From Actinomycetota bacterium (lineage in GTDB: Bacteria > Actinomycetota > CADDZG01 > JAHWKV01), in contig JAHWKU010000002.1 of the NCBI GenBank assembly GCA_019347715.1, positions 118,349 through 182,348 on the forward strand: 64,000 nt of DNA, read 5' to 3'. The number at the start of each line of letters is the position of its first letter. Within the stretch, counting starts at the first letter, position 1. This document shows, in pieces, positions 1-64,000 of the stretch. The notes below the pieces were generated by a model that ran no database searches, had not been told where the DNA came from, and saw nothing but the letters and a program-made list of their open reading frames with translations. The translations under genes and the position numbers were made by a program.

Positions 1-353
1 ATCTTCGTGGCTTCACTCACGATCCCTCCGGTGAACGTCTTCCACTTCAGGTTTGGTTCGACCCCGAGCATGAGTACGAAATCGGTCCCATCGTGGCTCG
101 CGAAGAACAGTTCGTTTCGCGGCCAGTCGATTCTCCTCGTCATTCCATCGGAGAGAGTGACGTTCGGACGGGTTACTTGGAAATCGTAGAAGTCCTCCGG
201 ATCGATGTGGGCAAACTTCGAGGCGTCCCACAATCCGATGAGGTGCTCCAGTGCAGTGGTCGTGGCCTGGCCCCCGTCGTTCCACCCCTGGAATGCGGCG
301 ATGAAGATTGGGCGATCCAGCTCTGGATGCTCCTCGTAGGTGATCACGGCCAT
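1..353 (-). CDS. PAC2 family protein (N-terminal part; gene continues past window start)
   Basis: Minus-strand translation from ATG at 351-353 reads MAVITYEEHPELDRPIFIAAFQGWNDGGQATTTALEHLIG..., a typical PAC2 (proteasome assembly chaperone-like) N-terminus. The frame stays open to position 1. Not in the ORF track because it runs off the edge. Confidence 0.6.
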   Translation of the reverse strand, partial: MAVITYEEHPELDRPIFIAAFQGWNDGGQATTTALEHLIGLWDASKFAHIDPEDFYDFQVTRPNVTLSDGMTRRIDWPRNELFFASHDGTDFVLMLGVEPNLKWKTFTGGIVSEATK

Positions 354-419
354 AGTCTGACCGCGGGAAACAGATTTTTCAGGGGTGTCTGCCCCCAGGG
401 TGGGTAGATAATCGAGCTG

Positions 420-1556
420 ATGGAGTTATCCGCGCCTCAACTGAGCCATGCCGAGCCCAAGACGCTGGCGCGTCTCGCCGAGACCACGGCCGAAGGGCCG
501 GTCCTTTCCTTGTTCATGGAGCTTGGTCCTGCTTTCGCTACGCCCCAGGCGAGGCAGAGCGAGCTCAATTCTCTGATGACCCTCGCTCAGCGAGAGATCG
601 AGCAAGACGGAGCCAAAAAGGAACTGAGCGAGGCGCTTCCGGTGCTCAAAGATCATCTTCAAAACGATGAGGACTGGTGGAAGGACGCCAGAGGCGCAGC
701 CGTCTACTTCTCGCCCGACGAAATCTTCGAGGTCGTGAGATGTCTCGAGCCCCTGGAAACCAAGGCCGAGGTTTCAGCTTGGCCGCACATAGAACCCCTG
801 TCGGAAGTTGTGACCGGAGATCTTTGGTGCGTGATGATGATCAGCCGCACCATAGCCCGCTACCTGATGGGTTTTCCGAGGCGACTAAGAGAGGTCGAAT
901 CCATTGAGGATGATGTCCGCGGTCAGCACTCCCAAGGTGGCTGGTCTCAGGCGAGATTTGAGCGCTCGGTAGAAAAGGACGTTCAGGATCACATCAAGAA
1001 GTCCACGGAAGAGTTGCGCGAGCTTCTGGGGAAGACACGATTTGATTGCTTGGTTGTGGTCACGCTGCCGGAGATGTGGCCGGACGTTGAAAGGGAGCTG
1101 CATTCGGATTTGAAGGACCGCCTTGCAGGGGTTTTGGAGCTCGACATCGAGCACTCATCGGTCGACGAAGTACGCAGCGAAGTAGAACAGCTCGCAGAGG
1201 TGCGTGACAACGAGAAAGAGAGGGGACTGCTCGATGCTCTGCAAGAGGGCCTCGGCAGGGGCGAGCGCGCGGCCGGCGGAGTGACGCAGGTGTTCGCTGC
1301 TCTGGCCGAGAACCGGGTGGCCACCTTTCTCGTCGATGAGTCTTTCGAGCGGGATGGAGTCGCCTGCACGTCCTGTGGGTGGGCGGGCCAGCAAGGCAAG
1401 GAGTGTCCTGTCGATTCCAAGCCGCTTCGTCAAGGTGTTGACCTGAAGGATTGGGGGATGCGAAGAACTCTCGCCAGTTCCGGCGACGTGAGGGTTGTGA
1501 AGTTCCATCCCGACCTTCAGTCCCAGGAAGGTATCGGGGCAATACTCCGATACTGA
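420..1556 (+). CDS. baeRF1 / Vms1-Ankzf1-like eRF1-domain protein (putative peptidyl-tRNA hydrolase or ribosome-rescue factor) with C-terminal Zn-ribbon
   Basis: 378 aa. The central motif RGQHSQGGWSQARFERSVEK parallels the eRF1/Dom34 GGQ-loop region (GGQSALRFARL). The C-terminus has CTSCGW...KECP cysteines. Size and architecture match the actinobacterial Rv2629-like family. Confidence 0.6.
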   Translation: MELSAPQLSHAEPKTLARLAETTAEGPVLSLFMELGPAFATPQARQSELNSLMTLAQREIEQDGAKKELSEALPVLKDHLQNDEDWWKDARGAAVYFSPDEIFEVVRCLEPLETKAEVSAWPHIEPLSEVVTGDLWCVMMISRTIARYLMGFPRRLREVESIEDDVRGQHSQGGWSQARFERSVEKDVQDHIKKSTEELRELLGKTRFDCLVVVTLPEMWPDVERELHSDLKDRLAGVLELDIEHSSVDEVRSEVEQLAEVRDNEKERGLLDALQEGLGRGERAAGGVTQVFAALAENRVATFLVDESFERDGVACTSCGWAGQQGKECPVDSKPLRQGVDLKDWGMRRTLASSGDVRVVKFHPDLQSQEGIGAILRY

Positions 1557-1569
1557 AAGGAGGTTCGTT

Positions 1570-2052
1570 ATGGGAAAGGGCAAAGCAAAACGCGAAAGTA
1601 GTGGACTAAAGAAGCTGCTACTGGCGGCGGGAGCGGGGGCCTTGGCTCTCTATCTATTCGATCCCGATCGCGGCAAGGGGCGCCGTGCGAGGGCCCGCGA
1701 CCAGATCATGGGTAAGTTGAGAAGGACCGAAAGAAGAGTGGCGAGAACCGGCCGCCATCTTGCCTCTGACGCAGAGGGACTACGGCAGAGGGTCGCTCAT
1801 TCATCGTCGGATGCCAAGACGTACGACGACGTTACTCTCGCTCAGAAAGTTTCGAGCGAGTTATTCGTTGATCCGCAGATACCGAAGGATCGGATCAACA
1901 TCAATGCTGAAGACGGCGTCATAGTCCTGCGCGGTGAAGTCGATGAACAAAAGGACGTAAAGAAGATCGAGCGACTGGTAAAGAAGATCGACGGAGTCGA
2001 AGACGTAAACAACCTTCTTCACCTGGTTGGGACACCAGCTCCAAACAAGTAA
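1570..2052 (+). CDS. BON domain-containing protein
   Basis: 160 aa with N-terminal hydrophobic segment. C-terminal ININAEDGVIVLRGEVDEQKDVKKIERLVKKIDGVEDVNNLL is a BON (OsmY-like) domain. Strong RBS AAGGAGG before the ATG. Confidence 0.7.
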   Translation: MGKGKAKRESSGLKKLLLAAGAGALALYLFDPDRGKGRRARARDQIMGKLRRTERRVARTGRHLASDAEGLRQRVAHSSSDAKTYDDVTLAQKVSSELFVDPQIPKDRININAEDGVIVLRGEVDEQKDVKKIERLVKKIDGVEDVNNLLHLVGTPAPNK

Positions 2053-2065
2053 TCCCGGAGCGGAA

Positions 2066-4267
2066 CTAGCTCCTGGATGGGACGAGGATCGCTATGGCAT
2101 CCTGCAGAGTATCTACTCCACGGATGTCGATCCTCCCGTTACGCACGCTTTCTAGGTCCTCGACCGGTACGAGAAAAAGTCCGGCGTCTGCGTCTTGAGC
2201 TGAGGATCTTTTCTGAACGAGTCCTCCAACGGCACCGACGTCACCGCCGAGCAGGATGGTTCCAGATGCTGCGATCGTTCTTCCCTGAGCAAGGTCCCGC
2301 TCGTCGAGCATGTCCGCAATGGCGAGGGCGTATGCGAGACCGGCCGATGGCCCCCCGATGTCTTCAGCTTCCTCAAAGGTGATCTCGAAGGGTAAATCGA
2401 CGTTCAAATCTCTTGTCTCAACCCAGACGCCGATCGCCACCAGCCCCTCCTGGTCCTGGAACTGTCTGCTGGCCACCGAGAGCTCGAGCGTCTCTCCGTT
2501 GCGTTCTACTTGAAAGGCAAAATTCGTACCTGCAGGCTTCGAGGTGACTATTCGTCGCAGATCGAGGATGGTTTTGATCGATTCCCCGTTGGCTGCGGTG
2601 AGAACATCGCCGTCTTGAAGGATCCCGTTTGCCGGAGCGTCGGGGAGAACTCCCAAGACTCTCGCTCCCGTCCCCTCGATCGATACGTCGAGGCCCACGG
2701 CCTGACCGGCGGCGGCTGCGGCGATCATCCGACTTTCTCGGAAGATGCTTCTCTGTTGCCGGGTGAACTCGCGTGGCTCTACCCCTTCGGGTATCAGCGC
2801 GGAGAGGGGAATGAGGTTTTGTTCGGGATGAAAGAACGCATAGATCGCCCCGAGCGCACTCGGCTGATCGACTCTAACGGTCACGAGCAGATACTCCCCG
2901 TTGACTTCGCCGGCCGGCACTCCTGTGATCTCGATTCCCTCTGTCACGTTTTCGGTAGGACCGGGCATGATCACTGCTAGAGGAGGGTGATAGAAGGCCC
3001 CAGCGGCCAGGGCGATCGCAAGAAAGACAATTACCCATACCAGCGTTCCTGCGCGCCGGGCCTGTTCCGTCGGTTCGAAGCCCCTGGCCTCCTCCAGCTC
3101 CAGGACTTTGGAGACGTCGGAGGCCGAGACGATCCCAATCAGGCGATCGTTGTCCAGCACGATGCCTCTTCCTGGGGGAGAACGGAGTGCAGCGAAGGCA
3201 TCCATGACCGGCGTTTCCGACGCAAAAGCCGGAGTCTCCTCGCGCGTGAGCATCACGCCGTGAACTCTGATCTCGTCTCGATCTTCCTGCGGAACTTCTC
3301 CTGCCAGCTTGAGCGAAATGAGTCCGACTACCGTGCCCTGCTCGGCAACTGGATAAGCCGAGTGACCTTTGGGTTTCACGACATCGTTTAGGAATTCGTT
3401 GATGGTGAGATTCGGGTCGACCACTACCGGGTCGGGGGTCATGAGGTCTCTCACCGTTAGCCCACGAAATGCCCTGCGGACTACAACGAACGCAGCTTCA
3501 CCCTGCGCCGCCTGCAGCAGGAACCAGCCGAGAAAGATGAACCAGATTCCTCCGGTGAAAGCCGAATTGAACAGACCAAGGATCCCGAAAGCGATGAGTA
3601 CATAGGCAAAAGCCTTGCCGGCTCTGGCTGCCGAGATAGTGGCTGCCGTGAAGCTTTGCTGCCGGTGCCACAGCCAAGAGCGAAGCACCCGGCCCCCGTC
3701 GAGTGGAAGGGCCGGGACCATATTGAACGCCACAACGATCGCGTTGATGCGAGCGAGGTACTCGGCCCCACCCCGAAAGGCGAGGGGGAGATCGAGGCTG
3801 GTGGCGGCGAGCGCGGCCAGATAAAAGACTCCTGCCAGGAGCACCGAAACGATGGGTCCTGCTATGGCGATCCGAAACTCTGCGCCGGCAGAGGGAAACA
3901 TGCCCTCGAATCGAGCCACTCCCCCGAAGAGCCAAAGTGTGATGTCTCCGACCTTCATCCCCTCTCTTATCGCTCTGAAGGAATGACCGAGCTCGTGCAG
4001 GAGGATAGATGCGAAAAAGACAACAGCGGTCACGATTCCCATCACCAGATAGGTGCGTTCGGATAGCCCTGGATAGGTAGATGGGAACAGCCTGTCGGAC
4101 AGCGACCAAGCGATGAGACCGAAAACGAGAACCCAGGTCCAATGCGCTCCGATCCTGATTCCCCGGACGCGCATGATCGTGAAGCTGGGCGCGAGCGGAT
4201 CTTCGGCGCCGGCCCTCTTCCGCCGGGGACGCTTTTCGGTGGAGTTCACTTCAGGCAGCTGATTCAT
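2066..4267 (-). CDS. Fusion protein: M50 site-2 protease with CBS pair, followed by a TM segment, PDZ domain and Lon-like (S16, YlbL-type) protease domain
   Basis: Single 733-aa ORF. The N-terminal half has HELGH (HExxH) and a DG motif in TM helices plus two CBS-like segments (Rip/M50 with CBS). After residue ~400 comes a hydrophobic helix, a PDZ-like region (GDVLTAANGESIKT) and the Lon C-terminal catalytic region (GPSAGLAYALAIADML). No in-frame ATG/GTG/TTG at the junction that would start a separate YlbL-like gene. Confidence 0.65.
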   Translation of the reverse strand: MNQLPEVNSTEKRPRRKRAGAEDPLAPSFTIMRVRGIRIGAHWTWVLVFGLIAWSLSDRLFPSTYPGLSERTYLVMGIVTAVVFFASILLHELGHSFRAIREGMKVGDITLWLFGGVARFEGMFPSAGAEFRIAIAGPIVSVLLAGVFYLAALAATSLDLPLAFRGGAEYLARINAIVVAFNMVPALPLDGGRVLRSWLWHRQQSFTAATISAARAGKAFAYVLIAFGILGLFNSAFTGGIWFIFLGWFLLQAAQGEAAFVVVRRAFRGLTVRDLMTPDPVVVDPNLTINEFLNDVVKPKGHSAYPVAEQGTVVGLISLKLAGEVPQEDRDEIRVHGVMLTREETPAFASETPVMDAFAALRSPPGRGIVLDNDRLIGIVSASDVSKVLELEEARGFEPTEQARRAGTLVWVIVFLAIALAAGAFYHPPLAVIMPGPTENVTEGIEITGVPAGEVNGEYLLVTVRVDQPSALGAIYAFFHPEQNLIPLSALIPEGVEPREFTRQQRSIFRESRMIAAAAAGQAVGLDVSIEGTGARVLGVLPDAPANGILQDGDVLTAANGESIKTILDLRRIVTSKPAGTNFAFQVERNGETLELSVASRQFQDQEGLVAIGVWVETRDLNVDLPFEITFEEAEDIGGPSAGLAYALAIADMLDERDLAQGRTIAASGTILLGGDVGAVGGLVQKRSSAQDADAGLFLVPVEDLESVRNGRIDIRGVDTLQDAIAILVPSRS

Positions 4268-5270
4268 TCAACCTGTCGATCAAAAGGCGAAGTCTTCCCG
4301 CATGCAGTCGGTGGAATTTGATTGCGATGCGCGGAAGATCGGGGACATCATCATCTCTCTTTTCTGCCGGAGATGGTTCCGCCCGCTCGATGGGGGCGGT
4401 AAGCGCGTCCGAAAACTCATCGAAGAGTTCTTTCAAAACGGATTCGGGGGGTTCGACATTTAGTCTCAGGATTAGAGTGCCTCCCACGAATCTCTGAGAG
4501 TGATAGACGCGATAGAAGTTCTCGATCTCCTCGACGGCATCCTCGATCCGGTGGTAGCAGCGATAGAGATTCAGGTCGCTGTCATCGATCATCCTTCGCT
4601 TAAGGAGCTCGTTTCTTAGGTGCTCGTCGAAGGCCTTCCAGTAAGTGCCACCTTCCGGCTCGAGCATCACGATCGGATGAAGGTCGCTTTTGCCCGTTTG
4701 CACCAGCGTCAAGAGTTCGTAAGCCTCGTCTAGAGTCCCGAAGCCCCCGGGAAGAAGGACGAATGCATCGGCCTCTTTCATAAACATGAGTTTGCGCGTG
4801 AAGAAGTATTTGAAGTTGATCAGCTTCGGATCTCCCGCGATCACCGGGTTCGGTTCGGCCTCGAACGGAAGACGGATGTTGACGCCGAAGGATCTCGCAC
4901 CACCTGCCCCCTCGTGACCCGCTTCCATGATCCCGGGGCCTGCCCCGGTGACCACCATCCAGCCGAGGTCGGCGATCAGCTTCGAGAAATCTCTGGCCAC
5001 CTCGTATTCCGGGTCGCCCTTGGCGGTGCGGGCCGACCCGAAGATGCTCACTTTGCGGGTATCGCGGTAAGCGCCGAAGATCTGAAAGGCGTAGCGCATT
5101 TCTTTGAGCGCCGAGTTTGCGAGGTTGCGATCGGTACGGGAGATGGGATCGCGGGCCATGCGCATAACGGTCGCCAGCATCTCAAACATGAGATCGTCGC
5201 CGGGGGCATAGCGCTCCAGAACGCCATGCAGCTCCCGATCCAGTTCCGCATCGCCGCTGCCATACTTCAT
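4251..5270 (-). CDS. LOG family protein (TIGR00730 Rossmann fold, putative cytokinin riboside 5'-monophosphate phosphoribohydrolase-like)
   Basis: 339 aa with the PGGFGTLDE motif and the GSAR...G signature of the LOG/YvdD family. Overlaps the downstream protease gene by 17 nt, so they form an operon. Confidence 0.75.
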   Translation of the reverse strand: MKYGSGDAELDRELHGVLERYAPGDDLMFEMLATVMRMARDPISRTDRNLANSALKEMRYAFQIFGAYRDTRKVSIFGSARTAKGDPEYEVARDFSKLIADLGWMVVTGAGPGIMEAGHEGAGGARSFGVNIRLPFEAEPNPVIAGDPKLINFKYFFTRKLMFMKEADAFVLLPGGFGTLDEAYELLTLVQTGKSDLHPIVMLEPEGGTYWKAFDEHLRNELLKRRMIDDSDLNLYRCYHRIEDAVEEIENFYRVYHSQRFVGGTLILRLNVEPPESVLKELFDEFSDALTAPIERAEPSPAEKRDDDVPDLPRIAIKFHRLHAGRLRLLIDRLNESAA

Positions 5271-5351
5271 CCACCCATCGTAACCGCCTCCCGGGACTTC
5301 CCCCCCGGGAGGCGCGACTCACAAATATTTCCAGTGTGAAGCGGGTAAAGA

Positions 5352-6047
5352 ATGTGCGCCGTGAGGAGATTTGCGATCGGACTGGCCATGCTGGTTCTCA
5401 CCGCGGCCTGCAACATCCCCCGTGACCCCGAAGGAACATTGGAGCGCGTCACTGGCGGAACCCTTCGAGTGGGGATCACCGAGAGCGATCCGTGGGTGAT
5501 CATTAAGGACGAACCAACCGGAGTCGAGGTGACCCTGGTCGAAGGGTTCGCGAAGACCCTCAGCGCGGACATCGAGTGGGTCGAGGGGACCGAGGCCGAC
5601 TTGATAGGAGCTTTGGAGCGACGTGAGCTGGACCTAGTGATCGGGGGTTTTACTTCCAACAGTCCGTGGGGGCAGAAGGCTGCCATCACGGTCCACTATC
5701 ACGAGGTGGTGGTGGTCGTTGCCGTGCCGGAAGGTGATGATCCTCCCAACGACCTAACCGGACAGGAGGTCACGGTCGAATCCCATTCGGAGACCGCCGG
5801 GCTGGTGGAGGACAAGGGGGCCGAGCCCAATCGCGTGCCTGAGATCGAGTCGGTCGAAGGCCCCACCGCGTTGGAGGACTACCGGCTGGAGAACCTCGAA
5901 GCCAAACCCACCGGTCACATATTGACGCGCCATAAACATTCGATGGCGGCCGCTCCCGGTGAAAACGCCTTTCTGGTAAGCCTGGAGAGGTACCTGCGCT
6001 CGAGGCGAGCCGACGTGCCTCGTCTTCTGCAGGAGTTCTCACAGTGA
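5352..6047 (+). CDS. Lipoprotein with substrate-binding-protein family 3-like (amino-acid SBP) domain
   Basis: Signal peptide with lipobox LTAAC. TLRVGITESDPW...VEGF...DLVIGGFT resembles the N-lobe of SBP_bac_3 proteins. Stop overlaps the start of the next gene (ATGA). Confidence 0.5.
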   Translation: MCAVRRFAIGLAMLVLTAACNIPRDPEGTLERVTGGTLRVGITESDPWVIIKDEPTGVEVTLVEGFAKTLSADIEWVEGTEADLIGALERRELDLVIGGFTSNSPWGQKAAITVHYHEVVVVVAVPEGDDPPNDLTGQEVTVESHSETAGLVEDKGAEPNRVPEIESVEGPTALEDYRLENLEAKPTGHILTRHKHSMAAAPGENAFLVSLERYLRSRRADVPRLLQEFSQ

Positions 6048-7015
6048 GCAGCCTTTGGGACGACCACGAACTGCCCCCCGACAAGGATCGGATCAACTCC
6101 AGGGCGGTCAAGATCGAGTGGATCACCATCATCTTTCTCATCTCGGCGATCGTGCTCATGTACTTCGCGCTCGGCTCGTCGCAGGCGATGAAGACGGCAT
6201 GGGTCGAAGACATCCTGAGCCTGATCCCGCCCATCGCCTTCCTATATGCCAACCGGGTCCGGCGTAGACCTCGGAACAAGGACTTCCCTTACGGGTATCA
6301 CCGAGCGGTCTCCATCGCCTTTTTGCTTGCGGCGATCGCGCTCTTCACCTTGGGGGCACTTCTGTTCATGGACTCGCTGATGAAGCTGCTGGCGTTCGAA
6401 CATCCCTCCATCGGAACGGTCGAGCTGATGGGCCGTCAGATCTGGCTCGGGTGGCTGATGATCGCAGTCCTCGCGTACACGACGGTCCCGGCGATCATCC
6501 TCGGCCGGATGAAACTGCCACTAGCTCGGCAGCTCCACGACAAGGTCCTTCACGCCGATGCAGAGATGAACAAAGCCGACTGGCTGACCGCCGTCGCAGC
6601 CATGCTGGGAATCCTCGGGATCGGTCTAGGGTATTTCTGGGCCGATGCCGTTGCCGCCATCGTCATCTCTCTCGACATCCTCTATGACGGTTTCAAGAAC
6701 CTAAAGGGCGTGGTCTGGGATCTGATGGACGCCTCTCCCCGAACCGTCGAGCACGAAAAGACCGATCCTCTTCCGGCCCGCCTGGAGACCGAGCTGGCGA
6801 AGCTGCCGTACGTGAGCGCCGTGAAGATCAGGCTTCGAGAAGAGGGCCACGTGTACTTCGGCGAGGCATGGATCAAATTTCGCGGCGGAGAGGACATCGC
6901 AAAGCGAGCGACCGAGGCGGCCGAGCACGCCCGCTCCCTCGACTGGCGGATGCACGACCTGGCGGTGATGCCGGTGGAGGAACTTCCCGAAGAGTTGCCT
7001 GACCGCGAGCATTGA
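6044..7015 (+). CDS. Cation diffusion facilitator (CDF) family transporter
   Basis: 323 aa with six predicted TM helices and the CDF signature region (FPYGYHRAVSIAFLLAA...), plus a C-terminal cytoplasmic domain. Confidence 0.75.
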   Translation: MSSLWDDHELPPDKDRINSRAVKIEWITIIFLISAIVLMYFALGSSQAMKTAWVEDILSLIPPIAFLYANRVRRRPRNKDFPYGYHRAVSIAFLLAAIALFTLGALLFMDSLMKLLAFEHPSIGTVELMGRQIWLGWLMIAVLAYTTVPAIILGRMKLPLARQLHDKVLHADAEMNKADWLTAVAAMLGILGIGLGYFWADAVAAIVISLDILYDGFKNLKGVVWDLMDASPRTVEHEKTDPLPARLETELAKLPYVSAVKIRLREEGHVYFGEAWIKFRGGEDIAKRATEAAEHARSLDWRMHDLAVMPVEELPEELPDREH

Positions 7016-7062
7016 CGAAGCTCATGCGATCTCTGGGCCGGGCCCCTCTGCACGTCTTCGCT

Positions 7063-8016
7063 TCACGGATCCGTTCGAGAATGGCTGCTCGTTCTTCCCC
7101 TCCCGGCGGCTGCTTCGGTGACCACAAGAGTTTGATCTTCGACACCTAGGCCCTGGACGGCGGCTGCAGAGGCTCCACCTACTCGAGACGGCCCCACCTC
7201 TAAACGACGGGCAAACGTAGACAGAGCGAAATTGATCACGAAGTAGATCACCCCCGCGACGATGAAGGTTTCGATCGGATTGAAGGCCTGCTGCTGGATG
7301 ATGTAGAGCCTGCGGTATAGCTCTGTCACTGTGATGATAGATAGAAGCGAGGTGTCCTTTATCAAAGTGACCAGCTGCGACACCATCGAAGGCACCATCC
7401 GCCGCATCGCCTGGGGCAAGACCACGAAACGAAGCTTTTTCACGTACGACAGACCTATTGCGTCGGCGGCCTCGAATTGCCCCCGATCCAAGGACAGGAT
7501 CCCGGCCCGGATGATCTCGGCGAGCACGCATGACGTGTAAAGCGTGAGAGCAAATATCCCGGCTCGCAGAGCGGTCAGCTGTAGACCCAACTTCGGGGCC
7601 GCAATGAATGTGTAGAGGATCAGAAGAAACAGGGGGGCCGAGCGGATCGTCTGGATTAGCGTTGTGGCTGGAGCGCTCAGAGCGTAGCGCACAACGGTCG
7701 GAGCAGGAAACCGCAGCCTCGGGTTCCGGGTGAGTCGCAAAAGCGCCAGCAGGGTCCCGAAGAACAGAGACAGCAGGATCGAGATGACTGCCGCCTCGAG
7801 CGTAAGGATGAGGCCGCGCCCGACGAAGGTCCAGTAGTTCAAAGCGGTGCCATCGCCGATCCCCTTATAAAAGGGGGCCCACCTTCGCTGGAATCTTTCC
7901 ACTCTCTCGCCGATGTCGCCAGGCCCGTACATCCGATAGCCGGCCCAGACGAACAAAGCTACGAAGGCGGCGCTCCCCCCGATCCCGATGGTCCATCTGA
8001 GGATCCGTTTTCTCAT
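7063..8016 (-). CDS. Polar amino-acid ABC transporter permease (GluD/HisM-like) with N-terminal extension
   Basis: EAA-loop motif EAADAIGLS...LRFVVLPQAMRRMVP. Last gene of a four-gene minus-strand ABC operon. Confidence 0.8.
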   Translation of the reverse strand: MRKRILRWTIGIGGSAAFVALFVWAGYRMYGPGDIGERVERFQRRWAPFYKGIGDGTALNYWTFVGRGLILTLEAAVISILLSLFFGTLLALLRLTRNPRLRFPAPTVVRYALSAPATTLIQTIRSAPLFLLILYTFIAAPKLGLQLTALRAGIFALTLYTSCVLAEIIRAGILSLDRGQFEAADAIGLSYVKKLRFVVLPQAMRRMVPSMVSQLVTLIKDTSLLSIITVTELYRRLYIIQQQAFNPIETFIVAGVIYFVINFALSTFARRLEVGPSRVGGASAAAVQGLGVEDQTLVVTEAAAGRGRTSSHSRTDP

Positions 8017-8663
8017 CGGGCGATCCTCAGTTTTTTCTCTAGACGTGACACCGCGAACGACAGCGGTAGCGTGATGGTGAGGAAGGCGAAGATCGCCCCG
8101 TTGTAAACCTCGAAGGTGGCAAACGTCCTGGAGTCCAGAATCTGGGTCTGATAGAGGAGTTCGGGAAAGGCGATCGATGCCGCGATAGCCGAGTTTTTGA
8201 CCATAGCGATCATGAGGTTGCCGAGGGGAGGGATAACCGTCCGTAGGGCCTGAGGCAGGACGACAAGACGCATGGTCTTTGGAAACGTCATGCCGATGGA
8301 ACGGGCGGCCTCGATCTGGCGGGGTCCGATCGAAGCGATCCCAGAACGCACCGTCTCAGTGACGTAGGCCCCCGTGTACAGAGTGAGCACGATGGCCGCC
8401 GCAGTGAAGGGCCTTAGGCGGATCCCAAGTGAGCCCAAACCGAGGTAGGCGAAGCTCATCTGTAATAAAAGGGGAGTGTTACGAAAGACTTCGACCTCCA
8501 CCCTGGCAAGGCGGGGGAGCATCGGGACCGGCGCGATCCTGAGCACCGCAACGAAGGTGCCGAGCACCAAGCTTCCGCCGAAGGCGACCGCTACCAGATA
8601 GAGGGTGTTGCGATAACCCTCTAAAAGAAAGGGGAGGTTCTCAGTGAGAACCTCCCCAATCAT
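8013..8663 (-). CDS. Polar amino-acid ABC transporter permease (GluC/HisQ-like)
   Basis: EAARSIGMTFPKTMRLVVLPQALRTVIPPLGN EAA motif and 5 TM helices. 4-nt overlap with the downstream permease. Confidence 0.8.
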   Translation of the reverse strand: MIGEVLTENLPFLLEGYRNTLYLVAVAFGGSLVLGTFVAVLRIAPVPMLPRLARVEVEVFRNTPLLLQMSFAYLGLGSLGIRLRPFTAAAIVLTLYTGAYVTETVRSGIASIGPRQIEAARSIGMTFPKTMRLVVLPQALRTVIPPLGNLMIAMVKNSAIAASIAFPELLYQTQILDSRTFATFEVYNGAIFAFLTITLPLSFAVSRLEKKLRIAR

Positions 8664-8680
8664 CGATCAGCGAGACGGTT

Positions 8681-9574
8681 TTAGGCTGGCGGTGCGGGGG
8701 CCTCTGCCTCTACGTCGTCGGGCGGCGGAGTTGCGCTTTCGCCGGTCACCGGCTGGACCCACTTGTTGTAGAGGACCACCCAGGTGCCGTCGGACTTGGC
8801 CTCGCTAATGACCCCATCCACGAACTCCTTGAATCCCTCGCGCCCCTTCTTGATTCCCATCCCGTAGGGCTCCTTGGAGAACGGCTCGCCCGCAATCTGG
8901 AATTGGTCTGGGTCGTTCTTCAGGAGTCCGACCAAGATGACATCGTCAGTGGTGACGGCGTCCGCCTGGCGGTTCTGCAGCAGTTGGAAACACTGCGAAT
9001 ACCCGTCTTGCAGCACTACGTTGGCGTCGGGGGCGGCGATCCGGATGTTCTTCTCAGACGTGGAGCCCTTGGCGGAGCAAACGGTCCCCTTTTGCGAGTT
9101 GAGATCGGAAACCGATTTGATGTTTCCATCCTTTCTCACGAGCAGGCGCTGCTGGGCAACGTAGTAGACGATCGAGAAATCGATCTGCTGCTTGCGTTCC
9201 TCGTTGATTGTCATCGTCGAGATGATGAGGTCGACCTTGTCCTCCGTTAGAAATGGGATCCGGTTGGCGCTGATCGCCTCGACGAACTCAACATCAACTC
9301 CAAGTGCCTCACCGACGAGGTTGCCGAGGTCGACGTCGAAGCCTTCCGGCTGATTGGTGGCGGGGTTCAGGAATCCGAATTGCGGTACGTCGTACTTGAC
9401 GCCGATCACTATCTTGCCGCGCTCTTGGAGCTCGGCCATGTAGCTGCCCGGCTCGAATGATGGGGCGGCCTCCGGCTCTTCCGTTTCGACCGACGGATCG
9501 TCCGTCTGGCAAGCACCCATGATCATCGCAAGCACCGCCAGCACGGCGAGAATCTTGATTAGCCTTCGGCCCAT
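8681..9574 (-). CDS. Amino-acid ABC transporter substrate-binding lipoprotein (GluB-like, SBP family 3)
   Basis: Lipoprotein signal MGRRLIKILAVLAVLAMIMGAC followed by a typical SBP_bac_3 fold sequence. Confidence 0.8.
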   Translation of the reverse strand: MGRRLIKILAVLAVLAMIMGACQTDDPSVETEEPEAAPSFEPGSYMAELQERGKIVIGVKYDVPQFGFLNPATNQPEGFDVDLGNLVGEALGVDVEFVEAISANRIPFLTEDKVDLIISTMTINEERKQQIDFSIVYYVAQQRLLVRKDGNIKSVSDLNSQKGTVCSAKGSTSEKNIRIAAPDANVVLQDGYSQCFQLLQNRQADAVTTDDVILVGLLKNDPDQFQIAGEPFSKEPYGMGIKKGREGFKEFVDGVISEAKSDGTWVVLYNKWVQPVTGESATPPPDDVEAEAPAPPA

Positions 9575-9608
9575 TTTGCCTCCTTTGTTGGATAAGTCCG
9601 GATACTAC

Positions 9609-10355
9609 TCAATGACCGAGGATCTTGGAAAGAAACGCCTTTGTGCGATCTTGCTTGGGCGTGGAGAAGAACGCCTCTGGGGCCGCCTCCTCCACGACCC
9701 GGCCCTCGTCCATGAAGACGACTCGCTTAGCGGCATGTCGTGCGAAACCCATCTCATGGGTGACGACGATCATCGTCATCCCTTCCTTTGCAAGGTCCAG
9801 CATGACGTCGAGGACCTCCTTGATCATCTCCGGGTCGAGCGCAGAAGTAGGTTCGTCGAACATCATCAGTTTTGGATTCATCGCAAGCCCGCGAGCAATC
9901 GCTACCCGCTGCTGCTGCCCTCCCGAGAGCTCCGCGGGATATGAGTCTGCCTTCTCGGGGATGCCGACTTTCTCCAGGAGCTGCTCGGCCATGTTCCTCG
10001 CTTCGGCCTTCGGAACCCTCTTCACTTCGACGGGACCGAGCATTACGTTGTTGATGACGCTCAAATGAGGAAAGAGGTCGAACTGCTGAAACACCATCCC
10101 GATCTCAGACCGAAGTTTATGGATCGATCTTCCGGCCCTGGAGACGTCCTTGCCGTCGAAGTGGACTTCTCCAGAATCGACCGGCTCCAGGCCGTTAACG
10201 CAGCGCAGAAGAGTCGATTTGCCTGAGCCGGAAGGGCCGAGGACTACGACCACCTCTCCCATTCCTACGGAAAGATCGACGTCTTTAAGGACGTGAAGAC
10301 GGCCGAAGCTCTTGTTGACCTTGCTTAGTTCTACTAAAGCGCTGCCCGAGCTCAT
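9609..10355 (-). CDS. Amino-acid ABC transporter ATP-binding protein (GluA/GlnQ-like)
   Basis: Walker [13 protein letters not shown] signature [15 protein letters not shown], Walker [13 protein letters not shown]-loop. Confidence 0.9.
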
Positions 10356-10416
10356 GCGACGATGCTATGCCGAGACTTTCAATCGGCGCTACCATGCTTG
10401 CTCAAGCAGGAGGCAT

Positions 10417-11457
10417 ATGAAAACCCACAGTAAAGACTTCAAGCTCCTCATAGATAAATACAAAGACGATGGATGCGTCGAGCTTTCGGTCGTCCACTCC
10501 CTCGTTGAGCAAAATGACCTCGACGAGAACCAGGCCGCCGAGGTCTATGAGCGGCTCGACGCCGAGGGCATCGACGTCGAAGACGATTGCAGCACGGAAT
10601 CCGAGGAGACACGGATCAACTATGAAGACCTGGGGTCGTTTTCTGCAGACACCCTCGGGCTCTTCCTGCAGGAGATCGGCCGATTCCCCCTGCTCACTCG
10701 CGAAGAGGAAGTTGAACTGGCGGAGCGCATCGACAGAGGTGACCTCGAAGCCAAAAACTTGATGATCAACTCCAATCTTCGGCTCGTCGTTTCTATAGCA
10801 AAGAAGTATCAGGGACAGTTGTCGCTTCTCGATCTCATCCAGGAGGGAGTGCTCGGACTCATTAGAGCCGTAGAGAAGTTCGACCGCACCAAAGGATTCA
10901 AGTTTTCAACTTACGCAACATGGTGGATCCGCCAAGCCATCGGACGCGCGGTCCAAACGCAGGCGCGCACGATTCGTCTTCCGGTTCATCAGGTTGAAAG
11001 GGAGTGGAAGGTCGCACGCGTTGGGTCCGAACTCACCGAGAAGCTCGGGAGAAAGCCCACAGACGAAGAGATTGCAGCTGCCGCCGACCTAACGATCGAG
11101 CAGCTGAAGGACCTGTGGAATTCGCCAAGGATTGTGGCGAGTCTCGATCAGCCGGTTGGAGGCGAGGGAGACACTCCTCTTGGGGAACTGAGGGTGATCG
11201 CCGAACCTATTGACGGAGAGATCGAGCTAAATCTCAAAGAGGAGAGTCTAAGAACCGCATTGGCGCGGCTTACGCAACGGCAGCAAGACGTCATCAATCT
11301 GCGGTTCGGCCTCGACGGAGAGGGGCCGCTCACCTTAAAAGAAATCGGAGAGAGGCTCGGGGTCTCAAGAGAACGTGCTCGCCAAATCCAGTCCGAGGCC
11401 CTGGCGGCTTTGGCGCAGGCGCGAGAGCTTGCGGCGCTGGTACCGGTCGCCAGCTAG
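10417..11457 (+). CDS. RNA polymerase sigma-70 family factor, principal/group-1-like (regions 1.1, 1.2, 2, 3, 4 present)
   Basis: Start refined to ATG 10417, preceded by AGGAGG. The ORF-track start at 10312 would overlap the convergent ATPase gene. Conserved [33 protein letters not shown] (region 2) and [24 protein letters not shown] (region 4.2). The N-terminus resembles RpoD region 1.1. Confidence 0.8.
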
Positions 11458-12111
11458 TTAGCGGGGACCAGCTCTCCGTGCTCGTCGAATCGATCGAGCT
11501 CCTGGGGCCCGTGCTTTCTCAGCTCGTCGATGGCTTTCTCCACGGCAGCAGCGTCGCCGGAATGTACCCCGACCAGAACCCTGCCTTCGGATAGCTCGTC
11601 GCGGTAGCGCATCTTCCAGAAGCCTCCGATCACGGCGCCCCCAGTTGCTCCGGCCGCGGCCGCGCCGGCCGTCGCTCCCCAGATCCCGGCCCCTACGGCG
11701 GGGCCGATGCCGGGAATGCCGAATGCGATTGCCCCCGCGATAAAGCCAAGGGTGGCGCCGGCAGTCCCGCCGATAGCAGACCCCTTTGCAACTCCGCCTC
11801 CTACCTCCGAGACGGTCTCGGCATCCTCCTGGCGCATCCGATCTGGAGGAACGTCATGACCGGCATGCGAGGCAGCCTCCTCTTCGTCGTGGCGCTCTGC
11901 GGGCGTGAAGGTCTCTTCGGTTCCTCGGGCAAGAAACGAGATGGACTTCTCTTCGATCCCGGCACTCTTCAACGAGTCGATTGCATGACGTGCGGTCTCC
12001 GGGTCGGCAAACGAGGCGATGACGTTGTGTTTCTCGAAGCTCTGTTCGGTTTGGTCTGTGGTTTCTTCCTCGCCGGAGGTTTTGACTTCCTTTTCGTCCA
12101 TGAATCGGTGG
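11454..12111 (-). CDS. General stress protein-like (YflT/DUF1269-type) with glycine-zipper membrane segment
   Basis: Start refined to MDEKEVK at ATG 12109-12111 (complement). N-terminal [20 protein letters not shown] and C-terminal [24 protein letters not shown] repeats resemble stress-protein domains. Long Gly/Ala-rich hydrophobic zipper in between. Confidence 0.45.
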
Positions 12112-12156
12112 TACCCCGGTGGCAGGCAAGGCAAACAAAAGGGGTAAATAGCCCTT

Positions 12157-12939
12157 GTGAGAATCCTTCTAGGCACCTCAGGCTGGCAATACCGTGACTG
12201 GAAGAGCACGTTTTATCCCAAGGAAGTTACGCAGAGTGAGTGGCTGGAACACTACGCGCAGAACTTTCGCACCGTCGAGGTCAACAACACCTTCTACCGC
12301 TTGCCCGAGCGCAAAACTTTTGAGGACTGGCGCGCAAGAACGCCTGACGATTTCATCTTCACGATCAAGGCCAGCCGTTACCTGACTCACATCAAGAGGC
12401 TTCAAGAACCGCAGGAGCCGGTCTCGAGATTGATGGATCGCGCCGCCGGCCTTGGGTCAAAGCTCGGGACGGTGCTGCTTCAGCTTCCTCCCACTTTGCA
12501 GAAGGATGGAGCCGCACTCGCAGAGACGCTCGATGCGTTCGGCAGTTCCGTTCAGATCGTGATGGAGTTCAGACACGCCTCTTGGTTCGATGAAGAGATC
12601 CGGCACTTGTTAGAAGACAAGGGTGCTTCATTCTGCATGGCCGACCGCGGTTCCCGTGCGATCACGCCAATCTGGCGGACCGATTCCGTCCTGTACCTGC
12701 GTTTCCATGAGGGCCGTGCAAACCCGCGGCCATGTTACGGGAGGGATTCGCTTGCCGGCTGGGTCGATCGGATCAGCGGGCTCGCCAGGAAAGAAGACGA
12801 TGTCTATGTCTACTTCAACAACGACACCCGCGCCTGCGCGATCAGAGACGCGGGTGTCTTTGCAAAGCTGGCATCGGAGCGCGGCATGGAGGTGACCAGA
12901 GCTCCCGATTCGATCCAGGTTCATGGGGTAACGAATTGA
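12157..12939 (+). CDS. DUF72 (YecE/UPF0759) domain protein
   Basis: GTG start. N-terminal ILLGTSGWQYRDW...FYP...VEVNNTFYRLP is the hallmark of DUF72. Confidence 0.8.
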   Translation: MRILLGTSGWQYRDWKSTFYPKEVTQSEWLEHYAQNFRTVEVNNTFYRLPERKTFEDWRARTPDDFIFTIKASRYLTHIKRLQEPQEPVSRLMDRAAGLGSKLGTVLLQLPPTLQKDGAALAETLDAFGSSVQIVMEFRHASWFDEEIRHLLEDKGASFCMADRGSRAITPIWRTDSVLYLRFHEGRANPRPCYGRDSLAGWVDRISGLARKEDDVYVYFNNDTRACAIRDAGVFAKLASERGMEVTRAPDSIQVHGVTN

Positions 12940-12941
12940 CC

Positions 12942-13562
12942 ATGAGAAAGAATCCCGCTCCCGAGTTGTTGGAAAGGGGAGCCTCCCTCGATGAGGTGGC
13001 GGAGTCAGCCAGAGGATGTACCGCTTGCGATCTCTACAAGAACGCAACTCAAACTGTCTTTGGTGAAGGGTCGGCGCGCGCTGAGGTGATGCTTGTGGGG
13101 GAGCAGCCTGGTGATCAGGAGGACGTGTCCGGCGAGCCTTTCGTCGGGCCAGCCGGCAAGCTGCTCGATCGAGCCCTGGAGGAAGCGGGCATCGACAGAC
13201 GTAAGACCTACGTCACAAACGTCGTGAAGCACTTCAAGTGGATGCCCAAAGGGAAACGCCGCATCCACAAGAAACCCAATCGTGAAGAGATCACCGCGTG
13301 CAGGCCTTGGCTCGAGGCTGAGATCGCTCTGGTGAAGCCGAGAGTGGTGGTTTGCCTAGGAGCAACGGCCGCCCAGGCGCTGTTGGGAGCGTCCTTTCGG
13401 GTGACTAAGGACCGAGGCAAGTTCGTCGAGTGGGATCTCGAGCCAATGGTCACGGCTACGGTGCATCCCTCCTCGATCCTGAGAGCGGACGACCAGCGGA
13501 GGGCCTCCGAATTCGCCGCGCTGGTCGCGGATCTGAAGGGGGTTGCGGGGGCCCTGAAGTAG
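12942..13562 (+). CDS. Uracil-DNA glycosylase family 4, UdgX-like (KRRIH R-loop present)
   Basis: Start refined to ATG 12942, 3 nt after the DUF72 stop. Motif A-like GEGS, VGEQPGDQED, GEPFVGPAGKLL and motif B HPSSILR match family-4 UDG. The insertion WMPKGKRRIHKKPN matches the KRRIH loop that defines covalent-crosslinking UdgX. Confidence 0.75.
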   Translation: MRKNPAPELLERGASLDEVAESARGCTACDLYKNATQTVFGEGSARAEVMLVGEQPGDQEDVSGEPFVGPAGKLLDRALEEAGIDRRKTYVTNVVKHFKWMPKGKRRIHKKPNREEITACRPWLEAEIALVKPRVVVCLGATAAQALLGASFRVTKDRGKFVEWDLEPMVTATVHPSSILRADDQRRASEFAALVADLKGVAGALK

Positions 13563-13737
13563 CTGGGCTGGAAGGAACTGCTGGCCCGTGCCCTGGGACA
13601 AATGGGGTAATCCAGACATCAAGCTTTGTGCTTGCTTAACAAAACTACTGCTTCGCTGATACGCTCCCACATACAAAAGGCAACTGGCGGCTGGGGCCCC
13701 CATGCCATGAGGCGGGGTCGGGAGCCAGGGAGTCCAA

Positions 13738-14313
13738 GTGGCCGAGGCGATCATCGAAAACCGAAGGTTGGGTTCGTCCGAGCCGCAAGCGGCTCCCGTT
13801 GCCATTTCGCCAACCGCATACCGGCCATTCACTAAGAAACTCGTCGCCTCCCTTACTGCCCTTGGAGGAGTCCTCACTTTGGGCGGTGGGCTGGGGACCT
13901 GGATCAGAGTTGCAGAGCAGGAAACTTCTCGCAGCCCGTTCCTCGAAGTTGAAGCCGTCATGGGATACACGGACCCCCTCGGTTTGGCTCTGGCGGCGCT
14001 CGGTGTCCTGGCCATCGCCGGCGCCTTTGCGTGGGGGATGAAGGGCTGGCTGCCGAAGTTGATCCCCACAATCGCGACCCTTGCAGTTGCTGGAATCACT
14101 CTGGTGAAGGTGCCGATCCTCTCCCGAGATGCAGACTCGATGTTCCAGAGAGGATTGCAGGGATTGGAGTCGCTGGAGCAACCGTTTCATTCGATGCACG
14201 CCGGCTTCGGTTGGGGAGTCTGGATGTTGATAGCCGGAGCAGTGGTGCTCCTTCTTGGCATGGTCGCCGGAGTATTGCGCGAGTTGGACCTCAGGAAGGG
14301 GGTCGGAGGATGA
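13738..14313 (+). CDS. Hypothetical small membrane protein (4 predicted TM helices); first gene of a Liv-like ABC operon
   Basis: ORF with hydrophobic segments. Stop overlaps the ATG of the downstream SBP gene (ATGA). Start position uncertain. Confidence 0.4.
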   Translation: MAEAIIENRRLGSSEPQAAPVAISPTAYRPFTKKLVASLTALGGVLTLGGGLGTWIRVAEQETSRSPFLEVEAVMGYTDPLGLALAALGVLAIAGAFAWGMKGWLPKLIPTIATLAVAGITLVKVPILSRDADSMFQRGLQGLESLEQPFHSMHAGFGWGVWMLIAGAVVLLLGMVAGVLRELDLRKGVGG

Positions 14314-15800
14314 AGCGATTTGCGGTGGTGCTCGTCATCCTTAGCATGGTGGCGCTCGCCTGCACCTCGGGAGGAAGAACCGCCATCGTCGAAGTGAAGG
14401 AGGTCGGGGTACAGGCCGGTGCGGCCGCTTCCGACGACGCCAATCTTTCCGAGGGAGGCGCCGGCTCGGTGAGTATCGGCGGGCCGGGTACTATCGGTAC
14501 CCGAACGACTGGAGGCGGGGGCGCAGATCCGAAGTGCGCTACCAACGCCAACGCGGAACAGGGTTTCACGGCCACCACGATGAAATGGGGCACGATTGTC
14601 CCACTGACCGGTGCGCTGCGTCCGCTCGGAGAGCAAACCGCCCGCGTTATGAAGGTGGCGTCGGAGACCTGGCTCAACTCGATCACCAAGATCCCCGGCC
14701 CATACGATCTCGATTGGGGATGTTCTCAGCGGCCCGGTATCTACGGTCGCAAAGTCGAGTTGAAAGTCCTCTCACTGTCTCAGAACAACCAGGACGAGGC
14801 CTTCCAGCAGATGCGAAGGCTGATCGACGTCGAAAATGTCTTTCTCGTCCGTGACTGCTACCTGCAATCGAACCTCATGGGTCCCGCAACCGGCTATCAG
14901 AATCAGAAGGGAGTCCCGGGGGTTTGGTGTTCTTATTCAGAGATGCCGTTGCCTAGACTCGACAAATGGAACTTCTCGCCGGGCGTGGACCCACTCAAGG
15001 TGACCGGCGTCAATGTCGGATACATGCTCCATACGCTGAAAAAGCAACGTCTGGGAATCATCGCGGACCCATCGATCAAAGATCTCCACGTTGCGGTCAC
15101 CAAGAAGATCTATCGCCACATTCATGGCCGGGAAATTCCCGATGGCTGCATCATTTTGAAGCAGGCCCAACAAGCTCAGAACGGCATGGAGACTGAGATC
15201 GCGCAGCTGCGCACCTGCTACAACGGGCAGAGCCCGGACTCGATCGTCGCGATGGATGTTTTGAACGCTGCGTTCGGGGCCTTGGAGGCAAAGGACCAGG
15301 GATGGACTCCCGACCAGGTCCAGTGGGCATGTCTCACCTGTTGGGTCAAAGCTGTCGCTGAACTATGCGGCGACGCCTGTACCAACATGATCACCGATTG
15401 CCAGGCTCTTCCGTGCATCCCGTGGGCCGATCGCGAAAGGTACCCGGCCGCAGGTACTCTGCGCGACACCTGGAGTCAGTACCTGTCCAGGGATCCCGAG
15501 GACATTCTTACTTATGGTCCGGCCGCCATCACCGGGGGATTGGGACTGTGGCTTGGGATGACCGGGCCCGAACTCTCCCGGGAAAAGTTGCGTCACACCC
15601 TGGAGAATCTCAAGAATTGGGATGCCGGGATCGGTCCCGTCCTCAATACCAGTCCTGAAGATCACTATGGGGGTAAAAGTGTGTGGCTCATGAAGTTCAC
15701 CGGCACGGCGAATTCACCCATGCCGTGGTTCGACGACATATCGGGACGATTCGTGCCTCTGTCCGAAGTTAACGTTCCCGAGTCTCTGACGAGGACTTGA
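14310..15800 (+). CDS. Divergent ABC transporter substrate-binding lipoprotein (type I periplasmic-binding fold, Leu/Ile/Val-binding-like)
   Basis: Start refined to ATG 14310 (MKRFAVVLVILSMVALAC lipobox). Gly/Thr-rich linker, then TMKWGTIVPLTGALRPLGEQTARVMKVASE..., like the LivK N-terminus. Paralogous to the 28819-30654 product in its C-terminal region. Followed by LivHMGF-type genes. Confidence 0.5.
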   Translation: MKRFAVVLVILSMVALACTSGGRTAIVEVKEVGVQAGAAASDDANLSEGGAGSVSIGGPGTIGTRTTGGGGADPKCATNANAEQGFTATTMKWGTIVPLTGALRPLGEQTARVMKVASETWLNSITKIPGPYDLDWGCSQRPGIYGRKVELKVLSLSQNNQDEAFQQMRRLIDVENVFLVRDCYLQSNLMGPATGYQNQKGVPGVWCSYSEMPLPRLDKWNFSPGVDPLKVTGVNVGYMLHTLKKQRLGIIADPSIKDLHVAVTKKIYRHIHGREIPDGCIILKQAQQAQNGMETEIAQLRTCYNGQSPDSIVAMDVLNAAFGALEAKDQGWTPDQVQWACLTCWVKAVAELCGDACTNMITDCQALPCIPWADRERYPAAGTLRDTWSQYLSRDPEDILTYGPAAITGGLGLWLGMTGPELSREKLRHTLENLKNWDAGIGPVLNTSPEDHYGGKSVWLMKFTGTANSPMPWFDDISGRFVPLSEVNVPESLTRT

Positions 15801-17218
15801 TGAGAAAGCTGGTAGCGGTAGTCGTCCTTTCCGTCATTCTCGTCATGGGCGCATCACCGACCCATGCCGTGGAAGAGGAACTTACTCACGGAGTGGGGGC
15901 AAGGGCATACGCCTACAAGATCTCCGTGACCAAAGAAGTCATCCAGATCGACGGCCAGGTCCCATGCGATCCGGAAACAGACCCCTACGGATGTGACAAC
16001 CAGCAATACAACCAGACCCTCAATTGTCAGCCGACTATTGCGCTTGGAAAGGGTGGCCTCATTCCAATGGCACCGCCGCCGGGAGGCACCCCGAGAACTG
16101 GCGGTGCGGGGGACGAGGCCGGACAGGCTCCTGAAAACCGGGAGCCCCCCGGTGCCAGCCCGGTAAAGCTCAATGAGCTTTTGGCGGTGGGATCGATCTC
16201 GCGCGCCGGATCCGTCCTCGGTTCCTCAGGGCTTGCCAGCGACACCTACGTCGATCAGTCTGGCCGGTCCAACCCAGAGGCCCATTCGGAAAGCGATGGT
16301 TTTGTTGCGAACAAGAACGAATACGAAGAGCGCTGCGATCCTGCCACCAGCACCAGCTCATACGTTCATCCTTTAACGTGGTCGAAAGAAACCCCGGAGG
16401 CCTTTTCGTTCGTTGAGTGCAAGGGCGACGACTGTTCGCAAAGTGGGGCGGCGGGTATACCTCGCCCGAGTGCTCGGCACGCCCTCGCCGCCGTTCACTT
16501 GAGCGAGTCCGGAGGGAAGGTGACCGGGAAGCTGCGGGCGTTCGTGTCCGAGATGGGTGGGAGTCAGGGGGCCAACTCTCTTTCCGTCGACTACGTCGCC
16601 ACTTACGTTTCATTCGAATCGGACGGAACTCCCGAGGGGATGAAATGGTCGGCCGTGACTGTGGCCTCAGGTGTTCGCATTAACGGAGTGCCGGTTAGTC
16701 TCTCCCAGGGGCAGACGGTCGGGACCGATGCCTTCTTCGTCGGAGTCGCCGGCCCGTATGTAATCTCGAAGAAAGACGGAACCGAGCTGAAGATCTATGC
16801 CCCAGGGATGTTCTACGGCACCGAGACGCAGACTACGTACGTCGGGGGAGCGGAACTCATTGCAGGATTGGGGAGGGCCCCCGTTTTCGATTTCCTGAGT
16901 TCACCATTTGCGAACGAAGGCGAGACCATCTCATTCACCCGCCCCGGCCCCCCCGCTTTTGGAACGAACGAAACTGCACCGGCAGCGGGCCCCGAGGTCC
17001 CACCAGAGGTGACGACCGGGCCCGAAGGCCCTGCATTTGCGGTCAAGGAGATGTCTGCTGGTCCTTGGCCCCTGATCAGTCTGTTAGCTGCGGGGGGACT
17101 GGCATTGACCGTTCTGCTGTTCGGCTGGATCCAGAGGTTCGCGTGGGGCAGACGGTTGTTCGAAGTTCAGCCCCTTAGATCGGCCAACTGGATGTATCGG
17201 GCGTTCGTCAGGACCTGA
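15800..17218 (+). CDS. Secreted Cys-rich protein with C-terminal TM anchor (hypothetical, embedded in ABC operon)
   Basis: TGATG stop/start overlap with the upstream gene. Signal peptide MRKLVAVVVLSVILVMGASPTHA, several Cys in the mature region, Pro-rich linker and C-terminal hydrophobic anchor LISLLAAGGLALTVLLFGW. Confidence 0.55.
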   Translation: MRKLVAVVVLSVILVMGASPTHAVEEELTHGVGARAYAYKISVTKEVIQIDGQVPCDPETDPYGCDNQQYNQTLNCQPTIALGKGGLIPMAPPPGGTPRTGGAGDEAGQAPENREPPGASPVKLNELLAVGSISRAGSVLGSSGLASDTYVDQSGRSNPEAHSESDGFVANKNEYEERCDPATSTSSYVHPLTWSKETPEAFSFVECKGDDCSQSGAAGIPRPSARHALAAVHLSESGGKVTGKLRAFVSEMGGSQGANSLSVDYVATYVSFESDGTPEGMKWSAVTVASGVRINGVPVSLSQGQTVGTDAFFVGVAGPYVISKKDGTELKIYAPGMFYGTETQTTYVGGAELIAGLGRAPVFDFLSSPFANEGETISFTRPGPPAFGTNETAPAAGPEVPPEVTTGPEGPAFAVKEMSAGPWPLISLLAAGGLALTVLLFGWIQRFAWGRRLFEVQPLRSANWMYRAFVRT

Positions 17219-17219
17219 G

Positions 17220-18146
17220 ATGACGCTTGCGATCAACCCCATCGAGGTTGCGAGTTTCGGCATCTCTGCAGGAGCAGTGTTCGGCCTTCTGGCCTTGGGT
17301 CTTGTTCTGATCTACCGCACCACCGGAGTCATGAATTTCGGCCACTGGGCTATCGGATTGGTGGCCGTGGTCTCATACGCTTGGCTGACCGGTGAAGGGA
17401 TGCTGCCCCAGGCCGCGCTGCCTATCTGTCTGCTCTTGGCGATGGGGGCAGGTGTGGCCGCTTACCGTTTGGTTTTCAAGCGGATCGCTCGCTCCAACCA
17501 GATTATCGTGATCCTGGTCGCCGTCGGGATCGCGCAGTTTTATTCATCCCTGGCTGCGCTGGTTCTGGGCTTCCGTCCTTTTACGCGACTGCCTCCGTGG
17601 CTGCCGATGGCCACACTCGAGGTGGCTGGGATGAGACTGCGAATGTCCGACGTTTACACGATTGGGGTTGGACTTGCGATCGCCGTGGGTTTCTTCTTCT
17701 GGTTCAGAGTTTCGCGATCCGGCCAGGCTCTAAGAGCCGTAGCTCAGAACCGTGAAGCCGCAGTTCTTGCCGGAATCGATGATGTCCGGTATTCGTCGCT
17801 TGCGTGGGCAATCGGATCGGGCCTCGCTGCACTTGCTCTTTTGATCATCATGCCCCACTCAGCCGGCCAACAAGGGGGCCTCATCACCACCTTCGACCTG
17901 ACTCCCCTCGGGACGCTTCTCATCCCGGCGTTCGGTGCCGCGCTGGTTGGGGGCCTGGTGAACCTTCCGATGGCCTTGGTGGGGGGGGTTTTCTTCGGAC
18001 TCACCAGGGAGTTCCTGGTGCTGGCTCCCGCTCCGTGGAGTGAACTGAGAACGAGCGTCGCCGCGATCCTCATCGTCGTTCTGCTTCTGCTTCGGACGGA
18101 GCGATTCTTCGCTACACGCCAGGAGCTGGAGGCGCTCGAAGCGTGA
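17220..18146 (+). CDS. Branched-chain amino-acid ABC transporter permease (LivH-like)
   Basis: Typical LivH N-terminus and 8-9 TM helices. ATG 2 nt after the upstream stop. Confidence 0.8.
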   Translation: MTLAINPIEVASFGISAGAVFGLLALGLVLIYRTTGVMNFGHWAIGLVAVVSYAWLTGEGMLPQAALPICLLLAMGAGVAAYRLVFKRIARSNQIIVILVAVGIAQFYSSLAALVLGFRPFTRLPPWLPMATLEVAGMRLRMSDVYTIGVGLAIAVGFFFWFRVSRSGQALRAVAQNREAAVLAGIDDVRYSSLAWAIGSGLAALALLIIMPHSAGQQGGLITTFDLTPLGTLLIPAFGAALVGGLVNLPMALVGGVFFGLTREFLVLAPAPWSELRTSVAAILIVVLLLLRTERFFATRQELEALEA

Positions 18147-19249
18147 GTACCGCCGTCGAGACCCCGGAAGTTCCGGAACAGGTCATAGAGGCGCCCAGCA
18201 CGGTCGCCACGAAAAAGAACCGTCGCAATCAGATCATCGCGCTAGGTGCCCTTGCGGCACTCGGGGCCGTGCCGATTCCCTTCGGGGACTACGGTTTTTT
18301 CATCGGTCAATACGCCGCGGTTTACGCCATGCTCGGTCTTTCGGTCACGATAGTGACGGGTTACGCGGGACTGATCTCCCTCATGCCGTACACCTTCGCC
18401 GGACTTGGTGCAGTTATGACGGGACTGATCATGACCGGGTGGGGCTGGCCATTTTGGCTGGCCGCACCGATGGCGGCTCTAGCGACTCTTCCGGTATCGC
18501 TTGTGGTCGGCATGGCATCGGTGCGTTTGAAGACCCTCTACCTTGCGATTGCAACCCTCACGTTTTCTACCGCACTTGGCGAAACGTTCTTTCGCTGGGA
18601 CCTCGTTACCGGTGGGCGCATCGGTTGGACTGTCGCCTCCCCGCAACTCGGCCCGATCGACTTCGGCACCGACTTGAACTTTTATCTCCTTTGTCTTCTC
18701 GTTGTACTCGGTCTCGTTTGGATGACGGAAGGCCTGCGCACCTCGCGCCTCGGCCGGGCCATGCTTGCGGTTAGGGATAACGAGCTGGAGGCACAGGCGC
18801 TTGGAATCAATGTCTACAAGACGAAGCTCGCCGCCTTCGTCCTGAGCGGCATGATGGCAGGCTTCGGTGGCGCTTTCCTTGCAGTGCTTCTCGGCAATGT
18901 CTCCCCTGGTGGTTACCAGTCTCCGGTCGCTGAGGTAACCTCCATCCTTCTGGTATCCCTGGTTGTGATCGGCGGTATCGACCGGGCTTGGGGCGCCTTC
19001 TTCGGTGCTATCTCGCTTGTAGTGCAGTCACAGGTCTTCCAGGGAGCGAGATTCTTCTTCCCATTCTTCGGGATGTACTCGGCGTTCTTCCTCATCCTGT
19101 TCCTTCTGTTCCGTCCAGGCGGACTGGTGCAGGTATCGAAGATCACTACCGAACTGGTTAAGCGCCGGCCGGTGTTTGGACTGGCCGTAGTGCTCGTAAC
19201 TGTTGCACTGAACCTCGGGATCGCCTACATCTTCATAAGGGCCTCGTGA
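18143..19249 (+). CDS. Branched-chain amino-acid ABC transporter permease (LivM-like)
   Basis: LivM-type permease with N-terminal extension. 4-nt overlaps with both neighbours. Confidence 0.8.
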   Translation: MSTAVETPEVPEQVIEAPSTVATKKNRRNQIIALGALAALGAVPIPFGDYGFFIGQYAAVYAMLGLSVTIVTGYAGLISLMPYTFAGLGAVMTGLIMTGWGWPFWLAAPMAALATLPVSLVVGMASVRLKTLYLAIATLTFSTALGETFFRWDLVTGGRIGWTVASPQLGPIDFGTDLNFYLLCLLVVLGLVWMTEGLRTSRLGRAMLAVRDNELEAQALGINVYKTKLAAFVLSGMMAGFGGAFLAVLLGNVSPGGYQSPVAEVTSILLVSLVVIGGIDRAWGAFFGAISLVVQSQVFQGARFFFPFFGMYSAFFLILFLLFRPGGLVQVSKITTELVKRRPVFGLAVVLVTVALNLGIAYIFIRAS

Positions 19250-20028
19250 TGTCGATTCTCGAGACGAAGGACCTCAGCATCACCTTCGGCGGCATCTCGG
19301 CGCTGGATGAAGTATCGATCAACGTCGAGCCAGGAGAGATCGTGGGCATCCTCGGGCCGAACGGTGCAGGTAAGACGACCCTTTTTAACGTCATCAGCGG
19401 ATTCCTGAAATCCGACCAGGGCAAGGTGATTCTCGACGGGGAAGAGATCCAGAACCTGTTCCCATACGAACGTGTGGCGGCTGGACTGGCTAGAACATTT
19501 CAGCACGTCAAACTGTTTCGCAATCTGACCGTCTACGAGAACCTTCTTGTAGCGCAGCACCGTCATCTCTCCAGCGGTTCATTCGCCGCCATGCTGAGAC
19601 TCCCGAGTTGGCGCAAGGACGAAAAGCTTGCGAAAGACCTCGTCGAGAAGATGCTCGACACCATCAACCTTCGCCCGTGGAAAGATGCGAGGCCATCCGA
19701 GCTGTCGTACGGAACCACTCGTTTCCTGGAGCTCGCGTCGGTCCTTTCTCTGAAGCCGAAGATCCTGCTGCTCGACGAGCCGGCATCTGGTATCCAGCAG
19801 AGGGAGGTCGAGGCACTCGGTCCAATGCTGAAGGGCATAAGAGATGAAACCGGCTGCGCGATCGTCTTGATTGAGCACGACATGGGTCTTCTGTTCTCGG
19901 TTTCAGAACGGGTGTATGCCCTCGACTTCGGACGTCTCATCGCCGAGGGCACTCCCGATGAAGTCGCGAACGACGATCGAGTGCTCGAGAGTTATCTCGG
20001 CAGAACCCGAAGGGATAGCGTTGCTTAG
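19246..20028 (+). CDS. ABC transporter ATP-binding protein (LivG-like)
   Basis: Walker A GPNGAGKTT, LivG-type C-terminal extension, signature LSYGTTRFLELA, Walker B LLLDEPASG. Confidence 0.85.
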   Translation: MMSILETKDLSITFGGISALDEVSINVEPGEIVGILGPNGAGKTTLFNVISGFLKSDQGKVILDGEEIQNLFPYERVAAGLARTFQHVKLFRNLTVYENLLVAQHRHLSSGSFAAMLRLPSWRKDEKLAKDLVEKMLDTINLRPWKDARPSELSYGTTRFLELASVLSLKPKILLLDEPASGIQQREVEALGPMLKGIRDETGCAIVLIEHDMGLLFSVSERVYALDFGRLIAEGTPDEVANDDRVLESYLGRTRRDSVA

Positions 20029-20752
20029 ATTAGAAGGCATACATGCTTTCTACGGGCCGGTGCACGTCCTGTTCGGTACGAACCTCGAGGTTGGCGACGG
20101 AGAGATCGTCGCACTGCTTGGGACCAACGGTGCTGGGAAGACCACGATCCTTCGAGTCATCTCCGGCCTCCTCCCTCCAGCAGAGGGAGACGTCATCTGG
20201 GAGGGGGAGTCGATCCGAGGCCTCCGTCCGGCAGACATATTGAAGAAGGGCATCGTGCAGATGCCAGGGGGCCGGGGGGTTTTCCCGGGAATGACCGTTG
20301 AAGAGAACCTGCAAATGGCTGGGTTTCTCTACGGCAGGGACAAGAAGACCAGAAACGAGATGATCGATCGCGTTTTCGGCTACTTCCCGATCCTTGCCGA
20401 TCGTCGCAAGCAGGTTGCGGGAAGCATGTCGGGGGGACAGCAGCAGCAATTGACGCTGGCGAAGAGCTTCGTCCTCAACCCCAAACTTCTTCTTATCGAC
20501 GAGCTGTCGCTCGGCCTTGCTCCGATAATCGTCGAACAGCTCCTCGAGATCATCAGACGCTTCAATGAAGAGGGAGTGGCAGTCGTGATCGTCGAGCAGC
20601 ACGTCGACCTTGCCCTGGACGTCTCATCGCGTGCTTACTTCATTGAACGGGGAGAGATCCGTTTTTCCGGGCCCGCCGAGGACCTCCGGGGCCGAAACGA
20701 CTTGCTGCGCTCCGTCTTCCTATCGGGGGCCGGAGCAGCCACCGAGGGCTAG
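20021..20752 (+). CDS. ABC transporter ATP-binding protein (LivF-like)
   Basis: TTG start at 20021 (LLRLEGIHAFYGPVHVLFG). Walker A GTNGAGKTT, signature MSGGQQQQLTLAKS. Confidence 0.8.
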   Translation: MLRLEGIHAFYGPVHVLFGTNLEVGDGEIVALLGTNGAGKTTILRVISGLLPPAEGDVIWEGESIRGLRPADILKKGIVQMPGGRGVFPGMTVEENLQMAGFLYGRDKKTRNEMIDRVFGYFPILADRRKQVAGSMSGGQQQQLTLAKSFVLNPKLLLIDELSLGLAPIIVEQLLEIIRRFNEEGVAVVIVEQHVDLALDVSSRAYFIERGEIRFSGPAEDLRGRNDLLRSVFLSGAGAATEG

Positions 20753-22053
20753 GTCTTCAGAGAGTTGGTCTTGGCGATTGAGCCGTACCAGGAGAGGCTT
20801 GGTTTCGGGGTTCTTTCGAACGTCTCTCCGTCGCATGCGATAAGGCCAAACTTCGGGCGGTAGCCCTCGTTCCACTCGAAATTGTCGAGATAGCTCCAGT
20901 AGTAATAACCTCGAACGTCTCGGCCCCGTCCGATTGCTTTGTGGACCTCTTCGAGGTGAAGGCCGACGTATTCGATCCTCTCTTCATCGTCTTCGGTGGC
21001 GATGCCGTTTTCGGTGATGATCATAGGAAGGCCGACTTCCGACACCTCGTCGATCACGGTCCCCAGCCCTTCGGGGTGCCACACCCATCCCATCTGGGTC
21101 GTCCGGTCTTCCTCGGCGGCCCCCCGCCGCAGCGTTCCGGGCCCCAAATCTGCAGGGCCAGACTCCGGGCCTGTATCTCGAGCAGCGGCTTGGGGGAGGG
21201 CGGATGGATCCGCTACGAACTTCGTGTAGTACTGAATGCCGACGAAATCGTCGGTCCCTCCGATCTGCGGCACTTCCTCATCGGGGACCATTAGCCCCGT
21301 GATGCGCCCGTCTCGAAGCGCCGCGTAATAGACGCCCGCCATCGAGTAGTGAGTGAAGTCGCGAAACGACTTCGCCTCATCACTTTCGTCGACAGGAACG
21401 AAGTCGTTGATCGAAAGCGTGATGCCGACTTTAGCTTCACATGTATCGCGGAGCGCCTCGATCGCCGCGGCGTGTCCCTTGATGAGGTTGGCAGTTGCTT
21501 TCTGGGCTCCGTCGATTGTCGTCTTGCGTGGCGGGAAATAGCCGAGGGCGTATCCCATCACCGCTACGATCTGCGGCTCGTTGATTGTGCAGACGTACTC
21601 GAACAGATCGCCGAACATTTCTCCGCACCGCCGGGCGTAGCGTCCGAAAGCTTCGGAAGATTCATCGAGCTCCCACCCGCCTTCTTTGGCGAGCCACAGA
21701 GGGCTGGTGAAGTGGTGCAGGGTGACGGAAGTCGTGAGCCCCCGGTCACGGGCTGACCCGATCACGTCACGGTAGTGGTCGATCTCCTTGGTCGAAAATT
21801 CGCCGGGGGAGGGCTCGATGCGAGACCACTCGATCGAAAACCGGACGCTGTTCTGGCCTGAATCCGCGATGAGCTTCCAGTCCTCTTCGAAGTGCTCGTA
21901 CGAGTTACATGCGCGGCCGCTGGGTTCGACCGCCGGCGTTTCGTCAGCGTGCTCGTGCTCCCACCAGTCGCAGTTGGTGTTGTCGCCTTCCGTCTGATGA
22001 GCGGCCCCGGCCGAGCCCCAGAGAAACTCCTGTGGGAATTGGAGTTCTGCCAG
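20749..22053 (-). CDS. Glycoside hydrolase family 1 (beta-glucosidase-like); N-terminal ~100 codons lack a canonical start
   Basis: Acid/base TINEP and nucleophile ITENG present. The frame stays open upstream of the ORF-track GTG (21765) and encodes the GH1 N-terminus LAELQFPQEFLWGSAGAAHQTEGDN..., with no in-frame ATG/GTG/TTG after the stop. CTG at 22051-22053 (complement) is preceded by GGAGGTG. The N-terminal boundary is uncertain. Confidence 0.6.
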   Translation of the reverse strand: MAELQFPQEFLWGSAGAAHQTEGDNTNCDWWEHEHADETPAVEPSGRACNSYEHFEEDWKLIADSGQNSVRFSIEWSRIEPSPGEFSTKEIDHYRDVIGSARDRGLTTSVTLHHFTSPLWLAKEGGWELDESSEAFGRYARRCGEMFGDLFEYVCTINEPQIVAVMGYALGYFPPRKTTIDGAQKATANLIKGHAAAIEALRDTCEAKVGITLSINDFVPVDESDEAKSFRDFTHYSMAGVYYAALRDGRITGLMVPDEEVPQIGGTDDFVGIQYYTKFVADPSALPQAAARDTGPESGPADLGPGTLRRGAAEEDRTTQMGWVWHPEGLGTVIDEVSEVGLPMIITENGIATEDDEERIEYVGLHLEEVHKAIGRGRDVRGYYYWSYLDNFEWNEGYRPKFGLIACDGETFERTPKPSLSWYGSIAKTNSLKT

Positions 22054-22104
22054 GGTGCACCTCCAGCCAAGTCGTCGGGATCGAGAGCGGCTAACCTACA
22101 ACCT

Positions 22105-22335
22105 ATGTGCAGAAGCATAAAGACCCTTAGAGAGGGAGCTATCCTTGCCACCGACGAGGAGATCGAGGCGGCCGCGCTTCAGTTTGTCCGCAAGATCAGT
22201 GGTTTTCGTCAGCCTTCCAAGGCCAATGACGAAGTTTTCCGTGAGGCGGTGGCCGAGATAGCCGTGTCCTCTAAGCGCCTGCTCGAGTCCCTGGTGGTTC
22301 GGAACGCGACCGCGACTCACTCGCTGCCCACGTAA
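22105..22335 (+). CDS. DUF2277 domain protein
   Basis: Start refined to ATG 22105. MCRSIKTLREGAILATDEEIEAAALQFVRKISGFRQPSKANDEVFREAV matches the conserved MCRNIKTL... small-protein family. Confidence 0.65.
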   Translation: MCRSIKTLREGAILATDEEIEAAALQFVRKISGFRQPSKANDEVFREAVAEIAVSSKRLLESLVVRNATATHSLPT

Positions 22336-23548
22336 AGATTCCCTTAGACATCGTGGAGGCCTCGGCTCCTGCGCGTCTCTCGTAGATCGAGGCTCTGACG
22401 CGGTGAAGGTCGGGGTTATCGGGCGCGACCAGAATCCCGAACTCGATCAGCTCGCACGCGACGTCCAGGCGGCCCTCCTTTGCCAGGGAGGCCGCCCTCG
22501 AGATGATCTTCTCCAGGCCCCCGGACAACGACACGATCTCGGTTGCCAGATCGCGGCGCGCGGCGGGTTTTAAACGCGATGGATCACCTTCGTACCAGCC
22601 CCCGTATAGCCGCCAGATGTTGCGAACGATGAATCCCGGCTCATCGTAGATCGGTCTTAGATAAGGGCGGTCGGCAAGATGGGCGGGAGGGATGACCGAG
22701 CGGACGATCTCCTCCAACGAAGCACCCGAGTTCATCATCTCGAGCGTCTGCTCGACCAGTGATTCCAGGAACTCCGCCGTTTCGTCGAGCGTCTGACGGA
22801 TTCGATCCCTCCCGATCACGGGAAGGCCGTGCCCGGGAAGCATCACTTCGGCCCCGAGCTTGGCCATTTCTCGCAATGCCTGGGACCACTCATGCGCGTA
22901 TCGCTGAACCTTCTGAGGATTCCCTGCATTCGGTGCGGTCCAGATGAAGAGGTCGCCGGTCAGCAGGATCTTGCTATCCGGCACCCAGGTCCAGGTATGG
23001 TCGTCGGTCTCGCCTCTAGCATGGTGCAGCTTTAGTTGGAGACCCCCGTCACTCGTCGTCATGGTCCCGTCGTAAGTTTCATCCGGGTACCGGTAGTCGG
23101 TCGGCCATCTCAATCCTGGGACTTGGAACTGACGCTGATTGATGACGGCGTTGTAACCGGCCGTGAGCCGGTATCGATCGAATCGACGGCCGACGTTTTC
23201 ATGGGCGATCACCTTGAGAGGGCCTTCTTCCTCGAACAGAGCGGCTCCCGAAACGTGGTCGATGTGCCCGTGGGTATAGAGGATCCTGCGAACGGGAGCT
23301 TTCGACCAGGTGCGGATACTGTCCCTAATCATCCTGGCCGTGAATGGGCTCCCGGTATCGACAAGAGTGAGACCGTCGTCGGCTGAAAGCGCTACGGAAT
23401 TGCCGAACGAGGCGACGAATGCGGCTCGAGGGGCTACCTCAACCAAGTCGGCCCCCATCGAGAACGGATGATGATCTTCGATGGAGGCCTCGCCGCGCCA
23501 GAGTCGGTCGGCAAGGTCGATCAAATCGGTCACGACCGGATTATCCAC
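22271..23548 (-). CDS. MBL-fold metallo-hydrolase, alkyl/aryl-sulfatase-like
   Basis: 425 aa with metallo-beta-lactamase motifs (THGHIDH, D, H) and a C-terminal dimerisation/SCP2-like region typical of the SdsA1 family. Its 3' end overlaps the convergent DUF2277 gene by about 65 nt. Confidence 0.6.
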   Translation of the reverse strand: MDNPVVTDLIDLADRLWRGEASIEDHHPFSMGADLVEVAPRAAFVASFGNSVALSADDGLTLVDTGSPFTARMIRDSIRTWSKAPVRRILYTHGHIDHVSGAALFEEEGPLKVIAHENVGRRFDRYRLTAGYNAVINQRQFQVPGLRWPTDYRYPDETYDGTMTTSDGGLQLKLHHARGETDDHTWTWVPDSKILLTGDLFIWTAPNAGNPQKVQRYAHEWSQALREMAKLGAEVMLPGHGLPVIGRDRIRQTLDETAEFLESLVEQTLEMMNSGASLEEIVRSVIPPAHLADRPYLRPIYDEPGFIVRNIWRLYGGWYEGDPSRLKPAARRDLATEIVSLSGGLEKIISRAASLAKEGRLDVACELIEFGILVAPDNPDLHRVRASIYERRAGAEASTMSKGIFTWAASESRSRSEPPGTRAGA

Positions 23549-23613
23549 CCGCGTAAGGAATATAGACTCCCGCCTGACATGGTGAGGGCCGGCCGAGACC
23601 CCCGGAGCATGGC

Positions 23614-25782
23614 GTGCAATTCCTGAAGGATCTCATCGACCGCGACCCGGCCACGTCGTTTTGGACCGGCCTGCTATTCCTCATGGTGGTCACGTCCGCT
23701 CTCTTCGGCTTTCCTGCACCGCTCGGCATCGTGGCTCTTGGCGGAGTGATCGGGGGGCTGATCGCGTTCATCTCTATCGGGCTGGTCCTGGTCTATCGCA
23801 CGAACCGGATCATCAACTTCGCCCACGCCGACATCGGCGCTACAACGGTCATCCTTGCCATTCTTTTGGTTAGGGAAGTCCAGATCAGCTATGTCACCGG
23901 CGTTCTGATCAGTCTTGGGTCTGCATTGCTGCTGGGCGCTCTCATTGAGAAGACGGTAGTCCGCAGGTTCTTCAAGGCTCCCCGTCTCATCCTTACCGTC
24001 GCAACGATTCTTCTCGCGCAGGTGCTCATCGGGTTTCAGGTTTTGATGCCTGCCCTTTTCCGGGCGGACATTGTTAGCCCAAACTTTCCTACTCCGTTTA
24101 CTTGGAGGTTCTCGATCCCGGACCCAACCGGCTCCACTCCCCCGGTGAACTTCGATGGCAACCACTTGCTTGCGATCATCGCGGTGCCGGTCGTGGTGAT
24201 CGCACTCACGCTGTTTCTCAGAAACACCTCGGTAGGAAAGGCGGCCAGGGCAGTTGCAGACAATGCAGAACGAGCGTCACTTCTCGGGATCCCAGTCCGC
24301 AGAGTCTCAACGGTTGTATGGATTGTGGCAGCTGGACTGTCGGCTCTCGGTGCCCTGCTGCGTGCTCCCACAGTCGGTCTCTCGGTAACGGGAGGGGCCT
24401 TCGGCGCATCGCTCTTAGTGAGAGCACTCGCTCCCGCCGTGGTAGCCCGGATGGAGAACCTCAGGACGACCTTCGTGGCTGCTGTGGTCCTTGGGATCAT
24501 CGATCAGGCCGCTTTTTATCGCACGCTCGACGAGTCGGTCAGCAATACCATCCTGTTCGTGATCATCCTTGGCGCTCTTCTACTTCAGAGGCGGGGGTTG
24601 GTTACGAGGGCAGACGAAGTCGAAGCTGGGACCTGGCAATCGGTAAAGGAGATCCGACCGGTTCCCAAGGAACTGAAAAGTGTTCCCGAGGTGAGGTATG
24701 GACTCCCTGCGCTGGTTCTGGGGGCGTTGGCGGCATTAGTCATCTACGGTTTGTTCGCCACCAACTTTCGACTCGAAGGACTCACGCTGATCATGATCTA
24801 CGGGATCATCGGGATCTCTCTCGTGATCCTCACCGGGTGGGCCGGACAGGTTTCGCTTGGGCAGATCGGTTTCGTAGCGGTCGGTGGGGCGATATGCGGG
24901 AGACTCGTGCTCGACAACGAGATGAATCTTCTGCTTGCGCTGCCGATCGCGGGCCTCGTGGGCGCGGTAGTGGCGATAGCGATCGGACTGCCGGCCCTTC
25001 GGATAAGAGGGTTGTTCCTAGCAGTTTCGACCGTGGCCTTCGCGCTGTTCATCGCGACCATGGGCCTCAGCCCGGAGTACTTCGGGTGGATGCTTCCTTC
25101 CGGCAGGATCCCGCGCCCCAGCGTCTTTGGAGTTCAACTCACTTCGAAGCCGCTCTTTTACTTCGTGCTCGTCGTATTGATCCTGGTGATGGCGTCGGTA
25201 CGAAGCCTGAGAAAGAGCCGTACCGGGAGAGTTTTGATCGGAGCTCGGGACAACGAAAGGGCGGTCCGCACCTTCGGCGTAAACGTGACCTGGGCGCGAC
25301 TCACTTCGTTTGCCCTCTCCGGGTTTTACGCCGCGATCGCAGGGGGGCTTTTTGCCATCCACCAAAATGACGTTACCCCGAGCGCCTTCACGGTGCAGAA
25401 AGGTCTCGAGATCTTTGTGATGGTGGTCATCGGCGGGCTGGGATCGGTTCCCGGCGTCCTTCTCGGGGCCACCTTTTACGGCGCGAGCCAGCTGTTCTTT
25501 ACCTCCGTCGTGGCAAGATTGGCCAACGGCTTTTTGGGGCTCACACTTTTGATGATCATCCCAGGAGGTTTGGGACAAGTTCTGTTCGGATGGCGCGACG
25601 CTGTATTGAGGTTCATCGCGAAGCGTAAAGGCGTGATCGTGCCCAGCCTCGTCGCGGACGTACGGGTGGAGGAATCGGTGCTTCTTCCCGGCGCGCGGCG
25701 CTCGGAGACCGAAGAACCCGATTCTATAGAAGTGATCGAGGAGGAGGCTCTCGCGGAGTCCCCGGCTGGAGGTGAGGGATGA
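23614..25782 (+). CDS. Fused branched-chain amino-acid ABC permease (LivH-like + LivM-like domains)
   Basis: 722 aa with two permease modules in one polypeptide. Stop overlaps the ATG of the next gene. Confidence 0.8.
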   Translation: MQFLKDLIDRDPATSFWTGLLFLMVVTSALFGFPAPLGIVALGGVIGGLIAFISIGLVLVYRTNRIINFAHADIGATTVILAILLVREVQISYVTGVLISLGSALLLGALIEKTVVRRFFKAPRLILTVATILLAQVLIGFQVLMPALFRADIVSPNFPTPFTWRFSIPDPTGSTPPVNFDGNHLLAIIAVPVVVIALTLFLRNTSVGKAARAVADNAERASLLGIPVRRVSTVVWIVAAGLSALGALLRAPTVGLSVTGGAFGASLLVRALAPAVVARMENLRTTFVAAVVLGIIDQAAFYRTLDESVSNTILFVIILGALLLQRRGLVTRADEVEAGTWQSVKEIRPVPKELKSVPEVRYGLPALVLGALAALVIYGLFATNFRLEGLTLIMIYGIIGISLVILTGWAGQVSLGQIGFVAVGGAICGRLVLDNEMNLLLALPIAGLVGAVVAIAIGLPALRIRGLFLAVSTVAFALFIATMGLSPEYFGWMLPSGRIPRPSVFGVQLTSKPLFYFVLVVLILVMASVRSLRKSRTGRVLIGARDNERAVRTFGVNVTWARLTSFALSGFYAAIAGGLFAIHQNDVTPSAFTVQKGLEIFVMVVIGGLGSVPGVLLGATFYGASQLFFTSVVARLANGFLGLTLLMIIPGGLGQVLFGWRDAVLRFIAKRKGVIVPSLVADVRVEESVLLPGARRSETEEPDSIEVIEEEALAESPAGGEG

Positions 25783-28700
25783 GCCGAGTTCGTGGATTCG
25801 TAGAGAAGCGCTGGCCGTTCATGGAGGGCCGGGAGATCTTCCCTCTTGGCCTTCTGTTGATCCTGAACGCGGTCGACGAGTTCGATGTCTCCGCATTCAA
25901 CACCCTTGCACCCGAGATCCGCGATGCCTTCAACCTAAGCAATACGCAGTACGGAGTCATAGCCGCGCTGACGACAGTCCTGGTCCTTCTGAGTGGTCTT
26001 CCGATTGGGTTTATTGGAGACCGGCTGCCCAGGGTCAAGTTGGTCGCGGTCGCCGCGGTTCTGTGGGCAAGCATGTCGATCCTCACCGGACTCGCTCCCG
26101 TGATCTGGGTACTCATAATCGCCCGACTCGGAAGCGGTTTCGGACGGGTTGCCAACGAAGCCATCCATACGAGCCTGCTGACCGACTACTATCCGCAGCA
26201 CATCCAGGGTCGGGTCTTTGGCGTCCACCGTCTGGGAAACCCCGCGGGCAGAGTGATTGGCTCGTTCGCGGCGGGCGCCATCGCCGCGCCGTGGCTATTC
26301 GGAGATTGGAGATGGGCGTTCTTCATCGTCTCCATCCCAACCTTTCTCATAGCGGGATTTGCCCTCAAGCTAAGAGAGCCCGTCCGGGGGGAGGCCGAGG
26401 ACTATGACCTGGCCGCGGAGGCTGCCAAAGAATCGTCCATCCCATTTTCTCGCGGGTGGAGATGGCTCTTTTCGGTACCGAGTCTCAAGCGTTTTTACAT
26501 CTCGGCTTTCTTTGGAGGAGGAGTCATCTTCGCCCTCTCTGCGTTCCTGGCCTTGTTCTTCGAGGACGAGTTCGGGGTCAGTGAGTTCGGCCGGGGTTTG
26601 ATCAACGCCGGAAATGGAGCGGCCCAGTTCGCCGGCACGCTGATCGGCGGAATAGTTGCCGATCGGATGCGCCGAGTGGGCCTCGGCAAGATCGCTTTCG
26701 TGGCAGGGCTGGCAGTGGCCGGGATCGGAGTCGGCGTCGTGTTGATCGGGGCCTCTCCGGTTTTGCTTGTCGGGCTGATGGGGAGCTTCGTCGCGTGGTT
26801 CTCGATAGGGTTCTGGACCCCAACCCATACTTCGGTGTTCGTGATCGTCCTGCCTGCGCGTATCCGGAGCCTCGGCATCGGCATCGGGGTGATGTTCTTT
26901 GGAGTGGGCGGATTCGTTTTCACGATTTGGGCCGGTGCCATCAGTGATGCATCGGGAATCCGGGCCGCCATAGCGACACTCGCCCCCGGCATGTTCGTGG
27001 CGGCTGGGGTCTATCTCGCTGCCGCTCGCCACGTGAATGCCGACGGACAAAGAGCGCTAACGGCTTTGGCTCTCGAAGTCGAACTGAGGCAGGAGCGGCT
27101 GACCGCAGGGCAGCAGGCGATGCTGGTGTGTCGTGGGGTGGACGTTGCCTACGAAGGGGTGCAGGTTCTGTTCGGCGTCGATTTCCAGGTGGAACAGGGG
27201 GAGATCGTCGCGCTTCTGGGAACGAACGGCGCCGGCAAATCCACATTGCTGAAGGCCATCTCAGGAGTGGTCCAGCCAATCGGGGGGGCGGTTTTCTTCG
27301 AGGGAGAAAACATCACGTACTACGACGCCCCCGAGGCGGCAAGGGCCGGAATCTCCCAGGTCCCCGGGGGCCGCGGGGTCTTCCCCTCTCTCACTGTGAA
27401 AGAGAACATCGAGCTCGCTTCCTGGATGTTCCGGAAGGACAAGGAGTTCGTGAAGAGCAGTGTCGATGAAGTCCTGGACATATTCCCGATCCTTAGAGAG
27501 CGCTGGGATACGAAAGCCGGCAACCTCTCAGGGGGAGAGCAGCAGATGCTCACTCTCGCCCAGGCCTTCATTGCCAGACCGAAGCTGATAATGATCGATG
27601 AGCTGTCCCTCGGATTGGCACCGAAGCTGGTGGATCAACTGCTGGAGTCGGTGAAGGCCATGCATGCCCGCGGGATGACCATCATCTTGGTGGAGCAATC
27701 TGTGAACATCGCTCTGACGGTTGCCCAGAGAGCTTATTTCATGGAGAAAGGCGAGATTCGCTTCAGTGGGCCTGCCGCTGAGCTTCTGGGCAGAACCGAT
27801 TTGATCCGGTCGGTGTTCCTCGAGGGGGCGGGACGAGACGGAGCGGGCAAACGCACCACAATCAAGGAGAGGAAAACAGCCTCCGTCGATCCATCCGAAG
27901 AGATGGCCCTCACGACCGTTGGATTGTCGGCTTCTTACGGGGGTATCCGCGCTCTCGACGAGGTGAGCCTCAATCTGAAGAGCGGTCATATCCTCGGAGT
28001 GATCGGTCCCAATGGAGCCGGAAAGACCACTCTCTTCGACGTCATATCTGGTTTCCTCAAGCCAGACTCCGGACGCATCTTATTGATGGGAGATGACATC
28101 ACCGAACTCTCGGCAGACGAGCGCGCCAGGAGGGGTCTCGGTCGTTCCTTCCAAGATGCGAGGCTTTTCCCATCTCTCACGGTGTCGGATAACATCGCCC
28201 TCGCCCTCGAACGCCACCTTGATGTTAAGGAGCCGGTAGCAGCTGCCCTAGGACTCCCCGCCGTTAGAAGCTCGGAGAGAAAAGCATCGGGAAAGGTCGA
28301 AGAACTGATCGAACGGATGGGGCTCGAGGCATTCCGGGACAAGTTCGTTCACGAACTCTCCACCGGGAGCCGGCGGATCGTCGACCTTGCCTGTTCGCTC
28401 GCCCATGAACCGAAAGTGCTCATCCTGGATGAACCATCATCTGGGATCGCCCAGGCCGAGACCGATGCCCTCGCCCCTCTGCTGTTGAGGGTTAAGGATG
28501 AGCTCGGATGCAGTCTTCTGGTGATCGAGCATGACATCCCCCTGGTCTCATCCGTTGCCGACGAGCTGATGGCATTGGATCTGGGGCGAGTGATCTCCAG
28601 GGGATCCCCTTCTGAGGTGGTAAATGACCCCAGAGTGGTGACTGCGTATCTGGGCACCAAGGAAGAGGTCATCGCTCGATCCGGGGGCCTGAAGAAAAAA

Positions 28701-28805
28701 GCGGACAAGAGGGCCCCGAGGAAAAAGCCCTCAGGGCGTGTCAAGAAACCGACAAATACCAAAAAGCGCAGAGTGGAGGACAATAGCCACCGGCGGCGAA
28801 CCTAA
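25779..28805 (+). CDS. Tripartite fusion: MFS transporter domain + LivF-like ABC ATPase + LivG-like ABC ATPase, with Lys-rich C-terminal tail
   Basis: 1008 aa. Residues 1-~420 show 12 TM helices with an MFS-like pattern. Then GEIVALLGTNGAGKSTLL..LSGGEQQMLTLAQ (LivF-like). Then GHILGVIGPNGAGKTTLF..LSTGSRRIVDLACS (LivG-like). C-terminus KKKADKRAPRKKPSGRVKKPTNTKKRR. Confidence 0.75.
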   Translation: MSRVRGFVEKRWPFMEGREIFPLGLLLILNAVDEFDVSAFNTLAPEIRDAFNLSNTQYGVIAALTTVLVLLSGLPIGFIGDRLPRVKLVAVAAVLWASMSILTGLAPVIWVLIIARLGSGFGRVANEAIHTSLLTDYYPQHIQGRVFGVHRLGNPAGRVIGSFAAGAIAAPWLFGDWRWAFFIVSIPTFLIAGFALKLREPVRGEAEDYDLAAEAAKESSIPFSRGWRWLFSVPSLKRFYISAFFGGGVIFALSAFLALFFEDEFGVSEFGRGLINAGNGAAQFAGTLIGGIVADRMRRVGLGKIAFVAGLAVAGIGVGVVLIGASPVLLVGLMGSFVAWFSIGFWTPTHTSVFVIVLPARIRSLGIGIGVMFFGVGGFVFTIWAGAISDASGIRAAIATLAPGMFVAAGVYLAAARHVNADGQRALTALALEVELRQERLTAGQQAMLVCRGVDVAYEGVQVLFGVDFQVEQGEIVALLGTNGAGKSTLLKAISGVVQPIGGAVFFEGENITYYDAPEAARAGISQVPGGRGVFPSLTVKENIELASWMFRKDKEFVKSSVDEVLDIFPILRERWDTKAGNLSGGEQQMLTLAQAFIARPKLIMIDELSLGLAPKLVDQLLESVKAMHARGMTIILVEQSVNIALTVAQRAYFMEKGEIRFSGPAAELLGRTDLIRSVFLEGAGRDGAGKRTTIKERKTASVDPSEEMALTTVGLSASYGGIRALDEVSLNLKSGHILGVIGPNGAGKTTLFDVISGFLKPDSGRILLMGDDITELSADERARRGLGRSFQDARLFPSLTVSDNIALALERHLDVKEPVAAALGLPAVRSSERKASGKVEELIERMGLEAFRDKFVHELSTGSRRIVDLACSLAHEPKVLILDEPSSGIAQAETDALAPLLLRVKDELGCSLLVIEHDIPLVSSVADELMALDLGRVISRGSPSEVVNDPRVVTAYLGTKEEVIARSGGLKKKADKRAPRKKPSGRVKKPTNTKKRRVEDNSHRRRT

Positions 28806-28818
28806 GGGAGGGTGACCT

Positions 28819-30654
28819 ATGGGATTCATGGACCGCGTTTTTCAAGCCGGGCGCCGGCTCGACCAAAGCGTCTATCGCAAGCTCGGCCTCGACAAAGCCG
28901 TCGAGGCGATCCGCCCGAAACTTCCCCCGAGTCTGATGCGATTCGGAGCGAGGTACGGCCCCGTCGTGGGGATCGTCACCCTCGTAGCTCTCTACGCCGC
29001 GGCCTTGTCCGGCACGACGGGCGTAACTACCACAGACGATCTCACCGACCAGGAGGCATTGGAGCGTTTCACCGGTCTTCCCGGAGAGGAACTGATCGAC
29101 ACTCCCTCTCCGGGGTCTCCGGAGGAGGCCGCGCAGCAAGCACAACGAGCAGCCAGCGCAGCCGCAGGAGAGATAGCAAAACAATTCGTCGCGCCGCCCA
29201 CCTCAAACGTCTGCGGCAAGAACAACGTTCTCCAAACCGGTTCAACCGTCCAATTCCCCTGGGCGGTGCAGTGTCTTCCGAAATTCAGCGGTGATAACGG
29301 CGGCGAGACCTATCGCGGGGTTTATCGCGACAAGATCCGCATGGCCTGGTATTACTCGAACGACCCGGTGATCGTGGGCGCCACGAAAGCTGCCGGTGGC
29401 TGTGGAAGCTTCGAATGCTCCCAGGATTACATGCAGACCTATGTCGACTGGTTCATGAAGTACTACGAGACTTTCGGCAGAAAGATCGAGCTGGTTCCAA
29501 TCCAGAGCAGCGGTAAGGACGACGATCCCACGGCGGCCCGAAACGATGCTGAGCGGATCGCCGGCTTGAATCCGCCCGTCTTTGGTGTGCTGAACGCGCC
29601 GGGACAGGCTGCTCCCTCGTATGTTGCGCGTTTGAAAGAGGCAGGAATAATGTGCTTTGGCTGCGGGGTCTCTTTGCCTCAGGAGTTCTCGGAGCAGATG
29701 GCTCCGTTTGCCTGGGGAACGCTGCAGTCATCGACTTTCGCCTACATCCATCGGGCCGAGTACGTCGGGAAGCGTTTGGCACCTCATCCGGCGAACCATG
29801 CCGCCGGGTTGCTCAAGGACAAACCGAGGACTTTCGCCCTGGTGTACTTCGATAACACGAATCGCGATTACCAAAGCGGAGTCGACTTCTTCGAGCAGGA
29901 ACTCAAAGAGAAGTATGGGGTGACCCTTAAAGAGAAGATTCGTTACGTGAACATTGAAGGATGCAACATCAATGCCGGCGTAATGGTAAATGCTCTCAAG
30001 GCTGCGGACAACGGCCAGAGCGTCACTTCCGTGATCTTCTCGGGAGATCCGATCTGTCCTATCGAACTTACCAAGCAGGCGGAACTCCAAGGGGCTCAGT
30101 GGGAGTGGATCATCACTGGGTCGGTGCTGACCGACACTAACAACTTCGGCCGGCTATACGACCAGAATCAATGGAGCAGGGCTTTCGGAGTATCAATGCT
30201 CGCCCCGGACGTGAAGAACCAGAACGACTACTGGTTCAAGATGTACAAGGAAATGAAGCCCAACGGTACTCCGCTGGAGGAGGCCCCCGTGGTGCTCGGC
30301 CCTCCGATCATTTTCTTCACCGGAGTGCACCTCGCGGGCCCGAAGCTCGCACCAGAGACCTTTGCGGCAGGTATGGCTAAGGCCATCCCGACCGGTGGGA
30401 CGGTAACCATCGGCCGCCGCTCGTACGGGCCCAAGAAGCTCGGAGGAAGGACCTTCCTCGACTACACCTCGTTCGACGACATGACGGAGATCTGGTGGGA
30501 CCGCAACGCGAGGGACCCAAATAACAGGCAGGGAGCGTACTGGTACGTCGACGGTGGTAGTAGATATGCGTGGTATGGCTGGCCCGACACTAAGCCAAGG
30601 GCATTCGACACGAACGGGGCCACCACCGGTTACGAAAAGGCGCCCGACCAATAG
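28819..30654 (+). CDS. Membrane-anchored divergent substrate-binding protein (type I PBP-like), partner of the fused Liv-type transporter
   Basis: RBS AAGGGAGGG before the ATG. N-terminal TM anchor, low-complexity linker, large extracytoplasmic domain. C-terminal region resembles the 14310-15800 protein. Confidence 0.5.
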   Translation: MGFMDRVFQAGRRLDQSVYRKLGLDKAVEAIRPKLPPSLMRFGARYGPVVGIVTLVALYAAALSGTTGVTTTDDLTDQEALERFTGLPGEELIDTPSPGSPEEAAQQAQRAASAAAGEIAKQFVAPPTSNVCGKNNVLQTGSTVQFPWAVQCLPKFSGDNGGETYRGVYRDKIRMAWYYSNDPVIVGATKAAGGCGSFECSQDYMQTYVDWFMKYYETFGRKIELVPIQSSGKDDDPTAARNDAERIAGLNPPVFGVLNAPGQAAPSYVARLKEAGIMCFGCGVSLPQEFSEQMAPFAWGTLQSSTFAYIHRAEYVGKRLAPHPANHAAGLLKDKPRTFALVYFDNTNRDYQSGVDFFEQELKEKYGVTLKEKIRYVNIEGCNINAGVMVNALKAADNGQSVTSVIFSGDPICPIELTKQAELQGAQWEWIITGSVLTDTNNFGRLYDQNQWSRAFGVSMLAPDVKNQNDYWFKMYKEMKPNGTPLEEAPVVLGPPIIFFTGVHLAGPKLAPETFAAGMAKAIPTGGTVTIGRRSYGPKKLGGRTFLDYTSFDDMTEIWWDRNARDPNNRQGAYWYVDGGSRYAWYGWPDTKPRAFDTNGATTGYEKAPDQ

Positions 30655-32261
30655 AGGGGCCGACAAGAGAAGGCCTCTAGGTGGAGGCGTCCTTTCCGAC
30701 GGTTGCGAAGCAGCGCCATCAGCAGGGCGCCTGCTAGAAGCAGGATCGTTGCTGCTGTCTGAGCCCCTGGCAAGGTCGATTCTCCCGTAGCTGCGAGCTG
30801 ACCTGGCCTCCCGCCCGTTGGCAACGGGAAGGGGACTCCAAGTAGCAATTCGACGTTTTGATCTGCCGCGGTTCCGATCTTGGTGAAGTCTTGCTGGGGG
30901 TCGTTGTAAAGGATCTCTCTCCCCGCGGAGGCCAGCCAGTCCTCGTTGATCTGCCGCGCCCCTGCTGTGATTTCCTCGGTCGGGGTGGGATCGTCGACTA
31001 CCCAGTCGATACCGCTTCCGGCCCTCACGTTCGGATCGACTGCAGCTTCGAAGACCACGGCGAATATGGAGATGGTTCCGTCGAGGTTGTCGGCGATCTC
31101 GATCGTCCTGGAATGCGTCGGGAAGTCCGCGATAGCAGAAGTGTTGACTTCCCAGTACGAGGTTCTCTTCTCCTCGTCCTTGTGCCCCCAGATCTTGTTT
31201 TGATGGGTGTGTCCGTCGGCATGCAGGATCACATTCGGGAAACGAAGCAGCAGCTCTCTCAGATCGTCTCCAAGCTTCACTCCGCCCTCGACGTGGGGCG
31301 GGTGGTGGCCCATCTGTTCGTTCCACGGATAACCCGGATTGACCATGCTTCCCAGCGGATGGTGGGCGAAAATGACGATCAGCCGGTCCTTTCCCGCCGG
31401 GTTTGAAGCTTCCCGGCCTTGAGCGTCGAAGTAACTCGTCGAAGACCTCTTCAGCTGTTCTTCGAGCCAGGCGAACTGGAGCGGGTCTAGGTTGCCGTTC
31501 TCCAGCCCTTCAGTTGCGGTGGTATCGAGCGTGATGAAATGAAAAGGTTCCTCTATCCATTGATAGCACGCCCTTCTCAGAACTGAAGCCGGTGTGGTCG
31601 GAGTGCCCGGCTGAGCCGGACACCGCGTGTTCTCCGGGAGGAAACCATGTCCTTCTGGGATTCCGGTTGTGACGACGTGTTCGTCGATCCATTCTTGGCG
31701 GTCGAAGATCCTTCGGTCTGGGTCTGCCGGTACCGCAGTCGTGTTGCCGACGGTCGGAAGGACGTTCATCCAGTAGTTGGGGTCGGTGAAACCTGCGCAC
31801 GCGTCACCCTGGGACCCTTGAGGAACCCCAACGACTTTGGTACTGCCGACCGCGTGAGCCCGGATGAAAGCCCGCCAAACCGGGTCGTCATCGGGAATGC
31901 TTCCCTGGATCTTCATGTCGTGGTTGCCCATCACCGCGTACCACCGGAGATGGGATCCGGGAGGCTCGCGGAAACTGGTCGCCCAGAATGGCTCGTTGGC
32001 TAGATTTACCAGAGGTACGGAAGCGGGGCCCGGCGCGGTCGGGGCGTTGGCCGGCTTCTGAAGTGGAGGATTTCCTCCAACGGGGTCTTGACCCTGCACT
32101 CCGTTGTATCCATCGCCGGAGCCGAACGGCCCCGGTTTGCCCGAGTCGGAATTGACGAGCTTGCCGCCGTCGAAGAGATCGATCATCAAGCGGGTCTCGT
32201 TGTACTGCTGATTGTTGACGAGATCGCCGAGTGCGACCGCAAAGTCAAACGGATGCTGCAA
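30630..32261 (-). CDS. Metallophosphoesterase (calcineurin-like), C-terminal major part of a frameshift-split gene
   Basis: TTG start in the track. Motifs GDLVNN, GNHD, GHTH. C-terminal hydrophobic tail. The upstream in-frame sequence also reads protein-like up to a stop at 32316-32318. Confidence 0.6.
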   Translation of the reverse strand: MQHPFDFAVALGDLVNNQQYNETRLMIDLFDGGKLVNSDSGKPGPFGSGDGYNGVQGQDPVGGNPPLQKPANAPTAPGPASVPLVNLANEPFWATSFREPPGSHLRWYAVMGNHDMKIQGSIPDDDPVWRAFIRAHAVGSTKVVGVPQGSQGDACAGFTDPNYWMNVLPTVGNTTAVPADPDRRIFDRQEWIDEHVVTTGIPEGHGFLPENTRCPAQPGTPTTPASVLRRACYQWIEEPFHFITLDTTATEGLENGNLDPLQFAWLEEQLKRSSTSYFDAQGREASNPAGKDRLIVIFAHHPLGSMVNPGYPWNEQMGHHPPHVEGGVKLGDDLRELLLRFPNVILHADGHTHQNKIWGHKDEEKRTSYWEVNTSAIADFPTHSRTIEIADNLDGTISIFAVVFEAAVDPNVRAGSGIDWVVDDPTPTEEITAGARQINEDWLASAGREILYNDPQQDFTKIGTAADQNVELLLGVPFPLPTGGRPGQLAATGESTLPGAQTAATILLLAGALLMALLRNRRKGRLHLEAFSCRPLYWSGAFS

Positions 32262-32703
32262 GACGGGGCTTCCCCCTGTGGCGATGCGGTTGGCGGCCCG
32301 GACGTGAGCGTTGATTCAAGTGTGGGACGAAAGCCTCGTGGGGACGAAACGCTCCTTTTGTCCCTACTTGGTCTTCGCAGGCGTCGGCCCATTCACCTCG
32401 TGCCGGAGACTCTTCGTCGGCAAGCTGCAGGTCGGCGATCGTAAAGAATGCCTTGAAGGGTTTTCTTCTCTGATCGCGGCCGGCCCCCGCCTGAGCGAGA
32501 TCCTCTCTAACCGTGATCCCTTCGCCCGGACCGCATTCGAGGGTGCCGTCCTGTTTCCTGACGATGGTTCCATCGAGCGTCGTCTCTCCACAGTCTCGTG
32601 GAACTGCCTGAGACTCGGGGATGAAGGGAAGGTCTAGAGCTCCTGCTGAGAGAACCAGCGCGATAAGCAGCGCTCTTGTAAGAATCTTTGGACCTCCCGG
32701 CAT
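32245..32703 (-). CDS. N-terminal fragment of the same metallophosphoesterase (signal peptide + first metal-binding motif), different frame
   Basis: Signal peptide MPGGPKILTRALLIALVLSAGA and FFTIADLQLADEESPARGEW, like the phosphoesterase motif-I region. Ends 17 nt inside the downstream fragment in another frame, so there is a frameshift near 32310-32320. Confidence 0.4.
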   Translation of the reverse strand: MPGGPKILTRALLIALVLSAGALDLPFIPESQAVPRDCGETTLDGTIVRKQDGTLECGPGEGITVREDLAQAGAGRDQRRKPFKAFFTIADLQLADEESPARGEWADACEDQVGTKGAFRPHEAFVPHLNQRSRPGRQPHRHRGKPRLAASV

Positions 32704-32758
32704 GCGTTTAGGAGTCTATATGAGCCTTTTTGGGTAAGGGCCCAGCGGCCAAGGACAA

Positions 32759-34255
32759 ATGACTATGGGAATCACGAGACCATTTCGTAAGGAAACTAGA
32801 CCCCGAGGACTAGCGAGGCTAGATCTCTGGTTGTTCAGGCGCGTTGCGAAGACCGAGTTGCCCATCGTAGATAACGCGCTTCTTCCTCTCACGCGAGCGG
32901 CTAACAGGTCGAAGCTTTGGGTTGGGATAGCGGCAGTGCTGGCCACATCGGGGGGCCGGTTCGGAAGGCGTGCAGCTCTCAGAGGTCTGATTTCACTGGG
33001 CATAACCTCTGCCTTGGTCAATCTCCCCGCCAAGTGGATCGCGCGACGAGCAAGGCCGTCGATCAAAGGGGTCCCAGAGGCTCGCAGGCTGCGGCGACTT
33101 CCGACCTCGTATTCCTTTCCCTCGGGACATTCCGCCAGCGCTTTCGCTTTCGCCACCGCGGTATCACAGGAGCTTCCGGTACTCGCGGCCCCCATCTTTA
33201 CTCTTGCGAGCGGAGTCGCCTACTCCCGCGTCTACGCCGGCGTGCACTATCCGGGCGATGTCATTGCGGGCGCGGCTGCAGGTTCGGCTTTGGCGCTGGC
33301 AACTCGCAGATTCTGGCCGCGAGCTCCAAAGGATCCCATCAACCACGGGGTGACTTTTGAGACGAACCGGAGGCAAGGGGCCCCTACGGGACGTTCAGTG
33401 ACACTGGTTGTGAATCCATCATCTGGCCCGGCCCTTTCAAGAGATCCTTCGGACAGCCTCGAGACATTGCTTCCTGAAGCCAAAGTGCTGTCAGCCGATG
33501 GGGAGGACATGGCGGAGCTTCTGAAGCAAGCAGCAGCCGGGGCGGACGTCTTCGGCGTGGCGGGGGGCGACGGCTCGGTCAATTGTGCGATAGAAGTCGC
33601 TTCTGAAACCGGTAAGCCGCTCGTGGTGATACCTGCCGGGACGCTCAATCATCTCGCTCGTGACCTGGGGCTCACGAGCGTTCGAGAAGCCGCACAAGCG
33701 GTTGCAAACGGGACGACGTCCACCGTCGATATCGCACGCATCGATGGCAAGCCTTTCGTCAATACCGCAAGTCTCGGAACTTATCCCGAACTGGTCGATT
33801 ATCGAGAGAAGCTGGAATCGAAGATCGGCAAATGGCCGGCCCTTTTTGTAGCTCTGGTCAAAGTTCTAAGAGAGGCGACTCCGATAAAAGTGGAGCTTGA
33901 TGGGGAGCAACGTCAGATCTGGCTCATGTTTATCGGCAATTGCCTATACCAGCCGGCAGGATTCGCGCCGGTCTGGCGCGAGCGGCTGGATGACGGCAAG
34001 CTGGATGTGCGAATCCTCTCTGCAGAGCATCCTTTCGGTCGAACACGCTTCGCTCTTTCGGTATTAACCGGGACGCTTGGTAGGTCCAAGATCTACGATC
34101 AGATGGTTACCGAACAGTTGAAGGTACGTTCGCTCGATGGCCCGCTCCGGCTGGCGTGTGACGGCGAGAGCTTCGATGGCACCGACGAGTTCGTGATCGT
34201 AAAAGCCGGGGAGCAAGTCCAGATTTTCGTTCCCGAGCCGCCGGAGAACGCCTAG
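32759..34255 (+). CDS. Bifunctional PAP2 phosphatase / diacylglycerol-kinase-catalytic-domain (DAGK_cat) protein
   Basis: N-terminal PAP2 motifs (KxxxxxxRP, PSGHSA, SRVYAGVHYPGDV). C-terminal lipid-kinase motif GGDGSVN of the DAGK_cat/YegS family. Confidence 0.75.
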   Translation: MTMGITRPFRKETRPRGLARLDLWLFRRVAKTELPIVDNALLPLTRAANRSKLWVGIAAVLATSGGRFGRRAALRGLISLGITSALVNLPAKWIARRARPSIKGVPEARRLRRLPTSYSFPSGHSASAFAFATAVSQELPVLAAPIFTLASGVAYSRVYAGVHYPGDVIAGAAAGSALALATRRFWPRAPKDPINHGVTFETNRRQGAPTGRSVTLVVNPSSGPALSRDPSDSLETLLPEAKVLSADGEDMAELLKQAAAGADVFGVAGGDGSVNCAIEVASETGKPLVVIPAGTLNHLARDLGLTSVREAAQAVANGTTSTVDIARIDGKPFVNTASLGTYPELVDYREKLESKIGKWPALFVALVKVLREATPIKVELDGEQRQIWLMFIGNCLYQPAGFAPVWRERLDDGKLDVRILSAEHPFGRTRFALSVLTGTLGRSKIYDQMVTEQLKVRSLDGPLRLACDGESFDGTDEFVIVKAGEQVQIFVPEPPENA

Positions 34256-34262
34256 TTGCCCA

Positions 34263-34928
34263 CTAGCTTCCGTTCCGGCGCAGGTATCTGCCAAATACGA
34301 TAGCCGCCGCCGCCAGAGCTACGATCCCTCCCACGGTGATCCATATCCCAGCCTCTTTGTAAGCTGCTCCAAGCAGGAAGCCGGCCCCAACTACCTCGAC
34401 GATCGAGGCCGCTGCCCCGAGGCCGTCTGCGGGCAAATACTCCTTGGATGGCATGTCGCTCGACCCAGCTGCTGCCCCAAGCAGTGCCGACGGAAAAACC
34501 GCCAGCCGCCCAAGGAAGACGAGGCGAGACCCTTTGCGATCGAGCACTTTCTCCAAGTCTTTGATCCGCTTGGACGGGAGGATCTTCGAGCCGATCAGGG
34601 GAAGCCGGTTGTTCTTGATCTCTGTCGAAAACTGACGGCCGAGGTAGTAGAAATGCCACACTCCCAGCACCATGAGAGGAACCGCTGCAATCACGATCTC
34701 AGGCAGCCGAACATTCCCGGCACGGGCGAGGAAGCCAGCGGCCAGCAACACTTCTTTGGTCGGCCGTAGGAGTACGAGGATCAGAAAGTTGTCACGGTAT
34801 AGCAGGGGAGCCAGGGGAATCGCTGCTATACCCAGCACGATCCTTAGCCCTGCACCCCAGAGAAGGGCCCACTTGAGTTTGCTGTTCTTTCGCACGGGCC
34901 AAGTTTTACTCGGTCTTGGGACGGGCAA
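34263..34928 (-). CDS. DedA/VTT-domain family membrane protein
   Basis: 221 aa polytopic membrane protein with a DedA-like FLGRLAVFPSALLGAAAG segment. Confidence 0.45.
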   Translation of the reverse strand: MPVPRPSKTWPVRKNSKLKWALLWGAGLRIVLGIAAIPLAPLLYRDNFLILVLLRPTKEVLLAAGFLARAGNVRLPEIVIAAVPLMVLGVWHFYYLGRQFSTEIKNNRLPLIGSKILPSKRIKDLEKVLDRKGSRLVFLGRLAVFPSALLGAAAGSSDMPSKEYLPADGLGAAASIVEVVGAGFLLGAAYKEAGIWITVGGIVALAAAAIVFGRYLRRNGS

Positions 34929-35695
34929 ACCTGAATAGCATGAAAAGTTTGCTCCCAGGCTTTGTTGCAGACCGACTAGATGCTGAGAAGAGATACGGGC
35001 TCAGGCTGACCCTGTTCGCTTTCTCAATAGTTCTTGCGACTCTCCCGTTTGGACTTCTGCTGAAGGCTGTGGTGGACAAAGACCCTGAGCTGCAATCGTT
35101 CGACACTGCACTTTCCGAACGACTCTACGGATGGACCAGGGGGAAAGAGGCTCTGGTCACGGTTCTGAAAGTGATCAGCTTTATGGGGAAGCCGTTATGG
35201 TTCTACATTCTCATCGGAGCTGTCTCGATCTACCTCTTCAGGTCCAAGCGCGTGAGACTCATGATCTTTCTCATCGCCTCGACCCTGGGGGGAGGCATCG
35301 TCGATACCATCATCAAAGTTGCCGTCAATCGGGGTAGGCCCGAAGTGGAGATCCCGCTGATCCATGCCATAGGGAAATCATTTCCTTCGGGCCATGCCAT
35401 GACCTCGACCATCGCATACGGTGCCCTGCTCTTGATCTTCATGCCGTTGATCGCACGGGCGTGGAGACCCTTGGCCATCGCGGCCACGGCCTCCCTCGTC
35501 TTGCTGATCGGATTCTCACGTTTGGCACTTGGCGTTCACTTCTTAACCGATGTCATCGGAGGTTACGTTCTCGGACTCTCATGGCTTATCGCCTCGACTG
35601 CTGCCTTCAGCATCTGGCGCACCGAGACCGGAAGGAAGCCAGTCGAGGTCGTGGAAGGAGTCGAACCGGAGGCTGCAAAAGACCTGAAGCCATGA
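34916..35695 (+). CDS. PAP2 family lipid phosphatase
   Basis: PAP2 motifs KVAVNRGRP, PSGHA, SRLALGVHFLTDV. Start may be the internal Met at 34940. Confidence 0.7.
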   Translation: MGRANLNSMKSLLPGFVADRLDAEKRYGLRLTLFAFSIVLATLPFGLLLKAVVDKDPELQSFDTALSERLYGWTRGKEALVTVLKVISFMGKPLWFYILIGAVSIYLFRSKRVRLMIFLIASTLGGGIVDTIIKVAVNRGRPEVEIPLIHAIGKSFPSGHAMTSTIAYGALLLIFMPLIARAWRPLAIAATASLVLLIGFSRLALGVHFLTDVIGGYVLGLSWLIASTAAFSIWRTETGRKPVEVVEGVEPEAAKDLKP

Positions 35696-35762
35696 TGGAG
35701 CTAGCGGTTATTGCCTTGCTCTGTTGGGGTAGGCAATAAACAAGCTAGAAGGAGGTATCTCA

Positions 35763-36284
35763 ATGACCAAAGTTGCGTTCATTCTCGATGAGATGTTCGA
35801 GGACAGTGAGTTCAAGGTTCCATACGATCGAGTACGTGAGGCCGGTCACGAGGCCGTAGTCGTCGGACTCGAAAAGGGCAAAACGGTGCAAGGCAAAAAG
35901 GGCAAGGAGTCGATCACTATTGAGATGTCGGCGGAAGAAGCTGACCCTGCCGACTTCGACGCCCTCGTGATTCCGGGGGGATACTCTCCCGACAAGATTC
36001 GCACCAACGAGAAGATGGTGGCGATCACAAAGAACGTGGTGGATTCTGGGAAGCCGGTGGCCGCGATCTGCCATGCCGGATGGATGCTCGCCGAGGCGGA
36101 CGTGCTGAAGGGCAAGACGGTGACCTCGGTGAGATCGATCAAAACCGATCTCGAAAACGCGGGGGCCTCGTGGGTCGATCAGGAGGTTGTGGAAGACGGG
36201 AACTTGATAACTTCCCGCAAGCCGGACGATCTGGAAGCCTTTACGAAGGCTTTGCTTTCGCAGATCGTCCAGTCTTCACGGTAA
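35763..36284 (+). CDS. DJ-1/PfpI family protein (type-1 glutamine amidotransferase-like)
   Basis: RBS AAGGAGG. Nucleophile elbow AAICHAG and overall PfpI-like sequence. Confidence 0.8.
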   Translation: MTKVAFILDEMFEDSEFKVPYDRVREAGHEAVVVGLEKGKTVQGKKGKESITIEMSAEEADPADFDALVIPGGYSPDKIRTNEKMVAITKNVVDSGKPVAAICHAGWMLAEADVLKGKTVTSVRSIKTDLENAGASWVDQEVVEDGNLITSRKPDDLEAFTKALLSQIVQSSR

Positions 36285-36289
36285 TCCCC

Positions 36290-36712
36290 TCACTCGATTA
36301 CTTCACGAAACCCCAGGTCGCCAAGAGCCTTGCGCAAACTGGCGGCCGCCTCCTCCAGGTCCTCCTGCCTCGGATTTGGGTCAGCGTTCGAGAAGTCGAG
36401 GTCGTTGACCCCAGATATGGGCACCACATGGAAATGAACGTGGGGAACCTCGAGGCCGGCTAGCATCAGTCCGACCTTCACCGGGCTGTATGCCTTGTCC
36501 ATCGCCCTCCCTATGGATTGAGCGACTCGGGTCAAATGGCTCAATAGATCTTCGGGGAGGTCGAGCCAGTGGTCGACCTCATCTCTGGGCACGACGAGCG
36601 TGTGTCCGGGGCGGAGGGGATTGATGGATAGAAAGGCCACGCACCGGTCGTCCTTCCAGACGAACCTGCCTGGGATCTCGCCTTCGATGATCTTTGTGAA
36701 GATGCTCGGCAT
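36290..36712 (-). CDS. HIT family protein (histidine triad nucleotide-binding)
   Basis: Histidine triad HVHFHVV and an N-terminus typical of Hint proteins. Confidence 0.8.
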   Translation of the reverse strand: MPSIFTKIIEGEIPGRFVWKDDRCVAFLSINPLRPGHTLVVPRDEVDHWLDLPEDLLSHLTRVAQSIGRAMDKAYSPVKVGLMLAGLEVPHVHFHVVPISGVNDLDFSNADPNPRQEDLEEAAASLRKALGDLGFREVIE

Positions 36713-36784
36713 GGCCGCTCCCTTCGTCTAAAGGCTTCAAGATAGCGTGATCTTCAGTGAAGGCTCTGTTGGGAGGTATTTCTC

Positions 36785-37534
36785 ATGCAAAAGGTAGTGA
36801 TTGGTGACGACGGCGCGGTGAGGGTGATCACCATCAATCGGGCCGACGTCCACAACTGTGTAGATGTCGAGACCGCAGAGTCCCTCGCGGTGGCGATTGG
36901 AGAATTCGCAAAGGATGAATCGCTGAAGGTCTTGGTCCTCACGGGGGCCGGGGACAAAGCCTTTTGCAGTGGAGCCGACCTCAAAGCTTCGGATTCGCTG
37001 ATGAGCCATGATTTCGTCGAAAGCGCCGGGCCCATGGGGTTTGCGCGGCTCGATCCGGGCAAGCCGACCATTGCTGCCGTTAACGGTTACTGCTTTGCAG
37101 GAGGAATGGAACTGGCAGCATGGTGCGACTTTCGCATTGCATCGGCCAATGCCGAGTTCGGAGCGTTGAATCGCCGCTGGGGAGTCCCATTCGTCGATGG
37201 TGGCACCCAGAGGTTTGCTCGCATTACCGGTCTGGGGGCCGCGCTCTACTTGATAGAAACCGGGGTCCGCATCGACGCGTCAGGTGCCAAGGAACTCGGA
37301 TTTGTTCAGGAAGTGGTCCCTGCAGGAACTGCCCTCGATAGAGCGCGCGAGCTGGCTGAACAGATCGCTGGCTATCCTCAGGCAAGCATCCGCGCCGACC
37401 GCAAGGCCGCGATCCAGGGTTTGGCGATGAACCTGGACGATGGCCTGCTGAACGAGAGAAGGGTCGGGTTTGCCACCTTGAGCGATTCCGAGATGGCTGA
37501 AGGTCTGGAGCGATTTCGGAAAGGAGACTTTTAG
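36785..37534 (+). CDS. Enoyl-CoA hydratase/isomerase (crotonase) family protein
   Basis: Crotonase oxyanion-hole motifs AFCSGADLKA and GYCFAGGMELA. Confidence 0.8.
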   Translation: MQKVVIGDDGAVRVITINRADVHNCVDVETAESLAVAIGEFAKDESLKVLVLTGAGDKAFCSGADLKASDSLMSHDFVESAGPMGFARLDPGKPTIAAVNGYCFAGGMELAAWCDFRIASANAEFGALNRRWGVPFVDGGTQRFARITGLGAALYLIETGVRIDASGAKELGFVQEVVPAGTALDRARELAEQIAGYPQASIRADRKAAIQGLAMNLDDGLLNERRVGFATLSDSEMAEGLERFRKGDF

Positions 37535-38892
37535 GTAGCTTGGGAAACCGAGCTCATGTTCCAGTCGGCGACCCTGACCGGAGGAGCTTTGGCGAATGTG
37601 AAATAGTCCCCGAACTCACGCGCGAGCGTCGGCTCAGAGGCCCCCAACTCGTGCGCCTGCGCGAGCATCCCCACGGGGCTCATATTGAAACGGAAATTGT
37701 TGACGGCTCCCTTCACCTCGCCATCCTCGACTAAAAAGACCCCGTCTCGAGTAAGACCCGTTAGAAGCAGAGTCTGGGGATCGACCTCGCGGATGTACCA
37801 AAGGCATGTGACGAGTAATGCCCGCCTGGTGGACGAGATCATGTCGTCGAGGGAGGGCCCGTTGGAAGGAAAGATCAGATTGTCGATGAACGGAACTGCC
37901 GGGCCCTCGGTCTTGTCCGCCCAATAGCGCGGCGTGACCAGGTTTTGGAGGACACCTCGAGAGACCCATTCGGTCCGGTCGCATGCCAGTCCGTTGTCGA
38001 AGACAGATGCTTGACTGTTCGAAGTAGGAACGACCTGGAATGGCGATACCTCGAATCCGGGCTCCGAGGGATCTGAATAGATAGTGACGTGGTCGGGATA
38101 AAGCTGCTCGCCCTTGCGGTTCCCGCCCCCGGGCTTGCTGAAAACGGTGCGTCCTTCATCGGCGTCGCGAGCTAATGAAGTCCAGTACGAATAGAGCAGC
38201 ATGTCGGTAACGGCTGAGGGTTCCAGCAGCACCTCGTAGTGCCCCGGATCGAGATCCAACTTTTTCTCTGCCCATCCAAGCCTCTGTTGCAGGCGTTCAT
38301 AGTGACGAGAGAGATCAATGTCTCTGAATGTTGACGTAGCCTGCCCGACCCAAGAAGACCTGGAATAGTCGGAGGACTTGGCGTTGACCTCGAGTTTTCC
38401 CTCTCCTTGCATGTGACCAAGCCGCATCCCGGACGAAGTGGCCAGATACACCGCGCTGGTTGAATGGTCGGCGAATCCAAACAGCTTGGTGTCGGAAGAC
38501 TCGGCCTCCTTGAAGACCTGCGCGAGTTCAGGAGCGAAATTCGAAAATACCTCGATGCCTATCCGATCGAGTGACTCGCTCCAACCGTCATTTGAGATAC
38601 CTTCGATCAAAGGCGCATAATCCTCCGCTTCCGGCTTGTCTTCGCATGCTGCTTCCGACTCCCGGACAAGATCCTCCAACTGGTCATCGGGAAAATAGGT
38701 GCGCCCAACCACACCTACTCTTTTGTTCTTGGTTGAGATGACGTGGAGCTTGCGAGCCTCCGCAACGCCATTTGTGGTTGTGGTGTTGTTAGCCCATCGG
38801 ACGTTGGCGTTCGAAGACTCCTCGCTTATTACGATGCACTCATCGGCTTTTGATAGTTGGAGGATCTTCTCCATCGTGTCCTGGATCTTCAC
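37531..38892 (-). CDS. TldD/PmbA family metallopeptidase (PmbA/TldE-like)
   Basis: 453 aa, TldD/PmbA fold family. 4-nt overlap with the upstream tldD-like gene. Confidence 0.7.
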   Translation of the reverse strand: MKIQDTMEKILQLSKADECIVISEESSNANVRWANNTTTTNGVAEARKLHVISTKNKRVGVVGRTYFPDDQLEDLVRESEAACEDKPEAEDYAPLIEGISNDGWSESLDRIGIEVFSNFAPELAQVFKEAESSDTKLFGFADHSTSAVYLATSSGMRLGHMQGEGKLEVNAKSSDYSRSSWVGQATSTFRDIDLSRHYERLQQRLGWAEKKLDLDPGHYEVLLEPSAVTDMLLYSYWTSLARDADEGRTVFSKPGGGNRKGEQLYPDHVTIYSDPSEPGFEVSPFQVVPTSNSQASVFDNGLACDRTEWVSRGVLQNLVTPRYWADKTEGPAVPFIDNLIFPSNGPSLDDMISSTRRALLVTCLWYIREVDPQTLLLTGLTRDGVFLVEDGEVKGAVNNFRFNMSPVGMLAQAHELGASEPTLAREFGDYFTFAKAPPVRVADWNMSSVSQAT

Positions 38893-40397
38893 GAGGAGCC
38901 GCCCTCATGCGTCGTGTTGAGCACATTGATCTGGCGGAACAATGCGACGGGGGCCCCATGGCTTACCGGAGCAATCTGGCCGGGCTGGCCTTTGCCGCAG
39001 TTGAAGGCGCCGCCGAGTAGATAAGTCGAAGGGCCCCCCACAGCCTCCATCGAGTTCCAGAAGTCCGTCGTGGTGGCCTGGTAGGCCACGTCCTTCAGCT
39101 GGCCGATGATCTTGCCCGAGCGAATTTCGTAAAAGCGCTGCCCGGTGAACTGGAAGTTGTACCTCTGCATGTCGATCGACCAGCTCTTGTCGCCAACTAT
39201 GTAGATGCCCCGGTCGACTCCGTCGATCAGGTCATCGAGACTCAGATTTTTCTGACCTGGCTGCAGAGAGACGTTCGGCATTCGCTGAAGAGGGACGTGT
39301 AGCGGGGAGTCCGCGAAGGCGCAGCCATTGCTCCGGCCGAACCCCTGTTTTTCAGCCATCTGGCGGTTCAGTTGATAACCGACGAGCACGCCGTCTTTGA
39401 TGATGTCCCACTGCTGGGCCGCCACGCCCTCATCGTCGTACCCGACACTCGCAAGGCCGTTCTCTGCCAAGCGATCGCCGGTGACGTGCATGACGGGAGA
39501 GCCATATTGGAGTTTTCCGAGGTTGTCGATGGTGGCAAAAGAGGTTCCTGCATATGCAGCTTCGTAACCAAGGGCTCTGTCCAGCTCGGTGGCATGCCCT
39601 ATGGATTCGTGGATGGTGAGCCACAGGTTGGTCGGGTCGATGACGAGGTCGTATGGGCCGGGGTCCACCGATTTCGAAGCCATTTTCTCTTCGAGCAGCG
39701 ACGGTATTTCCTCTGCATCGGCCATGAAGTCGTATTCAGAGGAAATGTATTCCCAGCCCTTTCCGACCGGAACCGCGTTGGAGCGCATGGTGTCGAATGC
39801 CCCTGAATCCTTGTCGACGCGTACAGCATCGAAATTTCCCTGGAGTCTTACTCGCTGCTGAGTGATCTTGGAACCGGACAGGGAGGCGAAGAACTTGTTC
39901 TCCAAGACTTGAGATAGCGCGAAGTCGACGTGGTCTGCTTTCTTCGACGCCAACACCTTCTCGTTGATGCCCTTCAAGAAGGAGACTTTCTCCTCGTCGG
40001 GTACCGAAAATGGATCGATGTCGTAACTGGAGACGAAGCTGTCCTCATAGGTGGGTTCGTCGGCAAGTTCAACGGGTTCGCTGTTGAGAGAAGAAAGTGT
40101 CCGAGCCACATCCGTCGCCTGCTCCACGGCCCTAGCGGCAGCCTCCGGAGATAGTTCCACGCTTGCTGCGAATCCCCACGAGCCGTCCTTCACCAACCGC
40201 ACAGCAAACCCTAGGCTCTCAGACGTAACCAGCCCCTCGAGCTGCAGATCCCGCATGTTGATCAATTGCCCTTTGAGCCGCTCGAAACGGAAGTCCGCAT
40301 ACGACACATTCAAGCTCTGCGCCTTAGAGAGAGCCGCGTCGGCCATTGCCTCGTAGGAAAGGTCTGCGAAAGATTGGTCTATATCGGGTCGTGCCAT
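38889..40397 (-). CDS. tldD: TldD family metalloprotease
   Basis: 502 aa. Conserved TldD regions (GFAVRLVKDGSWGFAAS..., HESIGHATELD HExxxH-type motif). Confidence 0.7.
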   Translation of the reverse strand: MARPDIDQSFADLSYEAMADAALSKAQSLNVSYADFRFERLKGQLINMRDLQLEGLVTSESLGFAVRLVKDGSWGFAASVELSPEAAARAVEQATDVARTLSSLNSEPVELADEPTYEDSFVSSYDIDPFSVPDEEKVSFLKGINEKVLASKKADHVDFALSQVLENKFFASLSGSKITQQRVRLQGNFDAVRVDKDSGAFDTMRSNAVPVGKGWEYISSEYDFMADAEEIPSLLEEKMASKSVDPGPYDLVIDPTNLWLTIHESIGHATELDRALGYEAAYAGTSFATIDNLGKLQYGSPVMHVTGDRLAENGLASVGYDDEGVAAQQWDIIKDGVLVGYQLNRQMAEKQGFGRSNGCAFADSPLHVPLQRMPNVSLQPGQKNLSLDDLIDGVDRGIYIVGDKSWSIDMQRYNFQFTGQRFYEIRSGKIIGQLKDVAYQATTTDFWNSMEAVGGPSTYLLGGAFNCGKGQPGQIAPVSHGAPVALFRQINVLNTTHEGGSS

Positions 40398-40423
40398 CGG
40401 GGCCTGAGTATATGGGCTTGAAC

Positions 40424-43366
40424 TTACTTGGCCTTCAGCACAAGGATCGCGATGTCGTCACGAGGACGACCATCGGAGAACTTGACCGCCTCTTTCTCGA
40501 TCGATGCCGCGATGGTGTCGGCGGACTTGCCGGCACATCCGGCAAGGCAGGCCTCCAGTCGATCCTCTCCGAAGATCTCCGCGCCTTCCGGTGACCTGGC
40601 CTCGATCACCCCGTCGGTGTAATAAACGACGACATCTCCCGGCTCAAGGGTGAGGTGTTGCTCTTCCAGCGATATCTCTTCGAACAACCCCAGCATCGTG
40701 CCGGGAAATCCGATGCGTTCGATGGTTCCATCCTTGCGGATAACGATCGGTTGGGGATGGCCGGCGCACACCACAGTCAGGTGCGCTCCGTCCGCAGTGG
40801 GTTCGAGGCGGGTATAAGCCACCGTGCAGAATTGGTCTTGAGCGCTTCGTTCGATAACAGCCTCGTTCAGCGTTGAAAGCATCCTGCGAGGCTCCCTTTC
40901 CTGCATTGCTTCCGCGTACACTGTCGATCTGACGAATGAGGTCAGGGCGGCCGCCGTTGCCCCCTTGCCCGAGACGTCTCCGATGACAATGCCCCATCGG
41001 GTCTGGCCGTATGGGAAGAGATCGTAAAAGTCGCCACCGACTTCGGTTGCTTCTTCGATTCCCCCGGCCGCGCGGTACCGCGCTCCGATCTTCTCGAAGC
41101 CTGGAATCTCGGGAAGCCTTCTCGGCAGGAGGCTCTCTTGGAGAGTTCTGGCGATTTTGCTTCGCTCTTCGTATCGAAGAGCGTTGTCGAGCGCAAGGCT
41201 GACTCTTCTGCCCAGCTCTTCTGCCAGTTGAAGATCTTCCTGGTTGTAACGCCGTCCGGAGCCACTCGAGAAGAAAGAGGCAGCTCCGAGGACTCGGCCT
41301 CGCGCTTGGAGCGGGACTACGATCATCGAATCAAGTCTCAGATCCCTGAGTGCTTCTTGATTCCCAGACTCACCGGTCAACTGGGTGAGGATGTCGTCAT
41401 CGATCTCGGAAAAGACCGTGCTCTTGCCGCTTCGCAAAGTTCTGATGATTGGATGGTCCTCACCAGGTCCTTGCAGGTAAGAGTCCAGAGCTGCCATGGA
41501 ACCCACCTGAAGATCATCGCCTTGCGCGGATGCAAGGCGTCTTGGCAATTGGCCCTCTTCCATGGCATCGACAAGGCAGTAATCGCACAGGAAAGGAGTC
41601 GCTAACTTCATGATGTTGGAAAGCGTCGTCTTGTAGTCGAGCGACGATGCGAGGATCGTGCTTGCCTCAGCCAAGAACATCCGAACCTGCTGAAGACGGC
41701 GCTGCTCGGTGATATCTCTCAGATAGCCAGTAAATAGAGGGTATGCAGATCCTTCGGTCTTAACCGGCGTGATCGCAAGTTCTACGAGTATCTCGGTCCC
41801 ATCAGATCGGAGCGCGGGAAGCTCCAGGCGCTTGCCGGCGAGCCTGGATACGCCGGTTTCCCTGTACCTTCTGAGTCCTTCCCGGTGCTCGTCTCTCAAA
41901 GACGGGGGGACCAGCGTGTCTTCGATCTTCTTGCCGATAATGTCATCACGGGCCCACCCGAAAGTCTTTTCTGCGGCTGGGTTGAACTCGATGATCTTGC
42001 CATCATGGTCCGCGGTGATGATGCAGTCGAGAGCAGACTCGAGGATTGCGGCCTTTCTAGCCTCACTCTCGTGAACCGCCTGTTCGGTCCTCAGTCGGAT
42101 TATTCGCTGACCGATCTCGATACCAACGGAATCCATCAGCTGCATCAGTTCGTTGTCAGGCTGCTCGATCTCTTTGCTGAAGAACTCGACCACTCCCAGA
42201 AATTCAAAGGCGCTGCGTACTGGGATCGCGAAGGCTCCATGAAGGTTTGCCTTTCCGGCCAGGCTTGCTCTAGAGAAGTCGCTGTCGGTTTCTGCGTCTC
42301 GGATCCACAGAGGTCTCTTGGACTGCCAAACCCTTCCGGGCAGGCCTAGGCCCTTCTCCAGACGCAGTCGAAGAGTCTCGGCTATGAATTCCTCCTTTTC
42401 TTCGCCTCCCGTGTGCCAGACCGCGACGCACCTCATGTGACTATTTCTCTCCTCGACGATCCAAAGAGCCCCCATCTCCCAGCCGAGGTTGCTGCAGATA
42501 GCCTCGAGAATTCTGGGGCCGGCCTCCTCCAGGGAATTGACTTCCATCAATGCTTGTGCCGCGGCATGAACTGCGGCAAGCCGCCGTTCCGCTTCCTTGA
42601 GCCGTGTGACGTCGACCATGCGCCCGCGCAGCCTGATCGTCGACCGTGATCCTCTTGGGGAAACCTCCGCTCTGTCACTCAACCAAACGTCCCCACCATC
42701 GGAGCGAACCATCCGATAGGTGAGCTCGTGATCCTTGGCCTCGACGACCGCCTCCTGTCTGGCCCTAACGACAAGCTCTCGATCCTCCGGATGGATGTGG
42801 TTCGCCCAGAAGAATGAATCCTCGTACCAGTGCTCCACCGGGTAGCCGAGAATCCGTTCCGCTCGCTTGCTGACGTAAGTGAAGCGAAGCGGTTCGGTTT
42901 CCGCTTCCCAGACTATTGCGTCGACCGAATCGACCAGACTGCGCAACTCGTCTCTCTCCGAGTCGGCCTGCAGTCGCCGATCGTGTTCTACGTGATAGAG
43001 GACAGACCACTTTCTGAGAAGCCCTGCGCTGACGGCCACCGCCACAGCGGCAAAAGAAACGACTAGGAAGTGCTCTAGGGGCATGTCCTCACGTCCGGTG
43101 ACGAGATAAAAGTAGGCCGCATATATGGCCACCAGGCCTGCCGCAACGAGACCCGAAAGGAGGCCACCCACAAAGCTCGCCAAAGCGATGGCAGCCAGCA
43201 GTACTGAAAAGACGACCACGTCGCTCACGGCGAGAAAAGACAGGACCTCGAAGGAAATCGCCAGGACCACCACCGCTCCTGGGCCGGCCCAAAGCCGCCA
43301 GCCGGTCAGGACCCCGCGCGAAGCCGGGCCAGACGTATCTTTGTGAGATCCCAAGGCAGTTGACAA
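40424..43366 (-). CDS. Membrane-associated PAS-GAF-PAS-GAF sensor fused to PP2C/SpoIIE-type serine phosphatase
   Basis: 980 aa. N-terminal TM helices, two PAS-like and two GAF-like regions. C-terminal PP2C/SpoIIE metal-binding aspartates (GGDFYD..., VIGDVSGKG, YTDGV). The TTG start is the most upstream option; the real start may be internal. Confidence 0.7.
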   Translation of the reverse strand: MSTALGSHKDTSGPASRGVLTGWRLWAGPGAVVVLAISFEVLSFLAVSDVVVFSVLLAAIALASFVGGLLSGLVAAGLVAIYAAYFYLVTGREDMPLEHFLVVSFAAVAVAVSAGLLRKWSVLYHVEHDRRLQADSERDELRSLVDSVDAIVWEAETEPLRFTYVSKRAERILGYPVEHWYEDSFFWANHIHPEDRELVVRARQEAVVEAKDHELTYRMVRSDGGDVWLSDRAEVSPRGSRSTIRLRGRMVDVTRLKEAERRLAAVHAAAQALMEVNSLEEAGPRILEAICSNLGWEMGALWIVEERNSHMRCVAVWHTGGEEKEEFIAETLRLRLEKGLGLPGRVWQSKRPLWIRDAETDSDFSRASLAGKANLHGAFAIPVRSAFEFLGVVEFFSKEIEQPDNELMQLMDSVGIEIGQRIIRLRTEQAVHESEARKAAILESALDCIITADHDGKIIEFNPAAEKTFGWARDDIIGKKIEDTLVPPSLRDEHREGLRRYRETGVSRLAGKRLELPALRSDGTEILVELAITPVKTEGSAYPLFTGYLRDITEQRRLQQVRMFLAEASTILASSLDYKTTLSNIMKLATPFLCDYCLVDAMEEGQLPRRLASAQGDDLQVGSMAALDSYLQGPGEDHPIIRTLRSGKSTVFSEIDDDILTQLTGESGNQEALRDLRLDSMIVVPLQARGRVLGAASFFSSGSGRRYNQEDLQLAEELGRRVSLALDNALRYEERSKIARTLQESLLPRRLPEIPGFEKIGARYRAAGGIEEATEVGGDFYDLFPYGQTRWGIVIGDVSGKGATAAALTSFVRSTVYAEAMQEREPRRMLSTLNEAVIERSAQDQFCTVAYTRLEPTADGAHLTVVCAGHPQPIVIRKDGTIERIGFPGTMLGLFEEISLEEQHLTLEPGDVVVYYTDGVIEARSPEGAEIFGEDRLEACLAGCAGKSADTIAASIEKEAVKFSDGRPRDDIAILVLKAK

Positions 43367-43544
43367 GAAATCCAGACCTATCCTTCGGTAAGGCGGGATT
43401 GTTGGACTCGTCGAGGCGCCGCCTGCCCATGCTTAGGGCAGGTCAAGTATAAAGAAGGGGGAAAGGTAGCCATCCTCTGGAGATTTTCTGCCCTGGGTTC
43501 TGGGTATCAAGAGGGCACAGAGCACACTAGAAAGGGAGGAGCAA

Positions 43545-43796
43545 GTGATCGACCTGATCGTATTCATCATCGTGGGCCTCATTATTGGGGCCCTAGCGCG
43601 CCTGCTAGTTCCCGGCCGTCAGAGCATGGGTCTGCTCGTGACGATCCTCGTGGGCATCGTCGGGGCCATCGTAGGCGGGTATTTGTGGCGAGCGATATTT
43701 GGAGACAGCGGTGGTGTCGAGTGGATAGGTTCGATAATCGTCGCCGTGCTGATCCTCCTGTTGCTTCAACGGATGGGCGGCAGTCGCTCGGCCTAA
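43545..43796 (+). CDS. GlsB/YeaQ/YmgE family stress-response membrane protein
   Basis: GTG start 8 nt after AAGGGAGGAG. Gly-rich TM segments typical of the transglycosylase-associated family. Confidence 0.7.
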   Translation: MIDLIVFIIVGLIIGALARLLVPGRQSMGLLVTILVGIVGAIVGGYLWRAIFGDSGGVEWIGSIIVAVLILLLLQRMGGSRSA

Positions 43797-43826
43797 GTAA
43801 ATGCTAAAAATACAAAGGAGGAAGGA

Positions 43827-44207
43827 ATGAAGAAGACAGCGATGGAGATGGTGGCGGAAGCGAAAAAGCGCGTCGAGAATCTCACTCCCGACCAGGTGGC
43901 TAAAGAGCTAGAGGAGGGCGCAATAGTGATCGACGTCCGCGAGCCTCAAGAGAGGAAAGAGTCAAACATTCCAGGCTCGATCTCCGCACCTCGCGGCATG
44001 CTGGAGTTCTACGCTGACCCTTCTCTTCCGTATCACAAAGAGGAGTTCAATCCCGACCGCCGGCTAATCCTTCATTGCGCATCGGGTGGACGGTCAGCCT
44101 TAGCTGCCGAGACCTTGCAGCAGATGGGTTACACGAATGTGGCTCACCTCGATGGAGGTATCAAGGCTTGGAAGGACGCGGGCCGGCCCACCGAGCCAGG
44201 CGAGTAG
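43827..44207 (+). CDS. Rhodanese-like domain protein (single-domain sulfurtransferase)
   Basis: RBS AAAGGAGGAAGGA. Active-site loop HCASGGRS with catalytic Cys. Confidence 0.8.
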   Translation: MKKTAMEMVAEAKKRVENLTPDQVAKELEEGAIVIDVREPQERKESNIPGSISAPRGMLEFYADPSLPYHKEEFNPDRRLILHCASGGRSALAAETLQQMGYTNVAHLDGGIKAWKDAGRPTEPGE

Positions 44208-44266
44208 GCCGCATAACTACGCCCTTCAAGACTAAGGAGCTCTCTGTCGGGACATGGCCCGACTTT

Positions 44267-44803
44267 GTGAACCTTTTCAGCCAGGGCCATGGCTGGGACT
44301 TCTGCGCGTGCATGCTGTTTCAGCGAGGCCATCATTTGCCCCGCAGTAAGTATCCGACCCGCTCCGAAATGCAGGTCAGGAACCTCGAGGAAAAGAGACG
44401 ATTGGTAGAGAAAGGCCGTGCTCACGGGATCCTTGTCTATGCGGACGGGGAACCCATCGGATGGTGCCAGTACGGTCCGGTGGATGAGCTCCCGATTCCC
44501 GGCCACTCCCGAAAGAATTCGAAGCATCCGGCAGGTTTCATGATCGCCCTCGACGACGCCGGCCGAGCAGTCAAGAGATCTGGAACCGATGGGGTGGACT
44601 GGCGTATCACTTGCTACGTCACGAACAAGGATGTCGGTCAGCGAAACAAGGGGGTCGCAACTGCCGCCTTCCAAGCCGCTCTGGAAGCAATCGCAAAGAG
44701 AGGGGGCGGCCTCGTCGAAGCCTTGATGCCAGGAGCCTGGGCCCCCAAGTGGGCTGCAAAGAATGAGCCGGTCCAACTCATTCAGGTGGAGGGCAAGCGC
44801 TAA
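44267..44803 (+). CDS. GNAT-fold N-acetyltransferase-like protein
   Basis: GTG start chosen after the rhodanese stop. ATG 44312 is an alternative. ITCYVTNKDVGQRNKGVATAAFQAALEAIAK resembles GNAT motif A. Confidence 0.45.
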   Translation: MNLFSQGHGWDFCACMLFQRGHHLPRSKYPTRSEMQVRNLEEKRRLVEKGRAHGILVYADGEPIGWCQYGPVDELPIPGHSRKNSKHPAGFMIALDDAGRAVKRSGTDGVDWRITCYVTNKDVGQRNKGVATAAFQAALEAIAKRGGGLVEALMPGAWAPKWAAKNEPVQLIQVEGKR

Positions 44804-44873
44804 AAAGTCTTTGACACCAAAGGTCCTATCGGGTTTACTCCGGCGACGAGTAATAGTGGAGCGGAGGTAATAG

Positions 44874-45299
44874 ATGAATAAGTCAGATTTGGTCGACCGC
44901 GTGGCTGATGCCACCGGGGAAGCCAAGACCAAGATCTCTCAGGTGGTCGACGAAACGATCAACGCAGTCCAGGGAGCTCTCGCCAAAGGCGAGAAGGTAA
45001 CGATTCCTGGCTTTGGCACCTTCCAGCCAAGGGCGCGCAAGGCGCGTACCGGTCGCAACCCTCGAACCGGTGACACGGTTAAGATTCCGGCTACCACCAT
45101 TCCAGTTTTCAAGGCCGGACAGGCGCTCAAGGACCTGGTCTCGGGCAAAGCGAAGCTGACGGTAACCAAGACCTCTGCGAAGAAGTCGCCGGCTAAGAAG
45201 TCCACCGCCAAGAAGTCCACCGCCAAGAAGTCCACCGGCAAGAAGTCCACAGCAAAAAAGTCTCCGAGTCGTAAGAAGACCGCGGCCCGCAAGCGCTGA
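44874..45299 (+). CDS. hup: HU family DNA-binding protein with C-terminal Lys/Ala/Ser-rich histone-like tail (HupB/MDP1-like)
   Basis: RBS GGAGGT. N-terminal 90 aa is a canonical HU sequence (MNKSDLVDRVA..., GFGTFQPRARKARTGRNPRTGD). C-terminal (S/T)AKKS repeats. Confidence 0.9.
   Translation: MNKSDLVDRVADATGEAKTKISQVVDETINAVQGALAKGEKVTIPGFGTFQPRARKARTGRNPRTGDTVKIPATTIPVFKAGQALKDLVSGKAKLTVTKTSAKKSPAKKSTAKKSTAKKSTGKKSTAKKSPSRKKTAARKR
45177..45266 (+). repeat. Six tandem degenerate 15-nt repeats (GCCAAGAAGTCCACC-like) encoding the (A/T)KKS(P/T) basic tail of HU
   Basis: Direct reading of consecutive units gcgaagaagtcgccg / gctaagaagtccacc / gccaagaagtccacc x2 / ggcaagaagtccaca / gcaaaaaagtctccg. 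Confidence 0.8.
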
Positions 45300-45325
45300 A
45301 CTGCGCCGAGGACTAACCTCGGGTC

Positions 45326-45622
45326 GTGAAGAGAGGCCTATCGGGTCAGACGCGCCGCGGGGGCCCGCCGCTTTCCAGGCAGAGGATCGCTTTGAGGGCA
45401 ATCCAGCTGACTCTTGTCGCCGTCGCGCTCGTCCTCTGGTGGTTTGGCTGGAGCGCGTTTCAGGACATCGGAACCGTCGCCGCGAACGGATCTTCATTCG
45501 ATCCGCAGCCCCCCTCCACTGGAGATGTCGTCGCTCTTGCGATTGGGGGGGCGACGGCGCTGGTAATCGCCGCCCTGATGGGAATCAGAGCGGTCCGAGG
45601 CCCTCGCCCTCCGGAGATCTAG
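45326..45622 (+). CDS. Hypothetical small membrane protein
   Basis: 98-aa ORF with two hydrophobic helices. 3' end overlaps the convergent cofC gene. Weak support. Confidence 0.3.
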   Translation: MKRGLSGQTRRGGPPLSRQRIALRAIQLTLVAVALVLWWFGWSAFQDIGTVAANGSSFDPQPPSTGDVVALAIGGATALVIAALMGIRAVRGPRPPEI

Positions 45623-46229
45623 TCGCCTCCCTTGCAACCTTGACGCTCTCCCTGTCCTCGGAGGATGTGGCTAGCTGCGCTAGATCGCCCGGCTCGTCGA
45701 TATCGAACTGGAGGCCGGGGGAGCGGACCAGCTGAAAGGACCTTCCGTGTTGCCTGGCGCTGGTTTCGTGTAACCGCGCACTCGAGGGCCCGAATGCCGG
45801 GTGGATGACACCGGGTGGACGCCTCAAGAGCGCATTGGTTCCTCCGTCGCTCGAACCTGCGACCGCGACTTCCGTCTCGCACTCGAAGACTGACTCGACC
45901 TCTTGCGCGGTGACGAGAGGCAGATCGGATGCCAGCACGAGCAGCGAGGTCACTCCAAGCGAGATTGCCGCCTCCGTCCCAGCTTCGACCGAAGGATTCA
46001 AGCCTGTACCCGGGTCCGCGACCAATACGCATCCGAACGCCATTCCGACTGCTTCCGCATCTGGATCGTCGGTGACGAGAAGCTTTGGGTTCCAATTGTC
46101 GGTCGCGCGCAAAACGTCGGCGAGCATCGCTAGCCCAAGCCGGCGCCTGATGGCCGAAGGGACGACGTGAGCGAGTCTTGCCTTTGCCAGGGAGAGGCGC
46201 TTGATAGGGATCAGGATGCCATCCATCAT
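45585..46229 (-). CDS. cofC: 2-phospho-L-lactate (or PEP) guanylyltransferase, F420 biosynthesis
   Basis: N-terminus MDGILIPIKRLSLAKARL and G..A....D motifs of the CofC/FbiD family. Confidence 0.75.
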   Translation of the reverse strand: MMDGILIPIKRLSLAKARLAHVVPSAIRRRLGLAMLADVLRATDNWNPKLLVTDDPDAEAVGMAFGCVLVADPGTGLNPSVEAGTEAAISLGVTSLLVLASDLPLVTAQEVESVFECETEVAVAGSSDGGTNALLRRPPGVIHPAFGPSSARLHETSARQHGRSFQLVRSPGLQFDIDEPGDLAQLATSSEDRESVKVAREATRSPEGEGLGPL

Positions 46230-46246
46230 CTTGTAGCCTACGGAGG

Positions 46247-47437
46247 ATGACCGAAGATTCCGAGCCGGGCACTGAAGAAAGAAAGCACTGGAAGCATCTC
46301 CACGCTGAGATAGTTGCCACCGAGATCTGCTGCGGATGCTCCGCCTGCGTCGTGGCCTGCCCTCATCACGTGATCGAGATGGAGAACTTCGATCCCGTGA
46401 TGCAGGATCTCACCCTTGGGCCGGACAACTGCGTTCACGGTGAGAAGAGCTGTTCTCTCTGCGCGATGGCTTGCCTTCGTCTCGATCCGGATTACGACAC
46501 CATCGAGTCGCTCCTGTTTGGGCGACGCCGCAAGCATCCATCGGAGCCATGGGGGATAAGCCGCGAGATGTGGCTTGCACAAGCGGCAGGCGACGGGGTC
46601 CCGGGAGGACAGGACGGGGGAGTGGTAACTGCGTTACTGGCATGGATGCTAGAACAAGGGGAAATCGAGGGAGCGTGTGTGTCCAAACCTAGGCAGGACA
46701 AGCCTTGGCTGGACGAGCCCGTGATTGCTACGACCGCAGATGAGCTCATCGAGGCTGCCGGAAGCCGCTATACCTACTGCTCCACGCCACTCGCCCTGAA
46801 GCAAGCCGCGGAACGAAAGATGAAGGCCGTGGCGATGGTGGGCGTTTCTTGTGAGGCGACCGCGATAAGAGAGATGGGGGCCCAGGGCATCAAGCGCTGG
46901 AGCCGGATGGTCAAGTTCAATGCAGGGCTTATGTGTAACGAAACCTTTCAGTACGAGCCATTCATCTTCGAAATCGTCAAAGGTCGTTACGGGATAGATC
47001 TGGACCGCATCAAAAAGATCAATGTGAAGGGAGATGTCTTCGTAACCCTGGATGACGCGACCGATGTCGTCATTCCCCTCGACGAATGCAAGCCCTATGC
47101 GAATGCCTGGTGTCATCACTGCCCCGACTTCGCTGCAGAGCATGCCGACATATCCTTCGGCGGTCTTGGGATGAGCGGGTGGACGATGTGCGTCGTGCGG
47201 AGCGAATACGGCCAGGATCTCTGGAACCGGGCAGTCTCCGCAGGGGTGGTTGTTACCCGCGCTGCAGAAGAGGAGCCTGTGGCGTTGAAGGTTCTTGACG
47301 CTCTGGCCAAGAAACAACGAAGGAGAGTTGGCCCGATGGAATCCCATGCGTCCGGACGGTGGTCCTCCAACCGGGTCCTCGAGCGAGTGAGATCCGAATA
47401 CCTTGCATCAGGAGGCGATGGTGGTGGGGACGAGTAG
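46247..47437 (+). CDS. Coenzyme F420 hydrogenase/dehydrogenase beta-subunit-like (FrhB/FdhB/FpoF family) with N-terminal 4Fe-4S cluster motif
   Basis: CxxCxxC...CP ferredoxin-like motif (CCGCSACVVACP) followed by FrhB N- and C-terminal domain-like sequence. Confidence 0.65.
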   Translation: MTEDSEPGTEERKHWKHLHAEIVATEICCGCSACVVACPHHVIEMENFDPVMQDLTLGPDNCVHGEKSCSLCAMACLRLDPDYDTIESLLFGRRRKHPSEPWGISREMWLAQAAGDGVPGGQDGGVVTALLAWMLEQGEIEGACVSKPRQDKPWLDEPVIATTADELIEAAGSRYTYCSTPLALKQAAERKMKAVAMVGVSCEATAIREMGAQGIKRWSRMVKFNAGLMCNETFQYEPFIFEIVKGRYGIDLDRIKKINVKGDVFVTLDDATDVVIPLDECKPYANAWCHHCPDFAAEHADISFGGLGMSGWTMCVVRSEYGQDLWNRAVSAGVVVTRAAEEEPVALKVLDALAKKQRRRVGPMESHASGRWSSNRVLERVRSEYLASGGDGGGDE

Positions 47438-48181
47438 ATGAGCCCTCCGCCCTCGGCAGGCTGGGAACCCGGCTACACCGTGGCCAAGAGCCTCCTAGTT
47501 CCCTGGCTGGCGACCTCGTTCAAGTGGCACTTCGAGGGTTTGGAGCATCTTCCCGGCAGTGGACCCGGACTCATCGCATGCAACCACGTCTCTATTTTCG
47601 ACCCCCTGGCCATCGCGTACGCCATTGATGCCAACGGCCGAAGACCGAGGTTTCTTGGTAAGGCCTCTCTCTTCAGGGCACCGGTGGTTGGGTGGGTGCT
47701 CAGAACGGCCGGGCAAATCAGGGTGGATCGCGGCACTGCGAGCGCGCCTTCCTCGCTCTCGATGGCGGAAGAAGCGCTCGAAAATGGAGAGATCGTGGTG
47801 ATCTTTCCCGAAGGCACGACCACCGTAGCCGACGACCTTTCTCCGCTTGAACCCAAAACCGGGATTGCGCGTCTGGCGCTTGCCACCGGGCTGCCGGTGA
47901 TCCCATGTGCCACCTGGGGAGGCCAGTGGATATGGAGCTACCATCTCGGGTTCAAGCCAGGATTCGGCAAGGATGTGTGGGTTCGTTTCGGGGCCCCCGT
48001 TTCGTTCGATGAATACGGCGGTACGGGCCGGGATCCAGACGCATGGCGCGCGGTCGCGAAGCTCACGATGGAAGAGATCTCAGTTCTCCTTGCAGGGTTG
48101 AAAGCTGCGAAGCCATGGGAAACGAGACCACTTCCTGAAAAGACCAAAGCCAAGCTTCGAAAGAAAGGCAAGTTGAAGTGA
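47438..48181 (+). CDS. plsC: 1-acyl-sn-glycerol-3-phosphate acyltransferase
   Basis: Acyltransferase HxxxxD motif (NHVSIFD) and FPEGT motif. Confidence 0.8.
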   Translation: MSPPPSAGWEPGYTVAKSLLVPWLATSFKWHFEGLEHLPGSGPGLIACNHVSIFDPLAIAYAIDANGRRPRFLGKASLFRAPVVGWVLRTAGQIRVDRGTASAPSSLSMAEEALENGEIVVIFPEGTTTVADDLSPLEPKTGIARLALATGLPVIPCATWGGQWIWSYHLGFKPGFGKDVWVRFGAPVSFDEYGGTGRDPDAWRAVAKLTMEEISVLLAGLKAAKPWETRPLPEKTKAKLRKKGKLK

Positions 48182-48200
48182 CCGCCCTGCTCGACGGGAC

Positions 48201-49217
48201 ATGACAGGGGTCGAAGACAAAGTCGCAGTCATTGGAGCCGGAAGCTGGGGCACCGCGTTCGCCAACGCCCTGGCCCACAAAGGACTGAAGGTGACGCTGT
48301 GGGCCAGAAGACCTGAGCTCGCAACAGCCATCCAAGAATCGAACGAGAACCCCGATTACCTGCCCGGGCTGTTCCTTTCGCCGCGGCTCAGAGGCACTTC
48401 AAATCTGGAGGTTGCCCTGGATGGTGCAGCCGTCGTCGTGATGGCGGTTCCATCCCACGGGTTCAGGGAAGTCGTCACGACTGCGGCGAAGCTTGTCGAG
48501 CCCGCTGCACCCTTCATCAGCCTGGCCAAAGGCCTCGAGCCTGATTCTTTGAGAAGGATGAGCGAGGTGATAGCTGAGGAAGTCCCGGCATCGTGGCCGG
48601 AGCGGATAGGAGTGCTCTCTGGGCCAAATCTTGCAAAGGAGGTCGCGCTTGCCCAGCCGGCGGCCTCGGTCGTCGCGTGTGCCAGTGGGGGAGTGGCCGA
48701 TCGGCTTCAAGAGTTTTTCATGAGCCCCATTTTGCGGACCTACTCTGCTTCCGATGTTGTCGGGGTAGAGATCGGAGGTGTCGTCAAGAACGTTATCGCC
48801 ATCGCAACCGGAATCGCGGAGGGGATCGGATTTGGTGACAACACCAAGGCCACTGTTGTGACTAGAGGGCTTGCGGAGATGACCAGGCTAGGGGTGAGTC
48901 TTGGTGCGGATCCGATGACCTTCTCAGGGCTGGCCGGAGTTGGTGATCTCATCTGCACGTGCATGAGCGGCCTTTCTCGCAATCACCACGTGGGGGTGGA
49001 GCTCGGAAAAGGAAGGAAGATAGCGGACATTCTTAGTGAGATGTCGCAGGTGGCCGAGGGGGTCAAGTCTTCCAAGGCGGTGATGGCACTGGCCGAGAAT
49101 TACAACGTGGAGATGCCTATCTCAGAGGGGGTCTACCAGGTCATCCATGAGGGACAAGAGGTGTCGGAGATGATCGGAAACCTCTTGCGGCGCGTGCGTC
49201 AGCGGGAGAGAGACTGA
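48201..49217 (+). CDS. gpsA: NAD(P)H-dependent glycerol-3-phosphate dehydrogenase
   Basis: VAVIGAGSWGTA Rossmann motif and full-length GpsA similarity. Confidence 0.9.
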   Translation: MTGVEDKVAVIGAGSWGTAFANALAHKGLKVTLWARRPELATAIQESNENPDYLPGLFLSPRLRGTSNLEVALDGAAVVVMAVPSHGFREVVTTAAKLVEPAAPFISLAKGLEPDSLRRMSEVIAEEVPASWPERIGVLSGPNLAKEVALAQPAASVVACASGGVADRLQEFFMSPILRTYSASDVVGVEIGGVVKNVIAIATGIAEGIGFGDNTKATVVTRGLAEMTRLGVSLGADPMTFSGLAGVGDLICTCMSGLSRNHHVGVELGKGRKIADILSEMSQVAEGVKSSKAVMALAENYNVEMPISEGVYQVIHEGQEVSEMIGNLLRRVRQRERD

Positions 49218-49224
49218 GGAATAA

Positions 49225-49252
49225 AAAACGGCCCCCAATTGGGGGCCGTTTT
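49225..49252. terminator. Perfect palindromic hairpin, bidirectional intrinsic terminator (12-bp stem, AATT loop, A-tract/T-tract flanks)
   Basis: AAAACGGCCCCC AATT GGGGGCCGTTTT lies between convergent gpsA (+) and the 49273-49572 gene (-). Confidence 0.75.
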
Positions 49253-49272
49253 GGTTCTAGCTGTGCTGGCGG

Positions 49273-49572
49273 TTACGGAGAAGTGGTGTCTCCGGTGCCG
49301 CCGGTATCATCGGTCGTATCACCGGTGGTGTCGCCCGGCTGGTCGATGTTTACGTCCGTGTCTCCCTCGTCTCCCTCGTTCTCTATGTTCGTTACGTCGC
49401 CGTTGTTGTCATCGACGTCGTCGCCACCCCGGATGTTCATGGGGCCGAAGAGGAAGAGCCAGATCAAAAACACGATGAGAAGAGCAACCAAAACCCCGAC
49501 GATCAAGCCTGCCGAGGAGTCACGCTCAGTCTCGACCACCGTGGGGCCGTTCCCGTGGTGATGATCAGTCAT
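49273..49572 (-). CDS. Hypothetical membrane protein with acidic Asp/Thr/Gly-rich low-complexity C-terminal tail
   Basis: Start refined to ATG (MTDHHHGNG) with RBS AAAGGAG 8 nt upstream. One TM helix. C-terminal DVDDNNGDVTNIENEGDEGDTD... Confidence 0.5.
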   Translation of the reverse strand: MTDHHHGNGPTVVETERDSSAGLIVGVLVALLIVFLIWLFLFGPMNIRGGDDVDDNNGDVTNIENEGDEGDTDVNIDQPGDTTGDTTDDTGGTGDTTSP

Positions 49573-49671
49573 ACGTGCCACTCCTTTCTAGAACCGGTCC
49601 TTGCCTCGATACCCTAGCTTGCTCGGTTCTAAACGCCGGTATTGCCCGGCCGTGGAGGGCGAATCAGATGC

Positions 49672-50892
49672 CTATATGTTGCCCCCACGCAGGAGTTGGG
49701 CGAGGTTGTCCATGTCGTGGCACCGCTCGTCGGCGGCGTCCCTGGTGATCTTGCCCGCTTTCACGAGTTCGGCGAGAGCCTTGTCCATCGTTTGCATGCC
49801 TTGGGCCCCACCCGCTTGCATCGCAGAGAAGATCTGATGGGTCTTTCCTTCTCGGATCAGGTTCGAGACCGCCGGAGTGACCGACAGAATCTCGCAAGCA
49901 ACTGCCCTGCCCTTCCCATCGACTGTGGGGATAAGGGTCTGGGTTACGACTCCCTGAAGGGAAGACGCGAGCTGCACTCTGATCTGCTGCTGCTGGTGAG
50001 GCGGGAAGACGTCGATGATTCGGTCGACAGAGCCCGGGGCCGAATTCGTGTGCAGAGTCGCGAAGACGAGGTGGCCGGTCTCTGCGGCAGTAAGAGCCAT
50101 GCCGATGGTTTCCAGGTCGCGCATTTCCCCGACGAGGATGACATCGGGGTCCTGGCGAAGCACGTGCTTGAGGGCCTGGGCGAATGACTTCGTGTCTCCA
50201 CCGACCTCGCGCTGGTGAACGGCTGAAGTCTTGTGCTGATGAAGAAACTCGATGGGATCTTCGACGCTGATGATGTGCTTGGGTTCGTTGGAGTTGATGA
50301 TGTCTATGAGAGCAGCCAGAGTCGTGGATTTTCCAGACCCGGTCGGACCGGTGACGAGCACCAAGCCGCGAGGCAAGTCGGCGAACTGTTTGACGGCTTG
50401 CGGGATTCCGAGGTCGTCGAGGGTCTTTATCTCGAATGGGATCAACCGGAAAGCTGCGCCCAATGCGTCTCTCTGCTTGTAGATGTTGACCCTGTAGCGC
50501 GCTACACCGGGCAGCGCGTAGGAGAGATCGAGCTCCCAGTCTTCTTCGAACCTTTCCCTCTGCTTTTGGGTCAGGATGGCGTAGAGCATCTCTTGGATGT
50601 CGTTGGGCATGAGGCGATCGTGTTCGGTCCTGAGCAGATCTCCGTGAAGCCTGTATAGCGGAGGGTTCCCCGCTGAGATATGGAGATCTGAGGCTTTCGT
50701 CTCCACCATCGTGTGGAGCAGATCCGCCAGGTGAGGTTTGACCTTGGCAGGCTGCTCCTGTTCGGCGGGGGCCTGAGGCTCCCTCTCGACTAGCACCGAT
50801 TCGTTGTACAGGGGTCCTCGCTGTTGATCGGGCGCGTTCGTCTCGGTTATCTCTGTCAACTCCCCAACGAGGGAGCGGTCCTGGCTATCCAT
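49672..50892 (-). CDS. pilT: Type IV pilus twitching-motility ATPase PilT (N-terminal extension of ~45 aa)
   Basis: ASDLHISAGNPPLYRLHGDL, Walker A GPTGSGKST, Asp box, Walker B and His box typical of PilT. Confidence 0.85.
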   Translation of the reverse strand: MDSQDRSLVGELTEITETNAPDQQRGPLYNESVLVEREPQAPAEQEQPAKVKPHLADLLHTMVETKASDLHISAGNPPLYRLHGDLLRTEHDRLMPNDIQEMLYAILTQKQRERFEEDWELDLSYALPGVARYRVNIYKQRDALGAAFRLIPFEIKTLDDLGIPQAVKQFADLPRGLVLVTGPTGSGKSTTLAALIDIINSNEPKHIISVEDPIEFLHQHKTSAVHQREVGGDTKSFAQALKHVLRQDPDVILVGEMRDLETIGMALTAAETGHLVFATLHTNSAPGSVDRIIDVFPPHQQQQIRVQLASSLQGVVTQTLIPTVDGKGRAVACEILSVTPAVSNLIREGKTHQIFSAMQAGGAQGMQTMDKALAELVKAGKITRDAADERCHDMDNLAQLLRGGNI

Positions 50893-50969
50893 ACCATCAA
50901 GGAATCGACCCGGTGGGGGCCGCTCTTTAGGGCTGGCGGGAAGAGATTTCTCAAAAGGAAGGTCTCTAG

Positions 50970-52190
50970 GTGAGTCAGAATGGGCGTATGGAGCCAGAGA
51001 TCCCCGGCGAGATCGGAACGGGCACGGCGTCGACTCACGCCTCCGACGGCGCCCCCCAGGTGAACGAACAGCCGCTTTCGTTTCCCATTTGGCAAGTCGC
51101 CGACTACGCCTACGATTCGGCCGAGCACTATGCCGATGTCATAAACGAACGGCGCGATGGCCAGATCTATGGCCGCTACGGAGGCCCGACCGTGGAGCGG
51201 CTGGCATCGGTTCTGGCCGCGCTCGAGGGGGCCGAGGCTGGATGGGTCTTCTCTTCGGGCATGGGGGCCATCCACGCCGTTTTGATGGCCGTGGCAGGAC
51301 ACGGCGACAGAATCGTCTCGGCCAGGACTCTTTATGGGGGAACCTACGGTCTGTTCACAGAAGGCTGCGAGCGGGTAGGGATCGAAGTCACTTTCGCCGA
51401 CTGCACCGAGGCGGAGAAGGTCGCGGCGTCTATCGAAGGCTCGAAGGCGGTGTTCGTAGAGACCATTGCCAATCCCACATTCGAGATCGCAGACATCGAA
51501 GGTGTTGGACACGCTGCACGCGATGCCGGTGTTCCACTTATCGTCGACAACACCGTTGCAACCCCTGCGCTCTTCAGGCCGATTGACCAGCGAGCTACTC
51601 TCGTCGTGCATTCGACTTCGAAGTACGTCGGAGGGCATCACGACTTGATGGGCGGGGTGGTCCTGGGGCCGGCCGATCTGATTGACGCAACCAGACACCT
51701 CGCCGTTCGGTACGGAACAACCGCATCGGCATTCGAGAGCTGGCTCGCCCTTCGTGGCGTGGCCACTCTGGCCCTTCGAATGTCGAAACACTCCGAGAAC
51801 GCAATGATGGTGGCCGAACTGCTCGAATCGAGCGAAGAAGTCAGACGGGTGATCTATCCGGGGCTCCCCACCCATCCTCAGCACGACCGCGCGCTCAAAC
51901 TTCTGAGCGGGTTTGGGGGCATGATCGCTGCGGACTTTGGCTCGCAGGCAAAGGCATGGCGTTTCATGGATTCCTGCAGGATTGCCAGGGTGGGCTCCTC
52001 GTTCGGAGGGGTGCGAACGGAGCTAACTCATCCGGCAACGACATCGCATCGTCAGTTCAGCCAGCAGGACAGAGATGCCGCTGGGATAACCGACGGCCTG
52101 GTTCGCGTTTCGGTCGGCATCGAAGATGCTATCGACTTGACTCGCGACTTCGAGGCTGCTCTCGAGAAACTCGCTGAAGATGGTTCCTGA
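50970..52190 (+). CDS. Cys/Met-metabolism PLP-dependent enzyme (cystathionine gamma-synthase/lyase or O-acetylhomoserine sulfhydrylase family)
   Basis: PLP-lysine region STSKYVGGH and family-wide similarity. Confidence 0.8.
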   Translation: MSQNGRMEPEIPGEIGTGTASTHASDGAPQVNEQPLSFPIWQVADYAYDSAEHYADVINERRDGQIYGRYGGPTVERLASVLAALEGAEAGWVFSSGMGAIHAVLMAVAGHGDRIVSARTLYGGTYGLFTEGCERVGIEVTFADCTEAEKVAASIEGSKAVFVETIANPTFEIADIEGVGHAARDAGVPLIVDNTVATPALFRPIDQRATLVVHSTSKYVGGHHDLMGGVVLGPADLIDATRHLAVRYGTTASAFESWLALRGVATLALRMSKHSENAMMVAELLESSEEVRRVIYPGLPTHPQHDRALKLLSGFGGMIAADFGSQAKAWRFMDSCRIARVGSSFGGVRTELTHPATTSHRQFSQQDRDAAGITDGLVRVSVGIEDAIDLTRDFEAALEKLAEDGS

Positions 52191-53316
52191 ACGCAGGATC
52201 AGGGTAGCGGTTCTGTTCGGAGGAAGATCGGCCGAGCACCGAGTCTCTTGCATCTCCGCAAAGCACGTGGTCAATGCGATGGATCCGAACAAATATGAGG
52301 TGCTACCGATCGCCATAGGGCTCGATGGCGGATGGCTTCTGCCAGATGCGTCCCGAAAGGTCCTCGAGGGAGGGCCTCTCGAGGTGCCCGACGAGGCGTT
52401 CTCGGCAGAGGGTGAGCCGGTAGCGATGATGGTCGATCCAAGACGCACCGAAATAGTTCCCATCGATCGCACAGGGCCGTTGCAGCCGTTCGATCCGCCC
52501 GACGTGGTGTTCCCCGTCCTCCACGGCCCGTTCGGTGAGGACGGCACCGTCCAAGGGATGCTGGAGCTTGCCGGCATTCCCTACGTCGGCTCCGGCGTGC
52601 TCGGTTCCGCTCTTGGGATGGACAAGGAGAAGATGAAGATCCTTTTTTCGGCCGAAGGACTTCCTATCCCTCGGTTCTTCATCGTCAAAGACCACCAGTG
52701 GGAGATTGGCAGAGACCTGCTGCTCGACGAGATCGAGCCGATGGGATTCCCGATGTTTGTGAAGCCGTCCAATCTGGGTTCTTCGATCGGGATCTCAAAG
52801 GCACTCGATCGAACCACTCTTCAGCTTGGCATCGAGGCCGCGCTGGAATACGACCGGAAAGTGATGGTCGAAGAGGCGATATCAGGACGCGAGCTCGAAG
52901 TTGGAGTCCTTGGCAACGATCACCCAGAGGTCAGCATGGTCGGAGAGGTGATCCCAGGACACGACTTCTACGATTATTCCGACAAGTACCTCGATGATGC
53001 TTCCCAGACTGTCATTCCTGCAGACTTGCCGGTTCCGGTTATGGACTTGATCCGCAATTACGCTCTCAGAGCTTTCAGGGCGGTAGAGGCGGCCGGAATG
53101 GCGAGGGTGGACTTTTTCTTCGAGGAAAGGGGAAGAGGAGTTGTCTGTAACGAGATCAACACTATCCCCGGATTCACCAACATCTCGATGTACCCGAAGC
53201 TTTGGGAAGCCAGCGGTGTCTCTTACAGTGAGCTGATCGACCGGCTCATCGAACTGGCGCTCGAGAGCGACACTAAGAAGCGAAGCTCGCGCATGCGCCC
53301 GCCCGAATCTCTCTAG
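52180..53316 (+). CDS. ddl: D-alanine--D-alanine ligase
   Basis: Canonical Ddl N-terminus RVAVLFGGRSAEHRVSCISA and ATP-grasp motifs. Confidence 0.9.
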   Translation: MVPERRIRVAVLFGGRSAEHRVSCISAKHVVNAMDPNKYEVLPIAIGLDGGWLLPDASRKVLEGGPLEVPDEAFSAEGEPVAMMVDPRRTEIVPIDRTGPLQPFDPPDVVFPVLHGPFGEDGTVQGMLELAGIPYVGSGVLGSALGMDKEKMKILFSAEGLPIPRFFIVKDHQWEIGRDLLLDEIEPMGFPMFVKPSNLGSSIGISKALDRTTLQLGIEAALEYDRKVMVEEAISGRELEVGVLGNDHPEVSMVGEVIPGHDFYDYSDKYLDDASQTVIPADLPVPVMDLIRNYALRAFRAVEAAGMARVDFFFEERGRGVVCNEINTIPGFTNISMYPKLWEASGVSYSELIDRLIELALESDTKKRSSRMRPPESL

Positions 53317-53594
53317 CGAGGCGGAACGATTCTCGGCGGAGTCGAGACGGCCTCGAAGAGATCGAACCCAGCGATCGCTAACCCAATGATGACGAGGAAT
53401 AGGGCTGCAAGTTTCCACGACCTCTGTTTTCGCAGGATGCCGATCACGAGCATGGGGGCCGCGAGAGCGATGCCCCCAAACCCCGCGACCGCGGCAGCCT
53501 GAAGGTAGCTTCGCCGGCTTGGCTCCCCTAAGAAGGGTCCTGTGAGGAGAATGTGGAAGAAGACCAGGTAGCTCGCCAGCATGAGCGCCAGCAC
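53313..53594 (-). CDS. Hypothetical small membrane protein (3 TM helices)
   Basis: ORF with strongly hydrophobic segments. Convergent with ddl. Confidence 0.4.
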   Translation of the reverse strand: MLALMLASYLVFFHILLTGPFLGEPSRRSYLQAAAVAGFGGIALAAPMLVIGILRKQRSWKLAALFLVIIGLAIAGFDLFEAVSTPPRIVPPR

Positions 53595-53673
53595 GACGAG
53601 GATGATGGCCCACAGAACCCGCGTTAGGTTCCACTCCGGCCAGATTGCCGGAGAAGAACCTGAGGGATTGGAC

Positions 53674-53910
53674 TCAGAGATGGACTACGGGGCAGGTCAG
53701 AGTCCGGGTGATTCCCTCGACGGCCTGGATCTTGGCGACGACCAGCTTCCCGAGGTCGTCGACGGAAGGTGCTTCTGCCTGAACGATCACGTCGTATGGG
53801 CCGGTGACGTCCTCCGCGCTCGTTACGCCCGGGATCGCGCCGACTTCACGAGCGACCTGAGCCGCTTTTCCGACCTCTGTCTGAATGAGGATATAAGCCT
53901 GTACTGCCAC
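53674..53910 (-). CDS. Stand-alone Lrp/AsnC ligand-binding (RAM) domain protein
   Basis: 78 aa, GTG start preceded by AAGGAAGGAG. MAVQAYILIQTEVGKAAQVAREVGAIPGVTSAE...GPYDVIV... is the RAM-domain fold sequence, with no HTH. Confidence 0.6.
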   Translation of the reverse strand: MAVQAYILIQTEVGKAAQVAREVGAIPGVTSAEDVTGPYDVIVQAEAPSVDDLGKLVVAKIQAVEGITRTLTCPVVHL

Positions 53911-53922
53911 ACCGGTCTCCTT

Positions 53923-53949
53923 CCTTATGGGCCTTATGGGCCTTATGGG
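53923..53949. repeat. Three perfect tandem copies of CCTTATGGG immediately upstream of the RBS of the RAM-domain gene (minus strand)
   Basis: ccttatggg ccttatggg ccttatggg read directly. On the coding strand this is CCCATAAGG x3, abutting AAGGAAGGAG-accggt-GTG. Confidence 0.8.
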
Positions 53950-54192
53950 AATGAAGGCCCCATCCTAAGAACGAACCGACTACGGTACAAGGGCGAAGCA
54001 GTCTGCGCCTATGATTCAATTTGCTCATGCCCAAGAAAAGGCCCCGAAAAGGGAGCCGGGGCGACTCCCTCAGGGATACATACGCCCGTATCCGCAAGCC
54101 TGTTCCGCCTCCATCGCGGGTAGAAGAAGATCGCCGGCGAGAGATCCTCGAAGAGATCGAGCAAAGAGAGATCGCCAGAAAGCAGGAGGACG

Positions 54193-54825
54193 ATGATGAT
54201 CTTCAGGAATCGTGAGGAAGCTGGCCAGATGCTCGGCGAATCACTCCTGGAGCTATCGCTCGATCCCGTCGTCCTCGCGATCCCTCGAGGCGGGGTCGTC
54301 GTAGCGGCGCAGGTCGCGAGGGTCCTGGGGGCTTCCCTGGACGTCATCGTACCGGCGAAGATCAGAGCCCCATACCAACCGGAACTGGGGATAGGAGCGG
54401 TAGCAGCAGATGGCACACGCGTACTGGACGAAGATGCCATTGCCGTTCTGGGAGTGACTGAGGACTATTTGGCGAGGGAGATAGAACTGCGTCTTCAAGA
54501 GATCCAGAGAAGAGCGGTTGCCTATCGCGGTGACCGGCCAGAGATCGAATTAGCCGGCCGCGACGTTGTGATCGTCGACGACGGTATTGCTACCGGATGG
54601 ACTGCAAGGTGCGCGGCTAGATCGGTGCGCAATCGGAGCCCCAAAAGCGTCATACTTGCCGTTCCCGTCGCTCCGATGGAAGGCGTGAGTAGGCTCGAAG
54701 GCGATTGCGATCGTGTCGTATGTCTCCAATCGCCGGAACCTTTCCTAGCGGTGGGGCGGTGGTACCGAGACTTCGATCAGGTTGGCGATGAGGAAGTATT
54801 GGCGGCGTTGAGGGAGGTAGCTTGA
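54193..54825 (+). CDS. Phosphoribosyltransferase family protein (predicted PRTase)
   Basis: PRPP-binding motif VVIVDDGIATG. Whole-protein similarity to the COG1926-type PRTase. Confidence 0.7.
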   Translation: MMIFRNREEAGQMLGESLLELSLDPVVLAIPRGGVVVAAQVARVLGASLDVIVPAKIRAPYQPELGIGAVAADGTRVLDEDAIAVLGVTEDYLAREIELRLQEIQRRAVAYRGDRPEIELAGRDVVIVDDGIATGWTARCAARSVRNRSPKSVILAVPVAPMEGVSRLEGDCDRVVCLQSPEPFLAVGRWYRDFDQVGDEEVLAALREVA

Positions 54826-56390
54826 GGGACCTTGATGGGCTGCATTTCGAGCCTCAGAAGGACATATTCTTTAATCCTCCGGTCGCAGCCCTTGTCGAGC
54901 ACGCGATAAGCCGAGGTGAGGGAACTCTCTCCAGCACTGGGGCTCTTGTAGCCCGAACCTTCGAGCGGACCGGCCGGTCGCCCAAGGACAAGTTCGTTGT
55001 CCGGGATGCCAAGACTGATCCCAAGGTCTGGTGGGAGCAGAATCAGGAGACCTCACCGGAGCTGTTCGAAGAACTCTGGCAACAGGCCTCTCATCACCTT
55101 GAACAAACCGACGTCTTCGTTACCGATTCATGGGCATGCGCCGATCCGGATCACCGGCTAGGTGTACGGCTGGTATCGGAACTTGCGTGGCATTCGCTCT
55201 TCGCCCGTCAGCTATTTCGCAGACCAACCCCCGACGAGCTGGACACCTTCACTCCTGAGTGGACTGTCCTTGGGGCGCCTAACTTCAAGGCGCGGAACAC
55301 CGACGGGCTCAACTCGAGTGCCTTCGTTGCCGTCGACTTCACAAACACCAGAGTGCTGATCATCGGTACTCATTACGCCGGCGAGATCAAGAAATCCATA
55401 TTCACCGTCCTCAACTATCTCCTTCCCGGCCGCGGCGTCCTTCCGATGCATTGTTCAGCGAATGTCGGCGTCGATGGTGATGTTGCCCTGTTCTTTGGAT
55501 TGTCCGGGACGGGAAAGACCACTCTCTCGGCAGATCCGGAACGAAGTCTCATCGGGGACGACGAACACGGCTGGTCTGATTCGGGAGTCTTCAATTTCGA
55601 AGGAGGCTGCTATGCAAAGTGCATCCGGTTGTCTCCTCACAAAGAACCACAGATCTTCGATGCCATTCGATTCGGTGCAGTGGTCGAGAATGTAGTCGTC
55701 GATCCGGAGACGGCCCAGGTGAATTACGACGACGACTCGATTACCGAAAACACTCGCGCGGCTTACCCCCTCGACTTCATACCGGGAGCGACGCCAAGCG
55801 GGATGGCAGGCCACGCGAAGACCATCATCTTTCTGACCGCAGACGCTTTTGGTGTTCTGCCCCCAATCGCCAAGCTGACCCACGCCCAGGCCGCGTATCA
55901 CTTCCTGAGCGGTTTCACATCGAAGCTGGCCGGGACTGAAGCCGGCCTTGGGGATGAACCCGAAGCCACGTTCTCCACTTGCTTCGGGGCCCCCTTCCTT
56001 CCACTGCACCCAAGCGTTTACGCCAAGATGCTGGTTCAAAAGCTAGACGAGCATGACTCCAACGTGTATCTGGTCAACACCGGCTGGAGTGGCGGCCCCT
56101 ATGGGATCGGCAGCAGAATCGACTTGGCGGCGACGAGAGCCATCGTCGCGGCCGCCGTCTCCGGGAAGCTCTCAGACGCTCCCACCCGAACCGATCCAAT
56201 ATTCAACATCGAGGTCCCACTCGAGGTCGAGGGCGTTCCGCCAAAGACGCTCACCCCTCGCGACACCTGGGACGATCCTGCCGCGTATGACGCCAGCGCC
56301 AAGGAGCTGGCTTCTAAGTTCGAAGAGAATTTCGAGAAATTCAGAGATCACGTTTCTCCCGAGGTACGAGACGCAGGGCCGTCCCTCTAG
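54822..56390 (+). CDS. pckA: Phosphoenolpyruvate carboxykinase (ATP)
   Basis: ATP-type kinase-1a motif FFGLSGTGKTTLS and full-length PckA similarity. Confidence 0.9.
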   Translation: MRDLDGLHFEPQKDIFFNPPVAALVEHAISRGEGTLSSTGALVARTFERTGRSPKDKFVVRDAKTDPKVWWEQNQETSPELFEELWQQASHHLEQTDVFVTDSWACADPDHRLGVRLVSELAWHSLFARQLFRRPTPDELDTFTPEWTVLGAPNFKARNTDGLNSSAFVAVDFTNTRVLIIGTHYAGEIKKSIFTVLNYLLPGRGVLPMHCSANVGVDGDVALFFGLSGTGKTTLSADPERSLIGDDEHGWSDSGVFNFEGGCYAKCIRLSPHKEPQIFDAIRFGAVVENVVVDPETAQVNYDDDSITENTRAAYPLDFIPGATPSGMAGHAKTIIFLTADAFGVLPPIAKLTHAQAAYHFLSGFTSKLAGTEAGLGDEPEATFSTCFGAPFLPLHPSVYAKMLVQKLDEHDSNVYLVNTGWSGGPYGIGSRIDLAATRAIVAAAVSGKLSDAPTRTDPIFNIEVPLEVEGVPPKTLTPRDTWDDPAAYDASAKELASKFEENFEKFRDHVSPEVRDAGPSL

Positions 56391-56394
56391 CGCA

Positions 56395-56988
56395 GTGTGC
56401 ACTCATCTTTCCAGCCCCAAGGCCAGAGCTCTCCAGTTGCTGACTGCAGTGCTTTTGGCGGTTACCGGGTGCGCAGAGCAGCCGTCCGGCAGACAACAAC
56501 CTACGCCCACGCCTACGCCTAGTCCGCAAGAGCCCTCAGGCAAGACTTGCGCATCCCCTCAGGGCGGATACCAAGTGACCTATCCGGACGACTGGTACGT
56601 GAATGATCCAGAAACTGGATCCGCTTGTTCTTGGTTCCATCCGGATCCGTTCGAGCTGCCTCAAAATACTGAGGCGACGAACATAGCCATTCGCATAGCC
56701 GTCGAGAGCGCGGACTTTGAGGATGTGTCCGAAGGAATCACCCGTGGGCCAGGGGTGCGAGAAGTCCTCTCTCAGCGTGAAAGCACCGTGGTCGGCCGCA
56801 AAAGCCTGAGAGTCGAGATCATCAGTTCGGGCGAAGACCTCTACCCGGAGGGCACTCGTCAGACGATCTGGCTGGTTAATTGGGAGGAAAATTCACTTGT
56901 CGCATCCACAACGAGTGTTGCCGAAGCGGAATACTCGGACTCGGTGAGAGTTCTCGATCAAATGATCGATTCTTTGGAGCGGTTGTAA
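56395..56988 (+). CDS. Hypothetical lipoprotein
   Basis: GTG start right after the pckA stop. Signal peptide with lipobox LAVTGC. Pro/Thr-rich linker (PTPTPTPSP). Start position uncertain. Confidence 0.45.
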   Translation: MCTHLSSPKARALQLLTAVLLAVTGCAEQPSGRQQPTPTPTPSPQEPSGKTCASPQGGYQVTYPDDWYVNDPETGSACSWFHPDPFELPQNTEATNIAIRIAVESADFEDVSEGITRGPGVREVLSQRESTVVGRKSLRVEIISSGEDLYPEGTRQTIWLVNWEENSLVASTTSVAEAEYSDSVRVLDQMIDSLERL

Positions 56989-57001
56989 CTCAGTCGCTGA
57001 G

Positions 57002-57208
57002 CTAGCTACCTTCTATCTCAAAGAAGATTCGCACTTCGGTTCGATATTCGGTGATGTTCTTGTCGTTGACCTGGGCGCTGGTGCTGATCACATCCATCTT
57101 GCGGATCCCTCTAATGGTCTTCGACGCTTCCTTGAGAGCTTCTCTCGCAGCCGCTCCCCAGCCATCCTCGGAGACCCCTTCCAGCTCTATCGTGTTGATA
57201 ACCGACAT
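57002..57208 (-). CDS. Dodecin family flavin-binding protein
   Basis: Start refined to MSVINTIELEGVSEDGW...RTEVRIFFEIE, matching the ~68-aa dodecin family. Confidence 0.7.
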   Translation of the reverse strand: MSVINTIELEGVSEDGWGAAAREALKEASKTIRGIRKMDVISTSAQVNDKNITEYRTEVRIFFEIEGS

Positions 57209-57291
57209 TCGTTCCTCCTGGCTGCAACTGCTCAGATGATATTCCAAGATCACCCGATCCGGATCTGCTGCTTGGAATGTAGGCTCGAACG

Positions 57292-58263
57292 ATGCGTATC
57301 TCAGAGACAGGCGAGTTCGGGCTCATCGATCGCCTGCGTCAAATCGTGGGCGAACCCGGCGAAGGAGAAGTGTGGGTCGGAGACGATGCCGCGGTTCTGA
57401 GGGCCCCTGCTGGGACGATCCTTTTCACAACGGATCTCATGATCGAGGGGGTCCATTTCGACCTCGAGATCACCGGCCCCGAAGACCTCGGTTACAAAGC
57501 GCTCGCCGTGAATATCAGCGATGTGGCGGCCATGGGGGGGACCCCAAGAAGGGCGTTGGTTTCGCTGGGCCTCAGGCCTCAGATGGAAACGGAGTGGGTA
57601 GAGCGGCTCTACCGGGGGATGCGGGAGTGCGCGGATCAGTTCGACATGGCCATTGCCGGCGGCGACATCTCGAGAAGTGATTGCCTGCTGCTGAGTGTGG
57701 CTCTGCTGGGCAATCCCGCGGGCAGGCTGGTCATAGAAAGAAAGGGGGCCAGGGTCGGCGATGTCATTTGCGTAACCGGGACCCTGGGGGAAAGCGCTGC
57801 AGGTTATCGACTGCTTCGAGCCGGTATCAAGGAGAGGGCCGACCTGAAAGATCGCCATCTGCGGCCCACTCCAAGAGTCAAAGAAGTCGAGATCCTGCGG
57901 CGGCAGCTTCCAACCGCAATGATCGACGTGTCCGACGGGTTCGCCGCGGACTTGTCTCATCTATGTGAGCAATCGGAAGTTGGAGCGATAGTGCGTTCCT
58001 CCGACCTTCCTTTGGTGGATCTAACCGATGTCGAGCTCGATCGTGACCCCTTGGAACTCGGTCTTCATGGAGGAGAGGACTATGAGCTCATCTTCACTAT
58101 CCCTGCGGATCGAGCAGACGAAGCCCTATCGAAAGTAACTCGAGAGACCAAAACCGCCGTGACAGTCGTCGGTGAGATAGTGGAAGGGCGAGGCATGGCG
58201 CTCGTCATAGACGGAGAAGAGTCGGAGTTAGAGGCACGGGGATGGGATCACCTACGAACTTAA
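57292..58263 (+). CDS. thiL: Thiamine-monophosphate kinase
   Basis: GEFGLIDRL..., AIR-synthase-related fold, ThiL N-terminus. Confidence 0.85.
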   Translation: MRISETGEFGLIDRLRQIVGEPGEGEVWVGDDAAVLRAPAGTILFTTDLMIEGVHFDLEITGPEDLGYKALAVNISDVAAMGGTPRRALVSLGLRPQMETEWVERLYRGMRECADQFDMAIAGGDISRSDCLLLSVALLGNPAGRLVIERKGARVGDVICVTGTLGESAAGYRLLRAGIKERADLKDRHLRPTPRVKEVEILRRQLPTAMIDVSDGFAADLSHLCEQSEVGAIVRSSDLPLVDLTDVELDRDPLELGLHGGEDYELIFTIPADRADEALSKVTRETKTAVTVVGEIVEGRGMALVIDGEESELEARGWDHLRT

Positions 58264-59093
58264 AAGACGTCCGTACTGCTCTTTCGATCGCGGGCAGCGA
58301 CTCCGGCGGGGGAGCAGGCATCCAGGCCGATCTCAAGACCTTTCTCGCTCTTGGAGTCCACGGGATGAGCGCCATCACGGCCCTAACGGCTCAGAACACG
58401 CGGGGGGTGAGCGCGATACATCCAGTACCGCCAGAGTTCGTACGAGAGCAGATCAAACAAGTAGTGGAAGACATCGGGGTGGATGCCGCGAAGACCGGCA
58501 TGCTCTCTGACGCGGAGATCGTGACGGCGGTGGCCGGAGCGGTTATCGAGTTTTCGATCCCAAATCTGGTGGTCGATCCCGTCTTCATTTCGACGAATCG
58601 AGACGTCCTTTTGGCGCAAGACGCGGTGGGGGCCTTGGTGAACAAGCTGTTTCCTCTTGCCGCCGTCGTCACACCAAACCTCTACGAGGCTTCCGCACTT
58701 CTTGACCGAGAGGTGGAGACCACTGCCGATATGGCCGACGCGGCGAAGGCGCTTCACGAGATGGGCCCAAAGTTCGTCATGGTCAAAGGAGGTCACCTCG
58801 AAGGCGGCGACGCTATCGATGTGGTCTACGACGGAGTTTCTGTGATCGAACTAACGGGGCCGAGGATCGACTCTCACAACACGCACGGAACGGGCTGCAC
58901 CCTTTCGGCTGCCATCGCGGCGTATCTCGCCAAAGGTGACCCGTTGCTGGACGCCATCGGCAGAGCAAAGAGCTTCGTGACGGGTGCGATCCGTTACGGG
59001 CTTGATATCGGCGAGGGACACGGTCCGGCGAACGCAGGATGGGATTCGACGCTACCGGGTGAGGTCAGCGGCGGCGGGCGCGGATCTTCTTGA
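58242..59093 (+). CDS. thiD: Hydroxymethylpyrimidine/phosphomethylpyrimidine kinase
   Basis: ALSIAGSDSGGGAGIQADLK and THGTGCTLSAAIAA motifs. Confidence 0.85.
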   Translation: MGSPTNLKDVRTALSIAGSDSGGGAGIQADLKTFLALGVHGMSAITALTAQNTRGVSAIHPVPPEFVREQIKQVVEDIGVDAAKTGMLSDAEIVTAVAGAVIEFSIPNLVVDPVFISTNRDVLLAQDAVGALVNKLFPLAAVVTPNLYEASALLDREVETTADMADAAKALHEMGPKFVMVKGGHLEGGDAIDVVYDGVSVIELTGPRIDSHNTHGTGCTLSAAIAAYLAKGDPLLDAIGRAKSFVTGAIRYGLDIGEGHGPANAGWDSTLPGEVSGGGRGSS

Positions 59094-59265
59094 TGGCGAT
59101 CACACCGATGACCGCAGCCAGGATCGCTGCTCCCACTTTGGTTCCGGTGGTCTTGGCGGTTTCAACGCCCTCTTTCAGCTGACCGGCCAGCGCATCGACC
59201 TTTTCGCCGAGGGCCTCTCTGGTTTCTTCGATCTCTTTTTTTATGGCTTCCGGTTCTTGGCCCAT
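59065..59265 (-). CDS. DUF3618-like small membrane-anchored protein
   Basis: 66 aa, coiled N-terminus and C-terminal TM plus basic tail KKIRARRR. Overlaps the upstream holin-like gene by 25 nt. Confidence 0.5.
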   Translation of the reverse strand: MGQEPEAIKKEIEETREALGEKVDALAGQLKEGVETAKTTGTKVGAAILAAVIGVIAIKKIRARRR

Positions 59266-59654
59266 GCGAGGTCCTCCTTGATCGATTCGATCGTCTCTTC
59301 CGGGAGGGTCTTACCCTTGATTTTCTTCGCCCCAATCACGAAGAGCAGGCCCCCTCCCGCGATCATCATGAGAGTGACGATCAATGCAGCGGCCCAGCGT
59401 TGGAGCCAGATCGCCAGGACCTCCATTAAGGTGAGCAGGGCAAAAGGAAGGATGAGCACTGCGACGACGCCCCCGACTACAAAGAGTCCGACCGCAACGA
59501 GTTTCTCCCTGACGATCTGAGAGACCTCGGCCTTGGCCAGTTCGATCTCCTTGCGCACCAGCGTGGAGACGTCGGTCGTTATGTCTTTTATCAGGGCCCC
59601 AACTTTGTGGTTGGAGTCGGAGTCGATGCGGTCGGTCTTTTCTCCCAGATCCAT
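59241..59654 (-). CDS. Actinobacterial holin-X-like (annotation family 'phage holin family protein') membrane protein
   Basis: 137 aa with two TM helices and a charged N-terminus. Commonly paired with DUF3618. Confidence 0.5.
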   Translation of the reverse strand: MDLGEKTDRIDSDSNHKVGALIKDITTDVSTLVRKEIELAKAEVSQIVREKLVAVGLFVVGGVVAVLILPFALLTLMEVLAIWLQRWAAALIVTLMMIAGGGLLFVIGAKKIKGKTLPEETIESIKEDLAWAKNRKP

Positions 59655-59659
59655 TTAGC

Positions 59660-59851
59660 TCAGGAGGCCCGCTTGACCTTGCCGGCCTTGATGCACGAAG
59701 TGCAAGCCTTGATCCGCTTCGGTGTCCCGTTCACCACGGCCCGGAAGGTCTGGATATTGGGCGTCCAGCGCCGGTTGGTGCGGACGTTTGAGTGGCTGAT
59801 CGATTTTCCAAATTGCGGCTTCTTGCCGCATACGTCGCAAACCGCGGACAT
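59660..59851 (-). CDS. rpmB: 50S ribosomal protein L28
   Basis: Start refined to [36 protein letters not shown]..., canonical L28 with CxxC...CxxC Zn ribbon. Confidence 0.85.
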
Positions 59852-59924
59852 TTGTGCTCCGTTGTATGGGTGAACGGTCGATGGTAGCAGGAGAATCCGC
59901 TTCCTGTCGCAAGCCTCGGGCAGA

Positions 59925-62096
59925 ATGGGCCTGATGAAGGGGACCTCACTTCTGCTGTATGCCCCAGCCGGCAAGCACGTGCCCGTCCAATTCGTGAAGG
60001 GGGTCGGCCCCAAGGGGGCCGAGGTGCTTGCTCAATCCAAGTTCTCCATCGCAAGCGTGGAAGATCTCCTTCAGCACTACCCACGGCGTCACCTGGACTT
60101 CTCCGAGACCACTTCCATCCGGGAGGTGGGAGTAGGCCAGGAAGTCACGCTCATCGGCGAGGTGAAGAAAGTTAAGGCTGCGCCTCCCGGCAGGAAGAAG
60201 TTTCCGACGAAAGTGACGTTGAGCGATGGCACCTCCTCCATCGAGCTCGCCTTTTTCAATCAGCCATGGAGAGCCAAGCAGCTGCGGGCCGGCACCGTGA
60301 TCGCGGCCAAGGGCAAGGTCTCGACCTTCGCCGGGAAGAGGCAGATGACATCGCCGATGGTTGACGTAATCAAAGATTCGGACGAGGTGATCAAGATCGT
60401 TCCGATCTATCCGGCTACCGCGGAGATCCACACGGCCTGGCTCAGAAGGATCATTCGATCAGCGCTGGAGGAGTACAGCCCGCTAGCGGATCCGCTTCCG
60501 CTCGAAATCCGCGACCGGCACAGCCTGCTGGACCGGACGAGGGCCATGACCAGATACCACTTCCCAGGGGAGATGAAGGAAAAGTGGGAAGCAAGGAGAA
60601 GGCTCGTTTTCGACGAGCTGTTCACCCTTCAGATCGGCCTTGCGTTCCGTAAGCGCAGGATCGAGCAGGACACGATCGGGATCTCTCACAAGGTTGAGGC
60701 CGAGCTCGCCGGCCGGATGATCGAAGATCTTCCGTTCGAGCTGACGCAGGCGCAGATCCGTTCGATCCGTGAAGTGGAAGAGGACATGGCCCGATCGATT
60801 CCCATGCATCGTCTGCTGCAGGGCGAGGTCGGAAGCGGCAAGACCGTGGTTGCGCTCTATGCCGCCATGCTTGCGGTGCAAGGGGGATACCAGGCCGCCA
60901 TCATGGCGCCGACCGAAGTCCTTGCGTCCCAGCATTTCCTGACGATCAATTCGTTGCTGACTGGAACGAGCATGGGTGACTTTCCAGAAAATGTGAGTCG
61001 CGCCTCTTTGTTGGGGCCGGAGGTCGTGCTTTTGACTGGAAGCGTGCCGGCTGCCAAGCGACGAGAAGCGATCGCTCGGATCGCAGACGGCAGAGCCGAC
61101 ATCGTGGTTGGAACCCATGCGCTGATCCAGGAAGCGGTGGAGTTCTCGAACTTGGGGCTGGCGGTGGTTGACGAACAGCACCGGTTCGGCGTTCACCAGC
61201 GGATTGCATTGAGGGAGAAAACACAAGGGGGATCAACGCCAGATGTACTGATCATGACCGCCACTCCGATCCCTCGAACCCTGGCCCTCACTCTCTACGG
61301 AGATCTCGATGTGAGCGTCCTAGACGAGCTTCCGAAAGGAAGACAGCCGGTGGAGACAGCGATCGTCGAAGAGTCGAACCGTCAAGAGGCTTACTCGCTG
61401 GTTCGTGATGAGGTTGCCTCCGGCAGGCAGGCCTACGTCATCACTCCGCTGATCGAAGAGTCCGACAAGCTGGAGGTCAAATCCGCCGAAGCGGAAGCCG
61501 AAAGACTTGCCAGCGAGGTGTTTCCCGATCTGAGAGTGGCGAAGATGCACGGCCGCATGCGGCCGGCCCAGAAGGAATCGGTTATGAGCTCCTTTAGGAA
61601 CGGAGATATCGACGTGCTCATCTCCACGACCGTGGTTGAAGTCGGCGTCGATGTCCCCAACGCGACCGTGATGCTCATCGAAGACGCCGACCGATTCGGT
61701 CTGTCGCAGCTTCATCAGCTGCGTGGCCGCATTGGAAGGGGAGCTCACCCGTCGAAGTGCATCTTGTTCGCAAGCTCTCTCGAGGAAGTTGATGAAGAGG
61801 AAAGAAAGATTGCGAGAGAACGTCTCAAGGCTCTTGCTTCGACAACGGACGGATTCGAACTCGCCAACAAGGATCTGGAATTGCGAGGGACCGGCACGAT
61901 CATGGGGGCGAGGCAGGCAGGTTTCTCCGACTTGCGGCTGACTCATCTGATCAAAGACGTGGACATCCTGAAGCGGGCCCGAGACGAGGCTTTCTCGATG
62001 ATTGAGACGGACCCCGAGTTGTCGAAGCACGAGCTGATCAGACTCGAGATGGAAGGCCGATTCGCGGAACGCCTCGAGTGGCTCTTCCACTCTTGA
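59925..62096 (+). CDS. recG: ATP-dependent DNA helicase RecG
   Basis: Wedge domain, helicase motif I GEVGSGKT, DExH (VVDEQHRFG), motif [14 protein letters not shown] motif. Confidence 0.9.
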
Positions 62097-62099
62097 GCC

Positions 62100-62651
62100 G
62101 TGCGAGTCATCGCGGGATCCGCCGGCGGCAGGAAGCTCCGCACCCTGAAGGGGACGGAAACTAGACCAACCTCAGACCGGGTTCGCGAAGCCCTCTTCTC
62201 ATCGATAGGGGAGCTGGTGGATGGTGCCACGGTCCTCGACCTGTATGCGGGCTCAGGCGCGCTCGGGATCGAAGCTCTATCCCGCGGCGCCTCTCACGCC
62301 ACTTTCGTGGAAGGCAACACCGCGGCGGTCGAAGTGATCGAACGGAACTTGGAAGAGCTCGGATTCAGGCCTCGTGCAGATGTGATCCAGGCAGATGCCG
62401 CGGTCTTCGTTGCGGGGCCTTCCGTGAAGTCATACGACCTGGTCCTGATTGACCCCCCTTACTCCGTCGGCCTACCATCGGATGTGCTCGAGGGGCTTCT
62501 CGGCCATTTGAACCAGGACGCTCTGGTGGTGGTGGAAGCCTCGTCCCGTCTAGGTGAAGTCGCAACACCCGAGGGATACCTCCTCGGCCATAGAAAGAAA
62601 TACGGAGATACCATGCTCGTCTTCATGAATCCGCTCGGACCGAAGTCTTGA
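62100..62651 (+). CDS. rsmD: 16S rRNA (guanine966-N2)-methyltransferase
   Basis: MRVIAGSAGGRKL...LDLYAGSGALGIEALSRGA...DPPY signature. Confidence 0.85.
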   Translation: MRVIAGSAGGRKLRTLKGTETRPTSDRVREALFSSIGELVDGATVLDLYAGSGALGIEALSRGASHATFVEGNTAAVEVIERNLEELGFRPRADVIQADAAVFVAGPSVKSYDLVLIDPPYSVGLPSDVLEGLLGHLNQDALVVVEASSRLGEVATPEGYLLGHRKKYGDTMLVFMNPLGPKS

Positions 62652-63133
62652 CGATCGCATTGTGCCCGGGATCGTTCGATCCTCCAACCAACGGTCACCT
62701 CGATGTGGTCGAGCGGGCGAGCCGCCACTTCGAGAGAGTGATCGTCGCAGTGGTTCGCAACCCGAAAAAGCAGGGACTCTTTGAGGAAGAAGAAAGAGTC
62801 GCAATGATGAAGGAAGTCCTTAGCCATCTCGACAACGTCGAGATGATCGTTCATGAGGGCTTATTGGTCGACCTCGCTAAGGAAAGCGGCGCAGGAGTAA
62901 TAGTGAAGGGATTGCGCGCTCTCTCGGATGTTGAATACGAGCTGCAGATGGCTCAAATGAATGCCAGTCTCCTAAGCCAGGTGGACACCGTATTCGTTGC
63001 GACGGATCCAAAGTGGAGCTTCGTGTCATCGAGTCTGGTCAAAGAAGTTGCCAGGCTTGGAGGAGATGTCTCAAAGCTCGTTCCTCCGGTCGTTTCGACG
63101 GCTCTGGCTCGCAAGTTCGGCACGACCAACTAG
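62648..63133 (+). CDS. coaD: Phosphopantetheine adenylyltransferase
   Basis: CPGSFDPPTNGHLDVVERA (T/HxGH motif) and full-length CoaD similarity. Confidence 0.9.
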   Translation: MTIALCPGSFDPPTNGHLDVVERASRHFERVIVAVVRNPKKQGLFEEEERVAMMKEVLSHLDNVEMIVHEGLLVDLAKESGAGVIVKGLRALSDVEYELQMAQMNASLLSQVDTVFVATDPKWSFVSSSLVKEVARLGGDVSKLVPPVVSTALARKFGTTN

Positions 63134-63161
63134 CTCGATCTTCGGGGGATAAGGTATAGCC

Positions 63162-63692
63162 ATGGATTTGATGGACGAACTCGATCAGGTAATCGAAAAG
63201 ATCAGAGGGGCCAAGCCGGTGCCCCTTTCGGCTTCAGCAATGATCAACAAGCAAGAGATCCTCGACCATCTCGAATCGATCAAGCAGTCCGCCCCAGAAG
63301 AGCTCAAACAAGCGCGCTGGGTCATGCGTGACCGAGAAGAGGTTCTGCAATCCACTCAGCGTCAGTCCGAGAAGATGCTCGCCGACGCCCAAGCCGAACG
63401 GGACCGGTTGGTGGCAAAAACCGAGATCGTCGCCGCGGCGAACGCGGAGGCCGACAAGATCATCGACGACGCAAAAAGCCGGGCCAGAGAGATCCGAATG
63501 GAGGCAGAAGACTACGTCGATGCCAAGCTGGCCAGCTTCGAGGTGGTGCTCCAAAAGACACTTTCGGCTGTCGAAAAAGGCCGGGAGAGATTGAGAGGGC
63601 GCCTCGATCTCCCCAAGGAGCCCGAGCCCGAAGTCGAAGAGGAGCAGCCCCAGCCCACCGAGACGGGAAACGTGCGCATTCGGCGGCCGTAA
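63162..63692 (+). CDS. Hypothetical coiled-coil protein (ATP-synthase-b-like / DivIVA-like heptad pattern), between coaD and yceD
   Basis: 176 aa, highly charged, alpha-helical heptad composition. RBS GGGATAAGG upstream. Confidence 0.5.
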   Translation: MDLMDELDQVIEKIRGAKPVPLSASAMINKQEILDHLESIKQSAPEELKQARWVMRDREEVLQSTQRQSEKMLADAQAERDRLVAKTEIVAAANAEADKIIDDAKSRAREIRMEAEDYVDAKLASFEVVLQKTLSAVEKGRERLRGRLDLPKEPEPEVEEEQPQPTETGNVRIRRP

Positions 63693-63765
63693 TCGCCTGA
63701 ACGGCTCGATCCGAGCTGGAAGAATTTACCATTTGTTATCATGGCTCCACCTTAAAAGGAGCCAC

Positions 63766-64000
63766 ATGTCAAGCCTGGTGATCGATGTCAGCGATCTGAC
63801 CGGCGACCCGGGGGCCACCAAGGAGATCAAGACTTCCGAGTCGATCGCCGGTCTTCGCAGCGCCCTGGGATACGTTGACCAGAACAAGCCGCTCCACCTC
63901 GAGCTGCTGGCGGAGTCTGTCGTGGACGGAATCGCCGTCTCCGGGCAGGTCGGGGGGACCATGACGCTTACCTGCTCACGGTGCCTCGCGGAGTTCGAAG
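63766..64000 (+). CDS. YceD/DUF177 family protein (N-terminal part, runs off window end)
   Basis: RBS AAAAGGAG. MSSLVIDVSDL...HLELLAESVVDGIAVSGQVGGTMTLTCSRCL matches DUF177 including the first Cys pair. Confidence 0.6.
   Translation, partial: MSSLVIDVSDLTGDPGATKEIKTSESIAGLRSALGYVDQNKPLHLELLAESVVDGIAVSGQVGGTMTLTCSRCLAEFE

Follow-up and report, generated by a model that had tools for sequence, protein, structure and literature searches.

A Liv-type ABC importer with a Spinster-like MFS domain fused to its ATPases in an actinobacterial operon

No transporter classes are larger than the ABC transporters and the major facilitator superfamily (MFS), and the two are regarded as distinct machines that draw on different sources of energy. 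What, then, could an MFS domain contribute when it shares one polypeptide with both ATPases (NBDs) of an ABC importer? The question is raised by three open reading frames of the 64-kb window (the whole stretch of DNA analysed here), at 23614-25782, 25779-28805 and 28819-30654, all on the + strand. Their features are:

23614..25782, +, fused LivH-like and LivM-like permease, 722 aa, GTG start
25765..25782, +, translational coupling site, Shine-Dalgarno-like GGAGGTGAGGG followed by an ATGA start/stop overlap (direct reading of the sequence)
25779..27038, +, MFS domain (aa 1-420), 12 TM helices, Spinster-like, motif A G77-x3-D81-R82-x2-R85
27039..27116, +, connector (aa 421-446), cytoplasmic extension of TM12, one unbroken helix leading to the first strand of NBD1 (AF2)
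27117..27827, +, NBD1 (aa 447-683), LivF/UrtE-like ATPase (NCBIfam matches at aa 446-683: LivF PRK11614, UrtE TIGR03410)
27828..27902, +, inter-NBD linker (aa 684-708), disordered, pLDDT <50 at aa 684-703 (AF2)
27903..28658, +, NBD2 (aa 709-960), LivG/UrtD-like ATPase (Pfam/NCBIfam, LivG match at aa 711-960), BCA_ABC_TP_C (PF12399) at aa 937-961
28659..28805, +, C-terminal tail (aa 961-1008) and TAA stop, Lys/Arg-rich, disordered, pLDDT <50 (AF2)
28806..28818, +, intergenic spacer of 13 nt, GGGAGGG ribosome-binding site between the fusion TAA and the next ATG (direct reading)
28819..30654, +, membrane-anchored substrate-binding protein, 611 aa

An importer operon of three genes

The first-pass annotation had described the three genes as one translationally coupled unit, and this holds: the permease and fusion genes overlap by 4 nt (ATGA, 25779-25782) with GGAGGTGAGGG just 5' of the overlap, and the GGGAGGG-bearing gap of 13 nt leads into the third gene. 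The HMM domain scan proposed at that stage matched MFS_1, two ABC NBDs and BPD_transp_2, while the binding protein had no Pfam match of its own.

In the permease we identified two BPD_transp_2 (PF02653) stretches (197 bits, Pfam scan). The N half (~aa 45-333) resembles UrtB/LivH and the C half (~aa 371-652) UrtC/LivM (NCBIfam), with a hydrophilic joint (~aa 335-365) between them and an acidic C-terminal tail, confirming that this gene is itself a LivH+LivM fusion. All of these matches fall far under the equivalog cut-offs (UrtB 81/250 bits, UrtC 80/296, LivH 54/379; NCBIfam), and neither the permease nor the binding protein satisfies any branched-chain amino acid or urea equivalog model of NCBIfam. 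A urea transporter of the UrtABCDE type was considered and rejected, as UrtB and UrtC score under cut-off and NCBIfam returned no UrtA match.

The third gene had been called a membrane-anchored, highly divergent binding protein, which agrees with what we found. A basic cytoplasmic N-terminus precedes a TM helix (aa 37-63), a disordered spacer (aa 64-125), a LivJ-type type I fold (aa ~130-535) that escapes Pfam, and a beta-rich C-terminal extension (aa 537-584). The operon therefore includes the cognate type I (LivJ-fold) extracytoplasmic binding protein of Liv/HAAT importers. Taken at the level of sequence, it is well supported that the three genes encode a self-contained ABC importer of Liv/HAAT type that depends on a binding protein.

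The AF2 model of the fusion protein (pLDDT 82.9 overall, >90 across the MFS domain) contains 12 TM helices and two NBDs. Together with the Pfam and NCBIfam matches, it bears out the order first read from the sequence, in which a 12-TM MFS domain is followed by a LivF-like and then a LivG-like ATPase on one polypeptide. The MFS helices are modelled at aa 21-42, 55-80, 85-105, 109-137, 140-169 and 179-195 and, in the second half, at aa 234-265, 269-298, 302-324, 329-354, 360-392 and 402-443, a 6+6 arrangement with a cytoplasmic loop (aa 196-233) between the halves (AF2, pLDDT >90). MFS_1 matches aa 26-343 with 124 bits against a gathering cut-off of 33.4 (Pfam), and the TM2-TM3 loop carries motif A as G77-F-I-G-D81-R82-L-P-R85-V-K, for a consensus of G-x3-D-R-x-G-R-K/R. 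On these three counts (12 TM helices, an MFS_1 match above gathering, motif A) the domain is a member of the major facilitator superfamily, and sequence comparison points to a Spinster-like subfamily that also occurs free-standing.

Both NBDs have intact catalytic motifs (Walker A, Walker B plus Glu, signature): GTNGAGKS (481), LSGGE (583) and LIMIDE (603) in NBD1, and GPNGAGKT (743), LSTG (860) and VLILDE (880) in NBD2. For UrtD and UrtE the fusion protein's totals (310 and 322 bits) lie above the cut-offs, but both totals add up matches to NBD1 and NBD2. The tail had been described as polylysine; this did not stand, since the stretch mixes Lys and Arg and, with 6-118 aa and a median net charge of +3 among family members, conserves neither length nor charge.

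The junction, its spread and its variants

The window comes from a metagenome-assembled genome, and a few long-read relatives carry intragenic frameshifts (L012, L021, L022, L052, L059). In principle, an MFS gene and ABC genes that are really separate could have been run together by a frameshift, by an overlooked stop codon or by chimeric assembly. The chance of this is practically nil, and the artefact reading is already refuted by conservation. A 100%-identical protein is present in NCBI on a 285-kb contig, and 93-94%-identical proteins come from independent assemblies. In 57/80 fetched loci, from different species, MFS, NBD1 and NBD2 lie in one stop-free frame with the identical in-frame junction and connector length and the fused permease upstream; about 10 further loci of the 80 are interrupted by contig ends. 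The same junction is found on the finished chromosome of a cultured strain (L025, L066, NZ_CP171622.1). The neighbourhood is conserved as well, a homologous fused permease standing directly 5' of the MFS gene in ~72/80 of the related loci fetched.

We collected 120 full-length homologues with 49-100% identity (the identical NCBI entry counted), all with PF07690 and PF00005. In genomes that represent species, we counted at least 504 loci for relatives of the MFS domain, nearly all of them from Acidimicrobiia or other Actinomycetota. Among the best 150 representatives of 50%-identity clusters of the MFS subfamily, 66 are free-standing, ~21-25 have one NBD and 17 have two. The linker between the NBDs measures 17-41 aa across the family and, in four relatives, contains a stop codon and a new start; at L064, L072, L067 and L028 an MFS-LivF protein is followed by LivG as its own gene. 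The constant junction is thus that of the MFS domain with the LivF-like NBD, the LivG-like NBD being a separate gene in some relatives. In a crude NBD1 tree the two-NBD and one-NBD forms are mixed (largest pure clades 34/56 and 9/21).

At a further locus, L082, a LivF-LivG protein of 570 aa lacks the MFS domain; it is accompanied by a fused permease and by a homologue of the binding protein. At least 116 MFS-less tandem ATPases of this kind occur in the same taxa. Given these sister systems and the relatives with MFS-LivF and a separate LivG, the MFS domain is optional: the ABC importer is complete without it, and the ABC core can dispense with it.

In the AF2 model of the fusion, a single helix runs from aa 402 to 443 and the first NBD1 strand starts at aa 447. 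Between TM12 and NBD1 lie 32-34 aa in 116/117 homologues, against the 17-41 aa of the linker and the 6-118 aa of the tail. Along the helix runs a conserved stripe, D422-A426-L430-(V/A)434-R437, of which A426 and L430 are kept in fused proteins only and are not conserved in free-standing relatives. We define here an MFS-LivF(-LivG) family, in which TM12 is joined to a LivF-like NBD through a helical connector of 32-34 residues that carries D422/A426/L430, and a fused LivHM is its neighbour; of this family the window protein is typical. Model and homologues together favour an MFS module that is mechanically tied to NBD1 by a rigid helix of fixed length.

Possible roles of the MFS module

The first-pass annotation had offered four roles for the MFS module without a choice among them, namely a regulator, a sensor, a second translocation path or an anchor for the ATPases. 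Residue conservation and the connector weaken the anchor and favour a transport-competent module. Ten MFS residues are invariant in 117 homologues (D81, R82 and R85 of motif A and the buried polar D33, R116, N126, H130, D136, H150 and R272), and two are nearly so (D36 in 112/117, R363 in 116/117). Some 20 polar or charged intramembrane residues are conserved and are common to the free-standing transporters. Four free-standing relatives (443-574 aa, no ABC gene within 7 kb) retain the MFS residues, N126 in 1/4. Because relatives that stand alone, away from ABC genes, retain them, these residues would serve the MFS domain's own mechanism. A passive scaffold that merely fixed the tandem ATPase to the membrane, or that stabilised or localised the complex with no ligand role, would need neither an intact motif A nor these intramembrane residues. 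Moreover, 12 helices make a costly anchor, and the NBDs of Liv systems normally require none. The lower identity of the MFS domain among homologues (45% vs ~70% for the NBDs) and the ABC core of sister systems, which works without it, would suit a scaffold; on balance we regard this role as distinctly unlikely.

In the ABC core, an assignment well supported by homology, the LivJ-fold protein, held at the membrane by its helix, captures a solute outside the cytoplasm, the single-chain LivH-LivM permease forms the translocation path and the covalent LivF-LivG pair powers import. We favour a reading in which the Spinster-like MFS, joined to the N-terminus of the LivF-like ATPase through TM12 extended as a rigid connector, would be a still-working secondary, proton-coupled permease and an optional accessory, tethered next to the ABC importer in a 1:1 ratio. 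Through the connector, the position of its rocker switch and the open or closed state of the ATPase dimer would affect one another. For the importer's solute or a related one, the outcome would be either another route of lower affinity or a counter-flow, each of the two routes regulating the other. From the conserved residues and the connector we infer both MFS transport and coupling; our reading is of a working secondary permease on a tether, probably with coupling to the ATPase. Against it, TM12 lies at the periphery of the MFS fold, which leaves force transfer along this helix unassured, and the charge network differs from that of HnSpns, as set out below. Taken whole, a Liv-type importer with a working, coupled MFS accessory permease is a tentative reading that falls a little short of an even chance.

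Alternatively, the MFS might act as a transceptor or in trans-inhibition, binding a solute or sensing proton-motive force without net flux, with the connector relaying its state to NBD1 and so switching the importer on or off. Regulatory domains are often carried on the NBDs of ABC importers, the helical connector of fixed length and its fusion-specific stripe would suit a relay, and the core importer does without an MFS in the sister systems. Standalone members of the subfamily are, however, common (the 66 among the best 150 representatives), and motif A is intact in the fused MFS along with almost every charged residue that the free copies conserve, consistent with retained turnover. We found no signs of loss of transport in the fused MFS sequences. 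Such conservation would be equally expected in a sensor that merely binds its substrate, and it does not set a transporter apart from a sensor. We consider a sensor fairly unlikely.

A bolder possibility is that closure of the LivF-LivG pair biases the rocker switch via TM12, so that one ATPase pair runs both the ABC and the MFS path, possibly for an amphipathic lipid-like acid. An ATP-gated or ATP-driven MFS of this kind has a slim chance. Slimmer still is that of a hybrid in which ATP binding and hydrolysis directly drive or gate MFS alternating access through TM12, for example for a lipid-like solute received from the binding protein or permease. The TM12-NBD1 coupling is rigid and invariant in length, the link to NBD1 is the constant feature, with one-NBD and two-NBD forms intermingled in the tree, and the subfamily is nearest to the Spinster lipid transporters. 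Against this, each system brings a complete LivHM permease and a dedicated binding protein to use the NBDs, a single NBD is tethered, and to a peripheral helix only, and no precedent was found in the literature searched or in the PDB. If true, an ATP-gated MFS would genuinely combine primary with secondary active transport in one hybrid.

As for the substrate of the favoured importer with its accessory permease, there are hints of an organic or amphipathic acid rather than a branched-chain amino acid. They come from the structural neighbours of the binding protein, which include aromatic-acid and fatty-acid binders, from the best NCBIfam matches of the MFS domain (sugar-acid and aromatic-acid symporters) and from the recurrent gene neighbours at other loci: short-chain dehydrogenases (9), luciferase-like oxidoreductases (6) and AMP-binding CoA ligases (5).

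That the rigid covalent join is kept in hundreds of species of Acidimicrobiia and other actinobacteria suggests that cross-talk between a primary and a secondary transporter has been selected. Whichever role the tether has (dual-affinity uptake, counter-flow, trans-regulation or an ATP-gated MFS), it would add a design principle to transport biology and would explain a gene that pipelines label only 'MFS transporter' or 'branched-chain amino acid ATP-binding protein'. The family supplies natural controls in MFS domains that stand free or carry one or two NBDs and in sisters that lack the MFS; with these, and with cultured carriers such as Actinospongicola halichondriae Hal317, the question is directly testable, the genome of at least one cultured carrier being finished.

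Comparison with known systems

The first-pass annotation had judged the architecture non-standard and had allowed that it might prove a common, characterised family. Common it is, with the loci counted above; as far as could be tested, we found no PDB chain joining an MFS to NBDs, no curated family for the MFS-NBD architecture in NCBIfam or Pfam, and no description of an MFS-ABC ATPase fusion in the literature searched. It is a recurring but uncharacterised architecture.

LivJ/LivHMGF and UrtABCDE, binding-protein-dependent importers of the hydrophobic amino acid/amide family (HAAT, TC 3.A.1.4), share with the window system two BPD_transp_2 domains, a LivG-type NBD with BCA_ABC_TP_C, a LivF-type NBD and a type I LivJ-fold binding protein, all genes forming one operon. 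The window system differs in having LivH and LivM on one chain, LivF and LivG on another (F-then-G), a 12-TM MFS ahead of the NBDs, and a binding protein of 611 aa that is helix-anchored rather than soluble or a lipoprotein. The nearest sisters, of the L082 type, resemble it in the binding protein (29% identity), the fused permease (36-40%) and the tandem NBDs of the same order (57-59%), but are wholly without the MFS domain and connector. Two importer NBDs on one chain forming a canonical dimer are also seen in M. tuberculosis DppD (DppABCD) and OppD (OppABCD), the best structural matches of the modelled NBD pair (TM-score 0.45-0.61 normalised to target); these belong to another ABC importer family (peptide/opine type) and have no membrane domain fused.

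The best solved relative of the MFS domain is HnSpns (PDB 6e8j), one of the Spinster-type transporters, to which human SPNS1/SPNS2 also belong, at E 6e-29 with strong alignment in the N-terminal half only. In HnSpns, Asp41 is the proton site, Arg122 the motif-B arginine and Asp142 a charge-relay residue, and Spns features defined there are a TM1 Asp-Arg pair, a TM4 Arg (RxxxG) and a TM4 Glu switch (PMC9440201). The window protein shares motif A, D36 (Asp41, TM1), R116 (Arg122, TM4 motif-B), D136 (Asp142) and the 'DYYP' stretch. In contrast, the substrate-binding Arg42 is replaced by Val (Arg in 67/117 homologues, 57%) and the master-switch Glu129 by Arg123; its charge network therefore differs from that of the only studied relatives. 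It also has the additional invariant residues D33, H130 and H150, and is fused to ATPases.

MFS permeases that carry a covalently attached catalytic or signalling domain on the cytoplasmic side, presumably coupling transport to a downstream activity, are known from the lysophospholipid transporter-acyltransferase fusions (LplT-Aas). They are likewise known from the Sensor Kinase-MFS fusion family, TC 2.A.1.34 (PMC3924187). Both are likened to the window protein by layout alone: the partner of the MFS here is neither enzyme nor kinase, but the engine of another transporter.

Architecture of the cassette

The cassette (window 23614-30654) consists of three open reading frames, all on the same strand, with the following genes and domains.

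23614-25782: fused permease, 722 aa, with two BPD_transp_2 domains
25779-28805: MFS-ABC-ABC fusion, 1008 aa, starting within an ATGA overlap with the permease gene
Fusion aa 26-343: MFS_1 domain (124 bits, cut-off 33.4)
Fusion aa 446-683: LivF/UrtE-like ABC ATPase (NBD1), after MFS_1
Fusion aa 710-960: LivG/UrtD-like ABC ATPase (NBD2), with a BCA_ABC_TP_C motif at its end
28819-30654: binding protein, 611 aa, separated from the fusion gene by 13 nt that include GGGAGGG

The first-pass annotation had read a complete 12-TM MFS domain, a LivF-like and then a LivG-like ATPase in one polypeptide, and the MFS_1 and ABC matches together with an AF2 model of the protein confirm this. The first of these domains is a genuine MFS, and both ATPases retain Walker A, Walker B with the catalytic Glu, and the signature motif. 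The model was built from a 41-sequence alignment (pLDDT 82.9, >90 across the membrane part), and it was used to place the TM helices, a crude hydropathy count being unreliable. It predicts twelve of them, arranged 6+6. TM12 is modeled as one helix (residues 402-443) that stops four residues short of the first strand of NBD1; the inter-NBD linker (aa 684-703) and the Lys/Arg-rich C-terminal tail (aa 960-1008) are predicted to be disordered. The single-chain tandem NBDs of M. tuberculosis DppD and OppD superpose on the NBD half of the fusion, and no chain in the PDB structure comparison matched the MFS-plus-NBD layout.

The neighboring permease had been described as a LivH+LivM fusion, in agreement with its two domains and with NCBIfam, by which the N-terminal half resembles LivH/UrtB and the C-terminal half LivM/UrtC. 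A PDB sequence search with the permease returned nothing at E ≤ 0.01. The third gene does encode, as had been proposed, a membrane-anchored and divergent binding protein: it has no match in Pfam or NCBIfam scans, and its profile found no PDB sequence at E ≤ 1. Its model (pLDDT 85.7) runs from a basic N-terminal segment through one TM helix (aa 37-63) and a disordered spacer (aa 64-125) to an ectodomain with a two-lobe type I binding-protein fold and a beta-rich C-terminal extension. The residues ahead of the TM anchor (aa 1-36, window 28819-28926) are predicted, with moderate confidence (pLDDT 75-84), to form a two-helix cytoplasmic extension. It is kept only in the closest subclade, where homologs of 48-92% identity span aa 1-36; more distant homologs begin near the TM helix and do not have it.

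A GGAGG-type ribosome-binding site precedes the ATGA overlap at the start of the fusion. Together with the ribosome-binding site in the 13-nt gap, this upholds the view of the three genes as one translationally coupled unit. A promoter and terminator scan gave no signal above chance inside the cassette, and an Rfam scan of the whole window gave no match.

Recurrence and natural variants of the fusion

That the fusion is an artefact we consider extremely improbable. An identical protein is present in NCBI on a 285-kb contig, named only 'MFS transporter [Actinomycetota bacterium]', and independent assemblies hold proteins that are 93-94% identical. PF07690 and PF00005 are both present in 120/120 of the best fusion homologs (49-100% identity, 850-1126 aa, three partial). 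When only the MFS domain served as a profile against one genome per species, at least 504 loci were found, and nearly all of the matches listed belong to Acidimicrobiia or other Actinomycetota. Carriers include the cultured Actinospongicola halichondriae Hal317, with two copies on its finished chromosome (NZ_CP171622.1, near 740-755 kb and 783-798 kb), and Iamia and Aquihabitans MAGs. The sole match outside the Actinomycetota among those listed lies on a contig binned as Burkholderiales (L048), and could reflect mis-binning or horizontal transfer; it encodes the MFS with one NBD, with the permease and the second NBD encoded some 1.5-3.5 kb downstream of these.

We fetched 80 related loci from species-representative genomes. 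MFS, NBD1 and NBD2 share a single stop-free frame in 57 of them, contig ends interrupt about ten more, and five long-read assemblies contain frameshifts. The gene neighborhood, which the first-pass annotation had proposed to check, is conserved: a fused LivH-LivM permease lies immediately 5' of the MFS gene in ~72 of the 80, and a binding-protein homolog follows the fusion, as in the window, in seven loci and precedes the permease in about 46. Locus L081 has a divergent arrangement. Searches started from distant binding-protein homologs lead back to permease and MFS-ABC-ABC genes. The genes flanking the cassette in the window are not kept beside it in the 80 related loci; therefore, the three genes are the unit. 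Long upstream stop-free frames in high-GC loci suggested permease-MFS superfusions, a candidate we rejected, the permease lying in another frame.

A fourth conserved gene directly follows the fusion in 39/80 loci (L002-L079; for example L011:6773-7783), accompanying the commoner order of binding protein, permease and fusion; this gene is absent from the window and its subclade. Its product, ~340 aa long and without a Pfam match, combines a signal peptide with a Pro-rich region and is anchored by a TM segment at the C-terminus.

The MFS also occurs in other contexts. In a census of the subfamily (the best 150 cluster representatives at 50% identity), 66 were free-standing, 21-25 had one Walker A (about 700 aa) and 17 had two. 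Four loci with free-standing relatives (443-574 aa) contain no ABC gene within 7 kb; the nearby genes, among them those for an RNA pseudouridine synthase/methyltransferase, an MscS channel and a glyoxalase, are uninformative. Four other loci (L064, L072, L067 and L028) encode an MFS-LivF protein and a separate LivG, with a stop and restart within the inter-NBD linker, so that the constant junction is the one between MFS and the LivF-like NBD. One locus, L082, lacks the MFS: there, a fused permease and a LivF-LivG protein of 570 aa accompany a homologous binding protein. At least 116 MFS-less tandem ATPases, 66-90% identical to this LivF-LivG protein, occur in the same taxa. Given these sister systems, the ABC core is complete without the MFS, which is thus an add-on. 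In a crude NJ tree of NBD1, with a single outgroup and biased sampling, one-NBD and two-NBD forms intermingle and the sampled MFS-less proteins form one clade among MFS-bearing ones, which hints that fusion, fission or loss happened more than once.

The MFS domain and its connection to the ATPases

The closest solved structures to the MFS domain are the bacterial Spinster homolog HnSpns (6e8j, E 6e-29), human SPNS1, DgoT and EfpA; in NCBIfam it scored best against sugar-acid and aromatic-acid symporter subfamilies, every score falling far short of the cut-off. Across 117 full-length homologs, D33, D81/R82/R85 (motif A), R116, N126, H130, D136, H150 and R272 are invariant, and D36 (112/117), R363 (116/117), E34 (108/117), R123 and R151 (106/117 each) nearly so; position 127 (E127) is Glu or Asp in 111/117. 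In the HMMER alignment, D36, R116 and D136 correspond to HnSpns Asp41, Arg122 and Asp142, to which PMC9440201 assigns the roles of buried proton site, motif-B arginine and charge-relay aspartate, respectively. Two other positions differ from HnSpns: the substrate-binding Arg42 is Val in the fusion (Arg in 67/117 homologs) and the protonation switch Glu129 is Arg123. The domain is thus Spinster-like and at most a candidate member of the Spinster family proper. Free-standing relatives have essentially the same conserved residues as fused copies; the fused MFS thus retains its subfamily's machinery. This argues against a decayed anchor, and a passive anchoring role appears unlikely to us.

The connector between the MFS domain and NBD1 (aa 421-446) is nearly fixed in length. 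In 116/117 homologs, 32-34 residues separate the TM12 end from NBD1, and other segments vary (17-41 residues for the inter-NBD linker, 6-118 for the tail). Along the connector runs a conserved stripe at helical intervals (D422, A426, L430, V/A434 and R437), of which A426 and L430 vary in free-standing relatives. Alignment and single-chain model suggest a rigid helix of fixed phase with a single conserved face; mechanical or allosteric coupling would require such a helix, and a mere tether would not.

Binding protein, LivHM permease and LivF-LivG pair would together form an ATP-driven, high-affinity importer, a role well supported by homology. For the MFS we tentatively favor a permease that is still proton-coupled, held 1:1 next to the importer, with its conformation linked to the ATPase cycle via TM12. 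The outcome would be a second route or counter-route for the same solute or one related to it, plus cross-regulation. The connector might instead serve an MFS that acts purely as a sensor or regulator, which seems to us somewhat unlikely, or ATP might directly gate or drive the MFS, which we regard as rather improbable.

Neighboring genes and comparison with known systems

The cassette lies among the following genes.

14031-20752 (+): unfused conventional Liv-type operon, 3 kb upstream of the cassette
20749-22095 (-): glycoside hydrolase family 1 (GH1) gene
22271-23548 (-): alkyl-sulfatase-like metallo-beta-lactamase (Lactamase_B + Alkyl_sulf_dimr), divergent from the cassette
30630-32261 (-): convergent metallophosphoesterase-like gene, overlapping the last 25 nt of the binding-protein gene
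32759-34255 (+): PAP2 lipid phosphatase and diacylglycerol-kinase catalytic domains in one protein

Substrate clues from the GH1, alkyl-sulfatase-like, phosphoesterase-like and PAP2-DAGK genes were rejected, with counterparts in 0/80 related loci. The GH1 frame is open for about 110 codons upstream of its first ATG/GTG/TTG (21765) and encodes there the conserved GH1 N-terminus, with a CTG at 22053 as the only plausible start, which suggests that the start is non-canonical, that the sequence contains an error or that this is a pseudogene. The metallophosphoesterase-like protein has GNHD and GHTH motifs (weak PF00149 match), and its C-terminus (LAATG, a hydrophobic stretch, RNRRKG) is reminiscent of a sortase-type cell-wall sorting signal. 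The unfused operon encodes, in order, a 589-aa Peripla_BP_6 binding protein, a 473-aa protein, and separate LivH, LivM, LivG and LivF. The 473-aa protein (signal peptide, Pro-rich stretch, C-terminal TM helix, no Pfam match) shares the layout of the fourth-gene product but has no detectable sequence similarity to it. Paralogy with this operon was considered and rejected: the cassette binding protein has no pairwise similarity to the 589-aa or 473-aa proteins.

The MFS-ABC fusion had been called non-standard. In full-text literature, the curated NCBIfam families and the PDB, we found no description of an MFS fused to ABC ATPases; automated annotation does catch both halves, JGI names carrying both COGs. 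The first-pass annotation would have been refuted by a fusion both common and already characterized; this one proved common (at least 504 loci by MFS profile) but, as far as we found, not characterized. The fusion itself is confirmed, its interpretation is supported, and the window protein is a typical member of a widespread, uncharacterized family. Specialists in transport would find such an architecture surprising; natural controls are available, as is a cultured host, and the function proposed here is inferred. Among known systems, the cassette permease and binding protein do not come out as Urt (urea) equivalogs. The cassette has the membership features tested for Liv/HAAT ABC importers, and would work like them.
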